Below, piece after piece: positions 1 through 64,000 of a stretch of 64,000 bases of DNA; position 1 is the stretch's first letter; every line of letters begins with the position of its first letter. The translations under genes and the position numbers were made by a program. The DNA is from Candidatus Undinarchaeota archaeon (GTDB lineage: Archaea > Undinarchaeota > Undinarchaeia > Undinarchaeales > UBA543). Where the stretch lies: NCBI GenBank assembly GCA_964636545.1, contig CAZWSR010000002.1, forward strand, positions 1 to 64,000, in the 5' to 3' direction. The notes beneath the pieces were generated by a model. It was not told the origin of the DNA. It worked only from the letters and a program-made list of their open reading frames with translations, and ran no database searches.

Positions 1-596
1 GAAACATCTTCTGGATTAGCCCATTGAGCAGGTGCTTTGTCAACTGTCTCTTCTTCCCATAATTTTGTTTCGTGAGCACCAGGTGCAATTACATTTACAT
101 CAACATTTTTTAATTCGTGTGCAAGTTCTTCAGTAAAACGAACAACAGCTGCTTTGGAAGTTGCATACGCTGCGTGAAGTGGTCTTGCATAAGCTGCTCC
201 ACCACCAGAAATATTAATGATTTTTCCGCGTTCAGAGTTTTCAAGTTTGGAAATAGCTGCTTTGCAACAATTCACCGTTCCAAAAAGATTAACATCTAAA
301 ACACGGCGCATGTTGCGGATTTCAGAATCAACAAGTGGTTTTGTTGGTCCCAAAATTCCTGCACAATTAACAAGCACATCGACATTTTCAATTTTATCAA
401 AAACTTCAACAACCCGCTCATATTCAGTAATATCACAAGAGAAAATCTTTGTGTTTGGGCCAATTTTCTGAACGGCATTATTCAAGTTTTCTTCATTTCG
501 TGCAATTAAAATAATTTCAAAGCCACCGCCGTGCAGTGCTTTGGCTATTATTTTCCCAATTCCACCGCTTCCGCCAGTAATTACTGCTGTTTTCAT
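1..596 (-). CDS. SDR family NAD(P)-dependent oxidoreductase (runs off the window edge)
   Basis: Not in the ORF track. Manual translation from ATG at 596 gives MKTAVITGGSGGIG (TGxxxGIG), VNCAG and YATSK (YxxxK). Confidence 0.9.
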   Translation of the reverse strand, partial: MKTAVITGGSGGIGKIIAKALHGGGFEIILIARNEENLNNAVQKIGPNTKIFSCDITEYERVVEVFDKIENVDVLVNCAGILGPTKPLVDSEIRNMRRVLDVNLFGTVNCCKAAISKLENSERGKIINISGGGAAYARPLHAAYATSKAAVVRFTEELAHELKNVDVNVIAPGAHETKLWEEETVDKAPAQWANPEDV

Positions 597-617
597 GTTT
601 TTTTATCCTTTTGTTTA

Positions 618-680
618 AGGTTTCAGCCCTCGGCCCTCAGCCATCAAGACCTGAGGGCTGACTGCTGACAGCTGACACCT
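618..680 (-). repeat. 63-bp heptamer-periodic hairpin element, copy 1
   Basis: Minus strand reads AGGTGTC AGCTGTC AGCAGTC AGCCCTC AGGTCTT GATGGCT GAGGGCC GAGGGCT GAAACCT. It is 56/63 identical to 16514-16576. Confidence 0.9.
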
Positions 681-684
681 ATTT

Positions 685-1665
685 TCAAACATTAACCAAC
701 ACCTTTGAACCATCAAAATCAAATCTGAAACGAACTTCAGACAATCCTTGTTTGTACATTGCATCTCTGAGTTTGTCTTTGTCTTCTGCATAGAACATTA
801 AGAAACCGCCACCGCCAGCACCAACTAATTTGCCACCAAGTGCTCCGTTTTCCATAGCAACATTATACCACTCATCAATTTTTGGATTAGACATTGCGCC
901 TGAGCGTTTTTTCTTATTCTGCCAATGAATGTCCATTAGCTCTCCAAGTTTTTCAGGGTTGCCAGATTCAAGTGCAAGTTTGCTTTCAACACCAAGCTCC
1001 TTGACTTTGTGAAGATTATTTATCATTGCTTCTTCGTCCTGTTTGCTTTTGTCATCTTGTTCTTTGAGAATAGAGCCAGCACTTCTGGAATAATTTGTAA
1101 AGAATAAAAGTAGATTGTCGTCAAGTGTATCCATGGTTTTCTGTGACATCTTTACGGGTTCTGGTTTTACTGTTCCATCTTTTTCAAACGTGAATGAAGT
1201 TACTCCACCAACTGAGCATGCAAACTGATCTTGCTTGCCAATTGGTTCCTTTAGAATATCAATTTCAATTTTGCACGCTTCTTCTGCAAGCTGTCTTGCT
1301 GATAGTTTTTCCCGCTTGTATAAATGTAATGCATTTAGCAAACCAACTGTAAAACAGCCAGATGAACCAAGTCCAGTGCCGGCTGGGATGTCTGCCATGC
1401 TTGCAACCTCAATACCAGACTCAATATTTGTTAATTTTAGTGCTTCACGAATAATTGGATGCTGTAGTTCGGCAACATTTGAAACTTTTTCGTGTTTGGA
1501 ATAGTGCGCAGTAATGTCCTTGTCAAAGGTTTTGTGCAAGCTAATGTAAACATACTTGTCAATTGCAGCGCTTATTAGGAAACCAGTGTGTTTTGAGTAG
1601 TATGACTCAAGGTCTGTTCCGCCGCCGCCAAGTGTTATCCGTAAAGGGGTTTGTATTATAATCAT
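685..1665 (-). CDS. GHMP sugar kinase, D-glycero-D-manno-heptose-7-phosphate kinase (HddA)-like
   Basis: PLRITLGGGGTD, PAGTGLGSSG, GKQDQ and GAGGGG motifs. Confidence 0.85.
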   Translation of the reverse strand: MIIIQTPLRITLGGGGTDLESYYSKHTGFLISAAIDKYVYISLHKTFDKDITAHYSKHEKVSNVAELQHPIIREALKLTNIESGIEVASMADIPAGTGLGSSGCFTVGLLNALHLYKREKLSARQLAEEACKIEIDILKEPIGKQDQFACSVGGVTSFTFEKDGTVKPEPVKMSQKTMDTLDDNLLLFFTNYSRSAGSILKEQDDKSKQDEEAMINNLHKVKELGVESKLALESGNPEKLGELMDIHWQNKKKRSGAMSNPKIDEWYNVAMENGALGGKLVGAGGGGFLMFYAEDKDKLRDAMYKQGLSEVRFRFDFDGSKVLVNV

Positions 1666-1698
1666 TGTATTGAAACCTGTTAATCTGATTTAAAAGAT

Positions 1699-2391
1699 TT
1701 ATGAAGTGCTGAGATACTCCTCCAACTGCCTAAGCCCTTCTGGCTCACCAATTTCGTAAAATCTTTCTGAAACTTCATAAGCAAGAAGTTCGCGTTTCTC
1801 AATAAGTCCTTGTAGGAAATCTTCCATTTGAACAACAGTATTCTCAGGAATTTGCTGAATTAATGATTTTTTGAAAATAGAGAGGCCGTAATCAACATGT
1901 TTTATGTCAGGAGTAGGATTTTTCTTTTCATATTTCACAATTAAACCATCCTCAACTTTGAAATTGCTCTTGTGATAATTCAAATCATTTTTGTAAGCAG
2001 TAACTAATGCAGATTTATTTTGCTGATTGAAATGCTCCATAACAGCTGAATAATCAATTGTAAGATAAGAATCTCCATTAATTACAAAAAAAGTGTCTTC
2101 TAGGAGGTTTTCTGCTTTCTTTAGTGCTCCTGCAGTCCCCATTAGGTTCTCGCCTTCGTCACTATACTGGATTTTTACTCCAAACCGAGAGCCATAGCCA
2201 AAGTAATCAATAATTTGCTGGCCCTTGTAACCAATACAAATAACAATGTCAGTAATCCCATTTTTCTTGAAAAGTTCAATTTGATGTTGCACAAATGGTT
2301 TCCCATTAACTTCAATCAATGCTTTTGGAATCTTCTCAGTAATAGGACGCATTCGAGTAGCTATTCCGCCAGCAAGTACAACTATTTGCAT
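1699..2391 (-). CDS. Sugar-phosphate nucleotidyltransferase (HddC-like)
   Basis: LAGGIATRMRP..PKAL, GTAGAL and NGDSY motifs; adjacent to the HddA-like kinase. Confidence 0.85.
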   Translation of the reverse strand: MQIVVLAGGIATRMRPITEKIPKALIEVNGKPFVQHQIELFKKNGITDIVICIGYKGQQIIDYFGYGSRFGVKIQYSDEGENLMGTAGALKKAENLLEDTFFVINGDSYLTIDYSAVMEHFNQQNKSALVTAYKNDLNYHKSNFKVEDGLIVKYEKKNPTPDIKHVDYGLSIFKKSLIQQIPENTVVQMEDFLQGLIEKRELLAYEVSERFYEIGEPEGLRQLEEYLSTS

Positions 2392-2436
2392 TATAGATTA
2401 ATCTCCAGTTTTCTGGTTTTTAAGAATTGTGAAGTG

Positions 2437-3399
2437 TTAAATCTTGAAAGGTTTCTTAAGCCAAAGCAGTCCACCAAAAATATTCATAATGTAATTCAAA
2501 AGTAGAATCATTATTGAAAAGGACACTGCAGAAGTTGATGAAAGGCCAAGTAAGGTGAAAAGAAGTATCAAAACAGCGTCGCGAGTACCAATTCCTGAAA
2601 ATGAAATAGGTAGTGCTTCAACAAGTGTTGTGAATGGAAGTATCAGCAAGATCATGAAATACGAAATTGGAATCCCTAGTGCCATTGCTCCGAAATAAAG
2701 TGAAAGGAAAGCAAGAAGCCAAGACGAAATTGTTGAAAGTGCAAGAGAGATTGATGGAGCAGGAGTTTTGATGAAATGAAGTACAGTTGAATAAAACTCA
2801 TCAAATGCAGTTTTCATTTTAATATGGAATCTGTCTGGAACTAAAAAGTAAAAGAACGGCCTAAGCATTTTTCTCATAAAGTTTTTGCGAGTAAGGAGGA
2901 AAAGTCCGATTGTAAAACAAATTGCAAAAACAACCATTACCCTAACAAAAAAAGAAGTTGCACCATAAAGATTTGAAAATGTTAAAACACAAATAACTGC
3001 ACCGACTAACATCAAACCAATATCAAAAATTCTATCAATTAAGATTGATGTAAAACCGCGGACAAGCGGCATTCCTTTTTGCTTGAGGTACGCTGCTCTT
3101 GAAAAGTCACCAAGACGAGCAGGCGTAATTGATCCAATAAAATATGAAATAAGAACAACCTTGAAACTTTCAAGAAGTGGGTAGTGGAAATCCAGATTTT
3201 TCAAAATGCCTTGCCACTTATATGCTTTGATAAGCATTGTAGGAATTAATAAGAGAACTGCAATGCAGAAATAATACAAATTAATTCCCTTGAATTCCTG
3301 CCAAATTGATAAAGGACCAACACGATACAGAATATATGCAAACAGTGAGACTCCAATTATTGGAAGTACTCTTGAAAGGGTGCTTCTTAGTTTAGTCAT
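2437..3399 (-). CDS. Lysylphosphatidylglycerol synthase-TM / UPF0104 flippase-like membrane protein
   Basis: Multi-TM; TPARLGD..R, DRIFD and PISFSGIGTRD motifs. Confidence 0.8.
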   Translation of the reverse strand: MTKLRSTLSRVLPIIGVSLFAYILYRVGPLSIWQEFKGINLYYFCIAVLLLIPTMLIKAYKWQGILKNLDFHYPLLESFKVVLISYFIGSITPARLGDFSRAAYLKQKGMPLVRGFTSILIDRIFDIGLMLVGAVICVLTFSNLYGATSFFVRVMVVFAICFTIGLFLLTRKNFMRKMLRPFFYFLVPDRFHIKMKTAFDEFYSTVLHFIKTPAPSISLALSTISSWLLAFLSLYFGAMALGIPISYFMILLILPFTTLVEALPISFSGIGTRDAVLILLFTLLGLSSTSAVSFSIMILLLNYIMNIFGGLLWLKKPFKI

Positions 3400-5605
3400 A
3401 ATTGACCTTGAAAACTTTTATTTCATCTCCATAAGTTTGGACAAACTCAAAATGATCAAGATTTTGCCCATTAAAGAGATGTAATTGAGTTAACATATTA
3501 TTTTCCAAATGTTCAGGAAGGAAAATGGCAGAACGGAATGATGAGTCAACATAGAGTAACCCTGGAATAGCGCCTTCATCTGGGTTTTCAGAAATATATG
3601 CATTTCCTTCATTAATGTAAAAAATCCTTTGTAGTGGTTGAGAAGTATACCCTTGATTGAGAGTTCCAGAGATTCCATCTTCTTTTAGATTAAGAAGAAT
3701 GCTTGTTTCAGAATCAAGAGGATAAACTAAAACCGTACCAGAAGCGGTGTTCTTGGCTTCAGACATGCTGAGGAAAAGATAGTTTTCTCCTTGGCCATTT
3801 GCAAGGAAACTGATTGCACCATACTTGTTTAGGAGATCACTGCTTGTGTAGAAATAAGACACATTATATTTGCCAAGACGCTCCACAGCAAGAGCTTCAT
3901 CCGTTGTTGTGAAAGCAATTGCTAGGTCGTGGACGTGTCGAGAGTTCTGACTTCCATCTGCAACAGAAGGACGTTTACCAACAGCAGTCATTGAATGTCC
4001 TGGGTCCCACCAAGAAGCAAAAATCGCATCCTTTGGTGTCTCATCTCGTGCCCAATATAAGAAATCAAACCAATTCTGCCCAAGAGATGGACCAGATTGG
4101 CCGGCAGACAATCGACCATATGTATAAAAGGGTGGACCAGTTTGTGCGCCTTGCGCAATGGCGATATTGGGTAATGCAAATATCAATAAGAATAATGAAA
4201 GGCCGATAATAACTGAAACAACCGGTTTTTTAGCTGAGATTTTAGACACTGCAAATGCAATGGAAATCCCTGCAAAAATCGCAAGTGGTAACGCCACCAT
4301 TGTCACAAACCTTGTTGCCTTGAAAGACATAAAAAATGTTGCAGCAAGCCAAAGTGAGAAGAAAGCAACATGGTGCATATTCTTTTTTAGCTTTTTCCAC
4401 AAGCCCAGTGGAAGTAATAGAAGGAATCCTAAAGACAAGAGAACAGGAGCAATGTGCAATCGTGCTAGAATTTGACGTAGGTTTGCAGGATTCATTTCAG
4501 CTACGGTTTTGTAGACATTTCTAACAGACTCGCCTTCCATAGATGTTGAAATAACCTCTGTGACCTTGAGATTTCTAGATACAGTTATTGCTGAAAAGAT
4601 ATTTACAGAACCAAATCCCCTAGCAATACCAATAATAAGAACTCCAAGAACAATTACAATAACAAAACACACATATTTCTTCCAGTTTTCTGAAAAATGG
4701 TTTTGAACTAGTGAAAAAATTGATGGTTTGTCGATAAGATATTTTTGAAGAACATTGAATACAAAATAAAATCCAACAAGTCCAAACATAAGAAGTGGAG
4801 CAAATTTATACGCATTCCATGCAAGTCCAAAGAGCCCTAGACAGGCTCCGCCAATGAACGCATACAAAAAGGACTCAGAGTCCCACGCCTTTGCAAAGAA
4901 ATAGAATGTAAACACAGTGAAAAAAGCAATAACTGCGTCACTGTCTGCGAAACCTGAAACACTACGTGTTATGAAAGAGGAAGATAGAGTTAACACAAAA
5001 CCAGAAGCCAGCCCAGCGTATGGCCCGAAGAATTGTTTGACAAGTAGAAACATTCCAAGAACAGCAAGCACACCGAAAATTGCAGGAGTCCAGCGATGCC
5101 ATACTAGAAGGTTGGGTGCAACGAATCTTCCTACAGCTTTGTAAGAATATGCAGAGAAATAGGGGTAAAATTCCTGATAGGCTCTACCACCCATTGGAGC
5201 ATCATGCATCGTATCCCATGCAACTAAATCATAACCAGGAGGACAATCTGCAGTATTTGGAATAGCATCATTTAACTTTTCATTGTAACAGACCTTTGTG
5301 TCGCCTACATAACCATGATCATACACATTTTCTGCGTGCCTGTAGTGCCAATATGGATCCATTGCAGACAAAGAATTCTCATAAATCCCTGTATATTTTG
5401 ATTCAGGAGTGAAAAGAACCTTTCCTGAAAAAAGTAAAAGCACAATAAGAAGTCCATAAATTATGAAGTTCTTGTGGTCTTTAAGCCATTTTCCTGCTTT
5501 CGAAAGATCAAACGCCATTTCATCATCGGAAGATTTATCGCGATTGAACTTTCCTTTTATTTTTGAAAAACTAAAGGACATACTGTCCTCCCCCTCATTT
5601 GCCAT
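3392..5605 (-). CDS. aglB: Oligosaccharyltransferase AglB (STT3 family), paralogue 1
   Basis: DPYWHYR, DSD, TVAE, WWDPG (WWDxG) and DLLNK (DxxK) motifs; multi-TM N-terminal domain. Alternative start at 5611. Confidence 0.92.
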   Translation of the reverse strand: MANEGEDSMSFSFSKIKGKFNRDKSSDDEMAFDLSKAGKWLKDHKNFIIYGLLIVLLLFSGKVLFTPESKYTGIYENSLSAMDPYWHYRHAENVYDHGYVGDTKVCYNEKLNDAIPNTADCPPGYDLVAWDTMHDAPMGGRAYQEFYPYFSAYSYKAVGRFVAPNLLVWHRWTPAIFGVLAVLGMFLLVKQFFGPYAGLASGFVLTLSSSFITRSVSGFADSDAVIAFFTVFTFYFFAKAWDSESFLYAFIGGACLGLFGLAWNAYKFAPLLMFGLVGFYFVFNVLQKYLIDKPSIFSLVQNHFSENWKKYVCFVIVIVLGVLIIGIARGFGSVNIFSAITVSRNLKVTEVISTSMEGESVRNVYKTVAEMNPANLRQILARLHIAPVLLSLGFLLLLPLGLWKKLKKNMHHVAFFSLWLAATFFMSFKATRFVTMVALPLAIFAGISIAFAVSKISAKKPVVSVIIGLSLFLLIFALPNIAIAQGAQTGPPFYTYGRLSAGQSGPSLGQNWFDFLYWARDETPKDAIFASWWDPGHSMTAVGKRPSVADGSQNSRHVHDLAIAFTTTDEALAVERLGKYNVSYFYTSSDLLNKYGAISFLANGQGENYLFLSMSEAKNTASGTVLVYPLDSETSILLNLKEDGISGTLNQGYTSQPLQRIFYINEGNAYISENPDEGAIPGLLYVDSSFRSAIFLPEHLENNMLTQLHLFNGQNLDHFEFVQTYGDEIKVFKVNYD

Positions 5606-5653
5606 GCACATTGGTTAAAAAACTGCATTAATAAAGATTATGATTGCTGAGGA

Positions 5654-7828
5654 TTATGAAGTAAATTTGAAAAGTTTTATCTCTCCACCAAAATCTTTCA
5701 CAAATTCAAAATGCTCTAAATTTTGTCCATTGAAAAACTGTAATTGAGTTAAAAGATTTTTTTCAAGATTTCCAGAGAGTATGAATATCTCACCATATGA
5801 TTTAGAAACAATTAGAAGTGGATCGGAGGGTTCTGCATCCGCTTTTTCAGATAGATAAGGAGACTCATCAACAAAATAATACAGGCGTTTTATCTCAGTT
5901 GTGGTTGGCCCTTGTTTGATTAAAGCAGTCCATGACTCACCATTGAAATTAAGAAGGAGTGTGGAAATACTATCGAGAGGATAAGTATAGACGCCACCAG
6001 ATGGCGATTGTTGAATTTCAGATAGACGAGCATATGGGTAAGAAATGGATTGACCAGTGTTGAGGAAGGATATTGAAGTGTATTTAGAAAGTAAATCAAC
6101 ACTTGTGTAGAAATAAGATACATTGTATTTACTAAGGCGCTCCACAGAAACGCTTTCATCGGTTGCTGTAAATGCAACGGCAAGATCATGAACATGATAA
6201 TCATTTTGACTTCCGTCTGCAACAGAGGGTCGTTCTCCGATTGCAGTCATTGCATGTCCTGGATCCCACCAAGAAGCAAATATTGCATCTTCAGGTGTGT
6301 TTTCACGAGACCATTTGAAAAAACTCCCCCAGTTCTGGCTGAAAGTTGGAGCAGCAGTTGAAACTGTTGAAAATATTGAAGAGATATAAGACGGTCCTGC
6401 AGGAGCCCCTTGGTATTGTGGAAGGTTTGGAAGGAAAAGTAAAATTGAAAAAAGCAAAATAAAAATAACAAGGATTGTTGCTTTTGACTTTATTTTTATG
6501 AAAGAGGAGACAGCAAGCCCAGTAAGTAAGGAAAAAGGAAGTGCTAGCATGATAGAAAATCTCATTGCTTTTAGAGACATAAACAAAACAGTAATTGTCC
6601 AGAATATTAGGAAAAATAAAGAATGATACTTACTTGAAAACTCTTTTCTGTTAAATAAAAATAATGCAAAAAACATCGAGATAAACAAGAATGGAGCAAT
6701 ATGAAGGATAAAAATAACTTTTCTGAAAGACATTGAAGACAATTCATCTACTGTAGAATACACAGTACGAATTTCCTCTGTGCCAGCACTTCCAACAACT
6801 TCTTGGGCTTTTAATTGTGTAGATGTTTTGAGAACTGAAAAAATATTTATGTGACGGACGCCTTTCAAAAAGCCGATAAGTGCAAAGCCGATAAAGAATA
6901 TTAGTAAGAGAATTGCATATTTTTTCCAATGTTTTTTGAAATGACCTATAGTGAGTTGAGGGATTTTTTTGAGTTTTTTGAAATTAAGACCAAGGTTGAA
7001 TATAAAGAAAAAGAATGCATAGGAAAGTATCAAGATTGGAACAAATTTGTAAGAAGACCAAGCGAAACCAAACATCCCGAGGAAAACTCCACCAATGGCA
7101 CCATACAACCACGATTCCTTGCGCCAGGCAAGTGCGAAGAAGAAGAAAGTGAAAACAGTGAAAAATGCTATGAGCGCGTCAGTATCTGCAGAACCAGAAA
7201 CACTTTTAAAAATTGAAAGAGCAGTAGTAGAATAGAAAAAAGCAGACGCAAGTCCAGCAATTGGATTGAACAATTCTTTGATTAACAAAAATGCACCAAG
7301 GATTGTTAAAAGACCGAAGAAAACAGGAGTCCAGCGATGCCAAACTAAAAGACTAGGTGCAAAAAACTGGCCAAGATATTTGTAAGAATATGCTGAAAAA
7401 TAAGGATAGAATTCCTGCTCAATTTCACTACCAAATGGGGCATCGTGCATTGTATCCCAATACACTTCCTTGCCATCAACAAGTCGGATTTCATCACCAA
7501 CATAACCATGATCCAACACATTTTTTGCGTGCCGATAATGCCAATAAGAATCAGTCGAAGAGAATCCTTCCTCGAGCCCATCTGTGAATTTTTCTTCTGG
7601 TTTAAATCGGATATATCCAGAGAATATGAGAAGTAACGCAAGTGCGAGATAAACTAGAAGCTTTTTATTTTGTTTGAGCCACATTGTCTGTTTGGAAAAA
7701 TCAACAGTAACATATTCGCCTGGTTTTTTATCTTCTTTTTTGGCATTAGAGATAAAACTGGTGTCAACACTCAGATTGCCATGATGTAAAACGTTCTCCT
7801 CTTCTTTATCCCCCTCAGCCATGAGCAT
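5654..7828 (-). CDS. aglB: Oligosaccharyltransferase AglB (STT3 family), paralogue 2
   Basis: DSYWHYR, DTD, TVDE, WWDPG and DLLSK motifs; collinear with paralogue 1. Confidence 0.9.
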   Translation of the reverse strand: MLMAEGDKEEENVLHHGNLSVDTSFISNAKKEDKKPGEYVTVDFSKQTMWLKQNKKLLVYLALALLLIFSGYIRFKPEEKFTDGLEEGFSSTDSYWHYRHAKNVLDHGYVGDEIRLVDGKEVYWDTMHDAPFGSEIEQEFYPYFSAYSYKYLGQFFAPSLLVWHRWTPVFFGLLTILGAFLLIKELFNPIAGLASAFFYSTTALSIFKSVSGSADTDALIAFFTVFTFFFFALAWRKESWLYGAIGGVFLGMFGFAWSSYKFVPILILSYAFFFFIFNLGLNFKKLKKIPQLTIGHFKKHWKKYAILLLIFFIGFALIGFLKGVRHINIFSVLKTSTQLKAQEVVGSAGTEEIRTVYSTVDELSSMSFRKVIFILHIAPFLFISMFFALFLFNRKEFSSKYHSLFFLIFWTITVLFMSLKAMRFSIMLALPFSLLTGLAVSSFIKIKSKATILVIFILLFSILLFLPNLPQYQGAPAGPSYISSIFSTVSTAAPTFSQNWGSFFKWSRENTPEDAIFASWWDPGHAMTAIGERPSVADGSQNDYHVHDLAVAFTATDESVSVERLSKYNVSYFYTSVDLLSKYTSISFLNTGQSISYPYARLSEIQQSPSGGVYTYPLDSISTLLLNFNGESWTALIKQGPTTTEIKRLYYFVDESPYLSEKADAEPSDPLLIVSKSYGEIFILSGNLEKNLLTQLQFFNGQNLEHFEFVKDFGGEIKLFKFTS

Positions 7829-7853
7829 GAATAAGTTGTATAGCTAATAAATG

Positions 7854-8996
7854 TTATGTTTTCAAAAGTTCTTTTAACAAAACTGTTGCGTACGAGCCTT
7901 TTTGCAAATCAAATTTAACTGTTACAGAATTTTCATCTGATTCAACTGAAAAATTCTTGATTTCAGCAAGCCATTTGCGGGTTCCGCCACTTACGCTTGC
8001 TTCTGGAAACTGCTTGATTCGTAAATCTTTTTGAGTTAGATTGTCTTTTTCAATGATGCTGATTTCTTTTTCAGTGAGAGTAGAATCGTATCCAACAAGA
8101 TTACCTTCTCCTTCAAGAGATTCGCCTTTTTCTAGTTTTTCAGAAAGAAGTTGGTTGAAAATATTCGACTGGTATGCGTGAGTGAACAGCTTGTAAATAT
8201 TTTTGCTGAGCCGCTTGAATGCTCCAACAAAGTCAGATGGGTGTTGGATAAGTTGGTTAATAAGTGCGTTTTCAAATCGCATGAATCGTGGGAATTGTTT
8301 GAAGGTTCCCCAGTTTTTTGCCAAATCTTCGCGAGCTTCTTTTCCTTCTGGTTTTTCTTCAGCAGTTGTTGCTGTCAAGAAGGTTTTGCAAGCGTCTTCC
8401 ATTTTTCCTTGGAGTAGGTATTTGCCAATTAGATGATTGTTATGCCGCATTCCAAATCGCTGTTGCCCGAAAAAGTTTGGAAGTCCACCAAGTTTTTCCA
8501 GTTCCTTGAATGTTTCCTTGCAGGACTTGGCTGCTTCTTCTGGGTTTTCAACATCAGTTAATCTAATTGTGAATCTATTTCCCCAAAGATCTCCGAGTGC
8601 TAATTTCTTATCAAATGCTTCAAAATCACCAATTGTAATATCTTTTGTTCTGAAATTTGCTAATCGTTCAACTGGAATTTTCCAAGCTGAGATTTTCTGA
8701 GCAGTGAGTGCGTATTTGTCTTTTGTTCCAGCATAGGTTACTCGTTTCCTGGAGACGCCGCAGAATGAAGCTATGTTTTTGAGAACTGTGTCTTGATTCC
8801 AATCTCGTTTTACTAAAGTGAATTTAATGTATTCTGAATTTAATTCTTTTATAGTTGGGTCTGGCTCTAAACTAGCAACAGAACCGTCTGTTAGAATTTC
8901 TTGAACAATGAAATCAGTTGGCTCTTGTTTGAACTTGCCGCTGAAGCCAGGTGATTTTGTGGCGTTTTGGGTAATTCCGAATATTGAATAATCCAT
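7854..8996 (-). CDS. truD: tRNA pseudouridine(13) synthase TruD
   Basis: DFIVQE, YAGTKDKYALTAQ, GNRF, PNFFGQQRFG and GSYAT motifs. Confidence 0.95.
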   Translation of the reverse strand: MDYSIFGITQNATKSPGFSGKFKQEPTDFIVQEILTDGSVASLEPDPTIKELNSEYIKFTLVKRDWNQDTVLKNIASFCGVSRKRVTYAGTKDKYALTAQKISAWKIPVERLANFRTKDITIGDFEAFDKKLALGDLWGNRFTIRLTDVENPEEAAKSCKETFKELEKLGGLPNFFGQQRFGMRHNNHLIGKYLLQGKMEDACKTFLTATTAEEKPEGKEAREDLAKNWGTFKQFPRFMRFENALINQLIQHPSDFVGAFKRLSKNIYKLFTHAYQSNIFNQLLSEKLEKGESLEGEGNLVGYDSTLTEKEISIIEKDNLTQKDLRIKQFPEASVSGGTRKWLAEIKNFSVESDENSVTVKFDLQKGSYATVLLKELLKT

Positions 8997-9346
8997 TAAC
9001 CTAAAAGTTTCAATCCCCCAGTAACTTTGTCAATATCAGCTTCAAGAGCAGGACCAATTCCAACTGCTGTTTTTGTTCCAGCAGGAATTTCAGTGTGTCC
9101 AGCATCTGTGATTAAACAAGCAGGTAGGCCACGGTCTTTTGCTGTCTGGAAATATTGAATAAGTTCTTGTTCATTAGCAACTTCTAGAACAACTTTCTTC
9201 ATTCCTTCTTTCAGCCAGGTATTCCCTGTTTCTTTTGCTTTAACATACGCCTCAACACTAGCGTGCGCTCCCTGCGCAACTGCCTTGCCTTTGCTAAGAT
9301 TGAGGTCTTTTCTCAAAAGAATTGCTTGTTTATATTTGAGATCCAT
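8996..9346 (-). CDS. pth2: Peptidyl-tRNA hydrolase Pth2
   Basis: KGKAVAQGAHA, DAGHTEI and GIGP motifs. Confidence 0.95.
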   Translation of the reverse strand: MDLKYKQAILLRKDLNLSKGKAVAQGAHASVEAYVKAKETGNTWLKEGMKKVVLEVANEQELIQYFQTAKDRGLPACLITDAGHTEIPAGTKTAVGIGPALEADIDKVTGGLKLLG

Positions 9347-9375
9347 GATAAAATTAAGAAATTGCTAGTTTAAAC

Positions 9376-11334
9376 TTATTTCCCTGCCAATTCTTTCGCC
9401 TTTTGAGCAATAAATTCAGCAGACAGTGCGAAATATTTCACTAATTCCCAAGAACCACCAGATTCACCAAACCTGTCTGGAACCCCAATCATTGCAAACT
9501 TTTCAGGAGCAACTCCTGCTTCCAATAGTGCTGCTGCAACACGGTTTCCAAGCCCGCCTTTCTGATGCTCTTCAGCTGTTAGGATTATTTTTGTTTCTTT
9601 TCCAGCTGATGAAAGTGCATTATTATCTAATGGTTTGAGTGTGTGCATATTAATTATTCTTGTTTCAAGTCCAAATTCTTCTTTCAAAATCCAAGCAGCC
9701 CGCATTGCTTCTGGAACTTCTGGACCGCAAGCAACAATTGTCAAATCCTCATTTTCTGATTTGTAATCGCTTGCTAATTTGGTTTCAAATGCATCAATGA
9801 AATTGTCTTTTGCTTCACGATATCGGATAATATTCGCTGTTCCGAATTTGTAAGGAGTAGAGTCAGTTGTTACAATTGGTGTCGATTCTCTTGCATATCG
9901 AATATAACAAGGTCCTTCAATATCCAGAATCATTGTTTTGGATGCTTTTTTAGTTTCAACAGAATCGCAAGGCACAAACACATTCATGTTTGGCAAACCA
10001 CACATCTGGAAAATATCTTCAAGTGCTTGATGGGTTGCTCCATCAGGTCCAACAGAGACACCACCATGTGCGCCAGTGATTTTTACATTGAAATTTCCAT
10101 AGCAGATAGTTGTTCTGATTTGGTCAAGTGCTCTACCAGCTGAGAAAACAGCATAAGTTCCGAAAATTGGAATTTTTCCTTCTTTTGCAAGACCAGCTGC
10201 AACCGCGGTTCCGCTCTGTTCTGCAATTCCCATACTTAGGAAACGAGGATTTCGCTCTGGTTTGTCCTTGTTGAATTGATTAATACAAATTGATCCAGAA
10301 ATATCAGCACCAAGGCAGATAATCCGCTCATCATCGCCAATATCAATTAAGCATTCTCCAAACCCTTTGCGAGTTGGCTTCATTTCTGCTTTCATATTGT
10401 CCTGCTCATTCCACCAATAATTTTTTGAGAATTTTGGAATCATTCCATCAACTTTCTTATCTATTTCTTTTTGGTAATCTTGTGCAATTTTCAAAAGTTC
10501 ATCAATTGGAAGTTCGACACCAAGTTCTTTAAGTGCTGTTTCAAGTTCTTCCCGGTTTGGAGCTTTGCCATGCCAGCCAGCTTGGTCTTCCATATATGAA
10601 ACTCCCTTGCCCTTGATTGTTTTTGCAAGAATAACAGTTGGCTTGTCAACTACGGTTTTTGCTTTTCCATAGCCATCTACAATTTGTTGCATGTTGTGGC
10701 CATCAAGTTCAATAACATTCCAACTAAATCCTTCATATTTTTCCTTTAGCGGCTGGATATTCATTACATCAGAAACATTTCCATCAATTTGAAGATTATT
10801 AACATCAACAATTGCAGTTAAATTATCAAGTTTGTAGTGAGCAGCTTCCATAACAGCTTCCCAAACTTGACCTTCTTGCTGTTCTCCATCACCCATTAAG
10901 CAGTAAATTCTGTGATCTTTCTTGTTTAGTTTTCCAGCAAGAGCCATACCAACAGCAATACTCAAACCCTGACCAAGCGAACCAGTTGATGCTTCAACGC
11001 CTTCAAGTTTTAGCCAATGTGGGTGGCCTTGGAACTTGCTTTCAAGTTTTCTGAGCTTCATCATTTCCTTGATATCAAAATAACCAGAATAACCAAGCGC
11101 TGTGTAAAGTGCGGGTGCTTTGTGACCTGCTGAGAATAAGAAACGATCGCGGTCTTCCATATTTGGATTCTTTGGATCATGATTCATTGCATTCAGATAA
11201 GCGCCTGCAACTAAATCCATACAAGAAAGTGAGCCACCAGAGTGTCCAGAACCAGCAGCATGTAGAGCAACTAGCATATATGCTCGCATTTCATTTGCTG
11301 CTTTTTCCAGTTCTTCTACAGTATATTTCTTCAT
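9376..11334 (-). CDS. tkt: Transketolase (N- and C-terminal sections fused in one chain)
   Basis: SGHSGGSLS, STGSLGQG, GDGE..EG (ThDP motif), GIAEQ and DGATHQ. Confidence 0.92.
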   Translation of the reverse strand: MKKYTVEELEKAANEMRAYMLVALHAAGSGHSGGSLSCMDLVAGAYLNAMNHDPKNPNMEDRDRFLFSAGHKAPALYTALGYSGYFDIKEMMKLRKLESKFQGHPHWLKLEGVEASTGSLGQGLSIAVGMALAGKLNKKDHRIYCLMGDGEQQEGQVWEAVMEAAHYKLDNLTAIVDVNNLQIDGNVSDVMNIQPLKEKYEGFSWNVIELDGHNMQQIVDGYGKAKTVVDKPTVILAKTIKGKGVSYMEDQAGWHGKAPNREELETALKELGVELPIDELLKIAQDYQKEIDKKVDGMIPKFSKNYWWNEQDNMKAEMKPTRKGFGECLIDIGDDERIICLGADISGSICINQFNKDKPERNPRFLSMGIAEQSGTAVAAGLAKEGKIPIFGTYAVFSAGRALDQIRTTICYGNFNVKITGAHGGVSVGPDGATHQALEDIFQMCGLPNMNVFVPCDSVETKKASKTMILDIEGPCYIRYARESTPIVTTDSTPYKFGTANIIRYREAKDNFIDAFETKLASDYKSENEDLTIVACGPEVPEAMRAAWILKEEFGLETRIINMHTLKPLDNNALSSAGKETKIILTAEEHQKGGLGNRVAAALLEAGVAPEKFAMIGVPDRFGESGGSWELVKYFALSAEFIAQKAKELAGK

Positions 11335-12521
11335 GATTCAACAAAGTTCTTAAGCCTTTTAAGCCCTTCTGTGATTTCTTCCTGTGAAGTGGCATATGAA
11401 AACCTTATGTATTCTTGTTCTTGTCCAGGATTCTTTGGTCCAAAGTGAGTATCTGCCAAAACCGCTACTCCGTGGCCCAAAAGCATCTTCCTGAACTCCT
11501 CAGAATTAGCTGCTCCAACTTTTGCACAAGCTTTTGTAACATTAGGCCAGGCATAGAAAGCACCACCTGGAGAAAGGCATGAAACCCCATCAATTTCATT
11601 TAATCCATTAATGATTAGGTCTCGGCGCTCCTTGAAACTGTCAGTCATCAGCTGAGTTGGACCTTGTGGACCATTTAATGCTTCAACAGCTGCCCACTGA
11701 ACAGGGTGTGGAGCACAAGAATCAGTATTAGTCATCCATTTTGCAAAATGGTCTGCAAGATGTTTGTTATACGCGTAGCCTAGTCGCCAACCAGTCATTG
11801 CATAGCTCTTTGAAACACAATCAACTACAATTGCATGTTCTTCCATTCCAGGAACTGAAATTATAGATTCAAATCGCCCATCATAAACCAAACTTGAATA
11901 AACTTCATCAGAATAAACCCAAATATCATTTTCAATTGCTAGTTTTGCAATTTCCTCTAGCTCTCGTTTTTTCAATACATTGCCAGTTGGGTTGTGTGGA
12001 GAGTTAAGAATGAGTAATTTTGTGTTACCATTGATGCTTTCAGCAAGATCATCAATGCTGAATGAAAAGGCGTTTTCTTCCTTGAGTGGAATTGGAACTG
12101 GTGTAGCACCACAAGCACGGATTTGCGATTCGTAAATTGGAAAACCAGGATTTGGATACAGCACTTCATCTCCAACCCCATAATCAGTTGTACTCAAAAT
12201 TGTCCAGTAAATGAAAGGTTTGCCACCGCAAGCAGTTGCAACGTGTTTTGCTTCTGCTTCAATGCCACGAGTTCTTGAAAAATAATTTGCAGCAGCTTCA
12301 CGGAGCTCTTTTATTCCAGCTGAAGGTGTGTAGCCAGTTTTCCCATCTTTGATTGCTGTGATTGCTGCTTGTTTGATGTGCTCTGGAGTGTCAAAATCTG
12401 GCTGGCCAATACAAAAATTCACAATATCATCGCCCTTCCTGAGCCGTTTGTTAACTTCTGCAAGAACAACGAAAGCGTTTTCTGTTCCTAAATTAGCTGT
12501 TCTATTGGATATTCCTGCCAA
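11331..12521 (-). CDS. PLP-dependent aminotransferase class I/II (aspartate aminotransferase-like)
   Basis: GQPDF, NSPHNPTG, DEVY and SKSYAMTGWRLG motifs. Confidence 0.92.
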   Translation of the reverse strand: MAGISNRTANLGTENAFVVLAEVNKRLRKGDDIVNFCIGQPDFDTPEHIKQAAITAIKDGKTGYTPSAGIKELREAAANYFSRTRGIEAEAKHVATACGGKPFIYWTILSTTDYGVGDEVLYPNPGFPIYESQIRACGATPVPIPLKEENAFSFSIDDLAESINGNTKLLILNSPHNPTGNVLKKRELEEIAKLAIENDIWVYSDEVYSSLVYDGRFESIISVPGMEEHAIVVDCVSKSYAMTGWRLGYAYNKHLADHFAKWMTNTDSCAPHPVQWAAVEALNGPQGPTQLMTDSFKERRDLIINGLNEIDGVSCLSPGGAFYAWPNVTKACAKVGAANSEEFRKMLLGHGVAVLADTHFGPKNPGQEQEYIRFSYATSQEEITEGLKRLKNFVES

Positions 12522-12660
12522 ATGTATCTCCCCTTTTTTGTAGATAATAGGCTTCGAACATTATAAAACTTGTGGGAGTGACAAGTGTAATGCTTTGTTA
12601 AAAAAGGGAAAAGACCAAGAAGTGATAAAATAAATAAAGGGGTTATTCGAGAGAATTTCT

Positions 12661-13320
12661 GTGGTAAGAATATTAGCTTCTGCAAAAAACAGTTTCAAAG
12701 ACTTTTTATTTAATTTGGAGACTTGGAAAATTGGAGTGTTTGTTGCAGTTATTATTCTTTCATTGGTTTTTATTGTTGTGTGGGTAATAAACTCAGCAAC
12801 AGCATTTGTTAACTGGAGAATACTGGGACTTTATGTTGTTCTGACACTTTTGCTAACATTTTCAAGAATGTCTCGATTTACAAAAGTTGGAATAAAGTTT
12901 TCGTATTTTTTGCTGTTCATGATAACGATTACACTTGGACCACTGACTGCGATTGTGTTGAGAGTTATTTCAGTTCCAATACGATTGTGGATGTTTTTAG
13001 CTGACTTGCCATTCAAGAGTTTCCTGAAAACAAAAGAAGACTATATTTTCAAACAGTGGGCGTACAGTGCTCTTTCAATTTTCATAATTTGGTTGTTTGT
13101 TAAAATTATTGGAGTTGGTGTTGTTGTTTCAAATTTGAGTTTGTACTATTTGATACTTTATGGTGGCTGGACAATTGGATTGTTGGTTTTGCATATCCTA
13201 TTCCCACGAGATTCTTTAACAAGATATTTTATTAATAGCGGAGCTGGGTTTGTGTTTAATTGGTTCTTAGTAACAAGTATGGGACGGTGGTTGTATGGTT
13301 ATTTGAATGGGTTTATTTGA
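12661..13320 (+). CDS. Hypothetical multi-pass membrane protein
   Basis: 219-aa ORF with several hydrophobic segments that fills the gap. Confidence 0.6.
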   Translation: MVRILASAKNSFKDFLFNLETWKIGVFVAVIILSLVFIVVWVINSATAFVNWRILGLYVVLTLLLTFSRMSRFTKVGIKFSYFLLFMITITLGPLTAIVLRVISVPIRLWMFLADLPFKSFLKTKEDYIFKQWAYSALSIFIIWLFVKIIGVGVVVSNLSLYYLILYGGWTIGLLVLHILFPRDSLTRYFINSGAGFVFNWFLVTSMGRWLYGYLNGFI

Positions 13321-14326
13321 TTCCAAGAGTTTGATTAGTCTTCTCCATACTCTCTTCTTTACTCATTTCACTGCACATTGCGCGAATACAATCAATATTT
13401 TCAGGAATAACAATACTTTCTTGTGGAATTGCTTGGAAGAAATAAAGTTCATTTCCCTGAACTCCAATTGAATCTTCCCAAATTAAGTTTTCATACATAT
13501 CATATCTTGGACGACCAAAGTCGCGAGCAAATTCCATAAGCTCTGCAGTTGAAGTTAGTCCCTCTCCTGAATTAACCATAAGCAAGCGTGGTGTTTTCTT
13601 GAAAAGTTCTTTGACTTCTTCTGCTGAAACTTCTTTATTTAATTCAATCATTAATGAATGTGCGTGCATGAAAGTGCTTGAAACTTTGAATGCGCTTGTT
13701 ACAATATTCAATTCTGGAAGAACTGTTAGCACGTCTGGGCCATGATGACTTGGAACAGTGATTGGGTTTGGAACAATTCCGTCAATTGGTCCGCTTTTTG
13801 AACTTCCAGGATCTGAAGCTCGTCTAACAAGAACAACTCTTGCTTTTTTTACTCCATAATTCTTGTCAAGAACATTCAAAACTCTGCTAAGTCCAGTTGT
13901 GTTGCAAGAAACAACTCTAACATTTTGTTTTCCTTTTGCTGAATCATAATTTGAGCCAGCATTGAAACTCTCGCCAATTGCATCGTGCTTTTCTGCACCC
14001 TGATAAATTGCTTTGATGCCTTTTGGCTCGTAATATTTTTCCTTGTTTTCTGCGCCGAATTTCTTTGGAGCACAATCAATTACAATATCGCACTGTCCGA
14101 GAAGATCGTTAATATCGCCAACAAGCTCAATGCCTGCTTCTTCGAATTTGGATTTGTTTTCTGGAATTCCGCAGAATAGTCTGTAACCTTTTTTGATTGC
14201 ATTTTTTGCTTCCCAAGTAGGTCTTGTCTTTGTGACACCGACTAATTCCATGTCATCCTGCTTAGAAACAGCATCTGCAACGCGTTTTCCAATTGTTCCA
14301 TATCCATTAATTGCGACTTTTATCAT
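13313..14326 (-). CDS. gap: Glyceraldehyde-3-phosphate dehydrogenase, archaeal type II
   Basis: GYGTIGKRVADAV, VVSCNTTGL and PSHHGPDV motifs. Confidence 0.96.
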   Translation of the reverse strand: MIKVAINGYGTIGKRVADAVSKQDDMELVGVTKTRPTWEAKNAIKKGYRLFCGIPENKSKFEEAGIELVGDINDLLGQCDIVIDCAPKKFGAENKEKYYEPKGIKAIYQGAEKHDAIGESFNAGSNYDSAKGKQNVRVVSCNTTGLSRVLNVLDKNYGVKKARVVLVRRASDPGSSKSGPIDGIVPNPITVPSHHGPDVLTVLPELNIVTSAFKVSSTFMHAHSLMIELNKEVSAEEVKELFKKTPRLLMVNSGEGLTSTAELMEFARDFGRPRYDMYENLIWEDSIGVQGNELYFFQAIPQESIVIPENIDCIRAMCSEMSKEESMEKTNQTLGIK

Positions 14327-15576
14327 TGTGAATCTCCTTCGGCGCCCCGGTGCTCCGGCGCCCCTTGTTTCTCAGCTGCTTTTTCAAGTGCTGCAAGTGC
14401 CCAGAGTTTAATTCCAGCTAAGTGAGTTATGCAAGCACCTCCGCCAGTGCTGATATGAGTTATTTTGTCTTCTAAACCAGCTTTTGTGATTGCAATTGCA
14501 ATGTGACCACCGCCAACAACTGAAAAAGCATCTGCTTCTGCAATTGATTTGACAATTTCCATTGTTCCTTTTTCAAATTGGGGTTCTTCAAATACACCAG
14601 CTGGACCATTTGCAATAATTGTACCAGCGTTTTCAATAATGTACTTGTACCTGCCGATTGTTCCGTTTCCAATATCTGCAACTTTGTAAGGGAGTGGCAT
14701 TTCTGAAAGTGAAACTTCAAATCGTTTTCCTTGTTTGTCAAGTGCAAGATCAACTGGAAGCTCAATTTGTGAAGAATATTCAGCTAATAGTTCTTTTGCA
14801 GTTTTGATGTGATCGTCATAGTTTTCAACATAATCTTTTCCTGGAACATCGTAGCCCTTTGCTGAGAGAAAGACAGAAGCTACAAGACCAGAAGTTAAGA
14901 TTTTGTCCATAACACCAGTTTCAAGGAATGTTTTGATAACTCTGAGTGAACTTTTCACTTTTGCTCCGCCAGCAACATAGATAGCTGGCTTCTTGTTTGA
15001 CTCTAAAACTTTTGCCATAACCTCAACTTCTTCCTGCATAACTCGTCCTGCACAAGAAGGTAAAGTTTCGCAGAAACCAACAAGTGATGGCTGGGACCTG
15101 TGAGCTGTTGCAAAAGCATCACTTACAAAATAATCAGCTAATGGAGTTAAGGATTTGACAAAGTGTGTGTTTGCTTGAACATCTGAAGGTCTTTTTAGTA
15201 ATTCTTCAGAAAGGAATCTGACATTATCAAGTAAAATAACTTCTCCGTTGCTCATTAATTTTATTGCGGATTGAGCAGTTGGACCAATTACATCAGGAAT
15301 ATATTTTATATCAACACCAACGTGTTTTGAAAGCTCGCCTGCGTGTTTTTCCATGTTTGTGAAATCATATTCAGAGCCAGGCCGACCTTGGTGAGACATT
15401 ACAACAACTTTTGCACCTTTTTGAGAAAGTTCTTTGATTGTTTTTGAATGGATTTTCATTCGTCTGACATCCAAGAACTCGTTTGTTTCAGGGTCAATTG
15501 GGCAGTTTATATCAACTCTAACAAGAGCTGTCTTGCCACTGAAGTCAAAATCATCCATAGTTTTCATTCCGTTCAT
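14323..15576 (-). CDS. pgk: Phosphoglycerate kinase
   Basis: RVDIN, SHQGRPG, DAFATAHRS, GGAK, NGPAGVFE and STGGGA motifs. Confidence 0.96.
   Translation of the reverse strand: MNGMKTMDDFDFSGKTALVRVDINCPIDPETNEFLDVRRMKIHSKTIKELSQKGAKVVVMSHQGRPGSEYDFTNMEKHAGELSKHVGVDIKYIPDVIGPTAQSAIKLMSNGEVILLDNVRFLSEELLKRPSDVQANTHFVKSLTPLADYFVSDAFATAHRSQPSLVGFCETLPSCAGRVMQEEVEVMAKVLESNKKPAIYVAGGAKVKSSLRVIKTFLETGVMDKILTSGLVASVFLSAKGYDVPGKDYVENYDDHIKTAKELLAEYSSQIELPVDLALDKQGKRFEVSLSEMPLPYKVADIGNGTIGRYKYIIENAGTIIANGPAGVFEEPQFEKGTMEIVKSIAEADAFSVVGGGHIAIAITKAGLEDKITHISTGGGACITHLAGIKLWALAALEKAAEKQGAPEHRGAEGDSQ
14341..14364 (-). repeat. GC-rich 8-mer tandem patch (GGGGCGCC GGAGCACC GGGGCGCC) at the pgk/gap junction
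   Basis: Read directly. It is followed by the AAGGAG RBS of gap and encodes part of the extra PGK tail QGAPEHRGAEGDSQ. Confidence 0.6.
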
Positions 15577-16232
15577 TATAGTCCTCCGCAGATGTCAAGC
15601 AAAACTGCTCGTGGATCTGCTGATTTTGTGAATGCGCTAGCAAGAAGAACTCCTTCAACACCAAGTTCAATTGCTTTTTTAACATCAGAGCCATTTGAAA
15701 TTCCTGCTCCGCACAAAACCTTTACTTCTGGATTAACTTGCTTGATGTTTTCAACTGTTTTTGTAACAACTTCTGGTTTTGCTTCTGAAACTGAAATGCC
15801 TGAGCCAATTAGTTCAGGTGGCTCAACTGCGATATAATCTGGTGAAAATTCTGCAAGTGCCTTGGCTTCCTCATCGTCTTGTGCACAAACAACACTAATC
15901 ATCTCATTTTCTTTTAATCTCTGGATTGTTGCACCAATTTGCATGTGTGGAATTCTTCGTTCTGAGTGATTTAGAATTGTTCCAATTGCGCCAGCTTGTT
16001 TTAATGCTTCAACAAGGTTTGAGCCAGTGCCAGAACCTGCTGGATTTGGATCAGCGTGTTGTGCAATTGTCTCAATAAGTGGAGAAGTTTTTAGAATATC
16101 AACTGTTTGTGGAGCCACGATTATCTGGACTCCTGTTGCTTCTTTGGATTCTTTGCAGATTTTGCCAAGATTCTCTGCATTAACCCCTGAAGCTTCCTTG
16201 TACGCCTTGAAATTAAGAATTACTAAACCCAT
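15576..16232 (-). CDS. tpiA: Triosephosphate isomerase (archaeal type)
   Basis: NFKAY, AQH, NHSE, AVEPPELIG, GAGIS and LLAS motifs; start placed at MGLVILN. Confidence 0.95.
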   Translation of the reverse strand: MGLVILNFKAYKEASGVNAENLGKICKESKEATGVQIIVAPQTVDILKTSPLIETIAQHADPNPAGSGTGSNLVEALKQAGAIGTILNHSERRIPHMQIGATIQRLKENEMISVVCAQDDEEAKALAEFSPDYIAVEPPELIGSGISVSEAKPEVVTKTVENIKQVNPEVKVLCGAGISNGSDVKKAIELGVEGVLLASAFTKSADPRAVLLDICGGL

Positions 16233-16348
16233 TTTTAACAACAAATAGTCCTGAATTTGCTTTAAAAGGATTATGTAAATTGGATTTATAGGGGAAATGA
16301 GAGAAACAATAACCTTTATAACCAACCCCTTTGATACAAAACCCTACT

Positions 16349-16510
16349 ATGACAACATGCACAAGCTGTGGAGCAAATCTAGAGCAGGAAAAGGATAAGG
16401 CAGAGTTCAAGTGCCCAAAATGTAGTGAAACTGTTATTGGACGATGCCAGCGATGTAAGAAGCTTTCTAGAGAGTACACTTGCTCAAAATGCGAATTTGT
16501 TGGACCATAG
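16349..16510 (+). CDS. Small double Zn-ribbon protein (DUF1610 / HVO_2753-like)
   Basis: Below the ORF-track cutoff. MTTCTSCG..FKCPKC..RCQRCKK..YTCSKCEFVGP; typical position upstream of aEF-1beta. Confidence 0.9.
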   Translation: MTTCTSCGANLEQEKDKAEFKCPKCSETVIGRCQRCKKLSREYTCSKCEFVGP

Positions 16511-16513
16511 ACC

Positions 16514-16576
16514 AGGTTTCAGCTGTCAGCATTCAGCCCTCAGGTCCTGATGGCTGAGAGCCGAAGGCTCATACCT
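16514..16576 (+). repeat. 63-bp heptamer-periodic hairpin element, copy 2
   Basis: AGGTTTC AGCTGTC AGCATTC AGCCCTC AGGTCCT GATGGCT GAGAGCC GAAGGCT CATACCT; homologous to the reverse complement of 618-680. Confidence 0.9.
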
Positions 16577-16595
16577 TAAACAAGAGGACAAACAA

Positions 16596-16913
16596 ATGGG
16601 GAGCGTAATTATTGTTTACGATGTTGTACCAAGCCAGAACGACCAGGCGGGTGCAGATATTGTAGCTGAAAATTTAAAAGCAGTCACAGTTTCGGGTTCG
16701 GGGCCAAGTGCCAAAGACGAAAGTGTGAATGAAGATTATTATTGCAAAGTTGGCGCAATTGAAGTGCAGGATTTTGTTTTCGGTACTAAGAAAGTTGTTG
16801 CAACTTTTGAAATTCCTGATGCGGGTGGAGCCCAGGATGCACTTGAAACTGTTTTGAATGCAGTTGAAGGTGTTAATACAATTACTTTTGTTACAGCTGG
16901 ACGACCGGTTTGA
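16596..16913 (+). CDS. ef1b: Translation elongation factor aEF-1beta (divergent)
   Basis: V.P...D, FVFG (usual IAFG) and PD.GG...LE..L..VEGV patterns; synteny with the DUF1610 Zn finger. Confidence 0.8.
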   Translation: MGSVIIVYDVVPSQNDQAGADIVAENLKAVTVSGSGPSAKDESVNEDYYCKVGAIEVQDFVFGTKKVVATFEIPDAGGAQDALETVLNAVEGVNTITFVTAGRPV

Positions 16914-16962
16914 GTTTGTTGACGGATTAATTATTTATAGAGAAGATACAATAAGAACAACT

Positions 16963-17520
16963 ATGTTAGACTTGCCAGAATTCAAATTAAAATTAAATAG
17001 AGATGATGTTATGAATTTTTTTACAGGTGATAGTGTAAAGAAACTAAATAGAAAATTAGAGGGAGATTCAAATATTTATGCTTCAAAAATATCCGGAATT
17101 GTGGGATTTATAGAAGAGTTAGAGGAGTTAAAGGATAAAGAAATAGAAAAACGGTTAACAACGCTTAAAACAAATATTAAAATAATGATAAACGGTTTTA
17201 GAGAACTGATAGAGATGACAAGAAATCCAAAGAAAATGGAAGGGAAAGAAAAAACGTTTTCAGCAAAGATTTCAATACATTATACACAAATACAGTTTAT
17301 GTCAATGTTTTACATACTAATTAGAAAAAACCCTCCTAAAAAAATTCTTAAGGATGAATTAGCACTTGAGGATTTAATGACTGTTATGAAAGGTCTTAGA
17401 GAACAATTAATTATGGTTCAAAAACTATACAATCCAAAAACAACTGACGAATTTATAAAAAATATAGATTCTGGGTCAAGAGACATAACTGAAAAATACG
17501 CGGAAAAGATTTTCAAATGA
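16963..17520 (+). CDS. Hypothetical helical protein
   Basis: Open frame with probable start MLDLPEF; ATGA overlap with the next gene. Confidence 0.6.
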   Translation: MLDLPEFKLKLNRDDVMNFFTGDSVKKLNRKLEGDSNIYASKISGIVGFIEELEELKDKEIEKRLTTLKTNIKIMINGFRELIEMTRNPKKMEGKEKTFSAKISIHYTQIQFMSMFYILIRKNPPKKILKDELALEDLMTVMKGLREQLIMVQKLYNPKTTDEFIKNIDSGSRDITEKYAEKIFK

Positions 17521-17882
17521 CACCAGACCACACAGAAATAAGCCAATTCTTTGATGAAATAATTCATATTTTGATTAAGATTACGCCAATGCATGCTGAT
17601 GTGCAGGATCATGTTGCTAAACTAAGGACTTCTATTGATCAGCACAAGGTGTTAGGTGACAAATATGCTGAAGCACTAGATCAATTAACTGATACTGACT
17701 TGGAGAAAATGGTTAGGTTTGTTGAAAGGCCGGGCGGACATCATCATATTGCGGAGTTGGAGAAGCTTGAGAAGAATTTTGGAATTGAAGCTGCTGGAAG
17801 ACAGTTTTTGAAACACTTTTACGACCACAACAAGAACCAGCTGATACATGCTGAAAAATTACAGCATGTTGCAAGGCACTAA
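17517..17882 (+). CDS. Hypothetical protein
   Basis: 121-aa ORF, translationally coupled to the previous gene. Confidence 0.6.
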   Translation: MTPDHTEISQFFDEIIHILIKITPMHADVQDHVAKLRTSIDQHKVLGDKYAEALDQLTDTDLEKMVRFVERPGGHHHIAELEKLEKNFGIEAAGRQFLKHFYDHNKNQLIHAEKLQHVARH

Positions 17883-17912
17883 GCTTAATAAGCTGGAAAA
17901 CTATTTCTGATT

Positions 17913-18932
17913 ATGGTTAATATCAAGCCACTGCTGAAAGAGAAAGAACTTGATGCACTAGTGCTTGTTAGTCCAAAACTGCATTTGCTTGACCCTGCAC
18001 TAACATATTGTACTGGATTGCTTGATTATGAAAAAACAGTTTATGTTGGAGGAAATAGTCAGCGAGCTTATGTTTCTAGTTTTGAAGTTCCACGAGCTAA
18101 GAAAGATTCAAATGTAACAATTATAGCAAGACCAAAGAAAGGATTTGAACCAATTTTCAATAAAATGAAGGGGAAAACAATTGGAATTAATGGAAAAGCA
18201 CTTCCTTTTGAGATTTACAAGTTCCTGAGACGACACAAAATCAAAACAAAAGATGTTTCCAAGGATCTTGTGAAAATGATGGCGATAAAGACACCTGCTG
18301 AAATTACGAAACTGAAAAAAGCAATTGGTTTAACAAAACAGATGTTTAAGTTGGCAGTTAATGGAAAACGAGAAATTGATATTGCTGCTGACATGTCTGC
18401 TTTTTTAATGAGAAATCAAGCACAGTGGTCTTTTGATCCAATTATTTCTTATGGGAAAAATGCTTCTCTACCGCATGCAAAACCAACTGTCAAAAAGAAA
18501 GGGATTTGTTTATTGTGTGATATTGGTGCAAGCTGGAAAGGTTATCATGCAGATATGACAAGGACAGTTAAAACTGGGACAAAGGGGCGGAAAGGAGTAG
18601 TAAAACAATTTGACAAGGCATACGAAGTTGTTAAAGAAGCACACGACCTTGCAATTGACGCAATTGCGCCAGGGAAAACTGCAAAAGAAATACATTTGAT
18701 TGGAGCTGGACATTTGAAAAAGAATGGATATAAATTAATACATTCAACTGGGCATGGTATTGGTTTGACAATTCACGAGTGGCCGTATATTGGAAAGAAA
18801 CATGAAACAATTCTTGAGCCAGGAATGGTTTTTACTGTTGAGCCAGGTGTTTATATTAAAGGGAAATTTGGAATTAGGATTGAAGATGATATTTTAGTTA
18901 CGAAAACAGGGAGAACTGTTTTAAGCAAATGA
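17913..18932 (+). CDS. Xaa-Pro aminopeptidase (M24B)
   Basis: DIGA..GYHADMTRT, HSTGHGIGL.IHE and EPGVY..GIRIEDD motifs. Confidence 0.93.
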   Translation: MVNIKPLLKEKELDALVLVSPKLHLLDPALTYCTGLLDYEKTVYVGGNSQRAYVSSFEVPRAKKDSNVTIIARPKKGFEPIFNKMKGKTIGINGKALPFEIYKFLRRHKIKTKDVSKDLVKMMAIKTPAEITKLKKAIGLTKQMFKLAVNGKREIDIAADMSAFLMRNQAQWSFDPIISYGKNASLPHAKPTVKKKGICLLCDIGASWKGYHADMTRTVKTGTKGRKGVVKQFDKAYEVVKEAHDLAIDAIAPGKTAKEIHLIGAGHLKKNGYKLIHSTGHGIGLTIHEWPYIGKKHETILEPGMVFTVEPGVYIKGKFGIRIEDDILVTKTGRTVLSK

Positions 18933-19756
18933 AAGGAGATCCAAATTATTGTTTAGAATGTCAGAAACAACAAATAGAACGAGCTGTTGAGCTTGGTGGG
19001 GTTTCTGATGAAATTAAACAAGAAGCTTTGGAATATTCTAATGAGCATATTGCAGGCGTTCCGGCAGCTGAGGGAACGGTTTTTCACAGAATGATAATGG
19101 AAAAAGCAGGTAAAAATCCATTTGCTGAGGAAAAACAAGAATGTACAGAAGCAGCTACTGAAATTCTTCAGCACATTGAGCCAACAATAAAAACTTTGAA
19201 AGATTCTTGTAAGGCAGCTGTTGCTGCTAATTTTGTTGATGTTGTTACAGTAAAAAGCGAATTTGAATTGGAAAGAGTGAAAGAAAGATTCAATGTGAAG
19301 CTAGCTATTGATGATTTTGATAAAGTAAAGAAATATTTTCAGAAAGGAAAGAAGATTTTGTATTTGACAGATAATGGTGGAGAACATTTGTTTGATTTAT
19401 TGTTTATTAAAAAAATTAAAGCAGAAGTGATTGTAGCTGGAAAGGATAGTGATATTACAAATGACGCGACTGTTGCTGATTTGAAAGATGCTGGATTTGA
19501 AGAATATTGCAAAGTGATTTCAATTGGAAGTAATTGTATTGGAACTAATCTTGCTGAAGCTTCTGAAGAGTTTCTGAAATATTTTAATACAGTTGATTTA
19601 ATAATTTCAAAAGGAATGGGGCATTATGAAACCTTGAATGATAGCCCAAAACGAATTTTGTTTATGTTGAAAGCAAAATGTGAGCCAGTAGCAAATGATT
19701 TAGGTGTTATCAAGGACCAAAATGTTCTGAAATTCAAGGAGGCACTAATGTGTTAA
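18929..19756 (+). CDS. DUF89 / ARMT1-like damage-control phosphatase
   Basis: N-terminal CxxC, DNGGE..FD, NDAT, KGMGHYE and KC..VA motifs. Confidence 0.88.
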   Translation: MKGDPNYCLECQKQQIERAVELGGVSDEIKQEALEYSNEHIAGVPAAEGTVFHRMIMEKAGKNPFAEEKQECTEAATEILQHIEPTIKTLKDSCKAAVAANFVDVVTVKSEFELERVKERFNVKLAIDDFDKVKKYFQKGKKILYLTDNGGEHLFDLLFIKKIKAEVIVAGKDSDITNDATVADLKDAGFEEYCKVISIGSNCIGTNLAEASEEFLKYFNTVDLIISKGMGHYETLNDSPKRILFMLKAKCEPVANDLGVIKDQNVLKFKEALMC

Positions 19757-20643
19757 CTGACAAAAACAAAGGAATTTTGTTTGTATCAATTGGTGTATTC
19801 TGTTTTTCAATTGGTTCTGTACTTATTAAAATATTGAAGCCGTTTTTCACTGCAATAGGACAGACCTTTTGGAGACAATTATTTGTTATTGCAATATTCA
19901 TAATTATCTTTTTAATACAGAAAAAAAAGCCGTGGAAAACTTTCAGTAAAGAGTTTATTATTTACGGAATTGTGGCGCTTGCAATAGGCTCATTGTTAAT
20001 TGTATCTGCGCTTTTCTTTGCTGATGTGTCAACAGTCCTATTTTTAGACACATTATATATTATTTTCAATATAATATTTTCAAATATTCTGCTTGGTGAA
20101 AAATTCAGTAGAAAAGAAGTTATGCTGACGCTTATTGGTTTTTCAGGAGCAGCCATATTATTTGTACCTGCGATTAGCCTTAGCTTGACACGACTTGAGA
20201 TTATTGGGATGATTCTGGCTGTTGTTTCTGCAATTGATTATTCGTTTTGTCAGATTTATACAAGAAAATTAAGAAGAACTCATAAAACAGTAGATATTCA
20301 GTTCTGGGGTTTGGTTGTTAGTGTAATATTCCTTTTGCCTTTGTTGTTATTTATTGGGAAACCGAGCCAAATACTACACGCTGGTGCGAAAGGTATTGGA
20401 TGGTTGGCAACATTAGGAATTAGTGGAATGTTGGTTGGATTTTATTCTCTGATAAAAGGAATGAAATATATTCGCGCATCAGTTTCAGGATTGGTTTTAT
20501 TGGCTGAAGCGCCACTTGCAACAGTTTTTGCACTTGCATTACTTGGAGAAATGCCTAATGGTTGGACATTGTTAGGTGGTGGAGTGATTTTGTTGGCTGG
20601 TGGGCTGTTGATACGAGATCAGAAGAAGATAGTAAAAATATAA
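19750..20643 (+). CDS. DMT/EamA family transporter
   Basis: About 10 TM segments; LLGEK and EAPLATVFA..LLGE EamA patterns. Confidence 0.85.
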   Translation: MLTDKNKGILFVSIGVFCFSIGSVLIKILKPFFTAIGQTFWRQLFVIAIFIIIFLIQKKKPWKTFSKEFIIYGIVALAIGSLLIVSALFFADVSTVLFLDTLYIIFNIIFSNILLGEKFSRKEVMLTLIGFSGAAILFVPAISLSLTRLEIIGMILAVVSAIDYSFCQIYTRKLRRTHKTVDIQFWGLVVSVIFLLPLLLFIGKPSQILHAGAKGIGWLATLGISGMLVGFYSLIKGMKYIRASVSGLVLLAEAPLATVFALALLGEMPNGWTLLGGGVILLAGGLLIRDQKKIVKI

Positions 20644-20667
20644 GTAAAAGAAAAAACAATCATTTTT

Positions 20668-21336
20668 ATGGAATTTGTGAAATGCCGCTTACAGAAAAAT
20701 GGAGAAAAAACAAAGCTTTATGAAAAAAATAAAGAGCTATTTCTTAGAGCCATAAGCGCGTGTAGAATGAGGAAAATACTCAAACTTAGGAAGGTTAGTT
20801 GCACCCCTTATGTTTCTCCTGGAAAATATGAAGTGACACATAGTAGGGGAGGGATCATTTTTGAAACGCAAGAAAAACCAAGATATTGGTCTGCATTCAA
20901 CACTTATGACTTTCAAGAAAATTTAAGAATACTAAAAAACGAAGCAGGTGAAGAAATTTCAAAAAAAATAGAAAAAAAACTAGTTTCATACTTTTTTTGC
21001 AATAAAAAAGAAGAATTTATAGAAAAATTTCCAAGTTTAAAAAAAGCTGTTTTAAAATTTGGAAACATCCTAAAACATTACATAAAGAAGCAAAGAGAAT
21101 TAGGATTAGATTTCCCGGTTTTATCAGACAATTACAATGAGATTCTTTTTGACAAAGACATAAAAATTACAATAAACGCTGTTTTTTATCCAAAAAACTT
21201 TTTAACGCGCTTGTATTTTAGAACAATGGTTTTGAGGAGAAATAAGCATGTCAAGAAATATTTTATGGGAAAACCAATTTATAAAAATGCATTAGATTAT
21301 TTTGAGAATAAAAAACCATGGGGAGTTGTTAAATAA
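20668..21336 (+). CDS. Hypothetical basic protein
   Basis: 222-aa AT-rich ORF with no recognised motif. Confidence 0.55.
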   Translation: MEFVKCRLQKNGEKTKLYEKNKELFLRAISACRMRKILKLRKVSCTPYVSPGKYEVTHSRGGIIFETQEKPRYWSAFNTYDFQENLRILKNEAGEEISKKIEKKLVSYFFCNKKEEFIEKFPSLKKAVLKFGNILKHYIKKQRELGLDFPVLSDNYNEILFDKDIKITINAVFYPKNFLTRLYFRTMVLRRNKHVKKYFMGKPIYKNALDYFENKKPWGVVK

Positions 21337-21341
21337 AAAAA

Positions 21342-21758
21342 TTACTCCAAAACCTCAATAGTAAAATTCAATTTAGTTGTTGGTTTCTTTAATTTCTCAA
21401 TTAATTCTCGTTTCAAATCACATGCTGCCTTGTCTGCATTAATCATTAAAGTTCTGGAACATTTGAAATCTGATTTGCGAATAACAATTGCTTCCTCGTG
21501 TTTCAGTGTTAATTCAGGACTTCCAAAACCAGTAACAACATCTTCAACTTCTCCTGCTTTCAAAGTGACTTTGATTCGTTTTCCTTCAGTAATTGCTTTT
21601 CGAATTTCAATATTCAAGTCAGAGCATACAGAAGACGCCCCAACAGCGATTATGCAATCACCAGCAGGCGTCAATTCAGTTTCTTTAGTAATTTCAATAG
21701 TTGTAGAGTGGGTTGCTAACACATTTGCGTGGCCATGAGCAGTTATGTTCTGTTTCAT
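21342..21758 (-). CDS. DUF371 family protein
   Basis: GHANVLATHSTTIEITKE..LTPAGDCII, RKSDF and ADKAA motifs. Confidence 0.9.
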   Translation of the reverse strand: MKQNITAHGHANVLATHSTTIEITKETELTPAGDCIIAVGASSVCSDLNIEIRKAITEGKRIKVTLKAGEVEDVVTGFGSPELTLKHEEAIVIRKSDFKCSRTLMINADKAACDLKRELIEKLKKPTTKLNFTIEVLE

Positions 21759-21829
21759 ATTGTAAGTAGTGGTTTTTTGGGATAAATACTTTGGGAAAGG
21801 ATATAAGCGAAGGAATACACAGAAAGTGT

Positions 21830-23287
21830 ATGGGAAAATTTACATGGTTTTGGTATTTGCTCGATAAACTAAAGTCATTGGGAAAAAAGAAAGAAGAACG
21901 AGTTGTACTAAAGCCAGTAAAGAAAGAAAACCTTGATGTAATAAGACCAACAGGGAAAAAGAAACATACAAAACCAGTAATAAAAGCAGCTCACGACAAA
22001 AAAGCAGAGAGAACAAAACCTCCAGAAAATATTATTTACCCACGCCACAGAGAAGGGAATGTTGAAGCATACATACGATCTGATGTTCTTGGTAAAATGA
22101 TCCAGCATGCAATAGATAATGAAAAAGAAATTATTGGATTTTTATTAACAGATAAAAGACGAAAATGGAATGGAGGAGAGTACCCAGTTGTTACAGACAG
22201 AGAATTTAGTGACAAGGGATTAAAACATACTGTAGCAGATGTCATACTTACAGATAAAACAAGAGGAGCAATTTTTGAAAAACTTGACACAAGGGAAAAG
22301 AAAGGAGAAGAGTATTTCATTATTGGTTGGTACCACTCACACCCAGGACATGGATGCTTCTTTTCACATACAGATATACACACGCAGAAAACAATGTTCA
22401 AAAAGAAACACCAAATTGGGATAGTGATAGATCCATTACACAACGAGCTAGCTGTTTATAGACTTGCGAAAAACAAGAACGGCCAAGATACTTCTGAAGA
22501 AGTAAAATATGCAATATATGGAAATAGTGTAATCAAATTAGTTAGAAACAAAAAACTTGTAGATGTGTTAATTAGTTTTGAAAATAAACGCGGGAAAAGT
22601 ATGGGATATAAACGAGATCCTAAAAAAATTGAAAGGATATATTATGATTTAAAAGAAATGGAAAAGGGAAGAACTGAATTAGAGAAAATTGGTGAGTTTA
22701 GAACACTGATAAAAGAACTTTTAGAAGATGAGGAAAAAGGAGAATTTTCATTTAAAAAAGACCCAAAAGAAAGACACATAACTGGATTATATAATCATAT
22801 TTTAAGTGAGCAAAAAGCAGGGCGTGTTGGAGAAGATATAACATTTTATTTGACTTTAGCAATAATTAGATATTTTTATGAGAATTATTACAAAGTAGGT
22901 GATAAGGAAAAGTTGGAATTTGTACAAAAAATTCAAAAAAATGATTGGGATAATTTATACATAAGCGAACTTGATGTTGACAAAGTGACAAAAGATGTAA
23001 AACCAGGAGGCCTCGGCAAACTTCTTAATATTTATCTTAGAAGAATAGATAATAGTATATTAGAAAGTGGTTTGGATGTTGAAAAGATTCTTAAAAATAC
23101 AAAAGATTCAGTTCAAACAAATACGCACAGAGTAGGGGAAGAATTATGGTTGAAAGGAATGCAGACAAACAGAAAAAGAATCCCAAAAGAAAAATACTTT
23201 GAAGGATTGCATATTTGGTTTAGACAGATTATTGGTTGTTGTGCGGATAAGATTGTAGAGGAGTGGAGAGAAGAGGAGGAGGATTAG
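21830..23287 (+). CDS. JAB1/MPN+ (JAMM) metalloprotease domain protein with a long C-terminal extension
   Basis: EIIGFLL ... IIGWYHSHPGHGCFFSHTDIHTQ ... IVIDP. ATG at 21830 follows a TATA-like box; the ORF track starts it at 21791. Confidence 0.85.
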   Translation: MGKFTWFWYLLDKLKSLGKKKEERVVLKPVKKENLDVIRPTGKKKHTKPVIKAAHDKKAERTKPPENIIYPRHREGNVEAYIRSDVLGKMIQHAIDNEKEIIGFLLTDKRRKWNGGEYPVVTDREFSDKGLKHTVADVILTDKTRGAIFEKLDTREKKGEEYFIIGWYHSHPGHGCFFSHTDIHTQKTMFKKKHQIGIVIDPLHNELAVYRLAKNKNGQDTSEEVKYAIYGNSVIKLVRNKKLVDVLISFENKRGKSMGYKRDPKKIERIYYDLKEMEKGRTELEKIGEFRTLIKELLEDEEKGEFSFKKDPKERHITGLYNHILSEQKAGRVGEDITFYLTLAIIRYFYENYYKVGDKEKLEFVQKIQKNDWDNLYISELDVDKVTKDVKPGGLGKLLNIYLRRIDNSILESGLDVEKILKNTKDSVQTNTHRVGEELWLKGMQTNRKRIPKEKYFEGLHIWFRQIIGCCADKIVEEWREEEED

Positions 23288-23289
23288 AA

Positions 23290-24291
23290 TTAACCCCACT
23301 GCTCCAAACTTGATTGATTTTTAGCTCGTCCTGCTTTTTCAATTTTCTCAAATGTGTGTTCAATTCGTTCTTTTGAAAAGTCGTTCTTCTCATGTAAAAC
23401 TTCAACTAATTTATCAAGATCAGCATCAGACCATTTGAGAGTGTATTCCTTAGAAACATCTGGTTTTGTGAAGATTTTCTTAACAATATCTGGCTCAACA
23501 GCATACTCATGTTCTTTCCAATTACCTTCCAGAACGGCTTTCAATGCTTTTTTTGGACCAATTCCTTTAATTCCTGGATTAAAATCAGTTCCAACCATTA
23601 TTCCAATTTCAATAAGCTGTTCTTGATTAACTCCAAGTTCTTTCAAAACCTTGTCTAATTCAATTAAGTGTGGTTTTAATTCATAGTGGTAATTCTTTCC
23701 AGGCACTTTGCGTTTGCCAGTAATCGTTATGTTGCGAACAAGTTTTTGAGCCCCGAAAAGAAGTGAATCGAAATCCTGTGAACCAACTGCATAAACATCA
23801 TTTTGCTGGCAAATTAGAGCTGCCTGTGCTTCTCCTTCAGATGGTGCCTGAACCCAAGGAATTCCAAGTGCATCTAGAAGTGTTTTGGAATCAATAACCA
23901 TTTGCTCAGTTAATTTTGAAGTTGCTTGAGCATATTTTTTAGCTGCAACCATATCCTTTTTCTCAACAGCTTCCTGCCATTTTTTGCGAGCAGCTTTTTT
24001 GATGCGCCCACGAGCAATTATTGTGTCTTTTTTGAGTTGTGGTGGCTTGCCATCAAAAACAAAGCATGGCTGGATCCCGAGTTCCATTAGTTTAGCTGTT
24101 CTGTAAAATAAACCAGATAAGTGAGATGTGACTTTTCCATTAGAATTCATTAAGGGGGTGCCGTCAGCTTGTCGAATTATTGCTAAAAACTGGTACAGTG
24201 TATTGAATGCGTCAATTGCTATTTTGCGGCCTGTCAAGTCCTTTAAATCAAGCTCCTGGTGCTCTACAAGGTCAGAAATGTCAACTCCCAT
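23290..24291 (-). CDS. fen: Flap endonuclease 1
   Basis: IDAFNTLYQFL, EGEAQ, SQDFDSLLFG, GTDFNPG and the C-terminal PIP box QSSLEQW. Confidence 0.97.
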   Translation of the reverse strand: MGVDISDLVEHQELDLKDLTGRKIAIDAFNTLYQFLAIIRQADGTPLMNSNGKVTSHLSGLFYRTAKLMELGIQPCFVFDGKPPQLKKDTIIARGRIKKAARKKWQEAVEKKDMVAAKKYAQATSKLTEQMVIDSKTLLDALGIPWVQAPSEGEAQAALICQQNDVYAVGSQDFDSLLFGAQKLVRNITITGKRKVPGKNYHYELKPHLIELDKVLKELGVNQEQLIEIGIMVGTDFNPGIKGIGPKKALKAVLEGNWKEHEYAVEPDIVKKIFTKPDVSKEYTLKWSDADLDKLVEVLHEKNDFSKERIEHTFEKIEKAGRAKNQSSLEQWG

Positions 24292-24359
24292 ACTATATTT
24301 AGAACGAGGTTGTTTAAAAGAGATACTATTTTATAACAAGAAGATAAAGGAGAAAGGTA

Positions 24360-25811
24360 ATGGTAAAACCAAAGTTTAGAGGAATTAAAAAAGAGTTACA
24401 AAGAAAAATACTCAAAAAAGAGTTTTTAGATGATTTATTTGAGAAAAATAGAGAGATAGACCTTCTTGGAAGCAAATTTAAAGATTTTGGAAAAGTTAAG
24501 CAGGCTCTGTATAAAGAGCTCACGCCAGTAATGAAACAGACAATAAAATATTTTGAAGATAGAGATGTCCCATATATTGACAAAACTAATTTTTGGAAAT
24601 GGTTTAGAGAAACCAGGTTCATGAAAAGTACTCGTGTGCAGAAAAAGATTCTTCCAGGAGATGAACGGATGATGGAAGAACAATTCGATACTCTTCTAGT
24701 AAACATAATTCATGGACACATGACAATTTTGCTTTGGTTATATGCCGCCCCAGAATGGATTGTACCAAATTTAAAACATCTGATTGAATTACCATCCGGG
24801 CCGGGTTTTGATGAATTACAATGGGTAATTGCAATGATTATGGGAGGAATTGCAGGAAGTGCAACAATAAACTTTTTCGCGAGTATAACAAGAGCACTAC
24901 TGCATCAAAGGGAATTTAAAAAATATGCAGAGCGGCATGAGATTGAGTTTGTTGATCTTGGGGAAATGAAAAAAATCGCAAAAAAATACGCAAAAACTGG
25001 AATAAAAGAACTAAGATATAACAGAAAATATGAAAGTTTTACAAAGAAAATAAGAAACAAAAGAGTACTAAGTAGGAGACAAAAAAGAAAGTATAAGCAG
25101 TTTGTTACCCGCCTATTTCTAAAAAACATACCAACCAAAAAAGCAAGAGACAGTCTTTTTGAGAAATATTACAAAGTAGTACAGGAACAAGGAAGAATAA
25201 TAGATGAATATAAACAGTTATCAAAAAAATCACCTCGTTTGAAAAAACAATTCCAAAAAACAAAAAGGAGGAAAGAAAATTTTTATGACTTAACAATTAC
25301 TGAGCAGAAAACAGGGCCACACAGACCAATATTGGAGTCAGAGATGGAGTTTGCAAATGAATATGCAAAGGCATTTGGATTTGAAGAAAAGATAGAAAAA
25401 ACAGAAATAGCTGGAATAAAAAAAGAACAAATGAAAACTGCATGGTATTGGTACAAAAAAGCATTGAAAGAACGGGGTAAAAAAGTAATGAAAGAAGATA
25501 AAAAAGAGATTTTCACAACTGCTATGTATAGAAGTTTTGCAAGAGATTATCAAGGCCAATGGGTTACATTGCTCCCATTGTATTGTTTTTCTGGATTTGA
25601 TATATTGAATGTGTTTTTTAGAAAACATAAAGGAAGTAGAGGTGGCGCAATGTGGCGAATTCCAAAAGTAAATGTTGCAAGTATGACAATATGGTCCGTG
25701 ATGCTTTGGATTATACTTGGGAGAAAAATAAAAAGGGGCGAGAAAAAAATAGCAGTTCCAAAAGAAATTCTAGAAAAAGCTAAAGAGATGAGGAAATTCA
25801 ATAAGCCATAA
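24360..25811 (+). CDS. Hypothetical basic membrane-associated protein
   Basis: 483-aa ORF with 3-4 hydrophobic segments and Lys-rich helical regions. Confidence 0.6.
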   Translation: MVKPKFRGIKKELQRKILKKEFLDDLFEKNREIDLLGSKFKDFGKVKQALYKELTPVMKQTIKYFEDRDVPYIDKTNFWKWFRETRFMKSTRVQKKILPGDERMMEEQFDTLLVNIIHGHMTILLWLYAAPEWIVPNLKHLIELPSGPGFDELQWVIAMIMGGIAGSATINFFASITRALLHQREFKKYAERHEIEFVDLGEMKKIAKKYAKTGIKELRYNRKYESFTKKIRNKRVLSRRQKRKYKQFVTRLFLKNIPTKKARDSLFEKYYKVVQEQGRIIDEYKQLSKKSPRLKKQFQKTKRRKENFYDLTITEQKTGPHRPILESEMEFANEYAKAFGFEEKIEKTEIAGIKKEQMKTAWYWYKKALKERGKKVMKEDKKEIFTTAMYRSFARDYQGQWVTLLPLYCFSGFDILNVFFRKHKGSRGGAMWRIPKVNVASMTIWSVMLWIILGRKIKRGEKKIAVPKEILEKAKEMRKFNKP

Positions 25812-25841
25812 CCTTTTTAAACAACTACCCGAACCAGATTA

Positions 25842-26165
25842 TTGATGGGAATTATAATAAACAAGTCAGCTATTTTCTGTAGTGCATTCGCAGTTCTAGC
25901 TGTTGTGCTTGGATTAAACCCCTATGCTGCTTTTGCTGTGAGTATGGCAAGTTTTGTGCCAGTTAGGATGATTTTTGGTGGTAAAATGTTCTCACAAACA
26001 GGCGCAGTAGCTGGTTTTTTCACTGTAATGAGCATGTATTATTTCCAATTCACACCAATTCAGGCGTTTGCTCTTGGAACAGCTAGTGGATATGGTTTTC
26101 TTTACTTTTGGATATTGGCAGTTCCGAAACTGTTAAAAGACAAAAAAACTAGCATAGGAATATGA
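25842..26165 (+). CDS. Small hypothetical membrane protein
   Basis: Hydrophobic 107-aa ORF with ATGA overlap to carS. Confidence 0.6.
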   Translation: MMGIIINKSAIFCSAFAVLAVVLGLNPYAAFAVSMASFVPVRMIFGGKMFSQTGAVAGFFTVMSMYYFQFTPIQAFALGTASGYGFLYFWILAVPKLLKDKKTSIGI

Positions 26166-26632
26166 ATGAATTATTGTTTGAAGTTTTGAAATGGGGTGTG
26201 CCAATGGGACTTGCGAATATGGTCCCGGTTTTCATAAAAGGAACACACCCAATTGATTTTGGTAAAGAAATTCGAGGAAAGAGAATTTTTGGAAAAGGGA
26301 AAACATTGGAAGGTTTGATTAGTGGAACATTTATTGGTGGGATAATTGGGCTTTTGTTTGGAAATTGGCAGTTAGGACTTGTAATTGGACTTGGATCATT
26401 ATTAGGTGATATTTTTGAGAGTTTTTTGAAAAGACGAGTAGGAATTAAGAGTGGACAGCCATGGTGGGGATTTGATCAACTTGATTTTGTTATTGGAGCA
26501 TTGATACTAGGATCTTTTGTTGAACCGATATCAAGAACTGCAATAATCATTTTGCTGATTGGAATGCCAATCTTACATCCGCTAGCTAACTATATTGGGT
26601 ACAAGCTAAAGATTAAGAAGAACAAGTTCTAA
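26162..26632 (+). CDS. carS: CDP-archaeol synthase
   Basis: ANMVPV, PIDFG..RIFGKGKT, GDIFESFLKRR and DQLDF motifs. Confidence 0.92.
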   Translation: MNELLFEVLKWGVPMGLANMVPVFIKGTHPIDFGKEIRGKRIFGKGKTLEGLISGTFIGGIIGLLFGNWQLGLVIGLGSLLGDIFESFLKRRVGIKSGQPWWGFDQLDFVIGALILGSFVEPISRTAIIILLIGMPILHPLANYIGYKLKIKKNKF

Positions 26633-27930
26633 ATGTATCTTCCTCGCTTCTCCAAAAGGAATACTACTGCAAGAATTATTGCAAGTAAAATTACTCCCCA
26701 CAACAAGTAGGTTTTGAGTGTTGACTTTGGTTTTTCTACATCAGAATCATCTAGGTCACCAATTGGTGTGTCAGGCGCAATTGTGTCATTTGTTTCTGGT
26801 TCAGAAGGAATCACTGTCTTCTGAACAACTGAAACTGTGTGATCATACTTAAATTCACCAGGCGCTTTCCATTCACAATCTTTGTACTCAGCATTGAGAG
26901 TTAGTGTGTAATCACCTTCAGAAACTCCGCCAGGTATTTCAATTTGGAACGTTGCTGTTGGGTCACTTGCCTGCTCAACTGCTGGAGGGAATGTCATGTC
27001 GCTTGGAAGTATGTTGAAAATTGGGATTTCAAATTTACCAGATTCTTCTTCAAGTGTTAGATTCATGTTGCAAGCAGAATGTGTGCCAGCTTTGGTATTC
27101 CATACATAAACAGGTATGTCAAATATATTTCCTCGAACAAAAGTTGCTGGAGTGTCCATAAGTGCTTTCATTTCCGGTAGGTTGTTCCCGATTTTGGCTT
27201 TGTTGAAAATAACAACACTTTCGTTAATAATCATCTTGTTTGTTTTGTTCAAGTACTTGAACCGAACTTCGATTGGGACAGCGACAGTATCATAAATTAA
27301 GGTATCTCGCATTGATTGGCCAGAAAGCTTGTAAGTGAAAGCATATGTTGTTGTATCGCCTTTTGAAAGTGAAGTAGCGCCATCGGTCATAGTAGTGTAA
27401 ACATAGTAAGATGGGTGTTGCACAAACTCTGCATCAAGTTCTGTAATTCCTTCTTCACCATCTGCAATAAGATCTAAATAAATTGTAAAAGAAGAATTTG
27501 AAGTCACCATTGATGGATTAGTTCTAGACTCGACAAGCCCTATGCCCGGTTTTGCAAACACATATGCATATTCTGGGTCATATGAATACCCAGTATTGTC
27601 TGTGAAAACTACTTTTAATTCATAAAGGCCAGTTTCAGGCCAAGCATGATCAATTACAACTAATTTTATCACATCAGTTGGTATAGTGTCAGCAGATTCA
27701 GCAGGAATTGAAGTGAAATTCACTCCATCAACATAATAATTTAAGACACTAGTGTTGAAATCCTCATTATCAGTTCGCATAGTGAGACCGATGTCATTTC
27801 TTATGTAAAGTCCAATTTTTCCATCAACATTCTCAACTTTAGATACGGTTGTTGTTCCCGAAGCCAGCACTTGCGCTGACAGAAGGACTGCGAAAAGCAG
27901 TACTGATATCAATAAAATTGTACGTTTCAT
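26629..27930 (-). CDS. Secreted S-layer-associated Ig-like (COG1361-type) protein with a C-terminal anchor
   Basis: Signal peptide, beta-rich body, G.YTLTLNAEY and a C-terminal TM segment followed by basic residues. Confidence 0.65.
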   Translation of the reverse strand: MKRTILLISVLLFAVLLSAQVLASGTTTVSKVENVDGKIGLYIRNDIGLTMRTDNEDFNTSVLNYYVDGVNFTSIPAESADTIPTDVIKLVVIDHAWPETGLYELKVVFTDNTGYSYDPEYAYVFAKPGIGLVESRTNPSMVTSNSSFTIYLDLIADGEEGITELDAEFVQHPSYYVYTTMTDGATSLSKGDTTTYAFTYKLSGQSMRDTLIYDTVAVPIEVRFKYLNKTNKMIINESVVIFNKAKIGNNLPEMKALMDTPATFVRGNIFDIPVYVWNTKAGTHSACNMNLTLEEESGKFEIPIFNILPSDMTFPPAVEQASDPTATFQIEIPGGVSEGDYTLTLNAEYKDCEWKAPGEFKYDHTVSVVQKTVIPSEPETNDTIAPDTPIGDLDDSDVEKPKSTLKTYLLWGVILLAIILAVVFLLEKRGRYI

Positions 27931-27961
27931 TCTTCTCCCCTATCAAAAAGTATGACTGTGG

Positions 27962-28996
27962 TTACTTATAAATCTTAATGTCGGCGCAAAAACAGTATTC
28001 TCTAGGTGCATATGACTTAACAGTACGAATTGTAAGTATTTTGAACTTTTTTGATTTGAGTCGGAACTGAACTTCGGCCCTTACTTCCTGTTTTGTAGAT
28101 TTAAATGTATAATAGTGAATTGTTCCACCCTTAGGATTTAATGCTTTCAAAGCAGATGGGAGGAAATTGATGCTAGTTTTTGGTAGATTCATTATTATTC
28201 TATCAGCAATTCCTTTTAGTTTTGTGGTTGCAAGAAGCCTAGAATCTCCAACATATGCCGTGATTTTGTCTGAAACTTTGTTGATTTTTGCATTTTCATT
28301 CAAATAATCAATAGCAGTGCTGTTAATATCAACTGCAATAACTTTTTTAACAAGGGCCTGCTTCTTAGCGATTGTTATTGAAAACGGACCAGCTCCAGCA
28401 AACATATCAAGAACTGTTTCACCAGATTTTACTTTTTTGAATATTGTTTCACGCTCAGTAGACAATCTTGGTGAAAAGAAAACTTTTTTGATATCAAATT
28501 TGAAAATACATCCAGACTCTTTGTAGGTTGCTACTGAGGTTCCAGTGCCAGCTATCTTTTTTAGTGGACGAACACGTTCAATACCACGAACACTGCCGGT
28601 TTTCTTGAAAACGGCTCGCGCGTTTGTATGGATTTTAAGGAAAGATTCACCAATTATTTTCTCTTTTTTAGAAAGTTCTGGTGGAATTTCAACAACAATT
28701 ACATCACCAAAAACATCAAAAGAGGTTTTTAGTTTGGCAAGCTCGGTTTTTGTTAGTTTTTTTGATAAGACTTCAGACACACTTTTTGGTTTTTCGTAGA
28801 TTTTGATGAGTTTTTTAGCAGAAACTGTGCCAAGTTTTATTTTGCTTCGAACAAAATTAGAGTTTAATGGAAAAAAGATAGATTTAGAATCAGAAAATAT
28901 TTTCCGAGTGTGGCCAAGATAATTTAAAGAAATTAGTTTTTTGCGGACCTGTTCCGCTTTCTTTTTTGGAACTTTTAGGCACTTATTATTATTCAT
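27962..28996 (-). CDS. trm5: tRNA (guanine37-N1)-methyltransferase Trm5 / Met10+ family
   Basis: FD.FGD, KESGC.F, VFFSPRLSTER, DMFAGAGPF and RIIMNLP motifs; start placed at MNNNKC. Confidence 0.85.
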   Translation of the reverse strand: MNNNKCLKVPKKKAEQVRKKLISLNYLGHTRKIFSDSKSIFFPLNSNFVRSKIKLGTVSAKKLIKIYEKPKSVSEVLSKKLTKTELAKLKTSFDVFGDVIVVEIPPELSKKEKIIGESFLKIHTNARAVFKKTGSVRGIERVRPLKKIAGTGTSVATYKESGCIFKFDIKKVFFSPRLSTERETIFKKVKSGETVLDMFAGAGPFSITIAKKQALVKKVIAVDINSTAIDYLNENAKINKVSDKITAYVGDSRLLATTKLKGIADRIIMNLPKTSINFLPSALKALNPKGGTIHYYTFKSTKQEVRAEVQFRLKSKKFKILTIRTVKSYAPREYCFCADIKIYK

Positions 28997-29579
28997 TTTC
29001 AAAAGAACAATCAAACCTGCTGTTGATAGCGAGTATTGCCATCTTGCAGGCGGCAGCATCCATGTTGTATTGGTTTGTAGCATGGACAATAACTGTATTG
29101 TTTATGACTTGAATTAAATCTTGATCAGAGTTTTCAATAAGATGAATAATTGGGGTAAATTTAGTGGCGTTTTCAAGTGACATTACAGGCACAGTTGTTT
29201 GGTTTTCAACTGCGTGAGTGTACACAACACCAGAGCGGATAAGCAAACTAGTAAATGTCTTGAAAAGTTCATAAGATGACAAACCAAGACCAGATGTTCC
29301 ATTTGGTTCAAGAAGGATGTAAACATCTTGAACTAGTGGATTTAGTACTATTCGCTCAAAGTCATAGTCAGTTGGAGTTATTGGAAATGTAGAACAATCA
29401 CTAATATTTGCCCTGAATGGAACAAGTGTGTTTTCACAGCGATAATAATTATCTGGGATTTCAGGGGGTTCTGTTATTTTCTCTCCGAAATCCAAAAAAC
29501 CAAGAAGAAGCATAGCAACAATAAGGATTATGATAGCTGTGATGATTGAAATACTGAAAATAGATTTGTCAAGTTTCAT
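28989..29579 (-). CDS. Hypothetical N-terminally anchored exported protein
   Basis: N-terminal TM helix, cysteines and NxS/T sequons. Confidence 0.6.
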   Translation of the reverse strand: MKLDKSIFSISIITAIIILIVAMLLLGFLDFGEKITEPPEIPDNYYRCENTLVPFRANISDCSTFPITPTDYDFERIVLNPLVQDVYILLEPNGTSGLGLSSYELFKTFTSLLIRSGVVYTHAVENQTTVPVMSLENATKFTPIIHLIENSDQDLIQVINNTVIVHATNQYNMDAAACKMAILAINSRFDCSFENE

Positions 29580-29622
29580 GTTAGGAATACTCTAGTTTAG
29601 TTGTTTATAATGTTTATTGAAT

Positions 29623-29662
29623 AAAAAAAAGGGTAGAAAAGGGGGGTTTAAGCCCCTTTTCT
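29623..29662 (-). terminator. Hairpin plus oligo-T terminator of the S-layer gene
   Basis: AGAAAAGGGG..CCCCTTTTCT stem followed on the minus strand by T8. Confidence 0.7.
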
Positions 29663-29685
29663 TTTAGAGTGTTTCTCTAATTTAT

Positions 29686-32067
29686 TTAAACTTCGTAGAC
29701 AGTCTTGCCATCAAGCATAGCTGAGTTGCTGTCGAACTGTGCAAGTACTGCAGCAGCCTTTGATGTTCCGGTTCTGTCTGAACCAGCAACGACTATTGCA
29801 TACTTTCCAGTTGCGAATGCATCTGCAACTAACTCAATTACACCTGCGCCAGCAGCTGCAATATCAGCTGTTGAACCAGCAGCACCGATTGTTTTTGTAA
29901 GTTTTCCTTCGGTCTGTAGGCCGTTCACAAGTGTGTTGACAGCTGGACCACCAACAAGTACCAAGTTGTAACCTGTCTTGTCAGCAGCAGTGACGTCTGT
30001 GTCAAGTTTTGCAATGGATGAAGGTAGTGTTGCTTTTGTAACACCGCCAACGCTTCCTGCAACCTTAACTTGTCCGCCAAGTATAGCTACTGTCTCGCCT
30101 GCTTCTGCGCTTATTGAAGCACCTTCGAGCTCATCTTGAGTACCAACGATGTACTCACCAAAGAGCTGCTCTTGTGGCATCCTTAGTGAAACAAGTGTCT
30201 GACCGACGCTGTCCACATAGGTTCCCCATCTTGTGTAGTAATCACGGGTTGTTGGGGTTGTAGTACCTTCTCGAGCAATGAAGTTGTCTCCATCAGCTGT
30301 TGCATTGTAGTACACATAGTAGTTTCTGTCTGTTCCATCAGTATCGAGGGATTCAAACTGACCTACGCTGCTTGCTGCAGTTCCATTATATTCAATGGTT
30401 ATGTTGTACCTGTTTGCAATTCCAGAAGCTTCGTTCTGCAGTTCTGGCTCAGTAAGGGTAAGGTTACCCGCCATGCAGCCAGCTTGCGCACAAATTCCCT
30501 GAGAGGAGTTGTTGTAGTATAGTAACACAGTGTTTGATGTTGTTAGCTTCACGTATGGAGCTTCAGTAGCAGTCAAACTTGTGTTCATACCACAAACCTT
30601 CTCGTAGGTAAGTGTTGAAGCACTTGGATCTTTGTAGTACCATCTGTTGTCTACACCAGCACCGAGAACTTCGGTTGTATTAACCCATAGTTCACTGGTT
30701 ATCATAGATGTGTTACCATTGTCTTTGTAAGACAAAAAGTCTCCGCCTGGAGTCCTAACTCGGATAACTGCCTGAGCAGTTCCGTCTTTGTCAAGATCAC
30801 GGGTTGTTGGAGTGATATCCACATCAACGAATGATGGTTCTGCGCCGTACTTATCAGAAAGACCATTGTATGTCAAACCGAACAAGTTGTTTGGTGACAT
30901 TAAAGAGTCGCCTGGGTAAAGTACAGTGTTTGTTGAACTCACAGTTGTGTGAGGCTCAGTGTCCTTAACGGAAATAGACTGGAAGTGTGTACCAGATCCA
31001 GACGTAGCTGTACCGTGGGTAACCTGCCAGGTTGTCTCAGTTCCATCACCAAGTTTCAAGTAACCGCCGTCCTCTAGTTTGAGGATACCAGCACCGATAA
31101 CCATCTGGGCTTCACCCTCGTTGGTTCCGGTTGTAGTAACAACAGCATTCTTGACATAAACTTCGATGCCTGCAATAGTTTCTGTTTCTGTTGCAAGAAC
31201 ATACTTAGTTTCAGTCTGACCACCGTTTGTTACAGTGATTTTTGCTGTGTATGCGTTACCTGTACCTGCTGCATAAATACCACCAAGAGTAGTGTCAATG
31301 CCGCCGATAGTAACTGATGGGTCTGCAGTTGACAAAACAACTTCTGCGTCAGATGCGCCAAGTTTTACTTTGTCCTGAACAGCAGCAGAAATAACAGTGT
31401 ATTCCTTACCCATAAACCAAATCTTCTTTCCTTTAAGATCAGATCCTGCCATAGATGTTATCAAATAGAGTTGGTATGTTATTGCATTTCCCTGAACTTC
31501 AAGGAAAACCTCATCATATTTGTCTCCATCATTGGTGTCTTTTGTATCACGTAGGGCTTTAATGTTTGCCAATGTGATATCGACCTTCTCGTACCAGTTG
31601 ACATCACTACCATTTACATAAATAGGACCTTTGTCCTTGTAACTGTATAGGTAGTCAACGATACCATCACCAGATGCGAATCCAGTAGATGCGACAGTGT
31701 CGGTTGTTGCGGTTGAACCGCCGAATTCGAACGCGTGGCTTGCAATTTTGTCAAGTCCAACGTGTCTTTTTACTCCGCTAACATCTGTTGAAATAGGTGT
31801 AAGAGTTACTCCTCCTTCTCCAGATCCAGCTTTTAGGACGTTTTGACCGATGAAAGCACCCATGTTAATTGCACTAACGACATCAGCAGTAGCTGCGTTT
31901 GCTCCAACGACAACCATACCACTAACAACACCAGCGTCACTAACCATAAGGTCACTGTAATCGCCCAAGTCCTGTGTTCCTGTAGCCAAAGCTGCACCTG
32001 CAAGGGTCGCACCGATCATTACGGCAGATCCTAGGGCTGCTCCGACTTTTTTCCACATGCTTTGCAT
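29686..32067 (-). CDS. S-layer protein
   Basis: WKKVGAALGSAVMIGATLAGA signal, VVVGANAATADV, NLVLVGGPAVN and VAGSDR.GT (S-layer N/C domains); distinctive codon usage. Confidence 0.9.
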   Translation of the reverse strand: MQSMWKKVGAALGSAVMIGATLAGAALATGTQDLGDYSDLMVSDAGVVSGMVVVGANAATADVVSAINMGAFIGQNVLKAGSGEGGVTLTPISTDVSGVKRHVGLDKIASHAFEFGGSTATTDTVASTGFASGDGIVDYLYSYKDKGPIYVNGSDVNWYEKVDITLANIKALRDTKDTNDGDKYDEVFLEVQGNAITYQLYLITSMAGSDLKGKKIWFMGKEYTVISAAVQDKVKLGASDAEVVLSTADPSVTIGGIDTTLGGIYAAGTGNAYTAKITVTNGGQTETKYVLATETETIAGIEVYVKNAVVTTTGTNEGEAQMVIGAGILKLEDGGYLKLGDGTETTWQVTHGTATSGSGTHFQSISVKDTEPHTTVSSTNTVLYPGDSLMSPNNLFGLTYNGLSDKYGAEPSFVDVDITPTTRDLDKDGTAQAVIRVRTPGGDFLSYKDNGNTSMITSELWVNTTEVLGAGVDNRWYYKDPSASTLTYEKVCGMNTSLTATEAPYVKLTTSNTVLLYYNNSSQGICAQAGCMAGNLTLTEPELQNEASGIANRYNITIEYNGTAASSVGQFESLDTDGTDRNYYVYYNATADGDNFIAREGTTTPTTRDYYTRWGTYVDSVGQTLVSLRMPQEQLFGEYIVGTQDELEGASISAEAGETVAILGGQVKVAGSVGGVTKATLPSSIAKLDTDVTAADKTGYNLVLVGGPAVNTLVNGLQTEGKLTKTIGAAGSTADIAAAGAGVIELVADAFATGKYAIVVAGSDRTGTSKAAAVLAQFDSNSAMLDGKTVYEV

Positions 32068-32075
32068 AGCTTTTT

Positions 32076-32081
32076 ACCTCC
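32076..32081 (-). promoter_or_regulatory. Shine-Dalgarno GGAGGT of the S-layer gene
   Basis: ACCTCC on the + strand, 8 nt upstream of the ATG at 32067. Confidence 0.75.
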
Positions 32082-32184
32082 GTTTTTTTACATAGTTTGT
32101 GTTGTCTTAAAAAAACAAAACAAAAACAACAACACACTACTGTATGACTAAATCATCGTATATAAAGGTTTCTATACAGGTTTT

Positions 32185-32628
32185 TCAATCTTTTTTCTGG
32201 CTAGGCGCAGTACCTTGCATCCTATTGATTTCGCCCTGTTTTGCGAACACAGAATGAGCTAAAGAAACAACTACACTTGAGATGTCTGCGAGTATATTTT
32301 GGGCCTCTCCAGAATCCACTGTAATGTTTTTTGGAGAAAACACTTCAACATTTGAAGGAGAATACATGAGAGCAACATAAACCATCTTTCCAAAGTCTCT
32401 TGCAACTAGTTTAATATCAACATGTTGTGATAGTAAACCAGTGTCTAGCTTATCGGTTTTGGAATATTCCTTACCATAGACTTTGACCTTCTCTTCTTTT
32501 TCTAATCTCTCAAGTAGTGCGTCAAGGGCTTCCTTCATGTGCTTTTCATCATTGCCTTGAACCTCGATAATGATCTCTGCATTGATCCATTTTCCTTCAT
32601 CAATCAAAGTTCTGATTTTATCATCCAT
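32185..32628 (-). CDS. Hypothetical alpha/beta protein
   Basis: 147-aa ORF with IIEVQG and YSPSNVEV..P; no function assignable. Confidence 0.65.
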   Translation of the reverse strand: MDDKIRTLIDEGKWINAEIIIEVQGNDEKHMKEALDALLERLEKEEKVKVYGKEYSKTDKLDTGLLSQHVDIKLVARDFGKMVYVALMYSPSNVEVFSPKNITVDSGEAQNILADISSVVVSLAHSVFAKQGEINRMQGTAPSQKKD

Positions 32629-32669
32629 AAGTAAAAATGATTGAAAGACGTTGTTTTTATAACTTTGGG

Positions 32670-35600
32670 TTAGGGTAAGAAGGTTGTGAACTGTCGGTAA
32701 TCGTTAGCAAGCAACATATCTGTTGAGTTTTGAATTTGGAAGTGGATTGTTTGAAGTCCAGATTTTAAACCAAATGGTGCATCGTTTTTATATTTATTGC
32801 AGTTGCCAGAAGATGCTGAAAATTTTGGATTGTATGTTTTATTGCACCACGACTCATTGCAGTTTTCAGTCCAGATTCTGAGTTTAACATTGTCATCAAA
32901 AGCTAATGTGCCGTGATTACAAAGGTCAATGTCAATTAGAATCTTTTTTGTTTCATTATTGTAGAAATCGTTGGTTAAAGAATAATAGATAGTATCGACA
33001 GCCAAATCATTTACAATCCCACAAAATTTGGTTTCGATTAGTTGATTGTTTTGAAGATTATCGTCAGATTCTTGGATTTTTGGATTGATTGAATATATAC
33101 CGCTGTCTTCTGGTTTCCATAAGAAATCAAGGGGGTTTTGTTGGTGTGGTTGGATGGTTGTGGTGGCACAATCGTTGTTGAAGCAAATTGTTGGTGTTGT
33201 CTCAGTTTGGCCATAATTTTCAAGGAGTATAGAAGTTGTAGAAAAAGAACCAGGAACAAGCGGCGTAGTTGTTGAGGAAATTATTCCAACATCTTCAATG
33301 TCTGAAAACATTTCTGTCAAGATTCTACCGGTTGTATTTTGTTTTGGAAGGTTGAATAAGTGTTCCAAAGTTGGTGTGACTGCGTCATTGAATGCAAGAG
33401 AATCAGAGAATTTTGGCGAGATTCCTGGACCAAGAACAATGAAGGGAATGCGCATTGCTTCAGGTAGAGAACAGGACGCATGATAGCCGTATTCACCATA
33501 ACTTCCTTCCCTGAAACACATACCATGATCTGCTGTGATGATTAGAATTGTGTTTTCAATTATTCCTGTTTTCATTAAAGTATCAAGAACTTGTTGAGCT
33601 TGAAGGTCAACCGCTTCTAGGGTTTCAGCATAATCAGATGGACCAGAATGGCCACCATGATCAGTTCCAGCAAAGTTAGAAACAAGGAGGAATTTTTCAG
33701 ATGTGTTTGAGAGTGTGTTTAGAACTCCAGAAAGCGCATCTGCTGTCCACCAATCATAATCCACAAAAATCGAGTTGCTACGCCCTTTATATGCTGAAAG
33801 GTTGTTGTGATTTTCAAATGTTGTTTGAAGTTCTTGTGAAATGTTTTTGTTTATTGTAAGGCTGGAATTGAATTGTTCCCAATCAGACCAGTGAGGATCG
33901 TGGAGAATTGCATCCATTTTTCCAACAACCCCTTCAGCATCTCCTTGACCCATTACGCCAAGAACTGTATAATTTTTTGAGCGAGCGCTATCGAAAAGTG
34001 AATTGTTTGGCAAAGAAACTGAATTGGAATATGCGCGCCAGTCATATGTTTTGTTATATTGAGAAGTAAATAAAACAGAGTGAGATTCAGTTGTACTTGG
34101 GATGCGGACTTTCATGTTCGTTGAGGTAAAACCGCGATGCATATACCCCATTATGTTTGGTGTGAGTTCGTTGTTTAGGTGTAATTCACCAAGTCCGTCG
34201 AAGATTAGAAGAACAATATTTTGTGGAGATGCATTCTTAGTTATGAAGAATGAGATATTTTGCTGGTTGTCTGCTGGACGAAAATCATCGGAAATTTGTG
34301 CTTTTAGCTCAAAATTAGCGACACCAGAGCTCAAATTTGAGGAATTTAGGGAAATTTGGTGATATTTTGACTCAAATGGAGTGAGGGTGAGGTTTTCAGA
34401 CCAGAGAAATAGGTCATTTTGTAAAGATATATTTACATTTTCCAGGAAATTCTCCTTATTTTCCAATAAAACCTCGATTTTGGTGTCTGCACCAGATAAA
34501 ATTGGCGCGGTTTTAGTGTAAATTGCAACATCGTGGACAGGAAAATGTTTAGAATAAGGCAAAAACACAGTGTCTGCACCTGGTTCGTCCCAACCATCAA
34601 CTGGAGGCAGAGTTCCAGAAACAACCATTGTTCCACTACATGCACCTGCCCCATTCTGAGCTTGAAATGTTATGTTTTTTGATGAGAACGCTGGCAAATT
34701 AAAATTGTTTTCAGAGAAATTTAGGACAAGTGGATCGCCTTTTTCATTTGTAATTTCAGAGGAAATAAGAATGCTTTTTAGTGGGCGGCCTGTCGGATTT
34801 GTAATTGTGATTATTGAACTATTTAGAGTTGCTTCCAGAAATCCAATACTGATTTTTTCCTTTTTTTCGTGGATAATATCACCAGTTGAAGTAAGGAGTT
34901 TGAGGTGGAGACGTGGAAGATATAGGTCTCGAGCGTAAAGATTGTTGGGGACAGCTAAATTTAATGAGAAGGTTTGTGTGCCTTCTGTAAGATTGATTTC
35001 TTGTAAAGAATGTTCTGAAAGATAAATGATCTTTTCATTAACTTCTTTTATGAAAGCAACATCAAGCACTGTGTTTTCAACAAATTTATTTTGTTCTGAA
35101 ACAGTGTCGGGAAACGTTGTTAGAATGGAAATAGTAGTGTTTGAGTTGCGACCCATAACAAATTTGTCATGGCTCTGCATACTAACTTTTGATTTGCTGA
35201 TTGTCAGAAAAAAATGAACAGAGGATTCGTTAGTGATTGTTTTGATTGCGTGCTTGTTTATTAAAAAACCAGGAGCAATCACTGTGACAGTTGTTGTTTT
35301 GTTGGGGTGTATGAGATTCGTGAGGCCGGACGCGTTTGTAAGTTTTGAAGTATAATTTTCAATTGCAGGGTTTGTAATTATCCTTGCGTTTGGAACTGGA
35401 ACAAGTTGATAAGAATCACTTCGAGGCATTGTACGATTATAATAAACACCAACGAGCGTTGGAGTACTGTTTTCATAGAAAAGTGGAGGTGGTGGAGAAG
35501 TTGGTGGTTTTTGAATTGGTTTAATGCCTGGGACAGTGCCAACAATTCCTGAAGAACCGCCACCATACACCACAGGTTGGCGCTTGTTTGAATAATTAGA

Positions 35601-35834
35601 AGTATAGGTCCAAGGTGTGTAATTTTGCCAAGTGTTTTGATATGTTTGTTCAATTGGTTCTGTGGTTTCTTCTTCAGACCAGGCAGATTCTGCTAGAGTA
35701 AATCCAGTAATATTTGTTAGCCCGAATATTTTGACAGCTCCAGCTATTACAAAAAATGCTGCGAAAATCGCTAATAGTCGCCAGTTGATTCGGTTCTTCT
35801 TCCCGCTACGGAACATTAGGGGCTCGTCACTCAT
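32670..35834 (-). CDS. Large membrane-anchored surface protein with an alkaline-phosphatase-superfamily domain and CARDB/Ig-like domains
   Basis: LLIFDGLG, PSTTESH, DHGGH, ITADHG and IPFIVLGPG motifs; N-terminal TM and Pro-rich linker; CARDB-like DD...NN motifs. Confidence 0.75.
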   Translation of the reverse strand: MSDEPLMFRSGKKNRINWRLLAIFAAFFVIAGAVKIFGLTNITGFTLAESAWSEEETTEPIEQTYQNTWQNYTPWTYTSNYSNKRQPVVYGGGSSGIVGTVPGIKPIQKPPTSPPPPLFYENSTPTLVGVYYNRTMPRSDSYQLVPVPNARIITNPAIENYTSKLTNASGLTNLIHPNKTTTVTVIAPGFLINKHAIKTITNESSVHFFLTISKSKVSMQSHDKFVMGRNSNTTISILTTFPDTVSEQNKFVENTVLDVAFIKEVNEKIIYLSEHSLQEINLTEGTQTFSLNLAVPNNLYARDLYLPRLHLKLLTSTGDIIHEKKEKISIGFLEATLNSSIITITNPTGRPLKSILISSEITNEKGDPLVLNFSENNFNLPAFSSKNITFQAQNGAGACSGTMVVSGTLPPVDGWDEPGADTVFLPYSKHFPVHDVAIYTKTAPILSGADTKIEVLLENKENFLENVNISLQNDLFLWSENLTLTPFESKYHQISLNSSNLSSGVANFELKAQISDDFRPADNQQNISFFITKNASPQNIVLLIFDGLGELHLNNELTPNIMGYMHRGFTSTNMKVRIPSTTESHSVLFTSQYNKTYDWRAYSNSVSLPNNSLFDSARSKNYTVLGVMGQGDAEGVVGKMDAILHDPHWSDWEQFNSSLTINKNISQELQTTFENHNNLSAYKGRSNSIFVDYDWWTADALSGVLNTLSNTSEKFLLVSNFAGTDHGGHSGPSDYAETLEAVDLQAQQVLDTLMKTGIIENTILIITADHGMCFREGSYGEYGYHASCSLPEAMRIPFIVLGPGISPKFSDSLAFNDAVTPTLEHLFNLPKQNTTGRILTEMFSDIEDVGIISSTTTPLVPGSFSTTSILLENYGQTETTPTICFNNDCATTTIQPHQQNPLDFLWKPEDSGIYSINPKIQESDDNLQNNQLIETKFCGIVNDLAVDTIYYSLTNDFYNNETKKILIDIDLCNHGTLAFDDNVKLRIWTENCNESWCNKTYNPKFSASSGNCNKYKNDAPFGLKSGLQTIHFQIQNSTDMLLANDYRQFTTFLP

Positions 35835-35947
35835 ATTGAAATTGGCTGTCTGAACCCCTTATATTATTTCACCAACTTGAGTGAGTTTATTTAGTTGATG
35901 AGACCATAAACAATATAAGCCCAAATTGATTGTATATCTTGATTAAG

Positions 35948-36256
35948 ATGGTTGAAGAACTTACTGATGCAAATTTTGAAACAGCAATCAGCAGCGGATT
36001 AGTTGTTGTTGATTTCTGGAATGAGGGTTGTCCACCTTGTGATATGTATGCTCCAATTTTTGAAGAAGTTTCAAAAGTATATCCTGATGTGAAATTCGCA
36101 AAGATTGAAGCAAGAGAAGCTCCGATTTCTTCAAGTAAATATGGTGTAATGGCAACGCCAACTACGCTTTTCTTTAAGGATGGGCAGAAAGTGGATGAGC
36201 TGTTAGGTGCAAAGAGTGCTGAAGAACTGAAAAATAAGGTCGAAACACACAAGTGA
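35948..36256 (+). CDS. trxA: Thioredoxin
   Basis: VVVDFWNEGCPPC and TPT.LFFKDG motifs. Confidence 0.9.
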   Translation: MVEELTDANFETAISSGLVVVDFWNEGCPPCDMYAPIFEEVSKVYPDVKFAKIEAREAPISSSKYGVMATPTTLFFKDGQKVDELLGAKSAEELKNKVETHK

Positions 36257-36320
36257 CATAGGTAAACACAGGAAACCCTTAAATACTTAGAGACCTGAGT
36301 AAATGACACAGGGGAGAATA

Positions 36321-36578
36321 ATGGCAAGAATTCCGTTTAAAGAAATACAAGCAAAGACAGTCGTCTCAGAAGGCGGCAGAATGTTCGGTAAAGTACTGGA
36401 CCTCACAGTTGACATTTCTACTGGCGAGTTAATCAACCTACTAGTTGAGCCAACAAAATACATAACAGCTCATTTTGAGGATTTGGTTCAGGACCACCGA
36501 GGCAGATTGTTACTCCCATTCAGTTCAGTAACTGCTGTTGGCGATTTTGTATTAATAAACGAGCAAGACGTTATTTGA
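36321..36578 (+). CDS. PRC-barrel domain protein (possibly a CdpB-type cell-division factor)
   Basis: KTVVSEGG..FGKV.DL.VD..TGEL..L and PFSSV.AVGDFVLI patterns. Confidence 0.85.
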   Translation: MARIPFKEIQAKTVVSEGGRMFGKVLDLTVDISTGELINLLVEPTKYITAHFEDLVQDHRGRLLLPFSSVTAVGDFVLINEQDVI

Positions 36579-36621
36579 TTAAAACTAGTTTTTAAATAAA
36601 AGAAGAAAGATACTACTAGAT

Positions 36622-37518
36622 ATGATACTAGTACTTTCAGATTTGCATATAGGTGCTAATGAACACAGTGGACACAGGAAGAATTTAGGGACTCCAGAAG
36701 AAGTTGAAAATGTATTTAAAGCTGTTGATCAGGAAGTTGATACTCTTATAATTACTGGAGATTTGTTTGAAAGCAGGTGTCCTGCAGATAAATTGAAAAA
36801 ATTCGTGGATAGGACATTTAGTATTATAGACAAAAAGATGAGGAAAGGAACAACTATTTTTTACATTGCAACTGACCATGATACTCTTCATGACAAAACT
36901 AATCCTGAAAAAAATTATTTGAATATAATAAAACCAGCATTCATAGACATTCTTGGACTAAAAAAAAGAAGACAAATTATAGACAAAGTAACACCAAAAC
37001 AAGCTTTTGATAATGTTGAAATACGACCAAAGCAGGTTTTTTTAACAATAAAGGATAAGAGAATTATGTTCATGCATGGAAAGTTTGGGAAACCTTTGTG
37101 GAAGCTGGCACTTGATTTTGAAGCAGCAAGAAATCCAATTACAGATAAATTATCACAGTTTTGGGTAACACGAATCTGGGATAATTCCATGAAACTTCTT
37201 AGAGATCTGTCTGAAAAACCAGAAAAAAGAGAGCAAAATCAGTATGCTAGACATATTTTAAGAGTTTTGAAAAAAGAAAAGATAAAAGTTTCAGCTGTTT
37301 TCTTTGGACATATACACCGGCCATTTATTACAAGAAAAAAATCAAAAAAGAAAAAACCACTAATGGTAAGTTTAGGGTCTTGGGGATTATTTCCAGTTAA
37401 TAAAACCAGTCCAGCTATACGAACTTTTGCAACAATTTCAGATGACCTGAAAGTAAATTTATATTCATTAAATTATGAAAACGGGGGGAAACCAATGGCT
37501 ACTGGGGCAATACTTTAG
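36622..37518 (+). CDS. Calcineurin-like metallophosphoesterase (LpxH-like)
   Basis: SDLHIG, GDLF, TDHD (in place of GNHD), HG and GHIH motifs. Confidence 0.8.
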   Translation: MILVLSDLHIGANEHSGHRKNLGTPEEVENVFKAVDQEVDTLIITGDLFESRCPADKLKKFVDRTFSIIDKKMRKGTTIFYIATDHDTLHDKTNPEKNYLNIIKPAFIDILGLKKRRQIIDKVTPKQAFDNVEIRPKQVFLTIKDKRIMFMHGKFGKPLWKLALDFEAARNPITDKLSQFWVTRIWDNSMKLLRDLSEKPEKREQNQYARHILRVLKKEKIKVSAVFFGHIHRPFITRKKSKKKKPLMVSLGSWGLFPVNKTSPAIRTFATISDDLKVNLYSLNYENGGKPMATGAIL

Positions 37519-38059
37519 AGAGGAGTTCATCAATTTTTGTTTTGAATTCTTCTAAAGTGCCTTCATTTTTCAGTTGATAATCTGCTTTTTCAATTGTTTC
37601 TCCAAGTCCCCAGCTCAGTTCTTCTTTATAGCGCCACCGAAGACCTGCCTCATCAACAGGGTCATCCTTCCTGGTTTTTGCTCTTTCCGGGAGTCTGGAT
37701 AAACATACTTCAAAATCTGCTTCAACTGAAATAAGAACAAAATCATCACCATATTCTTTCTTGAAAACATCAATTTCTTCAGGAGAACGAATACCATCAA
37801 TAACAATTACATCTTTGGTTTTAGCAAGCTCGTCAATAGCAGAAAATGCAAGTTCTGCAGCAACTCCGCGGCCTTTATCTTTGCGAATTTGAGTTGCGAA
37901 ATTACGGATATTTTCATGGTTTATTTCAATTTTTTGTCTTTCCATTTCATCCTTAATGCCTTGGCTCATAGAAACTTGTTTGTATCCTCTAGCAGTGAGC
38001 TCTTTTGTTAATTCTCCTTTGCCTGCAAGCGGCATTCCAGTTATTGCTATGATTTTCAT
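37499..38059 (-). CDS. UPF0200 / dephospho-CoA-kinase-like P-loop NMP kinase
   Basis: GMPLAGKG, IDGIRS..E and ADY.L.NEGTLEEF motifs. Confidence 0.85.
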   Translation of the reverse strand: MKIIAITGMPLAGKGELTKELTARGYKQVSMSQGIKDEMERQKIEINHENIRNFATQIRKDKGRGVAAELAFSAIDELAKTKDVIVIDGIRSPEEIDVFKKEYGDDFVLISVEADFEVCLSRLPERAKTRKDDPVDEAGLRWRYKEELSWGLGETIEKADYQLKNEGTLEEFKTKIDELLSKVLPQ

Positions 38060-38733
38060 TTTAATCCATGCACCTCATCTTCTACTCTGTGTAGAAACTG
38101 TATCATATAAGCTATTCGCCTGTCTGCTAATCTGCGGGCAGTGTCAGTATACATTCTAGCAACACGGTTTAACATATTATCTCGAATAAATGCAACTGTT
38201 CCACGAACATCTCTGCTGAGGCGGCCACCATAAGTGAAGGTTCGGCCTAGCCCAATTGCTCCAAGAGCATCTAGGTTGTCTGCATCGGAGAGGATTTTTG
38301 CTTCAACGCTTTCAGGTGCTTCTCCGTGGCGGTGTCGGTGATGTTTGATTGCCATGAAAACTGGTTTTAGTTTTGCTCTTGGAAAATCAATTGTTTTTAA
38401 GAAATCTTTTCCATAATATGCAGCGGTTTCAGCATGGTCAGCACCAATTCCTTCTTCCATTGTTCGCCCAGTATCGTGGAGCAGGGCTGCAGTTAGTAGA
38501 ACTAATAAATCAGCACCTTCCCATTTTCCAATGTGATAAGCAAGATTATAGACACGTAGAGTGTGGTCAAATCCATGGGACGGGCTGTCAAGTTTTTCCT
38601 TAACATATGCTTCAACTTTTTCAATAAGAGCTGTGTCTTCAGCTGAAATCAAGCGCTTGAGCTCCTTTGAAATAGTCCAGTCTTTTTGTTGTAGTTTTTC
38701 TATGTTGTCACTGTTTGTTATCACTGTTATCAA
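38056..38733 (-). CDS. HD-domain phosphohydrolase
   Basis: HGFDHTLRV, ALLHD and DADNLDALGAIG..R motifs. Confidence 0.9.
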   Translation of the reverse strand: MITVITNSDNIEKLQQKDWTISKELKRLISAEDTALIEKVEAYVKEKLDSPSHGFDHTLRVYNLAYHIGKWEGADLLVLLTAALLHDTGRTMEEGIGADHAETAAYYGKDFLKTIDFPRAKLKPVFMAIKHHRHRHGEAPESVEAKILSDADNLDALGAIGLGRTFTYGGRLSRDVRGTVAFIRDNMLNRVARMYTDTARRLADRRIAYMIQFLHRVEDEVHGLK

Positions 38734-38890
38734 CTCCTAAATCCTTTCTGAGCTGGGTGCGGATGGCGTTTCGGACATATTCACTGACTGATGCGTAGCC
38801 GCCTTTGCCTTCTTTGATATAATCCTGAACCTGTTTGTAGTGATCTTCAGGAATTTGAACTGTTTTCCAGCGAGTTGCCCAACTTTTCAT
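38708..38890 (-). CDS. Ribbon-helix-helix (CopG/Arc/MetJ) transcription regulator
   Basis: TVQIP......V...I..G..GYASVSEYVRNAIR pattern. Confidence 0.85.
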   Translation of the reverse strand: MKSWATRWKTVQIPEDHYKQVQDYIKEGKGGYASVSEYVRNAIRTQLRKDLGVDNSDNKQ

Positions 38891-38946
38891 TTATACTCCG
38901 GTTTAGTGTATTTAGTTGATATATGTGTGTTGTATCTGTTATATAT

Positions 38947-39008
38947 AGGTGTCGGATATCCGGGATCGGGGATCGGGCCCGATACCAGATACCTGTTGCC
39001 AGATGCCT
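38947..39008. repeat. 62-bp heptamer-periodic hairpin element, divergent copy 3
   Basis: AGGTGTC GGATATC CGGGATC GGGGATC GGGCCC GATACCA GATACCT GTTGCCA GATGCCT; same nGnnnTC x4 / GAnnnCn x4 layout as copies 1 and 2. Confidence 0.75.
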
Positions 39009-39048
39009 TTTAATAAGCTTTATATACTCAGCTGTACTCCTAATATAT

Positions 39049-39157
39049 GGGAGGGAGAGAAATGTAGCTTTGTTTGTTCGCAGATGAAGCTCGGCCTCTC
39101 ACCATTTATTTTCTTGGAGGGTGGGGCAGCTTTGTGCTGCCTCGTTTTCTCTTACCA
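39049..39157 (+). ncRNA. Candidate structured small RNA(s): two tandem stem-loop units ending in ACCA
   Basis: TATA box TTTATATA at 39019-39026; 11-bp stem with a UUCG loop (39066-39091); second stem GGGGCAGC/GCTGCCTC; the units share GGAGGG..AGCTTTGT..CTCTYACCATT. Confidence 0.5.
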
Positions 39158-39212
39158 TTATTTTTGTTTAATTAAGCATAATATTATAAATCAATAAAAA
39201 CAAAACCTTCAC

Positions 39213-39863
39213 GTGGAACACATAAAAATGCAATTTGTCTATTCAAAAGACAAATCTACAGACATTAGAAAAACAGTAGAAAAAATTTGTTCTGATTTTA
39301 GGACTCAGTGTTCTGAAAAAATAATTTCAGCAATTTCTTCTAGAGAAGAGGGTTTTTCAGATTTTATATTAGACAAAATAGTTTTTCAAACATCAACAAA
39401 ACAAGAGGCTCAGAACAAGTATACTGGAAAAATATTTTACTTAAGACCAATGGCACAACTAGATATTGAAAAATGGACGGTTTGGATAGGAGAACATGGA
39501 ATGCCGGCTGAAGATTTTGAGGAAATTGAGAGTTTTACAAATGATATTTATCTGAAATATGCTGAAAGTTCTGGTTTGCCTGATTTTTATATTCCTGCCT
39601 ACTTGTTTTTAATGTATTTTTTTAAAAAGACAAAAAATAGTGAGGAATTAAAAAAAGAGTTACTAAACAAAACAGCCCCATTTCTGGCCGCAGTTATAGA
39701 AGTTTCTGAGAAACAAACCACAGTGGAAGTAACTATAAAACCGAGAAATTCTTTTGAAAAAAGCGAATTATATCAGAAAGTATTGGGAGAATTTAGTGGA
39801 TTAGAACCAAAAAAATCAAAACAAATGAAAGCAGACAGATATCTAATACCACCAAAAAGATAG
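39213..39863 (+). CDS. Hypothetical protein
   Basis: 216-aa AT-rich ORF with no recognised motif. Confidence 0.6.
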   Translation: MEHIKMQFVYSKDKSTDIRKTVEKICSDFRTQCSEKIISAISSREEGFSDFILDKIVFQTSTKQEAQNKYTGKIFYLRPMAQLDIEKWTVWIGEHGMPAEDFEEIESFTNDIYLKYAESSGLPDFYIPAYLFLMYFFKKTKNSEELKKELLNKTAPFLAAVIEVSEKQTTVEVTIKPRNSFEKSELYQKVLGEFSGLEPKKSKQMKADRYLIPPKR

Positions 39864-39896
39864 AATATATATATACAATTTCAACAAATAATAATT

Positions 39897-40439
39897 GTGA
39901 ATATCAGAAAATATGTTGAAGCAGATTTTGGAGGAATTGAACAAGTAATCAAAGAAATTATTAGTACATATGTTTGGCCAGAAATATAGCCAGATGGGTG
40001 GGCTGAAGAAAGAATAAAAACAGAAATTAATGTAGAAGGTTACACAGATGCAATTTTTTTAGTTATTGAAGAAAAAGGGAGGATAACGGGATTTATTGTC
40101 GCGCATGATCTAGAAACATTTATAGATAAAGAGCTTTCTCATTTAAAAACTGAATTTATTTCTCAAAAACTCATCTCAGATGAAAAAGAGAAAGAACACA
40201 AAGAAACATTTTATCAACGACAGATAATTATAACACCAGAATTTCATGAAGGAAAAAGAGGGACAAAATTAGTTGAAGAAATAAAAAAACACGCCAGAGG
40301 AAAAGGGTATACACAATTAGTCACAAGAACACCAACAAGAAATGAGGTCGGAGCAACTTTTTTTAAAAGTTTAAATTACAAAGAAATTTTTAGTGAGAAT
40401 AACCCATCACGACGTTATTTTAAAATGAATTTAATTTAA
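39897..40439 (+). pseudogene. GNAT acetyltransferase interrupted by an in-frame TAG at codon 31
   Basis: Manual translation: MNIRKYVEADF...WPEI*PDGW...FLVIEEKGRITGFI...IIITPEFHEGKRGTKLV...NEVGATFFKSLNY. TAG at 39987-39989. Confidence 0.75.
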
Positions 40440-40442
40440 TTC

Positions 40443-40766
40443 TTAAGGAACAAAAGTAACGCCCCACGCCAATGCTATCATTATTGGAATGTATGTTTTT
40501 ATGTAAATTGCAAAGTGAGCATTTGATGGCGCATAAGTGCCAACAGTGAACCTAAACATCAACATACACAAAACAACTACTGCAAATGCGAGTATTGCAC
40601 TCATTCCAGCAAGTCCGTGCTTGACAGTCCTCATTATTGCTGACAAAAGTGTTACTAAAACAAAACCAAATAGTAAGTAGTGCTCAAAGCTGGTCATTCG
40701 GCTAGGCCGACTGACTGTCATTATGAACACTATTCCGAGAACAGTAGCCACAATAGGAAAAACCAT
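40443..40766 (-). CDS. Small hypothetical membrane protein (about 4 TM)
   Basis: Hydrophobic 107-aa ORF downstream of radA. Confidence 0.55.
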   Translation of the reverse strand: MVFPIVATVLGIVFIMTVSRPSRMTSFEHYLLFGFVLVTLLSAIMRTVKHGLAGMSAILAFAVVVLCMLMFRFTVGTYAPSNAHFAIYIKTYIPIMIALAWGVTFVP

Positions 40767-40861
40767 GCAAATTGGATCAAAGTGGCCTTTTGTGTTTTTG
40801 AAGATTTTTCTAATTATTTTAAAACACCTGTGCTAGATTGGTAGAGTTGTTCTATATATAC

Positions 40862-41992
40862 CTAATTGTCAACAATCCCATCGCCAGTAACCTTGAAAAT
40901 TGCTTCTCCTTCTGGCAGGTTTGGACTGTCAATCAGGCGCGCAATTCGTTTTCCACCTTTACTCTTTCTCAAGTAAATTCTGAAAGTTGCACTGTGACCT
41001 AAAATGTGTCCGCCTACTGGTTTTGTTGGGTCGCCAAAGAACATATCTGGTTTTGACATGACCTGGTTTGTAATATAAACAGTAGCATTGTAAACATCAG
41101 CTAATCTGTGCAAAGTGCTTAAGTGGCGATTGAGTTTCTGTTGCCTGCTTGCCAATGCACCACGACCAACATATTCTGATCTGAACAATGAAATTAAAGA
41201 GTCAACAATAACTAATTTAATTCCACCTTCTTGCAAATACTGCTCTGCTTGTTCTGCCATAAGCATCTGGTCATCAGAACTGTATGCTCGTGCAACCTTG
41301 ATGTTTTTGAGTGCATCTTCTGGATTCAAACCCATGTGTTCTGCCATTTGCATAACACGTTCTGGCCTGAAAGTATGCTCAGAATCAATATACAAACAAC
41401 CAGAATTTAAGCCTCCTTTGTCCTCAGGAAGTTGAACATTTACAGCTAGCTGCATTGCGATTTGTGATTTTCCAGAACCGAATTCTCCAAATGCTTCTGT
41501 GATTGCTTGTGTTTCAAGTCCGCCGCCAAGGAGCTTGTCAAATTCTTCAGAACCAGTTGTTAATCTGCCGATTGATTTGCGCTTCTCCATCAACTTGTCA
41601 GCTGTTTCAAAGCCCATATCACATTTGTCTTTTGCAAGTGTAATTATTTTTTTAGCTTTTGCTTCACTAATATCTGCTGCTGCAGAAAGATCCCCTGGTG
41701 CGCTAGTAGCTATTGATTTTGCATCGTGATAACCAGCTTCTTCAAGCTTTTTTGCAGTTGCTGGACCGATACCAGTAAGTGCTTCAAGACCCTCATCCTC
41801 TTCTTCGTCCTCGTCTTCTTCAGAATCTTCTTCAGAATCTTCTTCAGAATCTTCTTCAGAATCTTCTTTTGGGGTTTCCTCAGTTTCTGGTGTGGTCTCT
41901 TCGACTTTTTCTGCTTCCTCTTCTGGAGCTTCTTCAGTCTTTTGTTCTTCTTCGTTTTTTATCTCTTCATCTGTCATTTCTTTTTCCTCCAT
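40862..41992 (-). CDS. radA: DNA repair and recombination protein RadA with an acidic N-terminal extension
   Basis: Hh[39 protein letters not shown] and [10 protein letters not shown] motifs. Confidence 0.97.
41814..41868 (-). repeat. 12-bp tandem repeat (about 4.5 copies) encoding (SEED)n in the RadA N-terminus
   Basis: TCTTCTTCAGAA x4 plus a partial copy on the + strand. Confidence 0.9.
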
Positions 41993-43305
41993 TATTTCAA
42001 TAAGTTTTCAGCTTCTTTAACCGGGTCAGGTGTACTGACCTTGAAAGCATTAAATTCTAGGCGTTCAAATTGTACATTGTTCTTCACCCGTCCTTCAAAT
42101 AAAATTTCTTTGCCTATAAGCTCATCTATCTTTGACTGTACAGATTCGGGTTTTGACTCAATTTCTTCTGGTTTCATGCCAAAGAGGGCCTCAGCTTGTT
42201 CTCGGAATAGTGAAACGCGAATTGAACCAGTACCGTCATCAACCATTGCATTTATGATTGTGAGTTTGTTTGGTTTAACATCTCCACAGTTCGGACACTG
42301 CCCTGTGATTTTTTTATTACAGGTTGGACACATGTCGTGTACGAAATTACTACCGTAAATATTAACAATCATTCCGCGGATTGTTTTGAAATTGTCTCCA
42401 TCTTGGAGCTCGTTGATTTTGACTTCTTGGCTTGCAGGAGTTTCTCCAAGTTCTGGCGCAGTTACTCCTTTTGGATCAATTGTGATTTTGGTTCCTTGGT
42501 TTGCTTGGATTTCAACACCGCGCTGACCTTCTTTTGTGAAACCATCTGTGACTTTGACGATTTTTCCAACTTCAAGTTTTTCAATTATGTCAGCTTGCTC
42601 ATTCCAGAGAACTAAACGAGTTCCGCCAGAATCGTCGCGGACAATTACATTTGCAACCTTTCCCTTGTTTCCGTTTTTGTCAAATTCACGAACTCCCCAA
42701 TTGTGGGTTATTCGACCAGCAATTGTTGCACTGACACCAGGAGTTAGGTCTGAGATTTTTGCAAGGAATTCTTCTGCTTTTTTTGGTAAATTAGTTGTGT
42801 CAACATCATCTGGATCTAAAACAAGCATTCCTTTGTTGCCAAGATTGACTTCGTAACCACCTTTCCAGCCCTCACGAACATATCCGTTTTTAACTTGAAC
42901 AACTGAGCCCGCTTTTATTTTGCCTTGCTCAATTTTTTCAATGTCTGAGGCGTTCCAGAGAACAATTCGTGTAGAGCCAGTTTCATCAAAGATTTCTACA
43001 TTGCAGACCTTGTTTTGCAGTCCTTTTTTAGTTGTGAATTCACGAGGAGTGGTGGTTGATTTCACGCGACCAAGGGTTGTAACTGCTCGCATTTCAGGCA
43101 TAATGTCCTTTATTTTGATTTGGGCTGTTTCAAGTACACGATTTTGTGTCTTTACCCCGAGTTCGTTAGCAATTATGTAAGCGGCGCCTTCTTCTGAAAC
43201 CAAACCAGAGAGCTCATGCTGCTTTTCTTTGATTCTCTGGCGAAGTTCGCCTTTAAGCATACCAGTTTTCTCAGAAACTGTTGCAATTAATTCTTCCATC
43301 CTCAT
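41992..43305 (-). CDS. rpa: Replication protein A (multiple OB folds plus Zn finger)
   Basis: [17 protein letters not shown]; DETG/DDSG/DDGTG OB-fold repeats; CPTC..CPNC. Confidence 0.9.
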
Positions 43306-43451
43306 CTCAGTAAGTCGAGTAGAGGTTGATGGTTTATATGTTTTGGCAAACTTTAGCTGGTTGTAGTGGCGAATGTCACTGGTTTTATAAATGAAAACAA
43401 GATTTAAGATTTCCGTTACCTTAATAAAACAACAGAGCTATAGAAAAACTA

Positions 43452-44234
43452 ATGAGAAAAACTATTGAGGCAGCTCTTTTCATAAGTGGGAGGCCAATGA
43501 GTATTCATGAACTAGCAGCAATTTCAACTACTAGTTCTTTGGAGAAGGTCAAAACAGAGTTGCTGAATTTGAAGCAGGAATACAATGCACGGGAGTCACC
43601 GATTAGAATTTCTGAATTAGAAGACGGACGCTTCAAAATGGATTTGCGTGGTGAGTATTTGGGAAGTGTGCGGGCACTGGCGCCGCATATGGATATGAAG
43701 CGCGCGGTTGTTACTGTTCTTTCACATATTGCTTTGAAACAAGTTGTTACGCAAAGTGAACTTGTGCATAAATTTGGTAATCGAATTTATGAGTATGTTA
43801 AAGATTTAGAAAAACGAGGACTTGTGAGGACAGAACCGTACAGACATACTAAGAAAATTATCACAACTAAGAAATTATATGCACTTTTGGGTGAAGAAGA
43901 TTCTGGAAATGTTAAAGCTCAATTGGAAAGTGCAAAAGCTGAGATTACTGCTGAGAAACAGGCTAGGATGGATGAGCTCAAACCAGAGTACAAGACCAGG
44001 AGAAGGAAAAAGAAGAATGCATTGCCTGACCGCGATTTGACACCAGAAGATTGGATGAAGAGAATTAAGACAGATGATGCAAAAACTTTGTCAAATCAAA
44101 TGGCACAGTTTGAGAAAAAATCCAGTAAGAAAGAAAGTTTAGAAGATGATTATATGGAAGTTTTTGAATTGAAAGGCGGTGGGGACGAAGACGAGAAGAA
44201 AGAAGAAGTAAAAGAAGAAACAGACGCAGAATAA
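43452..44234 (+). CDS. scpB: SMC-Scp complex subunit ScpB
   Basis: IEAALFISGRP, LSHIALKQ.VTQSEL and YEYVKDL..RGL patterns. Confidence 0.85.
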   Translation: MRKTIEAALFISGRPMSIHELAAISTTSSLEKVKTELLNLKQEYNARESPIRISELEDGRFKMDLRGEYLGSVRALAPHMDMKRAVVTVLSHIALKQVVTQSELVHKFGNRIYEYVKDLEKRGLVRTEPYRHTKKIITTKKLYALLGEEDSGNVKAQLESAKAEITAEKQARMDELKPEYKTRRRKKKNALPDRDLTPEDWMKRIKTDDAKTLSNQMAQFEKKSSKKESLEDDYMEVFELKGGGDEDEKKEEVKEETDAE

Positions 44235-44939
44235 TTATTTCTTAAAACTTAGAAGATCGCGGATTTTTTGCGGTATACGAGTTGGTTCAGTTTTAATATC
44301 TTTAACTCGAATATCTGTTTTCAAACTGTAAACACAGAAAAGAACCTGAGATACTACTGGCCTCTTTTTACTCTCCTTCAAATAATAATCAAACACATAA
44401 GAACGAATAAGCTTTTCTTGATTAAGATAATCCATAAGTTCTAAGAATTCTCGAGAGTTTTGATTAAAATTACCAACTTTTGTAGATATTGTTTGGAAGT
44501 CATCTGGACCGCCAACACGATGAGGACATACTTGAAAATCAGGATCATGCACTGCGGAAAGAATAGACTCAACAAAATAGCCCTCCTTTTGAGTAAACAA
44601 AAAGAAAATATCAAAATCTTTCATATGAAATTTTTCAGGGTCTGATAAGACTATTTTATAGATTTTCTTTCGGAGATCCATATGATCAAACGGTGTTTCA
44701 TCGCGCCCTTCCCTGAAATAAGGAATAATTAAACCAATTTTTTCAGGTTTGATGTTGGTTTTTTTAAACCATCTAAATAATTTTCGATCTGAATACTTAC
44801 ATAACATGTGCTCCAGATGTAAAATTCCTATTTTTTCACCACCAACAAAAATATCACATTCCCAACCTTGTGAGTATAATCTAATTTTTCCGCTCTTCTC
44901 TAAGATTTCTCTCAGTTCACTAAAGGTAATTTTTGTCAT
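44235..44939 (-). CDS. Hypothetical protein
   Basis: 234-aa ORF with no recognised motif. Confidence 0.6.
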   Translation of the reverse strand: MTKITFSELREILEKSGKIRLYSQGWECDIFVGGEKIGILHLEHMLCKYSDRKLFRWFKKTNIKPEKIGLIIPYFREGRDETPFDHMDLRKKIYKIVLSDPEKFHMKDFDIFFLFTQKEGYFVESILSAVHDPDFQVCPHRVGGPDDFQTISTKVGNFNQNSREFLELMDYLNQEKLIRSYVFDYYLKESKKRPVVSQVLFCVYSLKTDIRVKDIKTEPTRIPQKIRDLLSFKK

Positions 44940-44991
44940 TAAAACTACTTGTTCTTAAAACTATAAAAACACTCCAAACTACTATTTTCTT

Positions 44992-46641
44992 GTGAAAAAA
45001 CAAATAACATCGCTGGACTTGTTTTATCTTGTTAAGGAAATGCAGGAACTAGTTAGTGCTAGAGTTCAGAAAGTTTACATGATTGGAGATGTTGTTTACC
45101 TTGTTGTTTATGGAAATAACAAAAAACAGACACTTGTTCTGGCTCCAAATAAAATGATTGTTACAGAATATGAGCACGATTACCCAAAACAGCCACCAAT
45201 GTTCTGTATGTTACTGCGGAAGCATTTAGTGAACAAGCGGATTTTGAGTATTAAGCAACACGAATTTGAAAGAATTGTTGAAATTGAATTTGCTGACCGT
45301 GTGCTAATTGTTGAACTGTTCTCTGAAGGGAATGTTGTCCTTGTTGATAAAAATATTCAAGAAATTATTCATCCACTGAAAGTACAGAGATGGAAAACAC
45401 GTGAAATTATTTCAAGACAACCTTACGAGTATCCGCCTGCTGGCTTGAATACAGTTGAAGTTGAAAAAGAGAAGTTTTTGGAGATTTTGAAAGCATCAGA
45501 CAAAGATATTGTGCGAACTCTTGCTACAAAGTTTTCGCTTGGCGGACATTATGCTGAAGAGGTTTTGTTCCGAGCCGATATTGAGAAAGGTTATCTTGCA
45601 AGTGAACTTTCAGCTGCTGCGCTTGGTCGCGTTTATGATAGATTGAAAGAATTATTTACGCAAGAACCAAAGCCACAATATTATGGAGCTAAGGCAATGA
45701 TTGCTCCATTTGAAATAAAGAACACTGAGCTAAAACCAAAACCATTCAAGACATTTTCACATGCTTGTGATGAATTTTTTGCAGAAGTTGTTGTGAAACG
45801 GAGTGAACACGATAGATTACAGAGAATGTTGGATGACCAGCAAGGAACATTGAAAGAGCTGGCAAAAGTTGTTGTTGATTCAAAAAAAGAAGGGGATTTG
45901 TTGTCGCAGAAACAAGAATTTGATAATGCAAACAAGGCGTATATGAAATCAAAAAAAGCAAAAAAGAAAATCAAGGGATTGAAAGAAGCTATTGAAAGAA
46001 CAAAGAAGGCAATTGCAAAGAAGCCAGTTGTTGTGCAGGCACCGAAAAAGAAAGAAGTTGTTGTGAAGCAGTGGTTTGAGAAATTCCGGTGGTTTAAGTC
46101 AAGTGAGGGGTTCTTGGTAGTTGGTGGGAAGGACGCAACCACAAATGAGATTATTGTTAAAAAACACGCAGAAAAGGGCGACATTGTGTTCCATGCAGAA
46201 ATTGTTGGAGCACCATTCTGTGTTATTAAAAGTGAAGGAAAATCAATTCCTCAAAAAACAATTATTGAAGCTGGCCAGTTTGCTGCAGCTTACTCCAAAG
46301 CTTGGCAACAGGGACTTGGAACAGTTAATGTTTATTGGGTTAATCCAGATCAATTGTCAAAAGAAAAGGGTTTGCCAAAAGGTGCGTTTATGGTGCACGG
46401 AAAGCACAATTATATTCAAAATGTTCCGCTTGAGCTTGGTTTTGGAATTGGGGAGGACAAGGAATTATTGCACGGGCCACTGTTGACTATTCAGAAAATG
46501 ACTAAGAGATTTGTAAAGGTTGGCCCAGGGAGAATTAAAGCAGGCGAACTTGCAAAGAAAATTAAAAATAAACTGAAATATGAAGGTAATGTTGATAATA
46601 TTCAGAGGTTTATTCCTTCTGGAAAAGGTAGTTTGAAATAA
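44992..46641 (+). CDS. rqcH: Ribosome quality control factor Rqc2/RqcH (NFACT, FbpA-like)
   Basis: PPMFCMLLRKHL, ELF.EGN and WFEKFRWF.SSEG.LVVGGKDATTNE motifs. Confidence 0.92.
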   Translation: MKKQITSLDLFYLVKEMQELVSARVQKVYMIGDVVYLVVYGNNKKQTLVLAPNKMIVTEYEHDYPKQPPMFCMLLRKHLVNKRILSIKQHEFERIVEIEFADRVLIVELFSEGNVVLVDKNIQEIIHPLKVQRWKTREIISRQPYEYPPAGLNTVEVEKEKFLEILKASDKDIVRTLATKFSLGGHYAEEVLFRADIEKGYLASELSAAALGRVYDRLKELFTQEPKPQYYGAKAMIAPFEIKNTELKPKPFKTFSHACDEFFAEVVVKRSEHDRLQRMLDDQQGTLKELAKVVVDSKKEGDLLSQKQEFDNANKAYMKSKKAKKKIKGLKEAIERTKKAIAKKPVVVQAPKKKEVVVKQWFEKFRWFKSSEGFLVVGGKDATTNEIIVKKHAEKGDIVFHAEIVGAPFCVIKSEGKSIPQKTIIEAGQFAAAYSKAWQQGLGTVNVYWVNPDQLSKEKGLPKGAFMVHGKHNYIQNVPLELGFGIGEDKELLHGPLLTIQKMTKRFVKVGPGRIKAGELAKKIKNKLKYEGNVDNIQRFIPSGKGSLK

Positions 46642-46644
46642 AGT

Positions 46645-47382
46645 TTACGTTGGCATACGATACACAGATTCAACTTTCGAGCTCTTCCCGCATTTTGGAC
46701 ATTTTGGTTTGTCTGTGTGTATTTTTGGTTTTTTGGCATTAAACTTTTTTTTGCAACCCTTGCAGTTCCACATTGACAAAAATTGATCTTGGGAAGCTAA
46801 TCCCCTTTTTGTTCTACCAAAACCAGCTTTACTACTACCACTTCGTTTTACAGGTTTAAGTGGTTCTTCATCAACAGATGGATGAGTGGGTGAGTGGTCT
46901 TTCTTTCTTATTTCCACTTTACCTTTGTTTTTGATTGGGTGTTCTCCTTTTAGTTCATCATATTTTGTTTTGGAAATTTTATCAAAATTTAGGTCATTTA
47001 ACTGATTAAGGAAAGAACGGAAAGAATCTGTTTTTTTGAAAGCGGCATTCTTTGTTTCTAATTTTAGTGCGAGAAAGCCTCCAGTTAAGATCTCAAAAGT
47101 AAATGCTGCGCCTATTTTTAATATACCACTGTGAACAAAACCAATTTCCCCATTGAAAAAACTACCCTTCCCCTCGTCTTGTTTCAAAAAGAAATGGTCT
47201 TTATCCGCTGATTGTACAAGTTCTTGATCTATGTTTTTCTGTTGCGCATTAATGTTGTCCCTAAAAAGTGCAAGTCTGTGTTTTTTAAATAATCCTTTAT
47301 AGAAAAAGTAAAGAGTGTCTGGCACTGGCGCTATCTTTTTTGATTTCTGTGTCGTCTTTTTCTTCTTTTTTTCTTTCCCCAT
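46645..47382 (-). CDS. Hypothetical basic protein with a C-terminal Zn ribbon
   Basis: CKGC...CPKCG near the C-terminus. Confidence 0.6.
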   Translation of the reverse strand: MGKEKKKKKTTQKSKKIAPVPDTLYFFYKGLFKKHRLALFRDNINAQQKNIDQELVQSADKDHFFLKQDEGKGSFFNGEIGFVHSGILKIGAAFTFEILTGGFLALKLETKNAAFKKTDSFRSFLNQLNDLNFDKISKTKYDELKGEHPIKNKGKVEIRKKDHSPTHPSVDEEPLKPVKRSGSSKAGFGRTKRGLASQDQFLSMWNCKGCKKKFNAKKPKIHTDKPKCPKCGKSSKVESVYRMPT

Positions 47383-47428
47383 ATCAAAAACTATAGATTA
47401 GCTTATTTAAAACAATTGTGTTGAATGC

Positions 47429-48616
47429 TTAGAAGGCGTCTTCTTCTTCAGGCTCGTATTTGAAGAACAATTTCAGTAATGCAGGTGATAAAAAGAGCGT
47501 AATTACCATTGAAATGATTGTTACAGGAATTAATATTCCATTCACAAACAGGGTTGCACTGGCGCCAGAACCAAGAACTTGCGCAGCAATTACTAAAATA
47601 AGCAATTGTTCTCCACCACGAGTCATCATACCAACACTTGCACCCAAGCTGTGCCTAAATGAAACCCCACCAAGCATTGCACCAAGCAAGTTCCCAAGGA
47701 ATTTTGCACCAAGTCCAACAAGAATGAGGAGCCAGATAATTGAAGATATTTTGAACATACTAGGATCAATTGACAAACCCATCCATGCAAAGAATAGTGG
47801 TGAGAAAACTCCGTACGTGAAAGATGCGATTTTTGGAGAAAAGCTTCCTGTTTTCAGATATGGTGAATATGCGAGAGCGATTCCTGCGAAAAACGCTCCG
47901 ACAACTGCAGCGAAACCGAGAACATCAGCAACATATGCTAAGAAAAGTATGAGAACGAAACCAATTGCAAACTGCGCTTCTTCAGAACGCATATGCTCAC
48001 TGTAGCGGATAATGTATGGTGAAATAAATTCCATTGCAATGAAAATTCCAAAGAAGAGGAGGATTTTTCCAATTCCAATTGCATATTGTGCAGGCCCGGT
48101 TGCACCAATTAAAGCAACAGTAAATGCAAGAATTGTGTAAAAGATAAAGTCCTCAATAACAGTTGCACTGATTATAACTTCAGAAACTTTTGAGCGAAGG
48201 CGCTTCAAACTGACAATTGTTTTAATGGTATTTGGAGTAGACTCGCCACCCATAATGAGTGCAAAGAAAATTGCATGAACAATGCCAAGACCAATGCTTT
48301 TGAAAATGAAATAAGACGGAACTAAGACAAAGATAAACCCAAATGTTGTTAGGAGAACTCCACTTTTCCCACCCTGCTTCATTTTCTCTATGCTGAAATT
48401 AAATCCAACAAGGAATAGTAAAAGGATGATTCCAAGAAGTGCAAGTTGCTCAAGTGATCCAGCTGTTATGAGTTTGAGCATTGCTGTCCCAAGAACAACT
48501 CCTGCTAGAATTTCGCCAAGAAGAGCAGGCATTCCGAATCTTTCAAAAACTTCTCCGAAAATTTTGGCAAGTAGAAGTAAAAGAATAAGTGCTGGAAGAA
48601 ATGTCAAGAGTTCCAT
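47429..48616 (-). CDS. Cation:proton antiporter (CPA2, NapA/KefB-like)
   Basis: GEILAGVVLG, VIED, GAFFAG, PLFF and RGGE motifs; about 12 TM segments. Confidence 0.9.
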   Translation of the reverse strand: MELLTFLPALILLLLLAKIFGEVFERFGMPALLGEILAGVVLGTAMLKLITAGSLEQLALLGIILLLFLVGFNFSIEKMKQGGKSGVLLTTFGFIFVLVPSYFIFKSIGLGIVHAIFFALIMGGESTPNTIKTIVSLKRLRSKVSEVIISATVIEDFIFYTILAFTVALIGATGPAQYAIGIGKILLFFGIFIAMEFISPYIIRYSEHMRSEEAQFAIGFVLILFLAYVADVLGFAAVVGAFFAGIALAYSPYLKTGSFSPKIASFTYGVFSPLFFAWMGLSIDPSMFKISSIIWLLILVGLGAKFLGNLLGAMLGGVSFRHSLGASVGMMTRGGEQLLILVIAAQVLGSGASATLFVNGILIPVTIISMVITLFLSPALLKLFFKYEPEEEDAF

Positions 48617-49086
48617 TATTTCTTATTCTTCCCCCTTTTTTTATTGTGTTTGAAAATTTCATCAAGGATTTCAAACTCAGTTATCATTCCAACAAGCTTG
48701 CTAGATTTAAGAACAGGAATCGCATCAATGTTGTGTTTGAACATTAAACTTACGACTGAACGGATAGTGGTTTCTGGTGTAACCGTTATTTCGTGTCTGT
48801 GCATAAGGTCTTTGGCAGTTTCAGCAAAATAACCCATGTCAACAATTCTGCCAAAAAGTCCAGTCACTTCATTCCATGAAACATCTTTTGGATCAATTAA
48901 TAATTTGAGAAGGTCTTGTTGGTGAATGTCCCCAACAAAATCACCATTTTTATCAGTAACTGCAATTGCATCTGTAGAATCATCTTCAAACACAGTTATA
49001 ACATCAGAGATTTTGGCATCCGCGTGCACGCTTTCAAGTTTTCGCATAAGATCTTTAACCTTGAGCTTTGCAATATGCTGCATCAT
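48616..49086 (-). CDS. CBS-domain pair protein (likely antiporter regulator)
   Basis: VKDLM and IPV...KLVGMITE patterns; abuts the antiporter. Confidence 0.85.
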   Translation of the reverse strand: MMQHIAKLKVKDLMRKLESVHADAKISDVITVFEDDSTDAIAVTDKNGDFVGDIHQQDLLKLLIDPKDVSWNEVTGLFGRIVDMGYFAETAKDLMHRHEITVTPETTIRSVVSLMFKHNIDAIPVLKSSKLVGMITEFEILDEIFKHNKKRGKNKK

Positions 49087-49162
49087 AAATTCGGGTAAGT
49101 TCTGATAGTATTTAAGTGTTAAACAAAATAATAAATAGAACAACGCCTACCAAATTGTTCTA

Positions 49163-51274
49163 ATGAAGATAGGGGAAATTTCTGCAAAGTGTCCAGTACT
49201 AACCGATGTAGTTCAGCGACTGCAAGAAATAGACAAAATTGATGAATTGTACCCGCCGCAAGCTAATGCACTGAATGCTGGATTTTTAGATGGGAAAAAC
49301 CTTGTGCTGAGTATCCCAACTGCTTCTGGAAAAACCTTGATTGCTGAGTTGGCTCTGATGAATGAGGCACTGCAAGGAAAGAAAGGAATTTATTTGGCTC
49401 CGTTGAGGGCGCTTGCTTCTGAAAAATATGAGGAACTGAAAGAGAAATATGGGAAGCTTGTGAAAATTGGGATTAGTACAGGAGAGTATGATTCAACTGG
49501 AAATGAGCTAGCAGATTATGATATTTTGATTTTGACAAATGAAAAAATGGATTCGTTGATGAGGCATAAACCAGAATGGTTGCAGGATCTTGGTTTAGTG
49601 GTTATTGATGAAATCCACTTGGTTAATGACAAGAGTAGGGGACCAACTTTGGAGATGGTTACTACAAAATTGAAAAAACAAGGAGTTAAATTTGTTGGGT
49701 TGAGTGCGACAATTGAAAATTCTGATGAAATTGCAAAGTGGTTGGGTGCAGAGCTTGTAGAATCAGATTTCAGGCCAGTAAAATTGTCAAGGGGTATTTT
49801 CTTGAATAATTCAATTTCATTTAAGGAAAAAGAGGATGTGAAATTTGATGCACCACCTGGCGCAAATGCATTGGCAGTTATGTCTTCAGATATTGTGCAA
49901 AACAAGGCACAGTCACTTATTTTTGTAAATTCAAGAAGGAGTGCGGAGAAAGAAGCTGAAGATAATTCCAAAGAGATTTTTGTATTAATAGATGCAGAAA
50001 CAAAAAAAGCATTGGAAAAAGTGGCGGACCAGATTGAGGGGGTTTTGGATTCACCAACAAAACAGTGCAAGCGATTAGCAAATTGTATTAGGAGGGGCGC
50101 TGCGTTTCATCATGCTGGTTTGCATGCGAAACAACGGAGTTTGGTTGAGAAGAATTTTAAGCAGAATATTATCAAATTGATTTGCGCAACCCCGACTTTA
50201 GCAGCTGGAGTGAATTTGCCAAGTAAGCGAGTTGTTGTTAGAGATTATAAGAGGTATGGGACTTTTGGGATGGAACCGATTCCGATTCACGAAATTCACC
50301 AAATGTTTGGAAGGGCAGGTCGGCCAAAGTATGATACAGGGGGTGAAGCAATTCTGATTTCTAAAAATGAAGAAGAATTTGACCAATTGTGGGAACATTA
50401 TATTGAAGGACGGCCTGAACCAGTTTCAAGTAAGTTAGGAATTGAGCCAGTTATGAGGACGCATGTGCTTGGTTTGATTTCCGAGCAAGAACGAACAAAA
50501 GAGCAAATGTTTGAATTTTTTGCAGATACTTTTTACGCTCAACAGTATGAGGATATGGATGCATTTGAAGCAATGATTGAGAAAATTCTTGATAAGTTGT
50601 TTGAGTGGGATTTTATTGATCATGAAAATAATAGATTAAAATGCACAAAACTTGGGGAAAGGGTTGCGCAATTATATTTGGATCCATTAACTGCTTTTGA
50701 TTTTATTAAAATGCTTGATAGAAATCCAAAAGATGAAATGGTTTTGTTAACTATTTTGTCAGATGCTGCTGAGATGCGGCCGCTAGCTGGTGTGAAAAAA
50801 TCAGAAGAATTTGTTATTTATGAAGAATTTGAAAAACATGATGTTGATGAAGATCAAATTCGAGCGTTCAAAAATGCCTGGATTTTTAATGAATGGATGC
50901 AAGAGAAGGGTGATGATTTTATTTTTGACACTTTTGGAATGCCACCAGGCACATTCAGGATAAAGCTGAATGTTGCTGATTGGTTGTTGTATGCTTGTGG
51001 AGAAATTGCAAGATTGACTAAGCGAGAGAAGATTTTAGATAGGTTGAAAATGTTGAGAAAGAGATTGAAATATGGAGTGAAAATGGAGCTCTTGCCACTG
51101 ATTAGGATTAGGAATGTTGGGCGAGTTAGGGCAAGGAGATTATTTGATGCTGGGTTTAAAAATGTTGAAGATATTAAAAAGGGGAGACCCGAATTTTTAG
51201 TTACATTGTTAGGGAAGAAAGTTGCTGGGAAAGTTATGGAGCAATTGGGGATGGAAGTTCAAACAACTCTTTAG
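49163..51274 (+). CDS. hel308: Ski2-like helicase Hel308
   Basis: PTASGKT, DEIH, SAT, TPTLAAGVNLP, QMFGRAGRP and GRVRAR motifs. Confidence 0.95.
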   Translation: MKIGEISAKCPVLTDVVQRLQEIDKIDELYPPQANALNAGFLDGKNLVLSIPTASGKTLIAELALMNEALQGKKGIYLAPLRALASEKYEELKEKYGKLVKIGISTGEYDSTGNELADYDILILTNEKMDSLMRHKPEWLQDLGLVVIDEIHLVNDKSRGPTLEMVTTKLKKQGVKFVGLSATIENSDEIAKWLGAELVESDFRPVKLSRGIFLNNSISFKEKEDVKFDAPPGANALAVMSSDIVQNKAQSLIFVNSRRSAEKEAEDNSKEIFVLIDAETKKALEKVADQIEGVLDSPTKQCKRLANCIRRGAAFHHAGLHAKQRSLVEKNFKQNIIKLICATPTLAAGVNLPSKRVVVRDYKRYGTFGMEPIPIHEIHQMFGRAGRPKYDTGGEAILISKNEEEFDQLWEHYIEGRPEPVSSKLGIEPVMRTHVLGLISEQERTKEQMFEFFADTFYAQQYEDMDAFEAMIEKILDKLFEWDFIDHENNRLKCTKLGERVAQLYLDPLTAFDFIKMLDRNPKDEMVLLTILSDAAEMRPLAGVKKSEEFVIYEEFEKHDVDEDQIRAFKNAWIFNEWMQEKGDDFIFDTFGMPPGTFRIKLNVADWLLYACGEIARLTKREKILDRLKMLRKRLKYGVKMELLPLIRIRNVGRVRARRLFDAGFKNVEDIKKGRPEFLVTLLGKKVAGKVMEQLGMEVQTTL

Positions 51275-51855
51275 ATAATTTTGAAAAAGTGGGCAGTTAT
51301 CCATACAATGCCGTGTAGAATTGTTACAAGGTAGAAATTAGGGAAGAAAACATAGATTGCAGATATTCCAGTACCCAACACAAGTGTGAGTGCGAAAATT
51401 TTCCAGCTGTGGAATGGTATGTGCGCAAAACCGAAAAGGAAAGACATTATTAAGATTATCCAAGGCAGAGACAAGCCAAAGCTGAGGAGGGCTGGGAAAA
51501 GTATGCTTCTGAAGATGATTTCTTGGGCTGGAATCAGGGCAAGCGCCCAGTTTGATTTAAGATTGTCCCGCCCAATTATTCGGATATAATCCATTTTGTA
51601 GTTATTCTGTTTGAAATATGCGCAAAGACCAAAAGCAAGAAAGAACATGATGTAATAGTAGCCGTCTGCTGCCATGAAATTATCCAACCGGAAACCGAGA
51701 TCATGCCAGGAATATCCTTTTATAAAAGCAACTGCGAATGCAAATAATGACCCGAAGACAAACGCCATCAAATGGTACTTCATTGGGATTAGTTTGTAGA
51801 ATAAGACAATAGGAATTATTATGAACAGGGCAAGAAGGATTATTTCCAGAATCAT
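51271..51855 (-). CDS. CPBP family (CAAX-like) intramembrane protease
   Basis: QEIIFR, FGFAH and H at the third motif. Confidence 0.8.
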   Translation of the reverse strand: MILEIILLALFIIIPIVLFYKLIPMKYHLMAFVFGSLFAFAVAFIKGYSWHDLGFRLDNFMAADGYYYIMFFLAFGLCAYFKQNNYKMDYIRIIGRDNLKSNWALALIPAQEIIFRSILFPALLSFGLSLPWIILIMSFLFGFAHIPFHSWKIFALTLVLGTGISAIYVFFPNFYLVTILHGIVWITAHFFKII

Positions 51856-51930
51856 TAGAAAATGTAGTTAGAAAAGGGTTAATAAAGTTGCGGAAAAGAT
51901 TAAAAAGGAGTGATTTAACAAATTTAACAC

Positions 51931-52016
51931 GCGGGGGTACCCGAGCCTGGTCAAAGGGGCAGGGTTTAGGACCCTGTGACTTAGTGTCTTCGCAAGTTCG
52001 AATCTTGCCCCCCGCA
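51931..52016 (+). tRNA. tRNA-Leu (anticodon UAG)
   Basis: GCGGGGG/CCCCCGC acceptor stem, CAGGG-TTTAGGA-CCCTG anticodon arm, long variable arm and GTTCGAATC T-loop. CCA is not encoded. Confidence 0.95.
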
Positions 52017-52064
52017 TTACTCACCACAGAAACTCTTTTTAACTCCAAATAAGTACAAAGATTA

Positions 52065-52469
52065 ATGAAATTAAAATTCAGGACACAATTGTTTACAGAA
52101 TTCCTAGTATTTTTTGTTCTTACAATATTGTTTTTTAGAATATTGGTTGGGATAATTGGAGATACTTCACTGATACTGTTCGGGCATGAGATACATCATT
52201 TTTATATGGGTGTCTTTTTTGTCCTTTTTTCAGGGTACCGGCAATTCTTTTCTGAGAATAAAATCATTGACAAAATTAATATGAGGATTTTTGCAGTTGG
52301 TACTGGGATGATTGTGGACGAGAGTATTTTTATGATTGCAACCGCAGGACAGCATCTTGATTATTTCTCAATGCGCTCGTTATTTGGGGCAATATTAGTG
52401 AGTTTGATAATACTTTCAGCATTTTATTTAATATCACAAAAAGGAGCCCTAAAACCTAGCGAAACCTGA
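52065..52469 (+). CDS. Hypothetical membrane protein (HH..G / G...DE motif type)
   Basis: About 4 TM segments; IHHFYMG and GTGMIVDE motifs. Confidence 0.65.
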   Translation: MKLKFRTQLFTEFLVFFVLTILFFRILVGIIGDTSLILFGHEIHHFYMGVFFVLFSGYRQFFSENKIIDKINMRIFAVGTGMIVDESIFMIATAGQHLDYFSMRSLFGAILVSLIILSAFYLISQKGALKPSET

Positions 52470-53229
52470 ATCCGTACTCGCGTCGCAGACCTAGATTGTT
52501 TTTGAATATGTGGTAACTGGATTTTCGCATGTGTTTTCTGTGTGGGTGGTTGACGATCATTCGTTTTTCTTTGTCAAGAGAATCCACGAAACTATTTACA
52601 GAAAACTCATCAACGGCAACAAGTGCACTTCCAAGAGTTTCAAGAACGTGAGCATCACTTCCAACAATTGTGGGTAGATTGTGTTTTTTAACCCATTCTT
52701 TCATGAGCACATTTCGATCCATTCTTAATGCAGAATTGTGAGATTCAGCAGCAGTAATGTGTTTGAGTAGGTGTGGGTTGTTATCAAAGAACACAAAACT
52801 ATTTTTTGGTTTTAACCCATGAGAATGTGGAAGAACAACTCGGCAATTGTAGTTTTCTGGTGCTAGCAATAGTTCTTCGTTTGTCAGGGTGGTTCGGTTG
52901 AAATTGAAAAGATTGTTTGAAATTTTGTTTGGCTCTACATTTTTCTTGTAATATTCCTCAAGCTCAGAAAGATTGTAGAAATAAAGAAGAAAATCAGCAT
53001 AAGTTGATGAAGTTATTTCAACACCAGGAACTGCACAATCCATTTCACGATGATGTTTTTGCACAGCGCGGATGTCATTGTGATCCATAAAAATGATGTT
53101 GAATCCCTTGTTCTTTGCATGAGCTAGCATCTTGTCTGGATGAACGCTCCCGTCCGAAAACCTCGAATGGCAGTGCGGATCTACAAGGGTGAGGCCTTCT
53201 CTTTTATACTCTTCAATCAACTGATTCAT
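52456..53229 (-). CDS. PHP-domain phosphoesterase
   Basis: DPHCHSRFSDG, DHND, GVEI and GSDAH motifs. Confidence 0.88.
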   Translation of the reverse strand: MNQLIEEYKREGLTLVDPHCHSRFSDGSVHPDKMLAHAKNKGFNIIFMDHNDIRAVQKHHREMDCAVPGVEITSSTYADFLLYFYNLSELEEYYKKNVEPNKISNNLFNFNRTTLTNEELLLAPENYNCRVVLPHSHGLKPKNSFVFFDNNPHLLKHITAAESHNSALRMDRNVLMKEWVKKHNLPTIVGSDAHVLETLGSALVAVDEFSVNSFVDSLDKEKRMIVNHPHRKHMRKSSYHIFKNNLGLRREYGFRFR

Positions 53230-53266
53230 AGATACAAAAAGTGCGTTCAACAGCATATAAATGTTT

Positions 53267-54427
53267 TTACTTTAACCAGCGCATTATCAAATAAGTCCAG
53301 ATAAACCAAAGCATATGTTGGTCAAAACCAGTTTCAATCCAGACAATGCTGAGGGCAAGTAAAACAGGATAGAAAACGCGCATTAGCGACTCTTTTTTCT
53401 CAATAGAAATGTAGGCGTTTCCTAAAATAACGCCGAGGAAAAACATCCAAGTTAATGCAAAAATTGGACCAAATTCCATTAATGGCGGACCAAGCATTGT
53501 TGAAGTAAGAGAATTTTCAGCACCTAAGAACTCACCAAGATAGTCACGTGGTTGTGCGTGGTTGAGTAGGAACTTGCCGTGCTCTACTCCGAAAGGCATG
53601 CTCTGATCTAAAACTTGATCATAAACATTGTAAGTTGTGCTTGAGCGCCAGAGGAAAAGGGTTGCAGGATTAGCGAGGCCAGCGACAAAGTAGCCGAGGA
53701 AAAGAACAAGGAGAACTGCTGTTGCAAGGGGAATTAGAACAGTTTTGTTATCTAGTTTTTTTGACTTATATGCTGCAATTGTTCCAGACAAAAGCACAAG
53801 CAAGAGGGCAAATCGGAAACCAGTGAGGGCAAATAAAACTGTGCTGACAAGTATAATCAAATATGCTTGTTTGCGTTCTTTCACATTCATAATCAGCCCG
53901 ACAGAACCAAACATATAGAAGAAAATAGCAGGAGCCCAAGCCCAAGAAGTATCGAGATTAAACCGAAGTGCTTTGTCAAGTAGAGGGATGCCTCCGACTT
54001 GGAAAAATGTGATGACTAGGAAAAAGAAACCAAGAGACATTAAAGCCTTGTAAAATTTGAGTGTCGGACGCTGCCATTTTGAAATTAATTTGAATCCTTT
54101 GAAAGCTATAGCTAAGATAATTGCAGTTGCGAATAAACTAATTTCCCAAGAGAGATTGAAAAAGTTTGAGACAACACTTGAATAATAGAGTGTTAAGAGA
54201 AGTAAAAATGCCAGAGGCAAATATTCATTTACTTTTTTTAGTTTGAATTTTTTAGAAAAGCGAACACCCACGTAGTAGAAAGAAAGGGAGAGAAGCACAA
54301 ACAAGATGCTGAATGTTGAGGGTCTTGTTAGGTTTTTCCAGTAAAGGAAACCAATACCAGCAGTTAGTAAGAAAAAGAAAAATATTGCAATAAAGGATTC
54401 TGGTCGGAAGATATCTATTTTCTTCAT
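53267..54427 (-). CDS. Oligosaccharide repeat-unit polymerase (Wzy-like) membrane protein
   Basis: GGIPLL..ALR, LTGFR and TSTMLGP...EFG patterns; about 11 TM segments. Confidence 0.7.
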   Translation of the reverse strand: MKKIDIFRPESFIAIFFFFLLTAGIGFLYWKNLTRPSTFSILFVLLSLSFYYVGVRFSKKFKLKKVNEYLPLAFLLLLTLYYSSVVSNFFNLSWEISLFATAIILAIAFKGFKLISKWQRPTLKFYKALMSLGFFFLVITFFQVGGIPLLDKALRFNLDTSWAWAPAIFFYMFGSVGLIMNVKERKQAYLIILVSTVLFALTGFRFALLLVLLSGTIAAYKSKKLDNKTVLIPLATAVLLVLFLGYFVAGLANPATLFLWRSSTTYNVYDQVLDQSMPFGVEHGKFLLNHAQPRDYLGEFLGAENSLTSTMLGPPLMEFGPIFALTWMFFLGVILGNAYISIEKKESLMRVFYPVLLALSIVWIETGFDQHMLWFIWTYLIMRWLK

Positions 54428-54428
54428 T

Positions 54429-55481
54429 TTATTTGCCGAGGTTTTTTATCATTTTTCCAGGAGTTGTGTAAATCATAGAAAGGAAACTAATTGCAAGATA
54501 ACCAAAGAGATATGTCAAGATATAGAAAGTAAATCTGTCAACAAGAATTACTGCAGTTATTGCGCTAGCTGGAACACCAAGAAGTGACATGATAAGCACA
54601 GCAGACCCCTCTGTTGCGCCAGTTCCACCAGGAACAAATACAAGATAACCAACAGACAAACTAATTGTCATTACAGCAACCAACCTAAAGAATGGGACAG
54701 AAAAACCAAGTCCTTTGAATAAGAACCACAGCCCGAGCCCTTGTAAAAGATACCAGATAAACCCAGCTAAGAAAATTGTCCACAATACTTTTTTGTCCTT
54801 CCAGAGATGTTTTAACATACTCATAAATGCTTTTTGTTTTGAATTAACAGACCGAACGAACTTGTCAGCACTTTTGGCATTTTTGCGAAGGATTTTGAGA
54901 GGTGGGAATTTGTAAAGCCATCGCAAGAGTTTTTCAAATCTCTTTTTTTGTTTGCTAAGTCTGAAAATTACAAACACAATAACCATTGCCACGATTAAAC
55001 AAATTAAGAACCAAATAGCTAAGAAATATTTTAGTTTGGGAATGCCGATTGAAAAGATTAAGTAGAAAGTTGAAAATGACATGAATATGAATGTTGTAAC
55101 CATGAACACCAAACTATCCATTGCATACAAACCAAGACAAGCAGAACCGCGCATCCCTGTTGCTTTTTCCAAATAATATGCTTTTAGTGGTTCGCCACCA
55201 ACACTTGGACCGGGAGTAAGATTATTAACTAGCATACCCGATAATTGAATCAAACAATATTTCCAAAAACTTATTTTTTTCAGTTTAGGTATTTTCTGGC
55301 TTAAGAAATATGTTTTAAATGAAAAAAGAAAAAGAGAAACAGGCCTAATACAAATAACTAATAAAATGTAGATTGGGTTTATTTTAGAAATTGTTGCAAA
55401 AACTTCTCGGTATCCTACGAATTTCAGAAGAGTAACTAACACTATAATGCCCAGAGAAATGAGCAATATGTTCTTCCGCAT
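54429..55481 (-). CDS. Lysylphosphatidylglycerol synthase-TM / UPF0104 flippase-like protein
   Basis: NNLTPG..GGEPLKAY, PGGTGATE and DR motifs. Alternative start at 55544. Confidence 0.85.
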   Translation of the reverse strand: MRKNILLISLGIIVLVTLLKFVGYREVFATISKINPIYILLVICIRPVSLFLFSFKTYFLSQKIPKLKKISFWKYCLIQLSGMLVNNLTPGPSVGGEPLKAYYLEKATGMRGSACLGLYAMDSLVFMVTTFIFMSFSTFYLIFSIGIPKLKYFLAIWFLICLIVAMVIVFVIFRLSKQKKRFEKLLRWLYKFPPLKILRKNAKSADKFVRSVNSKQKAFMSMLKHLWKDKKVLWTIFLAGFIWYLLQGLGLWFLFKGLGFSVPFFRLVAVMTISLSVGYLVFVPGGTGATEGSAVLIMSLLGVPASAITAVILVDRFTFYILTYLFGYLAISFLSMIYTTPGKMIKNLGK

Positions 55482-55613
55482 ATTCTGAATAAACTTAGGC
55501 TCGTAAGGATCCACGACACACTTTAGTATTCCCCTTATATACATTTTCCCCGAACAGGAAAAATACAGTATTTCATAAAACTATTTAACTGGCGGACGCA
55601 GGATAGTGATACG

Positions 55614-56336
55614 ATGATAGGACTAATACCAGCTGCTGGTCTTGGAACCAGGCTGAAAGAACTTACAAAAGACACTCCAAAAGAGATGTTGCCTGTTGGT
55701 GGAAAGCCAAGCATAGAGTATGTTCTAGATCAATTTAAACAAGCAGGAATTACTAAAATTTTCATAATTGTTGGCCCGCAGAAGAGTAAAATCTTAGATG
55801 GTCTTGGAAATGGTAGCAAGCTCGGATTTGAAATTGGATATTTGTACCAAGAAAAGGCAGAGGGGCTTGGAAGAGCGATTTATGAGGGAAAGAATTTTAT
55901 TAATGAAGATTTTGCAGTTGTTTTAGCTGATAATTTATTATTTCCAAACACTTTGTTGAAGGACGTTGTTGCAGAACATGAAACAAGTGGAGCAGAAATT
56001 ACACTTGTTGGAAGAGAAGTTGATGACCCAAGTAGGTTTGGTGTGATTGAAAGTGCTGATGGAAAAGTTACTGGGTTGGAGGAAAAACCACCGGAACCGA
56101 AAACAAAAAACGCAGTTGTTGGCATGTATGTTTTCAAGCCAAGTATTTTTGAAGCAATTGAAAGAACAGAACCAGGAGCAAAAGGCGAATATCAGATTAC
56201 TGATTCAATTAAGTTAATGTTGGAAGAAGGGAAAAATATTAGAGTAGTGAAACATGAGGGAGATTGGATAGATATTGGAACAGAAGAAAGTTATGCTGAA
56301 GCGAATAAGAGGTTAGGAGAAACTAAAAATGGTTAG
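55614..56336 (+). CDS. Sugar-1-phosphate nucleotidyltransferase (RmlA/GalU/AglF-like)
   Basis: PAAGLGTRL..PKEML, EEKP, GEYQITD and WIDIG motifs. Confidence 0.9.
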   Translation: MIGLIPAAGLGTRLKELTKDTPKEMLPVGGKPSIEYVLDQFKQAGITKIFIIVGPQKSKILDGLGNGSKLGFEIGYLYQEKAEGLGRAIYEGKNFINEDFAVVLADNLLFPNTLLKDVVAEHETSGAEITLVGREVDDPSRFGVIESADGKVTGLEEKPPEPKTKNAVVGMYVFKPSIFEAIERTEPGAKGEYQITDSIKLMLEEGKNIRVVKHEGDWIDIGTEESYAEANKRLGETKNG

Positions 56337-56667
56337 AACAAATTTAGAAAAATTCAAAGAAGTTGCAGAATTAGCAAAGTCAGATGAGACTTACGATATT
56401 CATGATCTGAAAATGGAGCATTTAGTTGTGTCAACTACGCGACTGCATGCTGGAAAAGAGACTAAGGGACATAAGCATCCTGGGCAAGAAGAAGAAGTTT
56501 ATTTGTGCTTGGAAGGTTCTGGAAAAATGCAAGTTGGTGAGGAGACTGCTGGTTTTGTGAAAGGTGATTTAGTTACGATTCCGATTGGTAGTTTTCATAA
56601 AGTGATTAATGATTCATTAGAAGATTTGTTATTTTTGTGTGTTTTTGAGAAGTATGAGCGAATTTGA
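56329..56667 (+). CDS. Cupin domain protein (possible sugar isomerase)
   Basis: GHKH..QEEEVY...G.G and GD..TIP.G.FH.V.N motifs. Confidence 0.85.
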   Translation: MVRTNLEKFKEVAELAKSDETYDIHDLKMEHLVVSTTRLHAGKETKGHKHPGQEEEVYLCLEGSGKMQVGEETAGFVKGDLVTIPIGSFHKVINDSLEDLLFLCVFEKYERI

Positions 56668-57096
56668 TTATTCTTCCAAAACAGTTCGTCTGAAGTTTGT
56701 GAACATTGTCATAAGTGAATTCATTTCTTCAATTATTTGAGATTTCATTTCACTAGTTACTTCCCCTGCTTCAAGTTGATCCCAGCCCTTTTGAAGCATA
56801 CGAGAAACTGCTGGAGCCATTCCAGCTTCTAAAGATAAACTAACGAGAATTTCAACAATGAAAAATGCTTTTTCTGCTATTGGAATTTTTGCTGCCGCAA
56901 TTGCTGGTTGCCTTGATTTTTTCTGATTCTCTTTTAGATTACATTCTTTTTCAAAATCAAACCCCCAAGTCTTCATTACTTGAGATTGTGCTTGCATTTT
57001 AACAGGATCAACAACACCAGTTACAGGATTAATGCCTTTCTTAATATCAGCTAGGATTTTGGAAAGACTGTTTTCAAGTTCGCGCATCGTGGCCAT
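56668..57096 (-). CDS. Hypothetical protein
   Basis: 142-aa ORF that fills the gap. Confidence 0.6.
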   Translation of the reverse strand: MATMRELENSLSKILADIKKGINPVTGVVDPVKMQAQSQVMKTWGFDFEKECNLKENQKKSRQPAIAAAKIPIAEKAFFIVEILVSLSLEAGMAPAVSRMLQKGWDQLEAGEVTSEMKSQIIEEMNSLMTMFTNFRRTVLEE

Positions 57097-57133
57097 TGTG
57101 ATATGTTTTTAAACAAGGTACTACTTAAGATTA

Positions 57134-57601
57134 TTGATGAGTGGGTTGGTTGTAGGCATAGATCCTGGTGCAAAAACAGGGGTATGCGCACTGAATTTAA
57201 GTGGTGATTTTGTTGGTGTACGAAGTGAGAAAGGATTTTCTAAAGAGAAGATTATTAGATATATTTCTGAGTTGGGTGAGGTGGTCATTATTGCAGTTGA
57301 TGTTGCTAAGATGCCAAAAACTGTGAAAGATATTGCTCAGAAATTTAGAGCTACTTGTTTTGTGCCTAAGAAAAATATTAGCACCTTAGAGAAAGCTCGG
57401 TTGTATAATCGATGGATGGAGAAAGGTGGTAGAAGATTGGCAAACCAGCATGAAAAAGATGCGCTTGTTGCTTGTTTGCTAGCTTATTACGAGAGGCAGA
57501 ATAAGATGAGAAGTGTTGAGAAAAAAGGTGGGGGAGATTTGGTGAAGAAGGCCGTTATTCGTGGGAAGAAGGTTGGGGACGTTATTGGGAAAAGTATATA
57601 A
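57134..57601 (+). CDS. DUF460 family RNase H-like domain protein (short form)
   Basis: VVGIDPG.KTG, IAVDV...P..V and NQHEKDAL.A motifs. Confidence 0.8.
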   Translation: MMSGLVVGIDPGAKTGVCALNLSGDFVGVRSEKGFSKEKIIRYISELGEVVIIAVDVAKMPKTVKDIAQKFRATCFVPKKNISTLEKARLYNRWMEKGGRRLANQHEKDALVACLLAYYERQNKMRSVEKKGGGDLVKKAVIRGKKVGDVIGKSI

Positions 57602-57627
57602 ATTATTTACCATATAGTAAATAAATA
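57601..57627. promoter_or_regulatory. Palindromic operator-like site TTATTTAC-CATATA-GTAAATAA between a TATA box and the wHTH start codon
   Basis: The identical 27-mer is at 59751-59777; AAAGTATATAA lies immediately upstream. Confidence 0.7.
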
Positions 57628-57983
57628 TGGTAAAAACAGTACAAAAAGGTCGGGGACGGCCTGTAAAATCACTAATACGCGACCGCATGCAACAGATTGT
57701 AGATGCGCTAGGCAAGGCCTATGGTTATGAAGTTTACAAAGTTTACAACCAAGTTTTTGAGCCAGTTTGTATTCGCTCAATGTATTATCACCTCAAACGC
57801 GGTTGTGAATTGGGTGAATTTGCTGAAGCAGGGCAGAAGCAAGAGAAAGGGCCATACACCTGGGGCAGAGAGAGCACACACATCTACTATTCGCTTGGAG
57901 AAGCAGCAAGCCATAAGGCAAATAACGACTTGCAAGAACAAGTTAAGAAGCTAGGATTTTCCGTGAGAGAAGTGAAGAAGTAA
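57627..57983 (+). CDS. Winged-helix (PadR-like) DNA-binding protein with an N-terminal RGRP
   Basis: RGRPVKS.IR, AYGYEVYK.Y, RSMYYHLKRG and wing G.YTWG....IYYSLG. Confidence 0.75.
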   Translation: MVKTVQKGRGRPVKSLIRDRMQQIVDALGKAYGYEVYKVYNQVFEPVCIRSMYYHLKRGCELGEFAEAGQKQEKGPYTWGRESTHIYYSLGEAASHKANNDLQEQVKKLGFSVREVKK

Positions 57984-58450
57984 TGACAAAAATTAAAAAA
58001 ATAACAAGAGAGGAATTTGTATATATGTGGTTAAGTGCTAGCGTAGAAATTTATGGTTCTATTGAAAATGTGATGGAAGAAATAAACAAAAAATTGGACA
58101 AAAAAAACAGAGGAATGCGTAGGTGTTTTATTTTTCTTGCAAGTAGATGGGAAGGTATAGATGGTGTTATAGAGTTTCTGATAGAAAACAACCTTAGGTT
58201 TATAGATGATTATACTATGAATGACCTATTTGATTGTTGTGACTATATGCTTAAAGATATTGATAAATTAAAAAAAGGGTATGAAACGTATTTGAAAATA
58301 TTAAAAGAAAAAAAACAAATAGAGAAAATAGAGGAAGTGATTGAAGAAATTAAAAAAGAGATTGAGATGCATCAGAATTTTAGTGAAAAAAAGGTTGATC
58401 GCGTTATAGAAAAAATGAAGGAAGAAACAAAGAGAAGGTTGGGGGGTTGA
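57983..58450 (+). CDS. Hypothetical helical protein
   Basis: 155-aa ORF with TAATG coupling to the wHTH gene. Confidence 0.6.
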   Translation: MTKIKKITREEFVYMWLSASVEIYGSIENVMEEINKKLDKKNRGMRRCFIFLASRWEGIDGVIEFLIENNLRFIDDYTMNDLFDCCDYMLKDIDKLKKGYETYLKILKEKKQIEKIEEVIEEIKKEIEMHQNFSEKKVDRVIEKMKEETKRRLGG

Positions 58451-59235
58451 AGAAAATGAGTGATAGACGAAAAGTAACTCCAAATTTTTATGCAATGGTT
58501 TTACTACTTAGTTGTTTGAATGAGGTTGAGAATGTGCAAGCCATGAGTATAGCACTAGATATGTTGTTTATTGATGTTGAAAAAAAAGAAAACGGGAATG
58601 TTTTTCTAAAGGGGTTATTTAATATTACAAATGAAAAAGAGTTTGAAAAACAAACAAAAAAACTTAATTACTTAGTTACAGGAGAAAAACCAAAAAAAGC
58701 AACAGCCGCTGCCCTTACTGTGTTTTTAAATGATTGGAGAGAAACCAAAAAAGATATGGTATCGGCGTTGAAAGGTATTAAAAAACAAAGTAAAAAAACA
58801 CAACGTAAAGATAAAAAAACATTAAAAATTCGGGTGTTGCACACCCCAAATCAAGCTGCAAGAATTTTGTTGTTGTCTTGGTTAACACACGACAATAGAA
58901 TAGAAGAGAATTTAGAGGTTATGAAAAATGTTATTTTGCCATTCAAAGGTATAGCTGCTGGATATCTTTTTTTAGGAATAGTATACAAGGTTTCTAGTGA
59001 AGAGAATTTTAGAGAAATAATAATAGAACGTACAAGATTGGGTATCTCTTATGAAAACCCATATAAAAAAACAGCAAAGGCACTTGGAACTTTGTTTGGT
59101 GATGAAGAAGAAGTTGAAAAACTCATTTTGGCTTGGGGAAATTTATTAGAAAAAAAGAAAGGAACGGTGGAACTTCCAGGATCAAAAGAGGGTATTGAAG
59201 AAACTATAGTTGATGTTCAAAAAGTGATTGATTGA
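58447..59235 (+). CDS. Hypothetical protein with an internal two-fold domain duplication
   Basis: TPN....LLLS.L ... G..FL ... E.P.K.TA.AL...D occurs twice. Confidence 0.65.
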   Translation: MKKMSDRRKVTPNFYAMVLLLSCLNEVENVQAMSIALDMLFIDVEKKENGNVFLKGLFNITNEKEFEKQTKKLNYLVTGEKPKKATAAALTVFLNDWRETKKDMVSALKGIKKQSKKTQRKDKKTLKIRVLHTPNQAARILLLSWLTHDNRIEENLEVMKNVILPFKGIAAGYLFLGIVYKVSSEENFREIIIERTRLGISYENPYKKTAKALGTLFGDEEEVEKLILAWGNLLEKKKGTVELPGSKEGIEETIVDVQKVID

Positions 59236-59335
59236 GGGGTTGGCTCAAGTAATAAAAGAATTAAAATTGAGTATGGTTAGTAAGAAAGAGTGAAAGAAGA
59301 TAAAAAAAGATAAGTATTTATGTTATAAAAAAGAA

Positions 59336-59713
59336 TTGTGTTTGATAAAAATGACTAAAAAAAACATTGATGTTTTAAAAAAGGGGGCACAAAATGAAGA
59401 TATTGCTTTTGAATTAATAAATAATTGGGTTTCAAAATCGCGGGGTTTTGGGGAGAAATATGTAGATTTAAAGATTTATGTTTTGGAAAAAATGATGAAA
59501 AAGTGTGTAGAAGATGATTTGGGTCCGACTTTTATGCATTTTTGTTATGATATTACAATAAACCAAACTAAAGAATTTATAGATCTTGTAAAACAATTGG
59601 GTTATTTAGTAGAAAAAGAACAAACTATTTTAATATTTGATGAAATTGGAAAGTGGTTTAATTATTGGAGTAATTTAGAAAGATATCTAAAACGTGGATA
59701 TCAACATAGATAA
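59336..59713 (+). CDS. Hypothetical protein
   Basis: 125-aa AT-rich ORF. Confidence 0.55.
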   Translation: MCLIKMTKKNIDVLKKGAQNEDIAFELINNWVSKSRGFGEKYVDLKIYVLEKMMKKCVEDDLGPTFMHFCYDITINQTKEFIDLVKQLGYLVEKEQTILIFDEIGKWFNYWSNLERYLKRGYQHR

Positions 59714-59750
59714 AAATTATTCAAAAATTAATAATTTTTTAAAATTAGTG

Positions 59751-59777
59751 AATTATTTACCATATAGTAAATAAATA
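59751..59777. repeat. Second copy of the 27-bp palindrome-containing site
   Basis: AATTATTTACCATATAGTAAATAAATA, identical to 57601-57627. An inverted 14-bp partial copy is at 59855-59868. Confidence 0.9.
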
Positions 59778-59866
59778 GGGTGGTGTGACCCCTTAGTTGC
59801 GAGTGGAGATGATGAAGGTGGTATGTGGTTTGATTTTTTTTATTATATTATTATCTATATGGTAAA

Positions 59867-59888
59867 TATATATATATATATATATATA
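59867..59888. repeat. (TA)11 tract at the start of the AT-rich unwinding region
   Basis: Read directly. Confidence 0.9.
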
Positions 59889-60531
59889 AATTTTTTCCTC
59901 AAAATTCTAAAAACACTTCTTATGGAAAAATAATTGAAATTTTTTATCACAACCCAAACTAAAAAACCTAATATTTTTTTGATCAATAAAATAAAAAAAA
60001 ACTAAAATATTTTTATTAATATTTTATTTTTCTCACTATTTCCCTTTCTTTATTTTTTATCACCAAATATTATGGGGTGGGTTCACAAATAGGACAAAGG
60101 GCCCCAATAACCCAACGTATTCAGGGGGGCATTCCTCAAACCCTTTTAGGGATTATTCTAAAACCATCAATAACCACCATCAACCCCGCCATTTCCTATG
60201 GACAGTTACTGGTTTTGTTATTTCACTGAAAAACGAATATTTTTCTGTTCTTTTTCTTTTCCTCTTTTTTACCCACTACCCACTACCTACTACCAACCAC
60301 CTTTATTTCCTCTGGAACCCCTATACTAAAACCGGCACCAGTAGAACCCACACTTCATCTGGAACCAAATACTCCAAAAACACCACTCAAAACCTCCAAA
60401 ACACTTCCAGACGAAGCCAAGGGGACACACCCCTACAACAAAGCTTATATACCCTAATTTCATATGCAACTATTAGTCGCATAGGTGGGGAGAATGGCAC
60501 CCATTCTTATGCACTTCGGTGGGTTTATCCA

Positions 60532-61725
60532 ATGGCACAACAAAATCTTCATGACTTATTTGATGACTTTCTAAATCGGGCTCCGCACTTCACAAGGAAG
60601 GACGCGCTCCAAGACACATATACTCCAAGCCAGGTTCCGCACCGGGCTGAGCAAATCAATCAGCTTGCTCAAATCCTGGTTTCTGCACTCCGTGGTGAAA
60701 AACCAAGCAATGTGTTTCTTTATGGCAAAACAGGTACTGGGAAAACCCTAGTTTCTCGATATGTTGGAGAAGAACTTGAAAAAAAGGCTGCAGCTCAGAA
60801 CATGGCACTCAAAATGTGTTACATCAACTGCAAACTTGACAAAATCAACACCGCATACCGACTATTCGCTCGTTTCTTAGCAGAATTTGGAGAAGAGGTG
60901 CCACCAACTGGCCTTCCAACACACGAAGTTTATACACAATTCTTAAACACAATGAATAAACGCAAAGGAATTTTTATCTTGATTTTGGATGAAATTGATT
61001 CACTGGATGACACAGACATTCTCTACAATCTTTCGCGCATAAATACAGAGCTGAAGAATAGCCGAGTGAGCATAATTGGCATCTCCAATGACCTCTCCTT
61101 CACAAACAACCTTGATCCACGCATAAAATCGTCACTTTCAGAGGAAGAACTCGTATTTCCGCCATACAATGCTAATCAAATCAGCGACATCTTAACCCAG
61201 CGCGCAGAACTTGCACTTCAGAAAAACATACTTGATTCTAGTGTGATTCCAAAATGTGCTGCATTAGCTGCTCAAGAACATGGGGATGCTCGCAGAGCAC
61301 TTGATTTGCTTCGTGTTGCTTGCGAAATTGCAGAGAGAAAAGGGTCCCAAAAAATCGAAAGCGTGCACGTTGATGATGCACAAAAGAAACTTGATATCGA
61401 CCGTGTTGTTGAAGTTGTCAAAACCCAACCTCGCCAGTCTCAGCTTGTACTTCACAGCATAATCTATCTTACTGATTTGAATAAGGAAGACATTGGAACT
61501 GGTGATGTGTATGAGGTTTACCAAACATTTTGCAAACAAACCGGTCTCTCCCCACTTACCCAGCGCCGCGTTTCAGACCTAATCTCAGAATTGGATATGC
61601 TTAGCTTAATAAATTCATCAGTTATTTCAATGGGGCGCTATGGCCGAACCCGCAAAATTAAACTGGAAATAAGTGGGCGGGCACTTGAAAAATCCAAAGG
61701 AATTCTTGATGAGGAGTTGTCATGA
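60532..61725 (+). CDS. cdc6: Orc1/Cdc6 replication initiator
   Basis: GKTGTGKT, LDEID, LDPRIKSSL, HGDARRALDLLR and S.GRYGRT motifs. Confidence 0.97.
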   Translation: MAQQNLHDLFDDFLNRAPHFTRKDALQDTYTPSQVPHRAEQINQLAQILVSALRGEKPSNVFLYGKTGTGKTLVSRYVGEELEKKAAAQNMALKMCYINCKLDKINTAYRLFARFLAEFGEEVPPTGLPTHEVYTQFLNTMNKRKGIFILILDEIDSLDDTDILYNLSRINTELKNSRVSIIGISNDLSFTNNLDPRIKSSLSEEELVFPPYNANQISDILTQRAELALQKNILDSSVIPKCAALAAQEHGDARRALDLLRVACEIAERKGSQKIESVHVDDAQKKLDIDRVVEVVKTQPRQSQLVLHSIIYLTDLNKEDIGTGDVYEVYQTFCKQTGLSPLTQRRVSDLISELDMLSLINSSVISMGRYGRTRKIKLEISGRALEKSKGILDEELS

Positions 61726-63158
61726 GTATTGAGCAGGATGCGCTCAATATTTTTCTCAACAACAAACTTCAAATCTCAAAACCGGCGCTTGACTTGATTT
61801 TAAAACAAGAGAAACCACTAGAAACAGCAGAACAGTTTCTAAAATCAGTATCTCCAGACCTCCTGACAATTCTCCCAAAACACCTAGAAGATCACTTATT
61901 TTCCTCTGAACCAACAATTTCACTCCTCAACAATTTCACAAAAAGCAAACCAATTAAGGGAGTTCAAGACCTATCTGAATTTTTCAACAACCGATACACA
62001 TATTTCAGAAAACTCCTGTCTTCTCGCCTTCCAAATCCCGCATCACTTTCAAGTATTGCCAAACGCAGCAAGGAAAAATCAAGCACAATCGGCTTGGTTT
62101 CTAGCAAGCGAAGAACACTCAAGGGAAATATGATGATTGAAATAGAGGACCCAACCGGCACCCTCAAAGTAATTGCTTCCAAGCCTGAAGTAAGAAAGAA
62201 AGCAGAGGGCCTTGTTATGGATGAAGCAATTGGGGTTATAGGAACAACGAGTGATAACACAAACGGCACTGTCTTATTCCTTGATGACATCCTTCACCCA
62301 GGAGTCCCAATATCCACTGAACCAAAAAAACTCACTCAGGACATCTATGCAATATTCCTTTCTGATACGCACATTGGTAGCAAGAAGTTTATGAAAAAGG
62401 AGTTTAACCGCTTCTTGTCTTGGGCAAACGGAGAAGTTGGCAACGAAACCCAAACTGACTTGGTTAAAAAAATCCGATATTGCTTTGTAGCAGGCGATAT
62501 TGTTGACGGAATTGGAATTTATCCAAAACAGGAAGAAGAACTTGAAATAGCAAACATCGAAGAGCAATACCAGGAAGCCGCGGAGCTATTTGACAAACTT
62601 CCAAAATCTATGAAAATAATTTTATCTCCTGGTAACCACGATTTTCTTCGCGGAGGCCAACCACAACCTCCCCTTGATCCAGAAGTGGCCGCACCACTTT
62701 TCGAACTTCGTAATGTAGAATTTGTCAGCAATCCATCTACTGTAAAAATCGAAGAAAAAGATAATGGTGGCCTTGATGTTCTTATGTACCACGGAGTCAG
62801 TTTTGATACAATGATCCCAGCTGACCCACAACTCAAAAATGGATATACTGAACCACATGTTGTTATGCAATCTCTTCTTCAACGTCGCCACTTATCGCCA
62901 CCATATGACACTGGCCTAGTTGCATCTGGTGAAGATCAAATGATAATCCGCACAGTTCCTGATATTTTCCATAGTGGACATGTTCACTCAAATGGTAATT
63001 GCTCTTATCGTGGTATTAGCATAATCAATAGTGGAACTTGGCAGTCCAGAACTGCATTTCAGAAACTCTGTGGTCACGACCCAACACCAGCAATTTTGCC
63101 AATGGTGAGTTTGAAAACAAGGGGGTTGAATCTAATCAATTTCAATTATCTGAAATGA
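61722..63158 (+). CDS. polB: DNA polymerase D small (proofreading) subunit DP1
   Basis: IEDPTG OB fold, SDTHIGS, GDIVDG.GIYP.Q, PGNHD, YHG and HSGHVH motifs. Confidence 0.95.
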   Translation: MSIEQDALNIFLNNKLQISKPALDLILKQEKPLETAEQFLKSVSPDLLTILPKHLEDHLFSSEPTISLLNNFTKSKPIKGVQDLSEFFNNRYTYFRKLLSSRLPNPASLSSIAKRSKEKSSTIGLVSSKRRTLKGNMMIEIEDPTGTLKVIASKPEVRKKAEGLVMDEAIGVIGTTSDNTNGTVLFLDDILHPGVPISTEPKKLTQDIYAIFLSDTHIGSKKFMKKEFNRFLSWANGEVGNETQTDLVKKIRYCFVAGDIVDGIGIYPKQEEELEIANIEEQYQEAAELFDKLPKSMKIILSPGNHDFLRGGQPQPPLDPEVAAPLFELRNVEFVSNPSTVKIEEKDNGGLDVLMYHGVSFDTMIPADPQLKNGYTEPHVVMQSLLQRRHLSPPYDTGLVASGEDQMIIRTVPDIFHSGHVHSNGNCSYRGISIINSGTWQSRTAFQKLCGHDPTPAILPMVSLKTRGLNLINFNYLK

Positions 63159-64000
63159 ACACAAAGCAATATTTCACACTACTTGAAAAGAAAACGCAAA
63201 CCGAATACGATCTTGCGAGCCAGGCAAGGAAAAATGGGTGTGATCCTGCTGAAGAACCAGAAATCTACATCGCAAAAAATCTAGCAGAAAAAGTTGAAGG
63301 TCTTATTGAGCTTCCCGGCCTTGCAGACATTATAAAATCTGTAACAAAAGACACAGAAAGTGATGTTGCAGCAGCATTTAAAATATCTGAACAGATTGCA
63401 AAAAATGAGCCGGACAAAGAAAAAGCAGCAGACATCGCTATCCGAGCCGGTCTTGCCTTCCTCACCCAAGGCGCAGTTGCGGCGCCACTCGAGGGTATTG
63501 CAAAAATCAAGCTCCATAAAAATTCAGACAATTCTGATTATCTTGCAGTGTATTTCGCAGGTCCAATCCGGGCAGCTGGTGGAACAGCAGAAGCGCTATG
63601 TGTCATCTTAGCTGACTATGTTCGCAAAGTTCTTGGCATTTCTCCTTACAAACCAACCACTCAAGAAGTTTCTCGTTATTATGAAGAAATCCAGTGGTAT
63701 GGTCGCAGAACCCACTTGCAGTATATGCCATCTGAACAGGAAGTAAAAACAATAATCACCAACACGCCAGTGTGTATTGATGGTGAACCAACTGAAAAAT
63801 ATGAGGTTGCAAACTTCCGCGATCTTGGAAGAATTCCAAGTAATCGTGTCCGTGGTGGAATGTGTTTGGTTCTTGCAGAAGGTCTTGCTCAAAAAGCTCC
63901 AAAACTTTGGAAGAGAATGAAGCCAATTCAGGACAGCTTTGGGATGGATTGGTCTTGGCTTGAAGGTTTACTAGTTAAAAAAGCATCTGATGAAACCCCA
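63155..64000 (+). CDS. polC: DNA polymerase D large subunit DP2 (runs off the window edge)
   Basis: Not in the ORF track. ATG at 63155 overlaps the DP1 stop; AAPLEGI, YFAGPIRAAGGTA, DGEPTE and RVRGGMCLVLAEG motifs. Confidence 0.96.
   Translation, partial: MNTKQYFTLLEKKTQTEYDLASQARKNGCDPAEEPEIYIAKNLAEKVEGLIELPGLADIIKSVTKDTESDVAAAFKISEQIAKNEPDKEKAADIAIRAGLAFLTQGAVAAPLEGIAKIKLHKNSDNSDYLAVYFAGPIRAAGGTAEALCVILADYVRKVLGISPYKPTTQEVSRYYEEIQWYGRRTHLQYMPSEQEVKTIITNTPVCIDGEPTEKYEVANFRDLGRIPSNRVRGGMCLVLAEGLAQKAPKLWKRMKPIQDSFGMDWSWLEGLLVKKASDETP

Follow-up and report, generated by a model that had tools for sequence, protein, structure and literature searches.

The window is a stretch of 64,000 nt that forms contig C2 in our analysis of an archaeal genome assembly, here called G000 (0.84 Mb in 39 contigs, 37% G+C, 83% complete). 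Two long hairpins with arms of tandem 7-nt units lie in it, each in the spacer between two co-directional protein-coding genes. The features at the two spacers are as follows, where solo denotes a gene-less copy and family A is the sequence family defined below.

688..1665, minus strand: GHMP-kinase-like ORF of 326 aa, upstream of copy 1
681..687, minus strand: TGA of the upstream gene (687-685), then the head of copy 1, four A-rich nucleotides (AAAT) before the AGG with which the palindrome starts
618..680, minus strand: palindrome of copy 1, a solo of family A; 63 nt, in which a centre separates four TCAG(C/G)nn units from four mirrored ones
597..617, minus strand: tail of copy 1, in which the TTAACCAA end motif takes the variant form TAAACAA, followed by AGGA as Shine-Dalgarno and by an A-run that reaches the ATG at 596-594
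3..596, minus strand: SDR-like ORF, downstream of copy 1, truncated by the contig end
16331..16510, plus strand: Zn-ribbon ORF of 59 aa, upstream of copy 2, with its stop TAG at 16508-16510
16514..16576, plus strand: palindrome of copy 2, a solo of family A, 63 nt
16577..16595, plus strand: tail of copy 2, composed of TAAACAA, AGGA as Shine-Dalgarno and A-rich sequence that reaches the ATG at 16596
16596..16913, plus strand: aEF-1beta, 105 aa, downstream of copy 2

The two copies are as alike as an earlier note on this DNA had reported (56/63 aligned positions identical), and the layout described there also stands. Copy 1 starts 4 nt after the TGA and copy 2 starts 3 nt after the TAG of the upstream gene, both lie in the sense orientation, and a shared tail carrying AGGA, 21 nt long in copy 1 and 19 nt in copy 2, leads from the hairpin to the next ATG. 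Each arm consists of four units, of which the conserved TCAG/CTGA cores are paired, whereas the variable positions for the most part remain unpaired in small internal loops. The centre measures only 3-10 nt and holds no four-helix-bundle ORF, which makes both copies the gene-less form. Among marine metagenome contigs (four independent sets, window positions 1-20000) no joint was found at either hairpin, with the contigs breaking at repeats. Contigs from these metagenomes skip or rejoin the window at 3042-3131, 17886-18060 and 18106-18233, and from 5616 back to 3450; the three skipped stretches look like ordinary sequence with no repeat array, and these joints away from the hairpins probably derive from related organisms.

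The genome-wide pattern search that the earlier note had proposed reveals many more copies. A nhmmer profile built from ten full-length family-A copies matches 30 non-overlapping loci in G000 at a threshold of E<=1e-3, and runs of three or more CAGnnnn units occur 47 times in the genome as against 1, 0 and 2 times in three shuffles, an abundance far beyond chance. A family-blind scan recovered 74 long palindromes. The arms of 55 of these are periodic with 7 nt, and these 55 are nearly all intergenic and fall into four sequence families, namely A (TCAGC type, 15 palindromes), B (13), C (15) and D (12). The window pair belong to family A with its roughly 30 loci, and at least three other families of heptamer palindromes exist in G000. 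Members of these families also occur between convergent or divergent genes and beside tRNA genes.

Two additional palindrome types are visible, a CAGG/CCCGAT type and a GC-rich type. The GC-rich repeat family, with units of the CCGGAGC/GCGCCG type, forms palindromes at C3:57043-57103, C3:66309-66368 and C3:38785-38865 of G000, and it is present at the L37ae junction of the related genome G001 (L026 spacer) together with the TTAACCAA-AGGA tail of family A. One-armed family-A arrays lie in frame within coding sequences at G000 C7:27315-27350, C9:5621-5654, C1:30014-30053 and C1:29513-29548. One is in the C-terminal tail of an ORF that resembles a ribosomal protein, one in an ORF of 829 aa that resembles an aminoacyl-tRNA synthetase, and two are at the N-termini of small pilin-like membrane ORFs.

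The full-length family-A copies share far more than their repeat units. They are 83-90% identical over about 90 nt, including the non-repetitive head and tail, although the number and order of the units differ among copies. All ten are oriented in the sense direction and end 17-22 nt before the next start, and in nine of them the hairpin begins within -2..+8 nt of the upstream stop. An outward-facing end motif, TAAC(C/A)A / AACCAA, flanks palindromes of all four families (12/15 of A, 7/13 of B, 8/15 of C and 3/12 of D), compared with 13% of control windows. AACCAA is found at -20..-4 of just 12/651 ATG ORFs in G000, and the motif therefore belongs to the elements and not to translation starts in general.

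Evidence of what is copied comes from a pair of loci, C10:23341 and C6:45538, which have in common an exact run of 82 nt (AAGG, the hairpin and CCTTAACCAA, ending in AAGGACAAAAA) between flanks that are unrelated on both sides. The borders are sharp and carry no direct repeat, and this identical pair shows no target-site duplication. Because the exact run includes AAGGA, the Shine-Dalgarno is part of the copied block. At a second pair, C7:44359-44398 and C6:32491-32530, the right 40 nt are identical and extend through the ATG of two unrelated genes, whereas the left halves differ, which indicates that copies are mosaics. The peak of AGG-type motifs lies at -14..-9, in 34% of ATG ORFs, which places the AGGA of the tail where a Shine-Dalgarno usually lies; a motif search of the G000 assembly for the anti-Shine-Dalgarno at the 16S 3' end gave no match. 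The proposal that the hairpin carries its own ribosome-binding site thus stands for the exact 82-nt unit and for insertions into ancestral junctions without a spacer, but it does not extend to every copy. In G002 the empty sites corresponding to C3_57522 and C3_58874 have an AGAGG Shine-Dalgarno of their own, the tails of CAGG-type solos have no AGGA, and the ribosome-binding site is not always borne by the element.

Two candidate traces of the insertion process were considered and rejected. An AAnAGG direct repeat does not qualify as a target duplication, as its variable base agrees in 5/10 copies and it is absent from the identical pair. The codons for KYLK upstream of two copies, which might have been transferred with them, are native, since the G001 and G002 orthologues already end in this way.

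Orthologous junctions were compared in three relatives, two of the same genus (G001 and G002, with EF-1beta 83% and 74% identical to that of G000) and one of the same order (G004). Both window junctions are empty in G001; G002 lacks an insert at one of them (copy 1), as does G004 at the other (copy 2). Where G000 has copy 1, the genes overlap by ATGA in G001 and are joined as TAA then ATG in G002, and the gene order differs in G004. Where G000 has copy 2, a spacer of 2 nt is found in G001 and of 1 nt in G004, and a different heptamer-type insert of ~100 nt occupies the site in G002. Solos of family A or related to it are absent from G002, G004 or both at C3_43790, C3_44522, C3_57522 and C3_58874, as are the solos at C3_37448, C10_23347 and the V-ATPase B-D junction. 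The presence-or-absence test that the earlier note had outlined has therefore yielded empty sites within the genus, and these comparisons show that the unit was inserted between genes that formerly abutted or overlapped.

Occupied sites are also exchanged. At C3_43790, C3_44522, C3_58874 and the V-ATPase B-D junction, G001 holds a solo of a different family, with nearly the same tail at C3_44522 and V-ATPase B-D and the same insertion point at C3_58874. The replacement arrays match the arms of gene-bearing (loaded) cassettes, either G001's own or the CTAGGG cassette of G000. The junction at G000 C1:165016-165562 is occupied by a loaded TCAG cassette, whereas G001 (L259) has a TCAG solo in the opposite orientation and G002 (L260) a lone arm of the CTAGGG type. 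The promoter-like sequence flanking this junction is conserved among the three genomes, and the site looks like a hot spot or a case of cassette exchange. The next junction along has a loaded cassette in G001 and G002 and 10 nt in G000. Copies thus come and go and switch heptamer family among species of one genus, and loaded cassettes also move between these species. At the S15 junction (L252), where G000 has a full family-A solo, G001 has the GACCAATAGGA...ATG tail without the hairpin; this may be what a loss left behind, or the tail may have its native origin here.

These comparisons bear on the alternative that the earlier note had offered, an mRNA processing or stability element. Under this explanation the hairpin would be selected by the host as an intercistronic structure that stabilizes the upstream transcript, marks a processing site or tunes translation of the downstream gene. 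The strong predicted RNA fold of copy 1, which with its flanks reaches -36.3 kcal/mol (z -4.26, 0/200 shuffles as good; copy 2 and its flanks -30.3 kcal/mol, z -2.25, 5/200 shuffles as good), would suit such an element, and so would the uniform placement of the ten full-length copies, all in sense between co-directional genes with a Shine-Dalgarno downstream. In addition, the stem of the bacterial relative discussed below, the 23S rRNA intervening sequence (IVS), is described as an RNase III site (PMC4990558). However, the congeners' junctions work without a hairpin where the genes abut or overlap, and family members sit between convergent or divergent genes and by tRNA genes or, as one-armed arrays, in frame within coding sequences. 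Mismatches on the mRNA strand comprise 43 G.U and 74 A.C, the opposite of what selection at the RNA level would produce. Compensatory changes were seen at 0/20 predicted pairs in family A, a count that is uninformative given the invariance of the paired cores. No intrinsic terminator (GC-rich stem plus T-run) was detected on either strand around the two copies. Rfam has no family at gathering score for either hairpin (the sole match in the window is a tRNA) and nothing at E<=10 around copy 2, and RNase III (PF00636) had no match in the 83%-complete G000. The mRNA alternative is thus unsupported by base-pair preference or covariation, and we regard it as unlikely.

The mobile-element reading is favoured by the additional copies, by the empty junctions of congeners and by copies that enclose a gene. 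The earlier note had pointed to a tie between heptamer dyads and bacterial genes for four-helix-bundle proteins of the TIGR02436 type and had suggested looking for copies around such an ORF. Four TIGR02436 genes were identified in G000 by profile search (E 3e-35 to 3e-30). All four also belong to PF05635 ("23S rRNA intervening-sequence protein"), a four-helix bundle, and each is enclosed by the two halves of an inverted heptamer array. Around the gene at C1:165074-165433 the arms are of the TCAG(C/G) type with the CCTTAACC end, as in the window hairpins, and the family-A profile matches both of them (E 8e-7 and 3e-5). Family-D arms surround the gene at C4:29965-30318, and the remaining two genes lie within one CAGG/CCCGAT-type and one CTAGGG-type array. 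The PF05635 proteins of G000 weakly resemble bAvd/DivGenRetAVD (E 1e-4 to 5e-7, below the cut-offs), and the closest relative of known structure is 2GSC, whose deposition has five chains.

The stretch from the left arm to the ORF has features of its own. A small hairpin (AAACTC, 4-5 nt, GAGTT) is followed by an A-run and by TTTATAAA about 30 nt before the ATG, for example at G000 C4:29880-29965 and C1:165434-165500. The TTTATAAA region resembles a BRE/TATA promoter of archaea, perhaps with an operator, and the promoter-like box and a similar small hairpin recur in most of 22 archaeal cassettes. The loaded form comprises, from the left, an array in which 4-5 units of 7 nt follow one another, the short hairpin, a BRE/TATA-type promoter, a PF05635/TIGR02436 gene of ~120 aa, and a mirrored right array with the CCTTAACC(AA) end. 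The solo form retains the two arrays and the CCTTAACC(AA) end and has in addition a short A-rich head and the AGGA tail. Since four genes lie between heptamer arms, one of them with TCAGC arms and the CCTTAACC end, the window hairpins can be read as gene-less copies, that is, as the arms and end of such a cassette without the ~450 nt in between. The earlier suggestion that they could be empty sites of a TIGR02436-type system is supported as regards the system, but gene-less copies is the more fitting term.

With a probability of roughly 0.8, we consider the two window hairpins to be gene-less, non-autonomous solo copies of a heptamer-armed cassette, inserted between genes that once abutted. 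Two further explanations compete with this conclusion. Heptamer microsatellites might arise locally at permissive spacers, lengthen through slippage and form palindromes by folding back, without any transposition, an origin of the kind that was proposed for the STRR repeats of cyanobacteria. The variable number and order of units, the occupation of one junction by different heptamer families in sister species and the failure to find a transposase would all be accounted for in this way. Slippage would not be expected, however, to produce ten copies that are 83-90% identical through their non-repetitive head and tail, a pair identical over 82 nt with sharp borders, the same arms around a gene in the loaded form, or a common end motif on arrays of unrelated sequence, and we judge a purely local origin to be very unlikely. 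Palindromic elements of the REP/BIME type or derived from IS200/IS605 (PATEs), which a RAYT or Y1 HUH transposase moves by acting on single-stranded hairpins, would likewise be hairpin-based, dispersed between genes, oriented and free of target duplications, but this explanation is extremely improbable, as Y1_Tnp (PF01797) and the TnpB zinc ribbon (PF07282) have no match in the 83%-complete G000 although both searches were positive in control genomes (PF01797 in 6/14), the gene between the arms encodes a four-helix bundle and not an HUH enzyme, and REPs are not known to have a tandem 7-nt architecture.

The association of heptamer arms with this gene family extends well beyond G000. TIGR02436 genes were found in 8/31 related genomes searched (four in G000, three in G001, two in G002, three in G005, two in G007, one in G008, ten in G010 and one in G015) and in none of 14 more distant archaea. 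An inverted repeat, weak in a few cases, surrounds 22/22 full-length genes of the eight archaeal genomes. A period-7 score of 13/21 or more is reached at 17 of these 22 loci and, as the link to bacterial genes in the earlier note would predict, upstream of 66/70 bacterial PF05635/TIGR02436 genes, compared with 7.2% of random windows. The best period is 7 in all 83 arrays that score 13/21 or more. The bacterial loci span Bacteroidota, Chloroflexota, Planctomycetota, Acidobacteriota, Cyanobacteria and other phyla, and a TCAGC or TTAGC core as in family A is common among their arms. The element is established in both prokaryotic domains, because the archaeal copies carry archaeal-type promoters.

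Period-7 palindromes were seen in 6/8 genomes with the gene and in 1/9 without it, in samples of about 20-100 kb each from genomes that are related and incomplete. The exceptions are G005 and G015, which have the gene but yielded no palindrome in samples of ~100 kb and ~82 kb, and G004, which has two period-7 palindromes and no TIGR02436 gene that we could find. Heptamer class clusters on the protein tree, with 29 changes among eight domain-by-class groups as against about 50 in shuffled assignments. We do not take this co-clustering as a sign of binding, as co-inheritance suffices to explain it. For families B and C, with 13 and 15 solo copies, the 83%-complete G000 assembly contains no loaded counterpart, and any dependence of solo families on a cognate gene is putative.

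If the window hairpins are solo copies of this cassette, their conserved placement would follow from selection on a selfish element. The unit is copied as a block together with its Shine-Dalgarno, so the downstream gene retains a ribosome-binding site once stop/start coupling is lost. Copies would persist where they are neutral, namely just past a stop, in the sense orientation and with a Shine-Dalgarno before the start. The observed layout would then be what survives selection in a compact genome with translationally coupled genes. We infer that the element spreads by copy-and-paste without target duplication. Candidate routes include hairpin-promoted template switching, recombination by short homology or host enzymes, and an activity of the element-encoded protein. 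The lack of a target duplication and of a known transposase, the mosaic copies and the reuse of junctions fit template switching or short-homology recombination, and they would also fit an activity of the four-helix-bundle protein. Searches of the 83%-complete G000 for RVT_1 and for a phage-type integrase gave no match, as did those for Y1_Tnp and the TnpB domain, and the partner cassette encodes only the PF05635 protein. This protein, whose solved relative is pentameric, may bind to the phased heptamers in the arms of its own cassette.

The closest published relatives of the cassette are the ORF-bearing IVSs of 23S rRNA genes, for example in Coxiella burnetii and Leptospira. The IVS of Coxiella burnetii is described as having a 28-bp terminal stem and an S23p ORF and as being excised by RNase III; tandem heptamers beside the ORF differ in number between strains (PMC4990558). 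ORF-bearing IVSs are regarded in that account as selfish, with an origin and means of spread that it calls unknown (PMC4990558). PF05635 is reported to be related to Avd and 2GSC (PMC10053308). As in the IVS, an S23p/PF05635 gene in G000 lies in the loop closed by a long stem of terminal inverted repeats. Whereas the IVS is described as residing in helix 25 or 45 of 23S rRNA and as being cut by RNase III, the G000 elements, copies 1 and 2 included, lie between protein-coding genes. They further differ in having an archaeal BRE/TATA-like promoter and several heptamer families per genome, and the window elements differ in being gene-less and having a Shine-Dalgarno tail. The "23S rRNA IVP" is also listed among CRISPR-array-associated proteins in a large clustering study (PMC10910872), in which tandem heptamer arms might have been scored as CRISPR arrays.

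Other repeats resemble the element in part. As with MITEs and with REP/BIME elements and their RAYT partners, short palindromic non-autonomous copies far outnumber a gene-bearing form with the same ends, are dispersed between genes and vary in presence between close relatives. Unlike these, the G000 elements have no target-site duplication, no HUH transposase was found, the arms are tandem 7-nt arrays without a unique terminal repeat, and the partner gene encodes a helical bundle of 120 aa for which no catalytic activity is known. The STRR heptamer repeats of cyanobacteria, reportedly the subject of Mazel et al. in 1990 and of later work, are tandem intergenic heptanucleotides as well, some of which form hairpins between co-transcribed genes. 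STRRs are not known to have an associated gene, in contrast to the period-7 arrays that flank a PF05635 gene in G000 and at two cyanobacterial loci (L119 and L120). The likeness to Avd, the accessory protein of diversity-generating retroelements, is one of protein homology only and consists of the weak profile matches below the cut-offs; the G000 genes match PF05635 far better, and no reverse transcriptase was found in G000.

A broader proposal is tentative and, in its full form, doubtful. The PF05635 protein would be the active partner of a class of transposase-free mobile elements of bacteria and archaea, in which a ring of subunits would read the 7-nt units, one each, every paralogue would know the "code" of its own arms, and binding to the folded arms would drive copying into stop/start junctions. 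IVSs, STRR-like repeats and the archaeal hairpins would then be one system.

We found no description in the published literature of heptamer-armed cassettes outside rRNA or of their gene-less copies. New here are the family-by-family tie of solos to loaded cassettes within one archaeal genome, the orthologous junctions that are empty, the identical 82-nt unit that moved together with its ribosome-binding site, and the junctions at which one heptamer family has replaced another. For thirty years the PF05635 family has been without a function and intergenic heptamer repeats without a source, and the two are tied together here in one genome. This gives the PF05635 protein a candidate partner in its own heptamer arms and offers a small natural system for studying the spread of DNA independent of transposases. 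It also calls for caution, in that "structured leaders" and "intercistronic hairpins" in such genomes may be selfish inserts.
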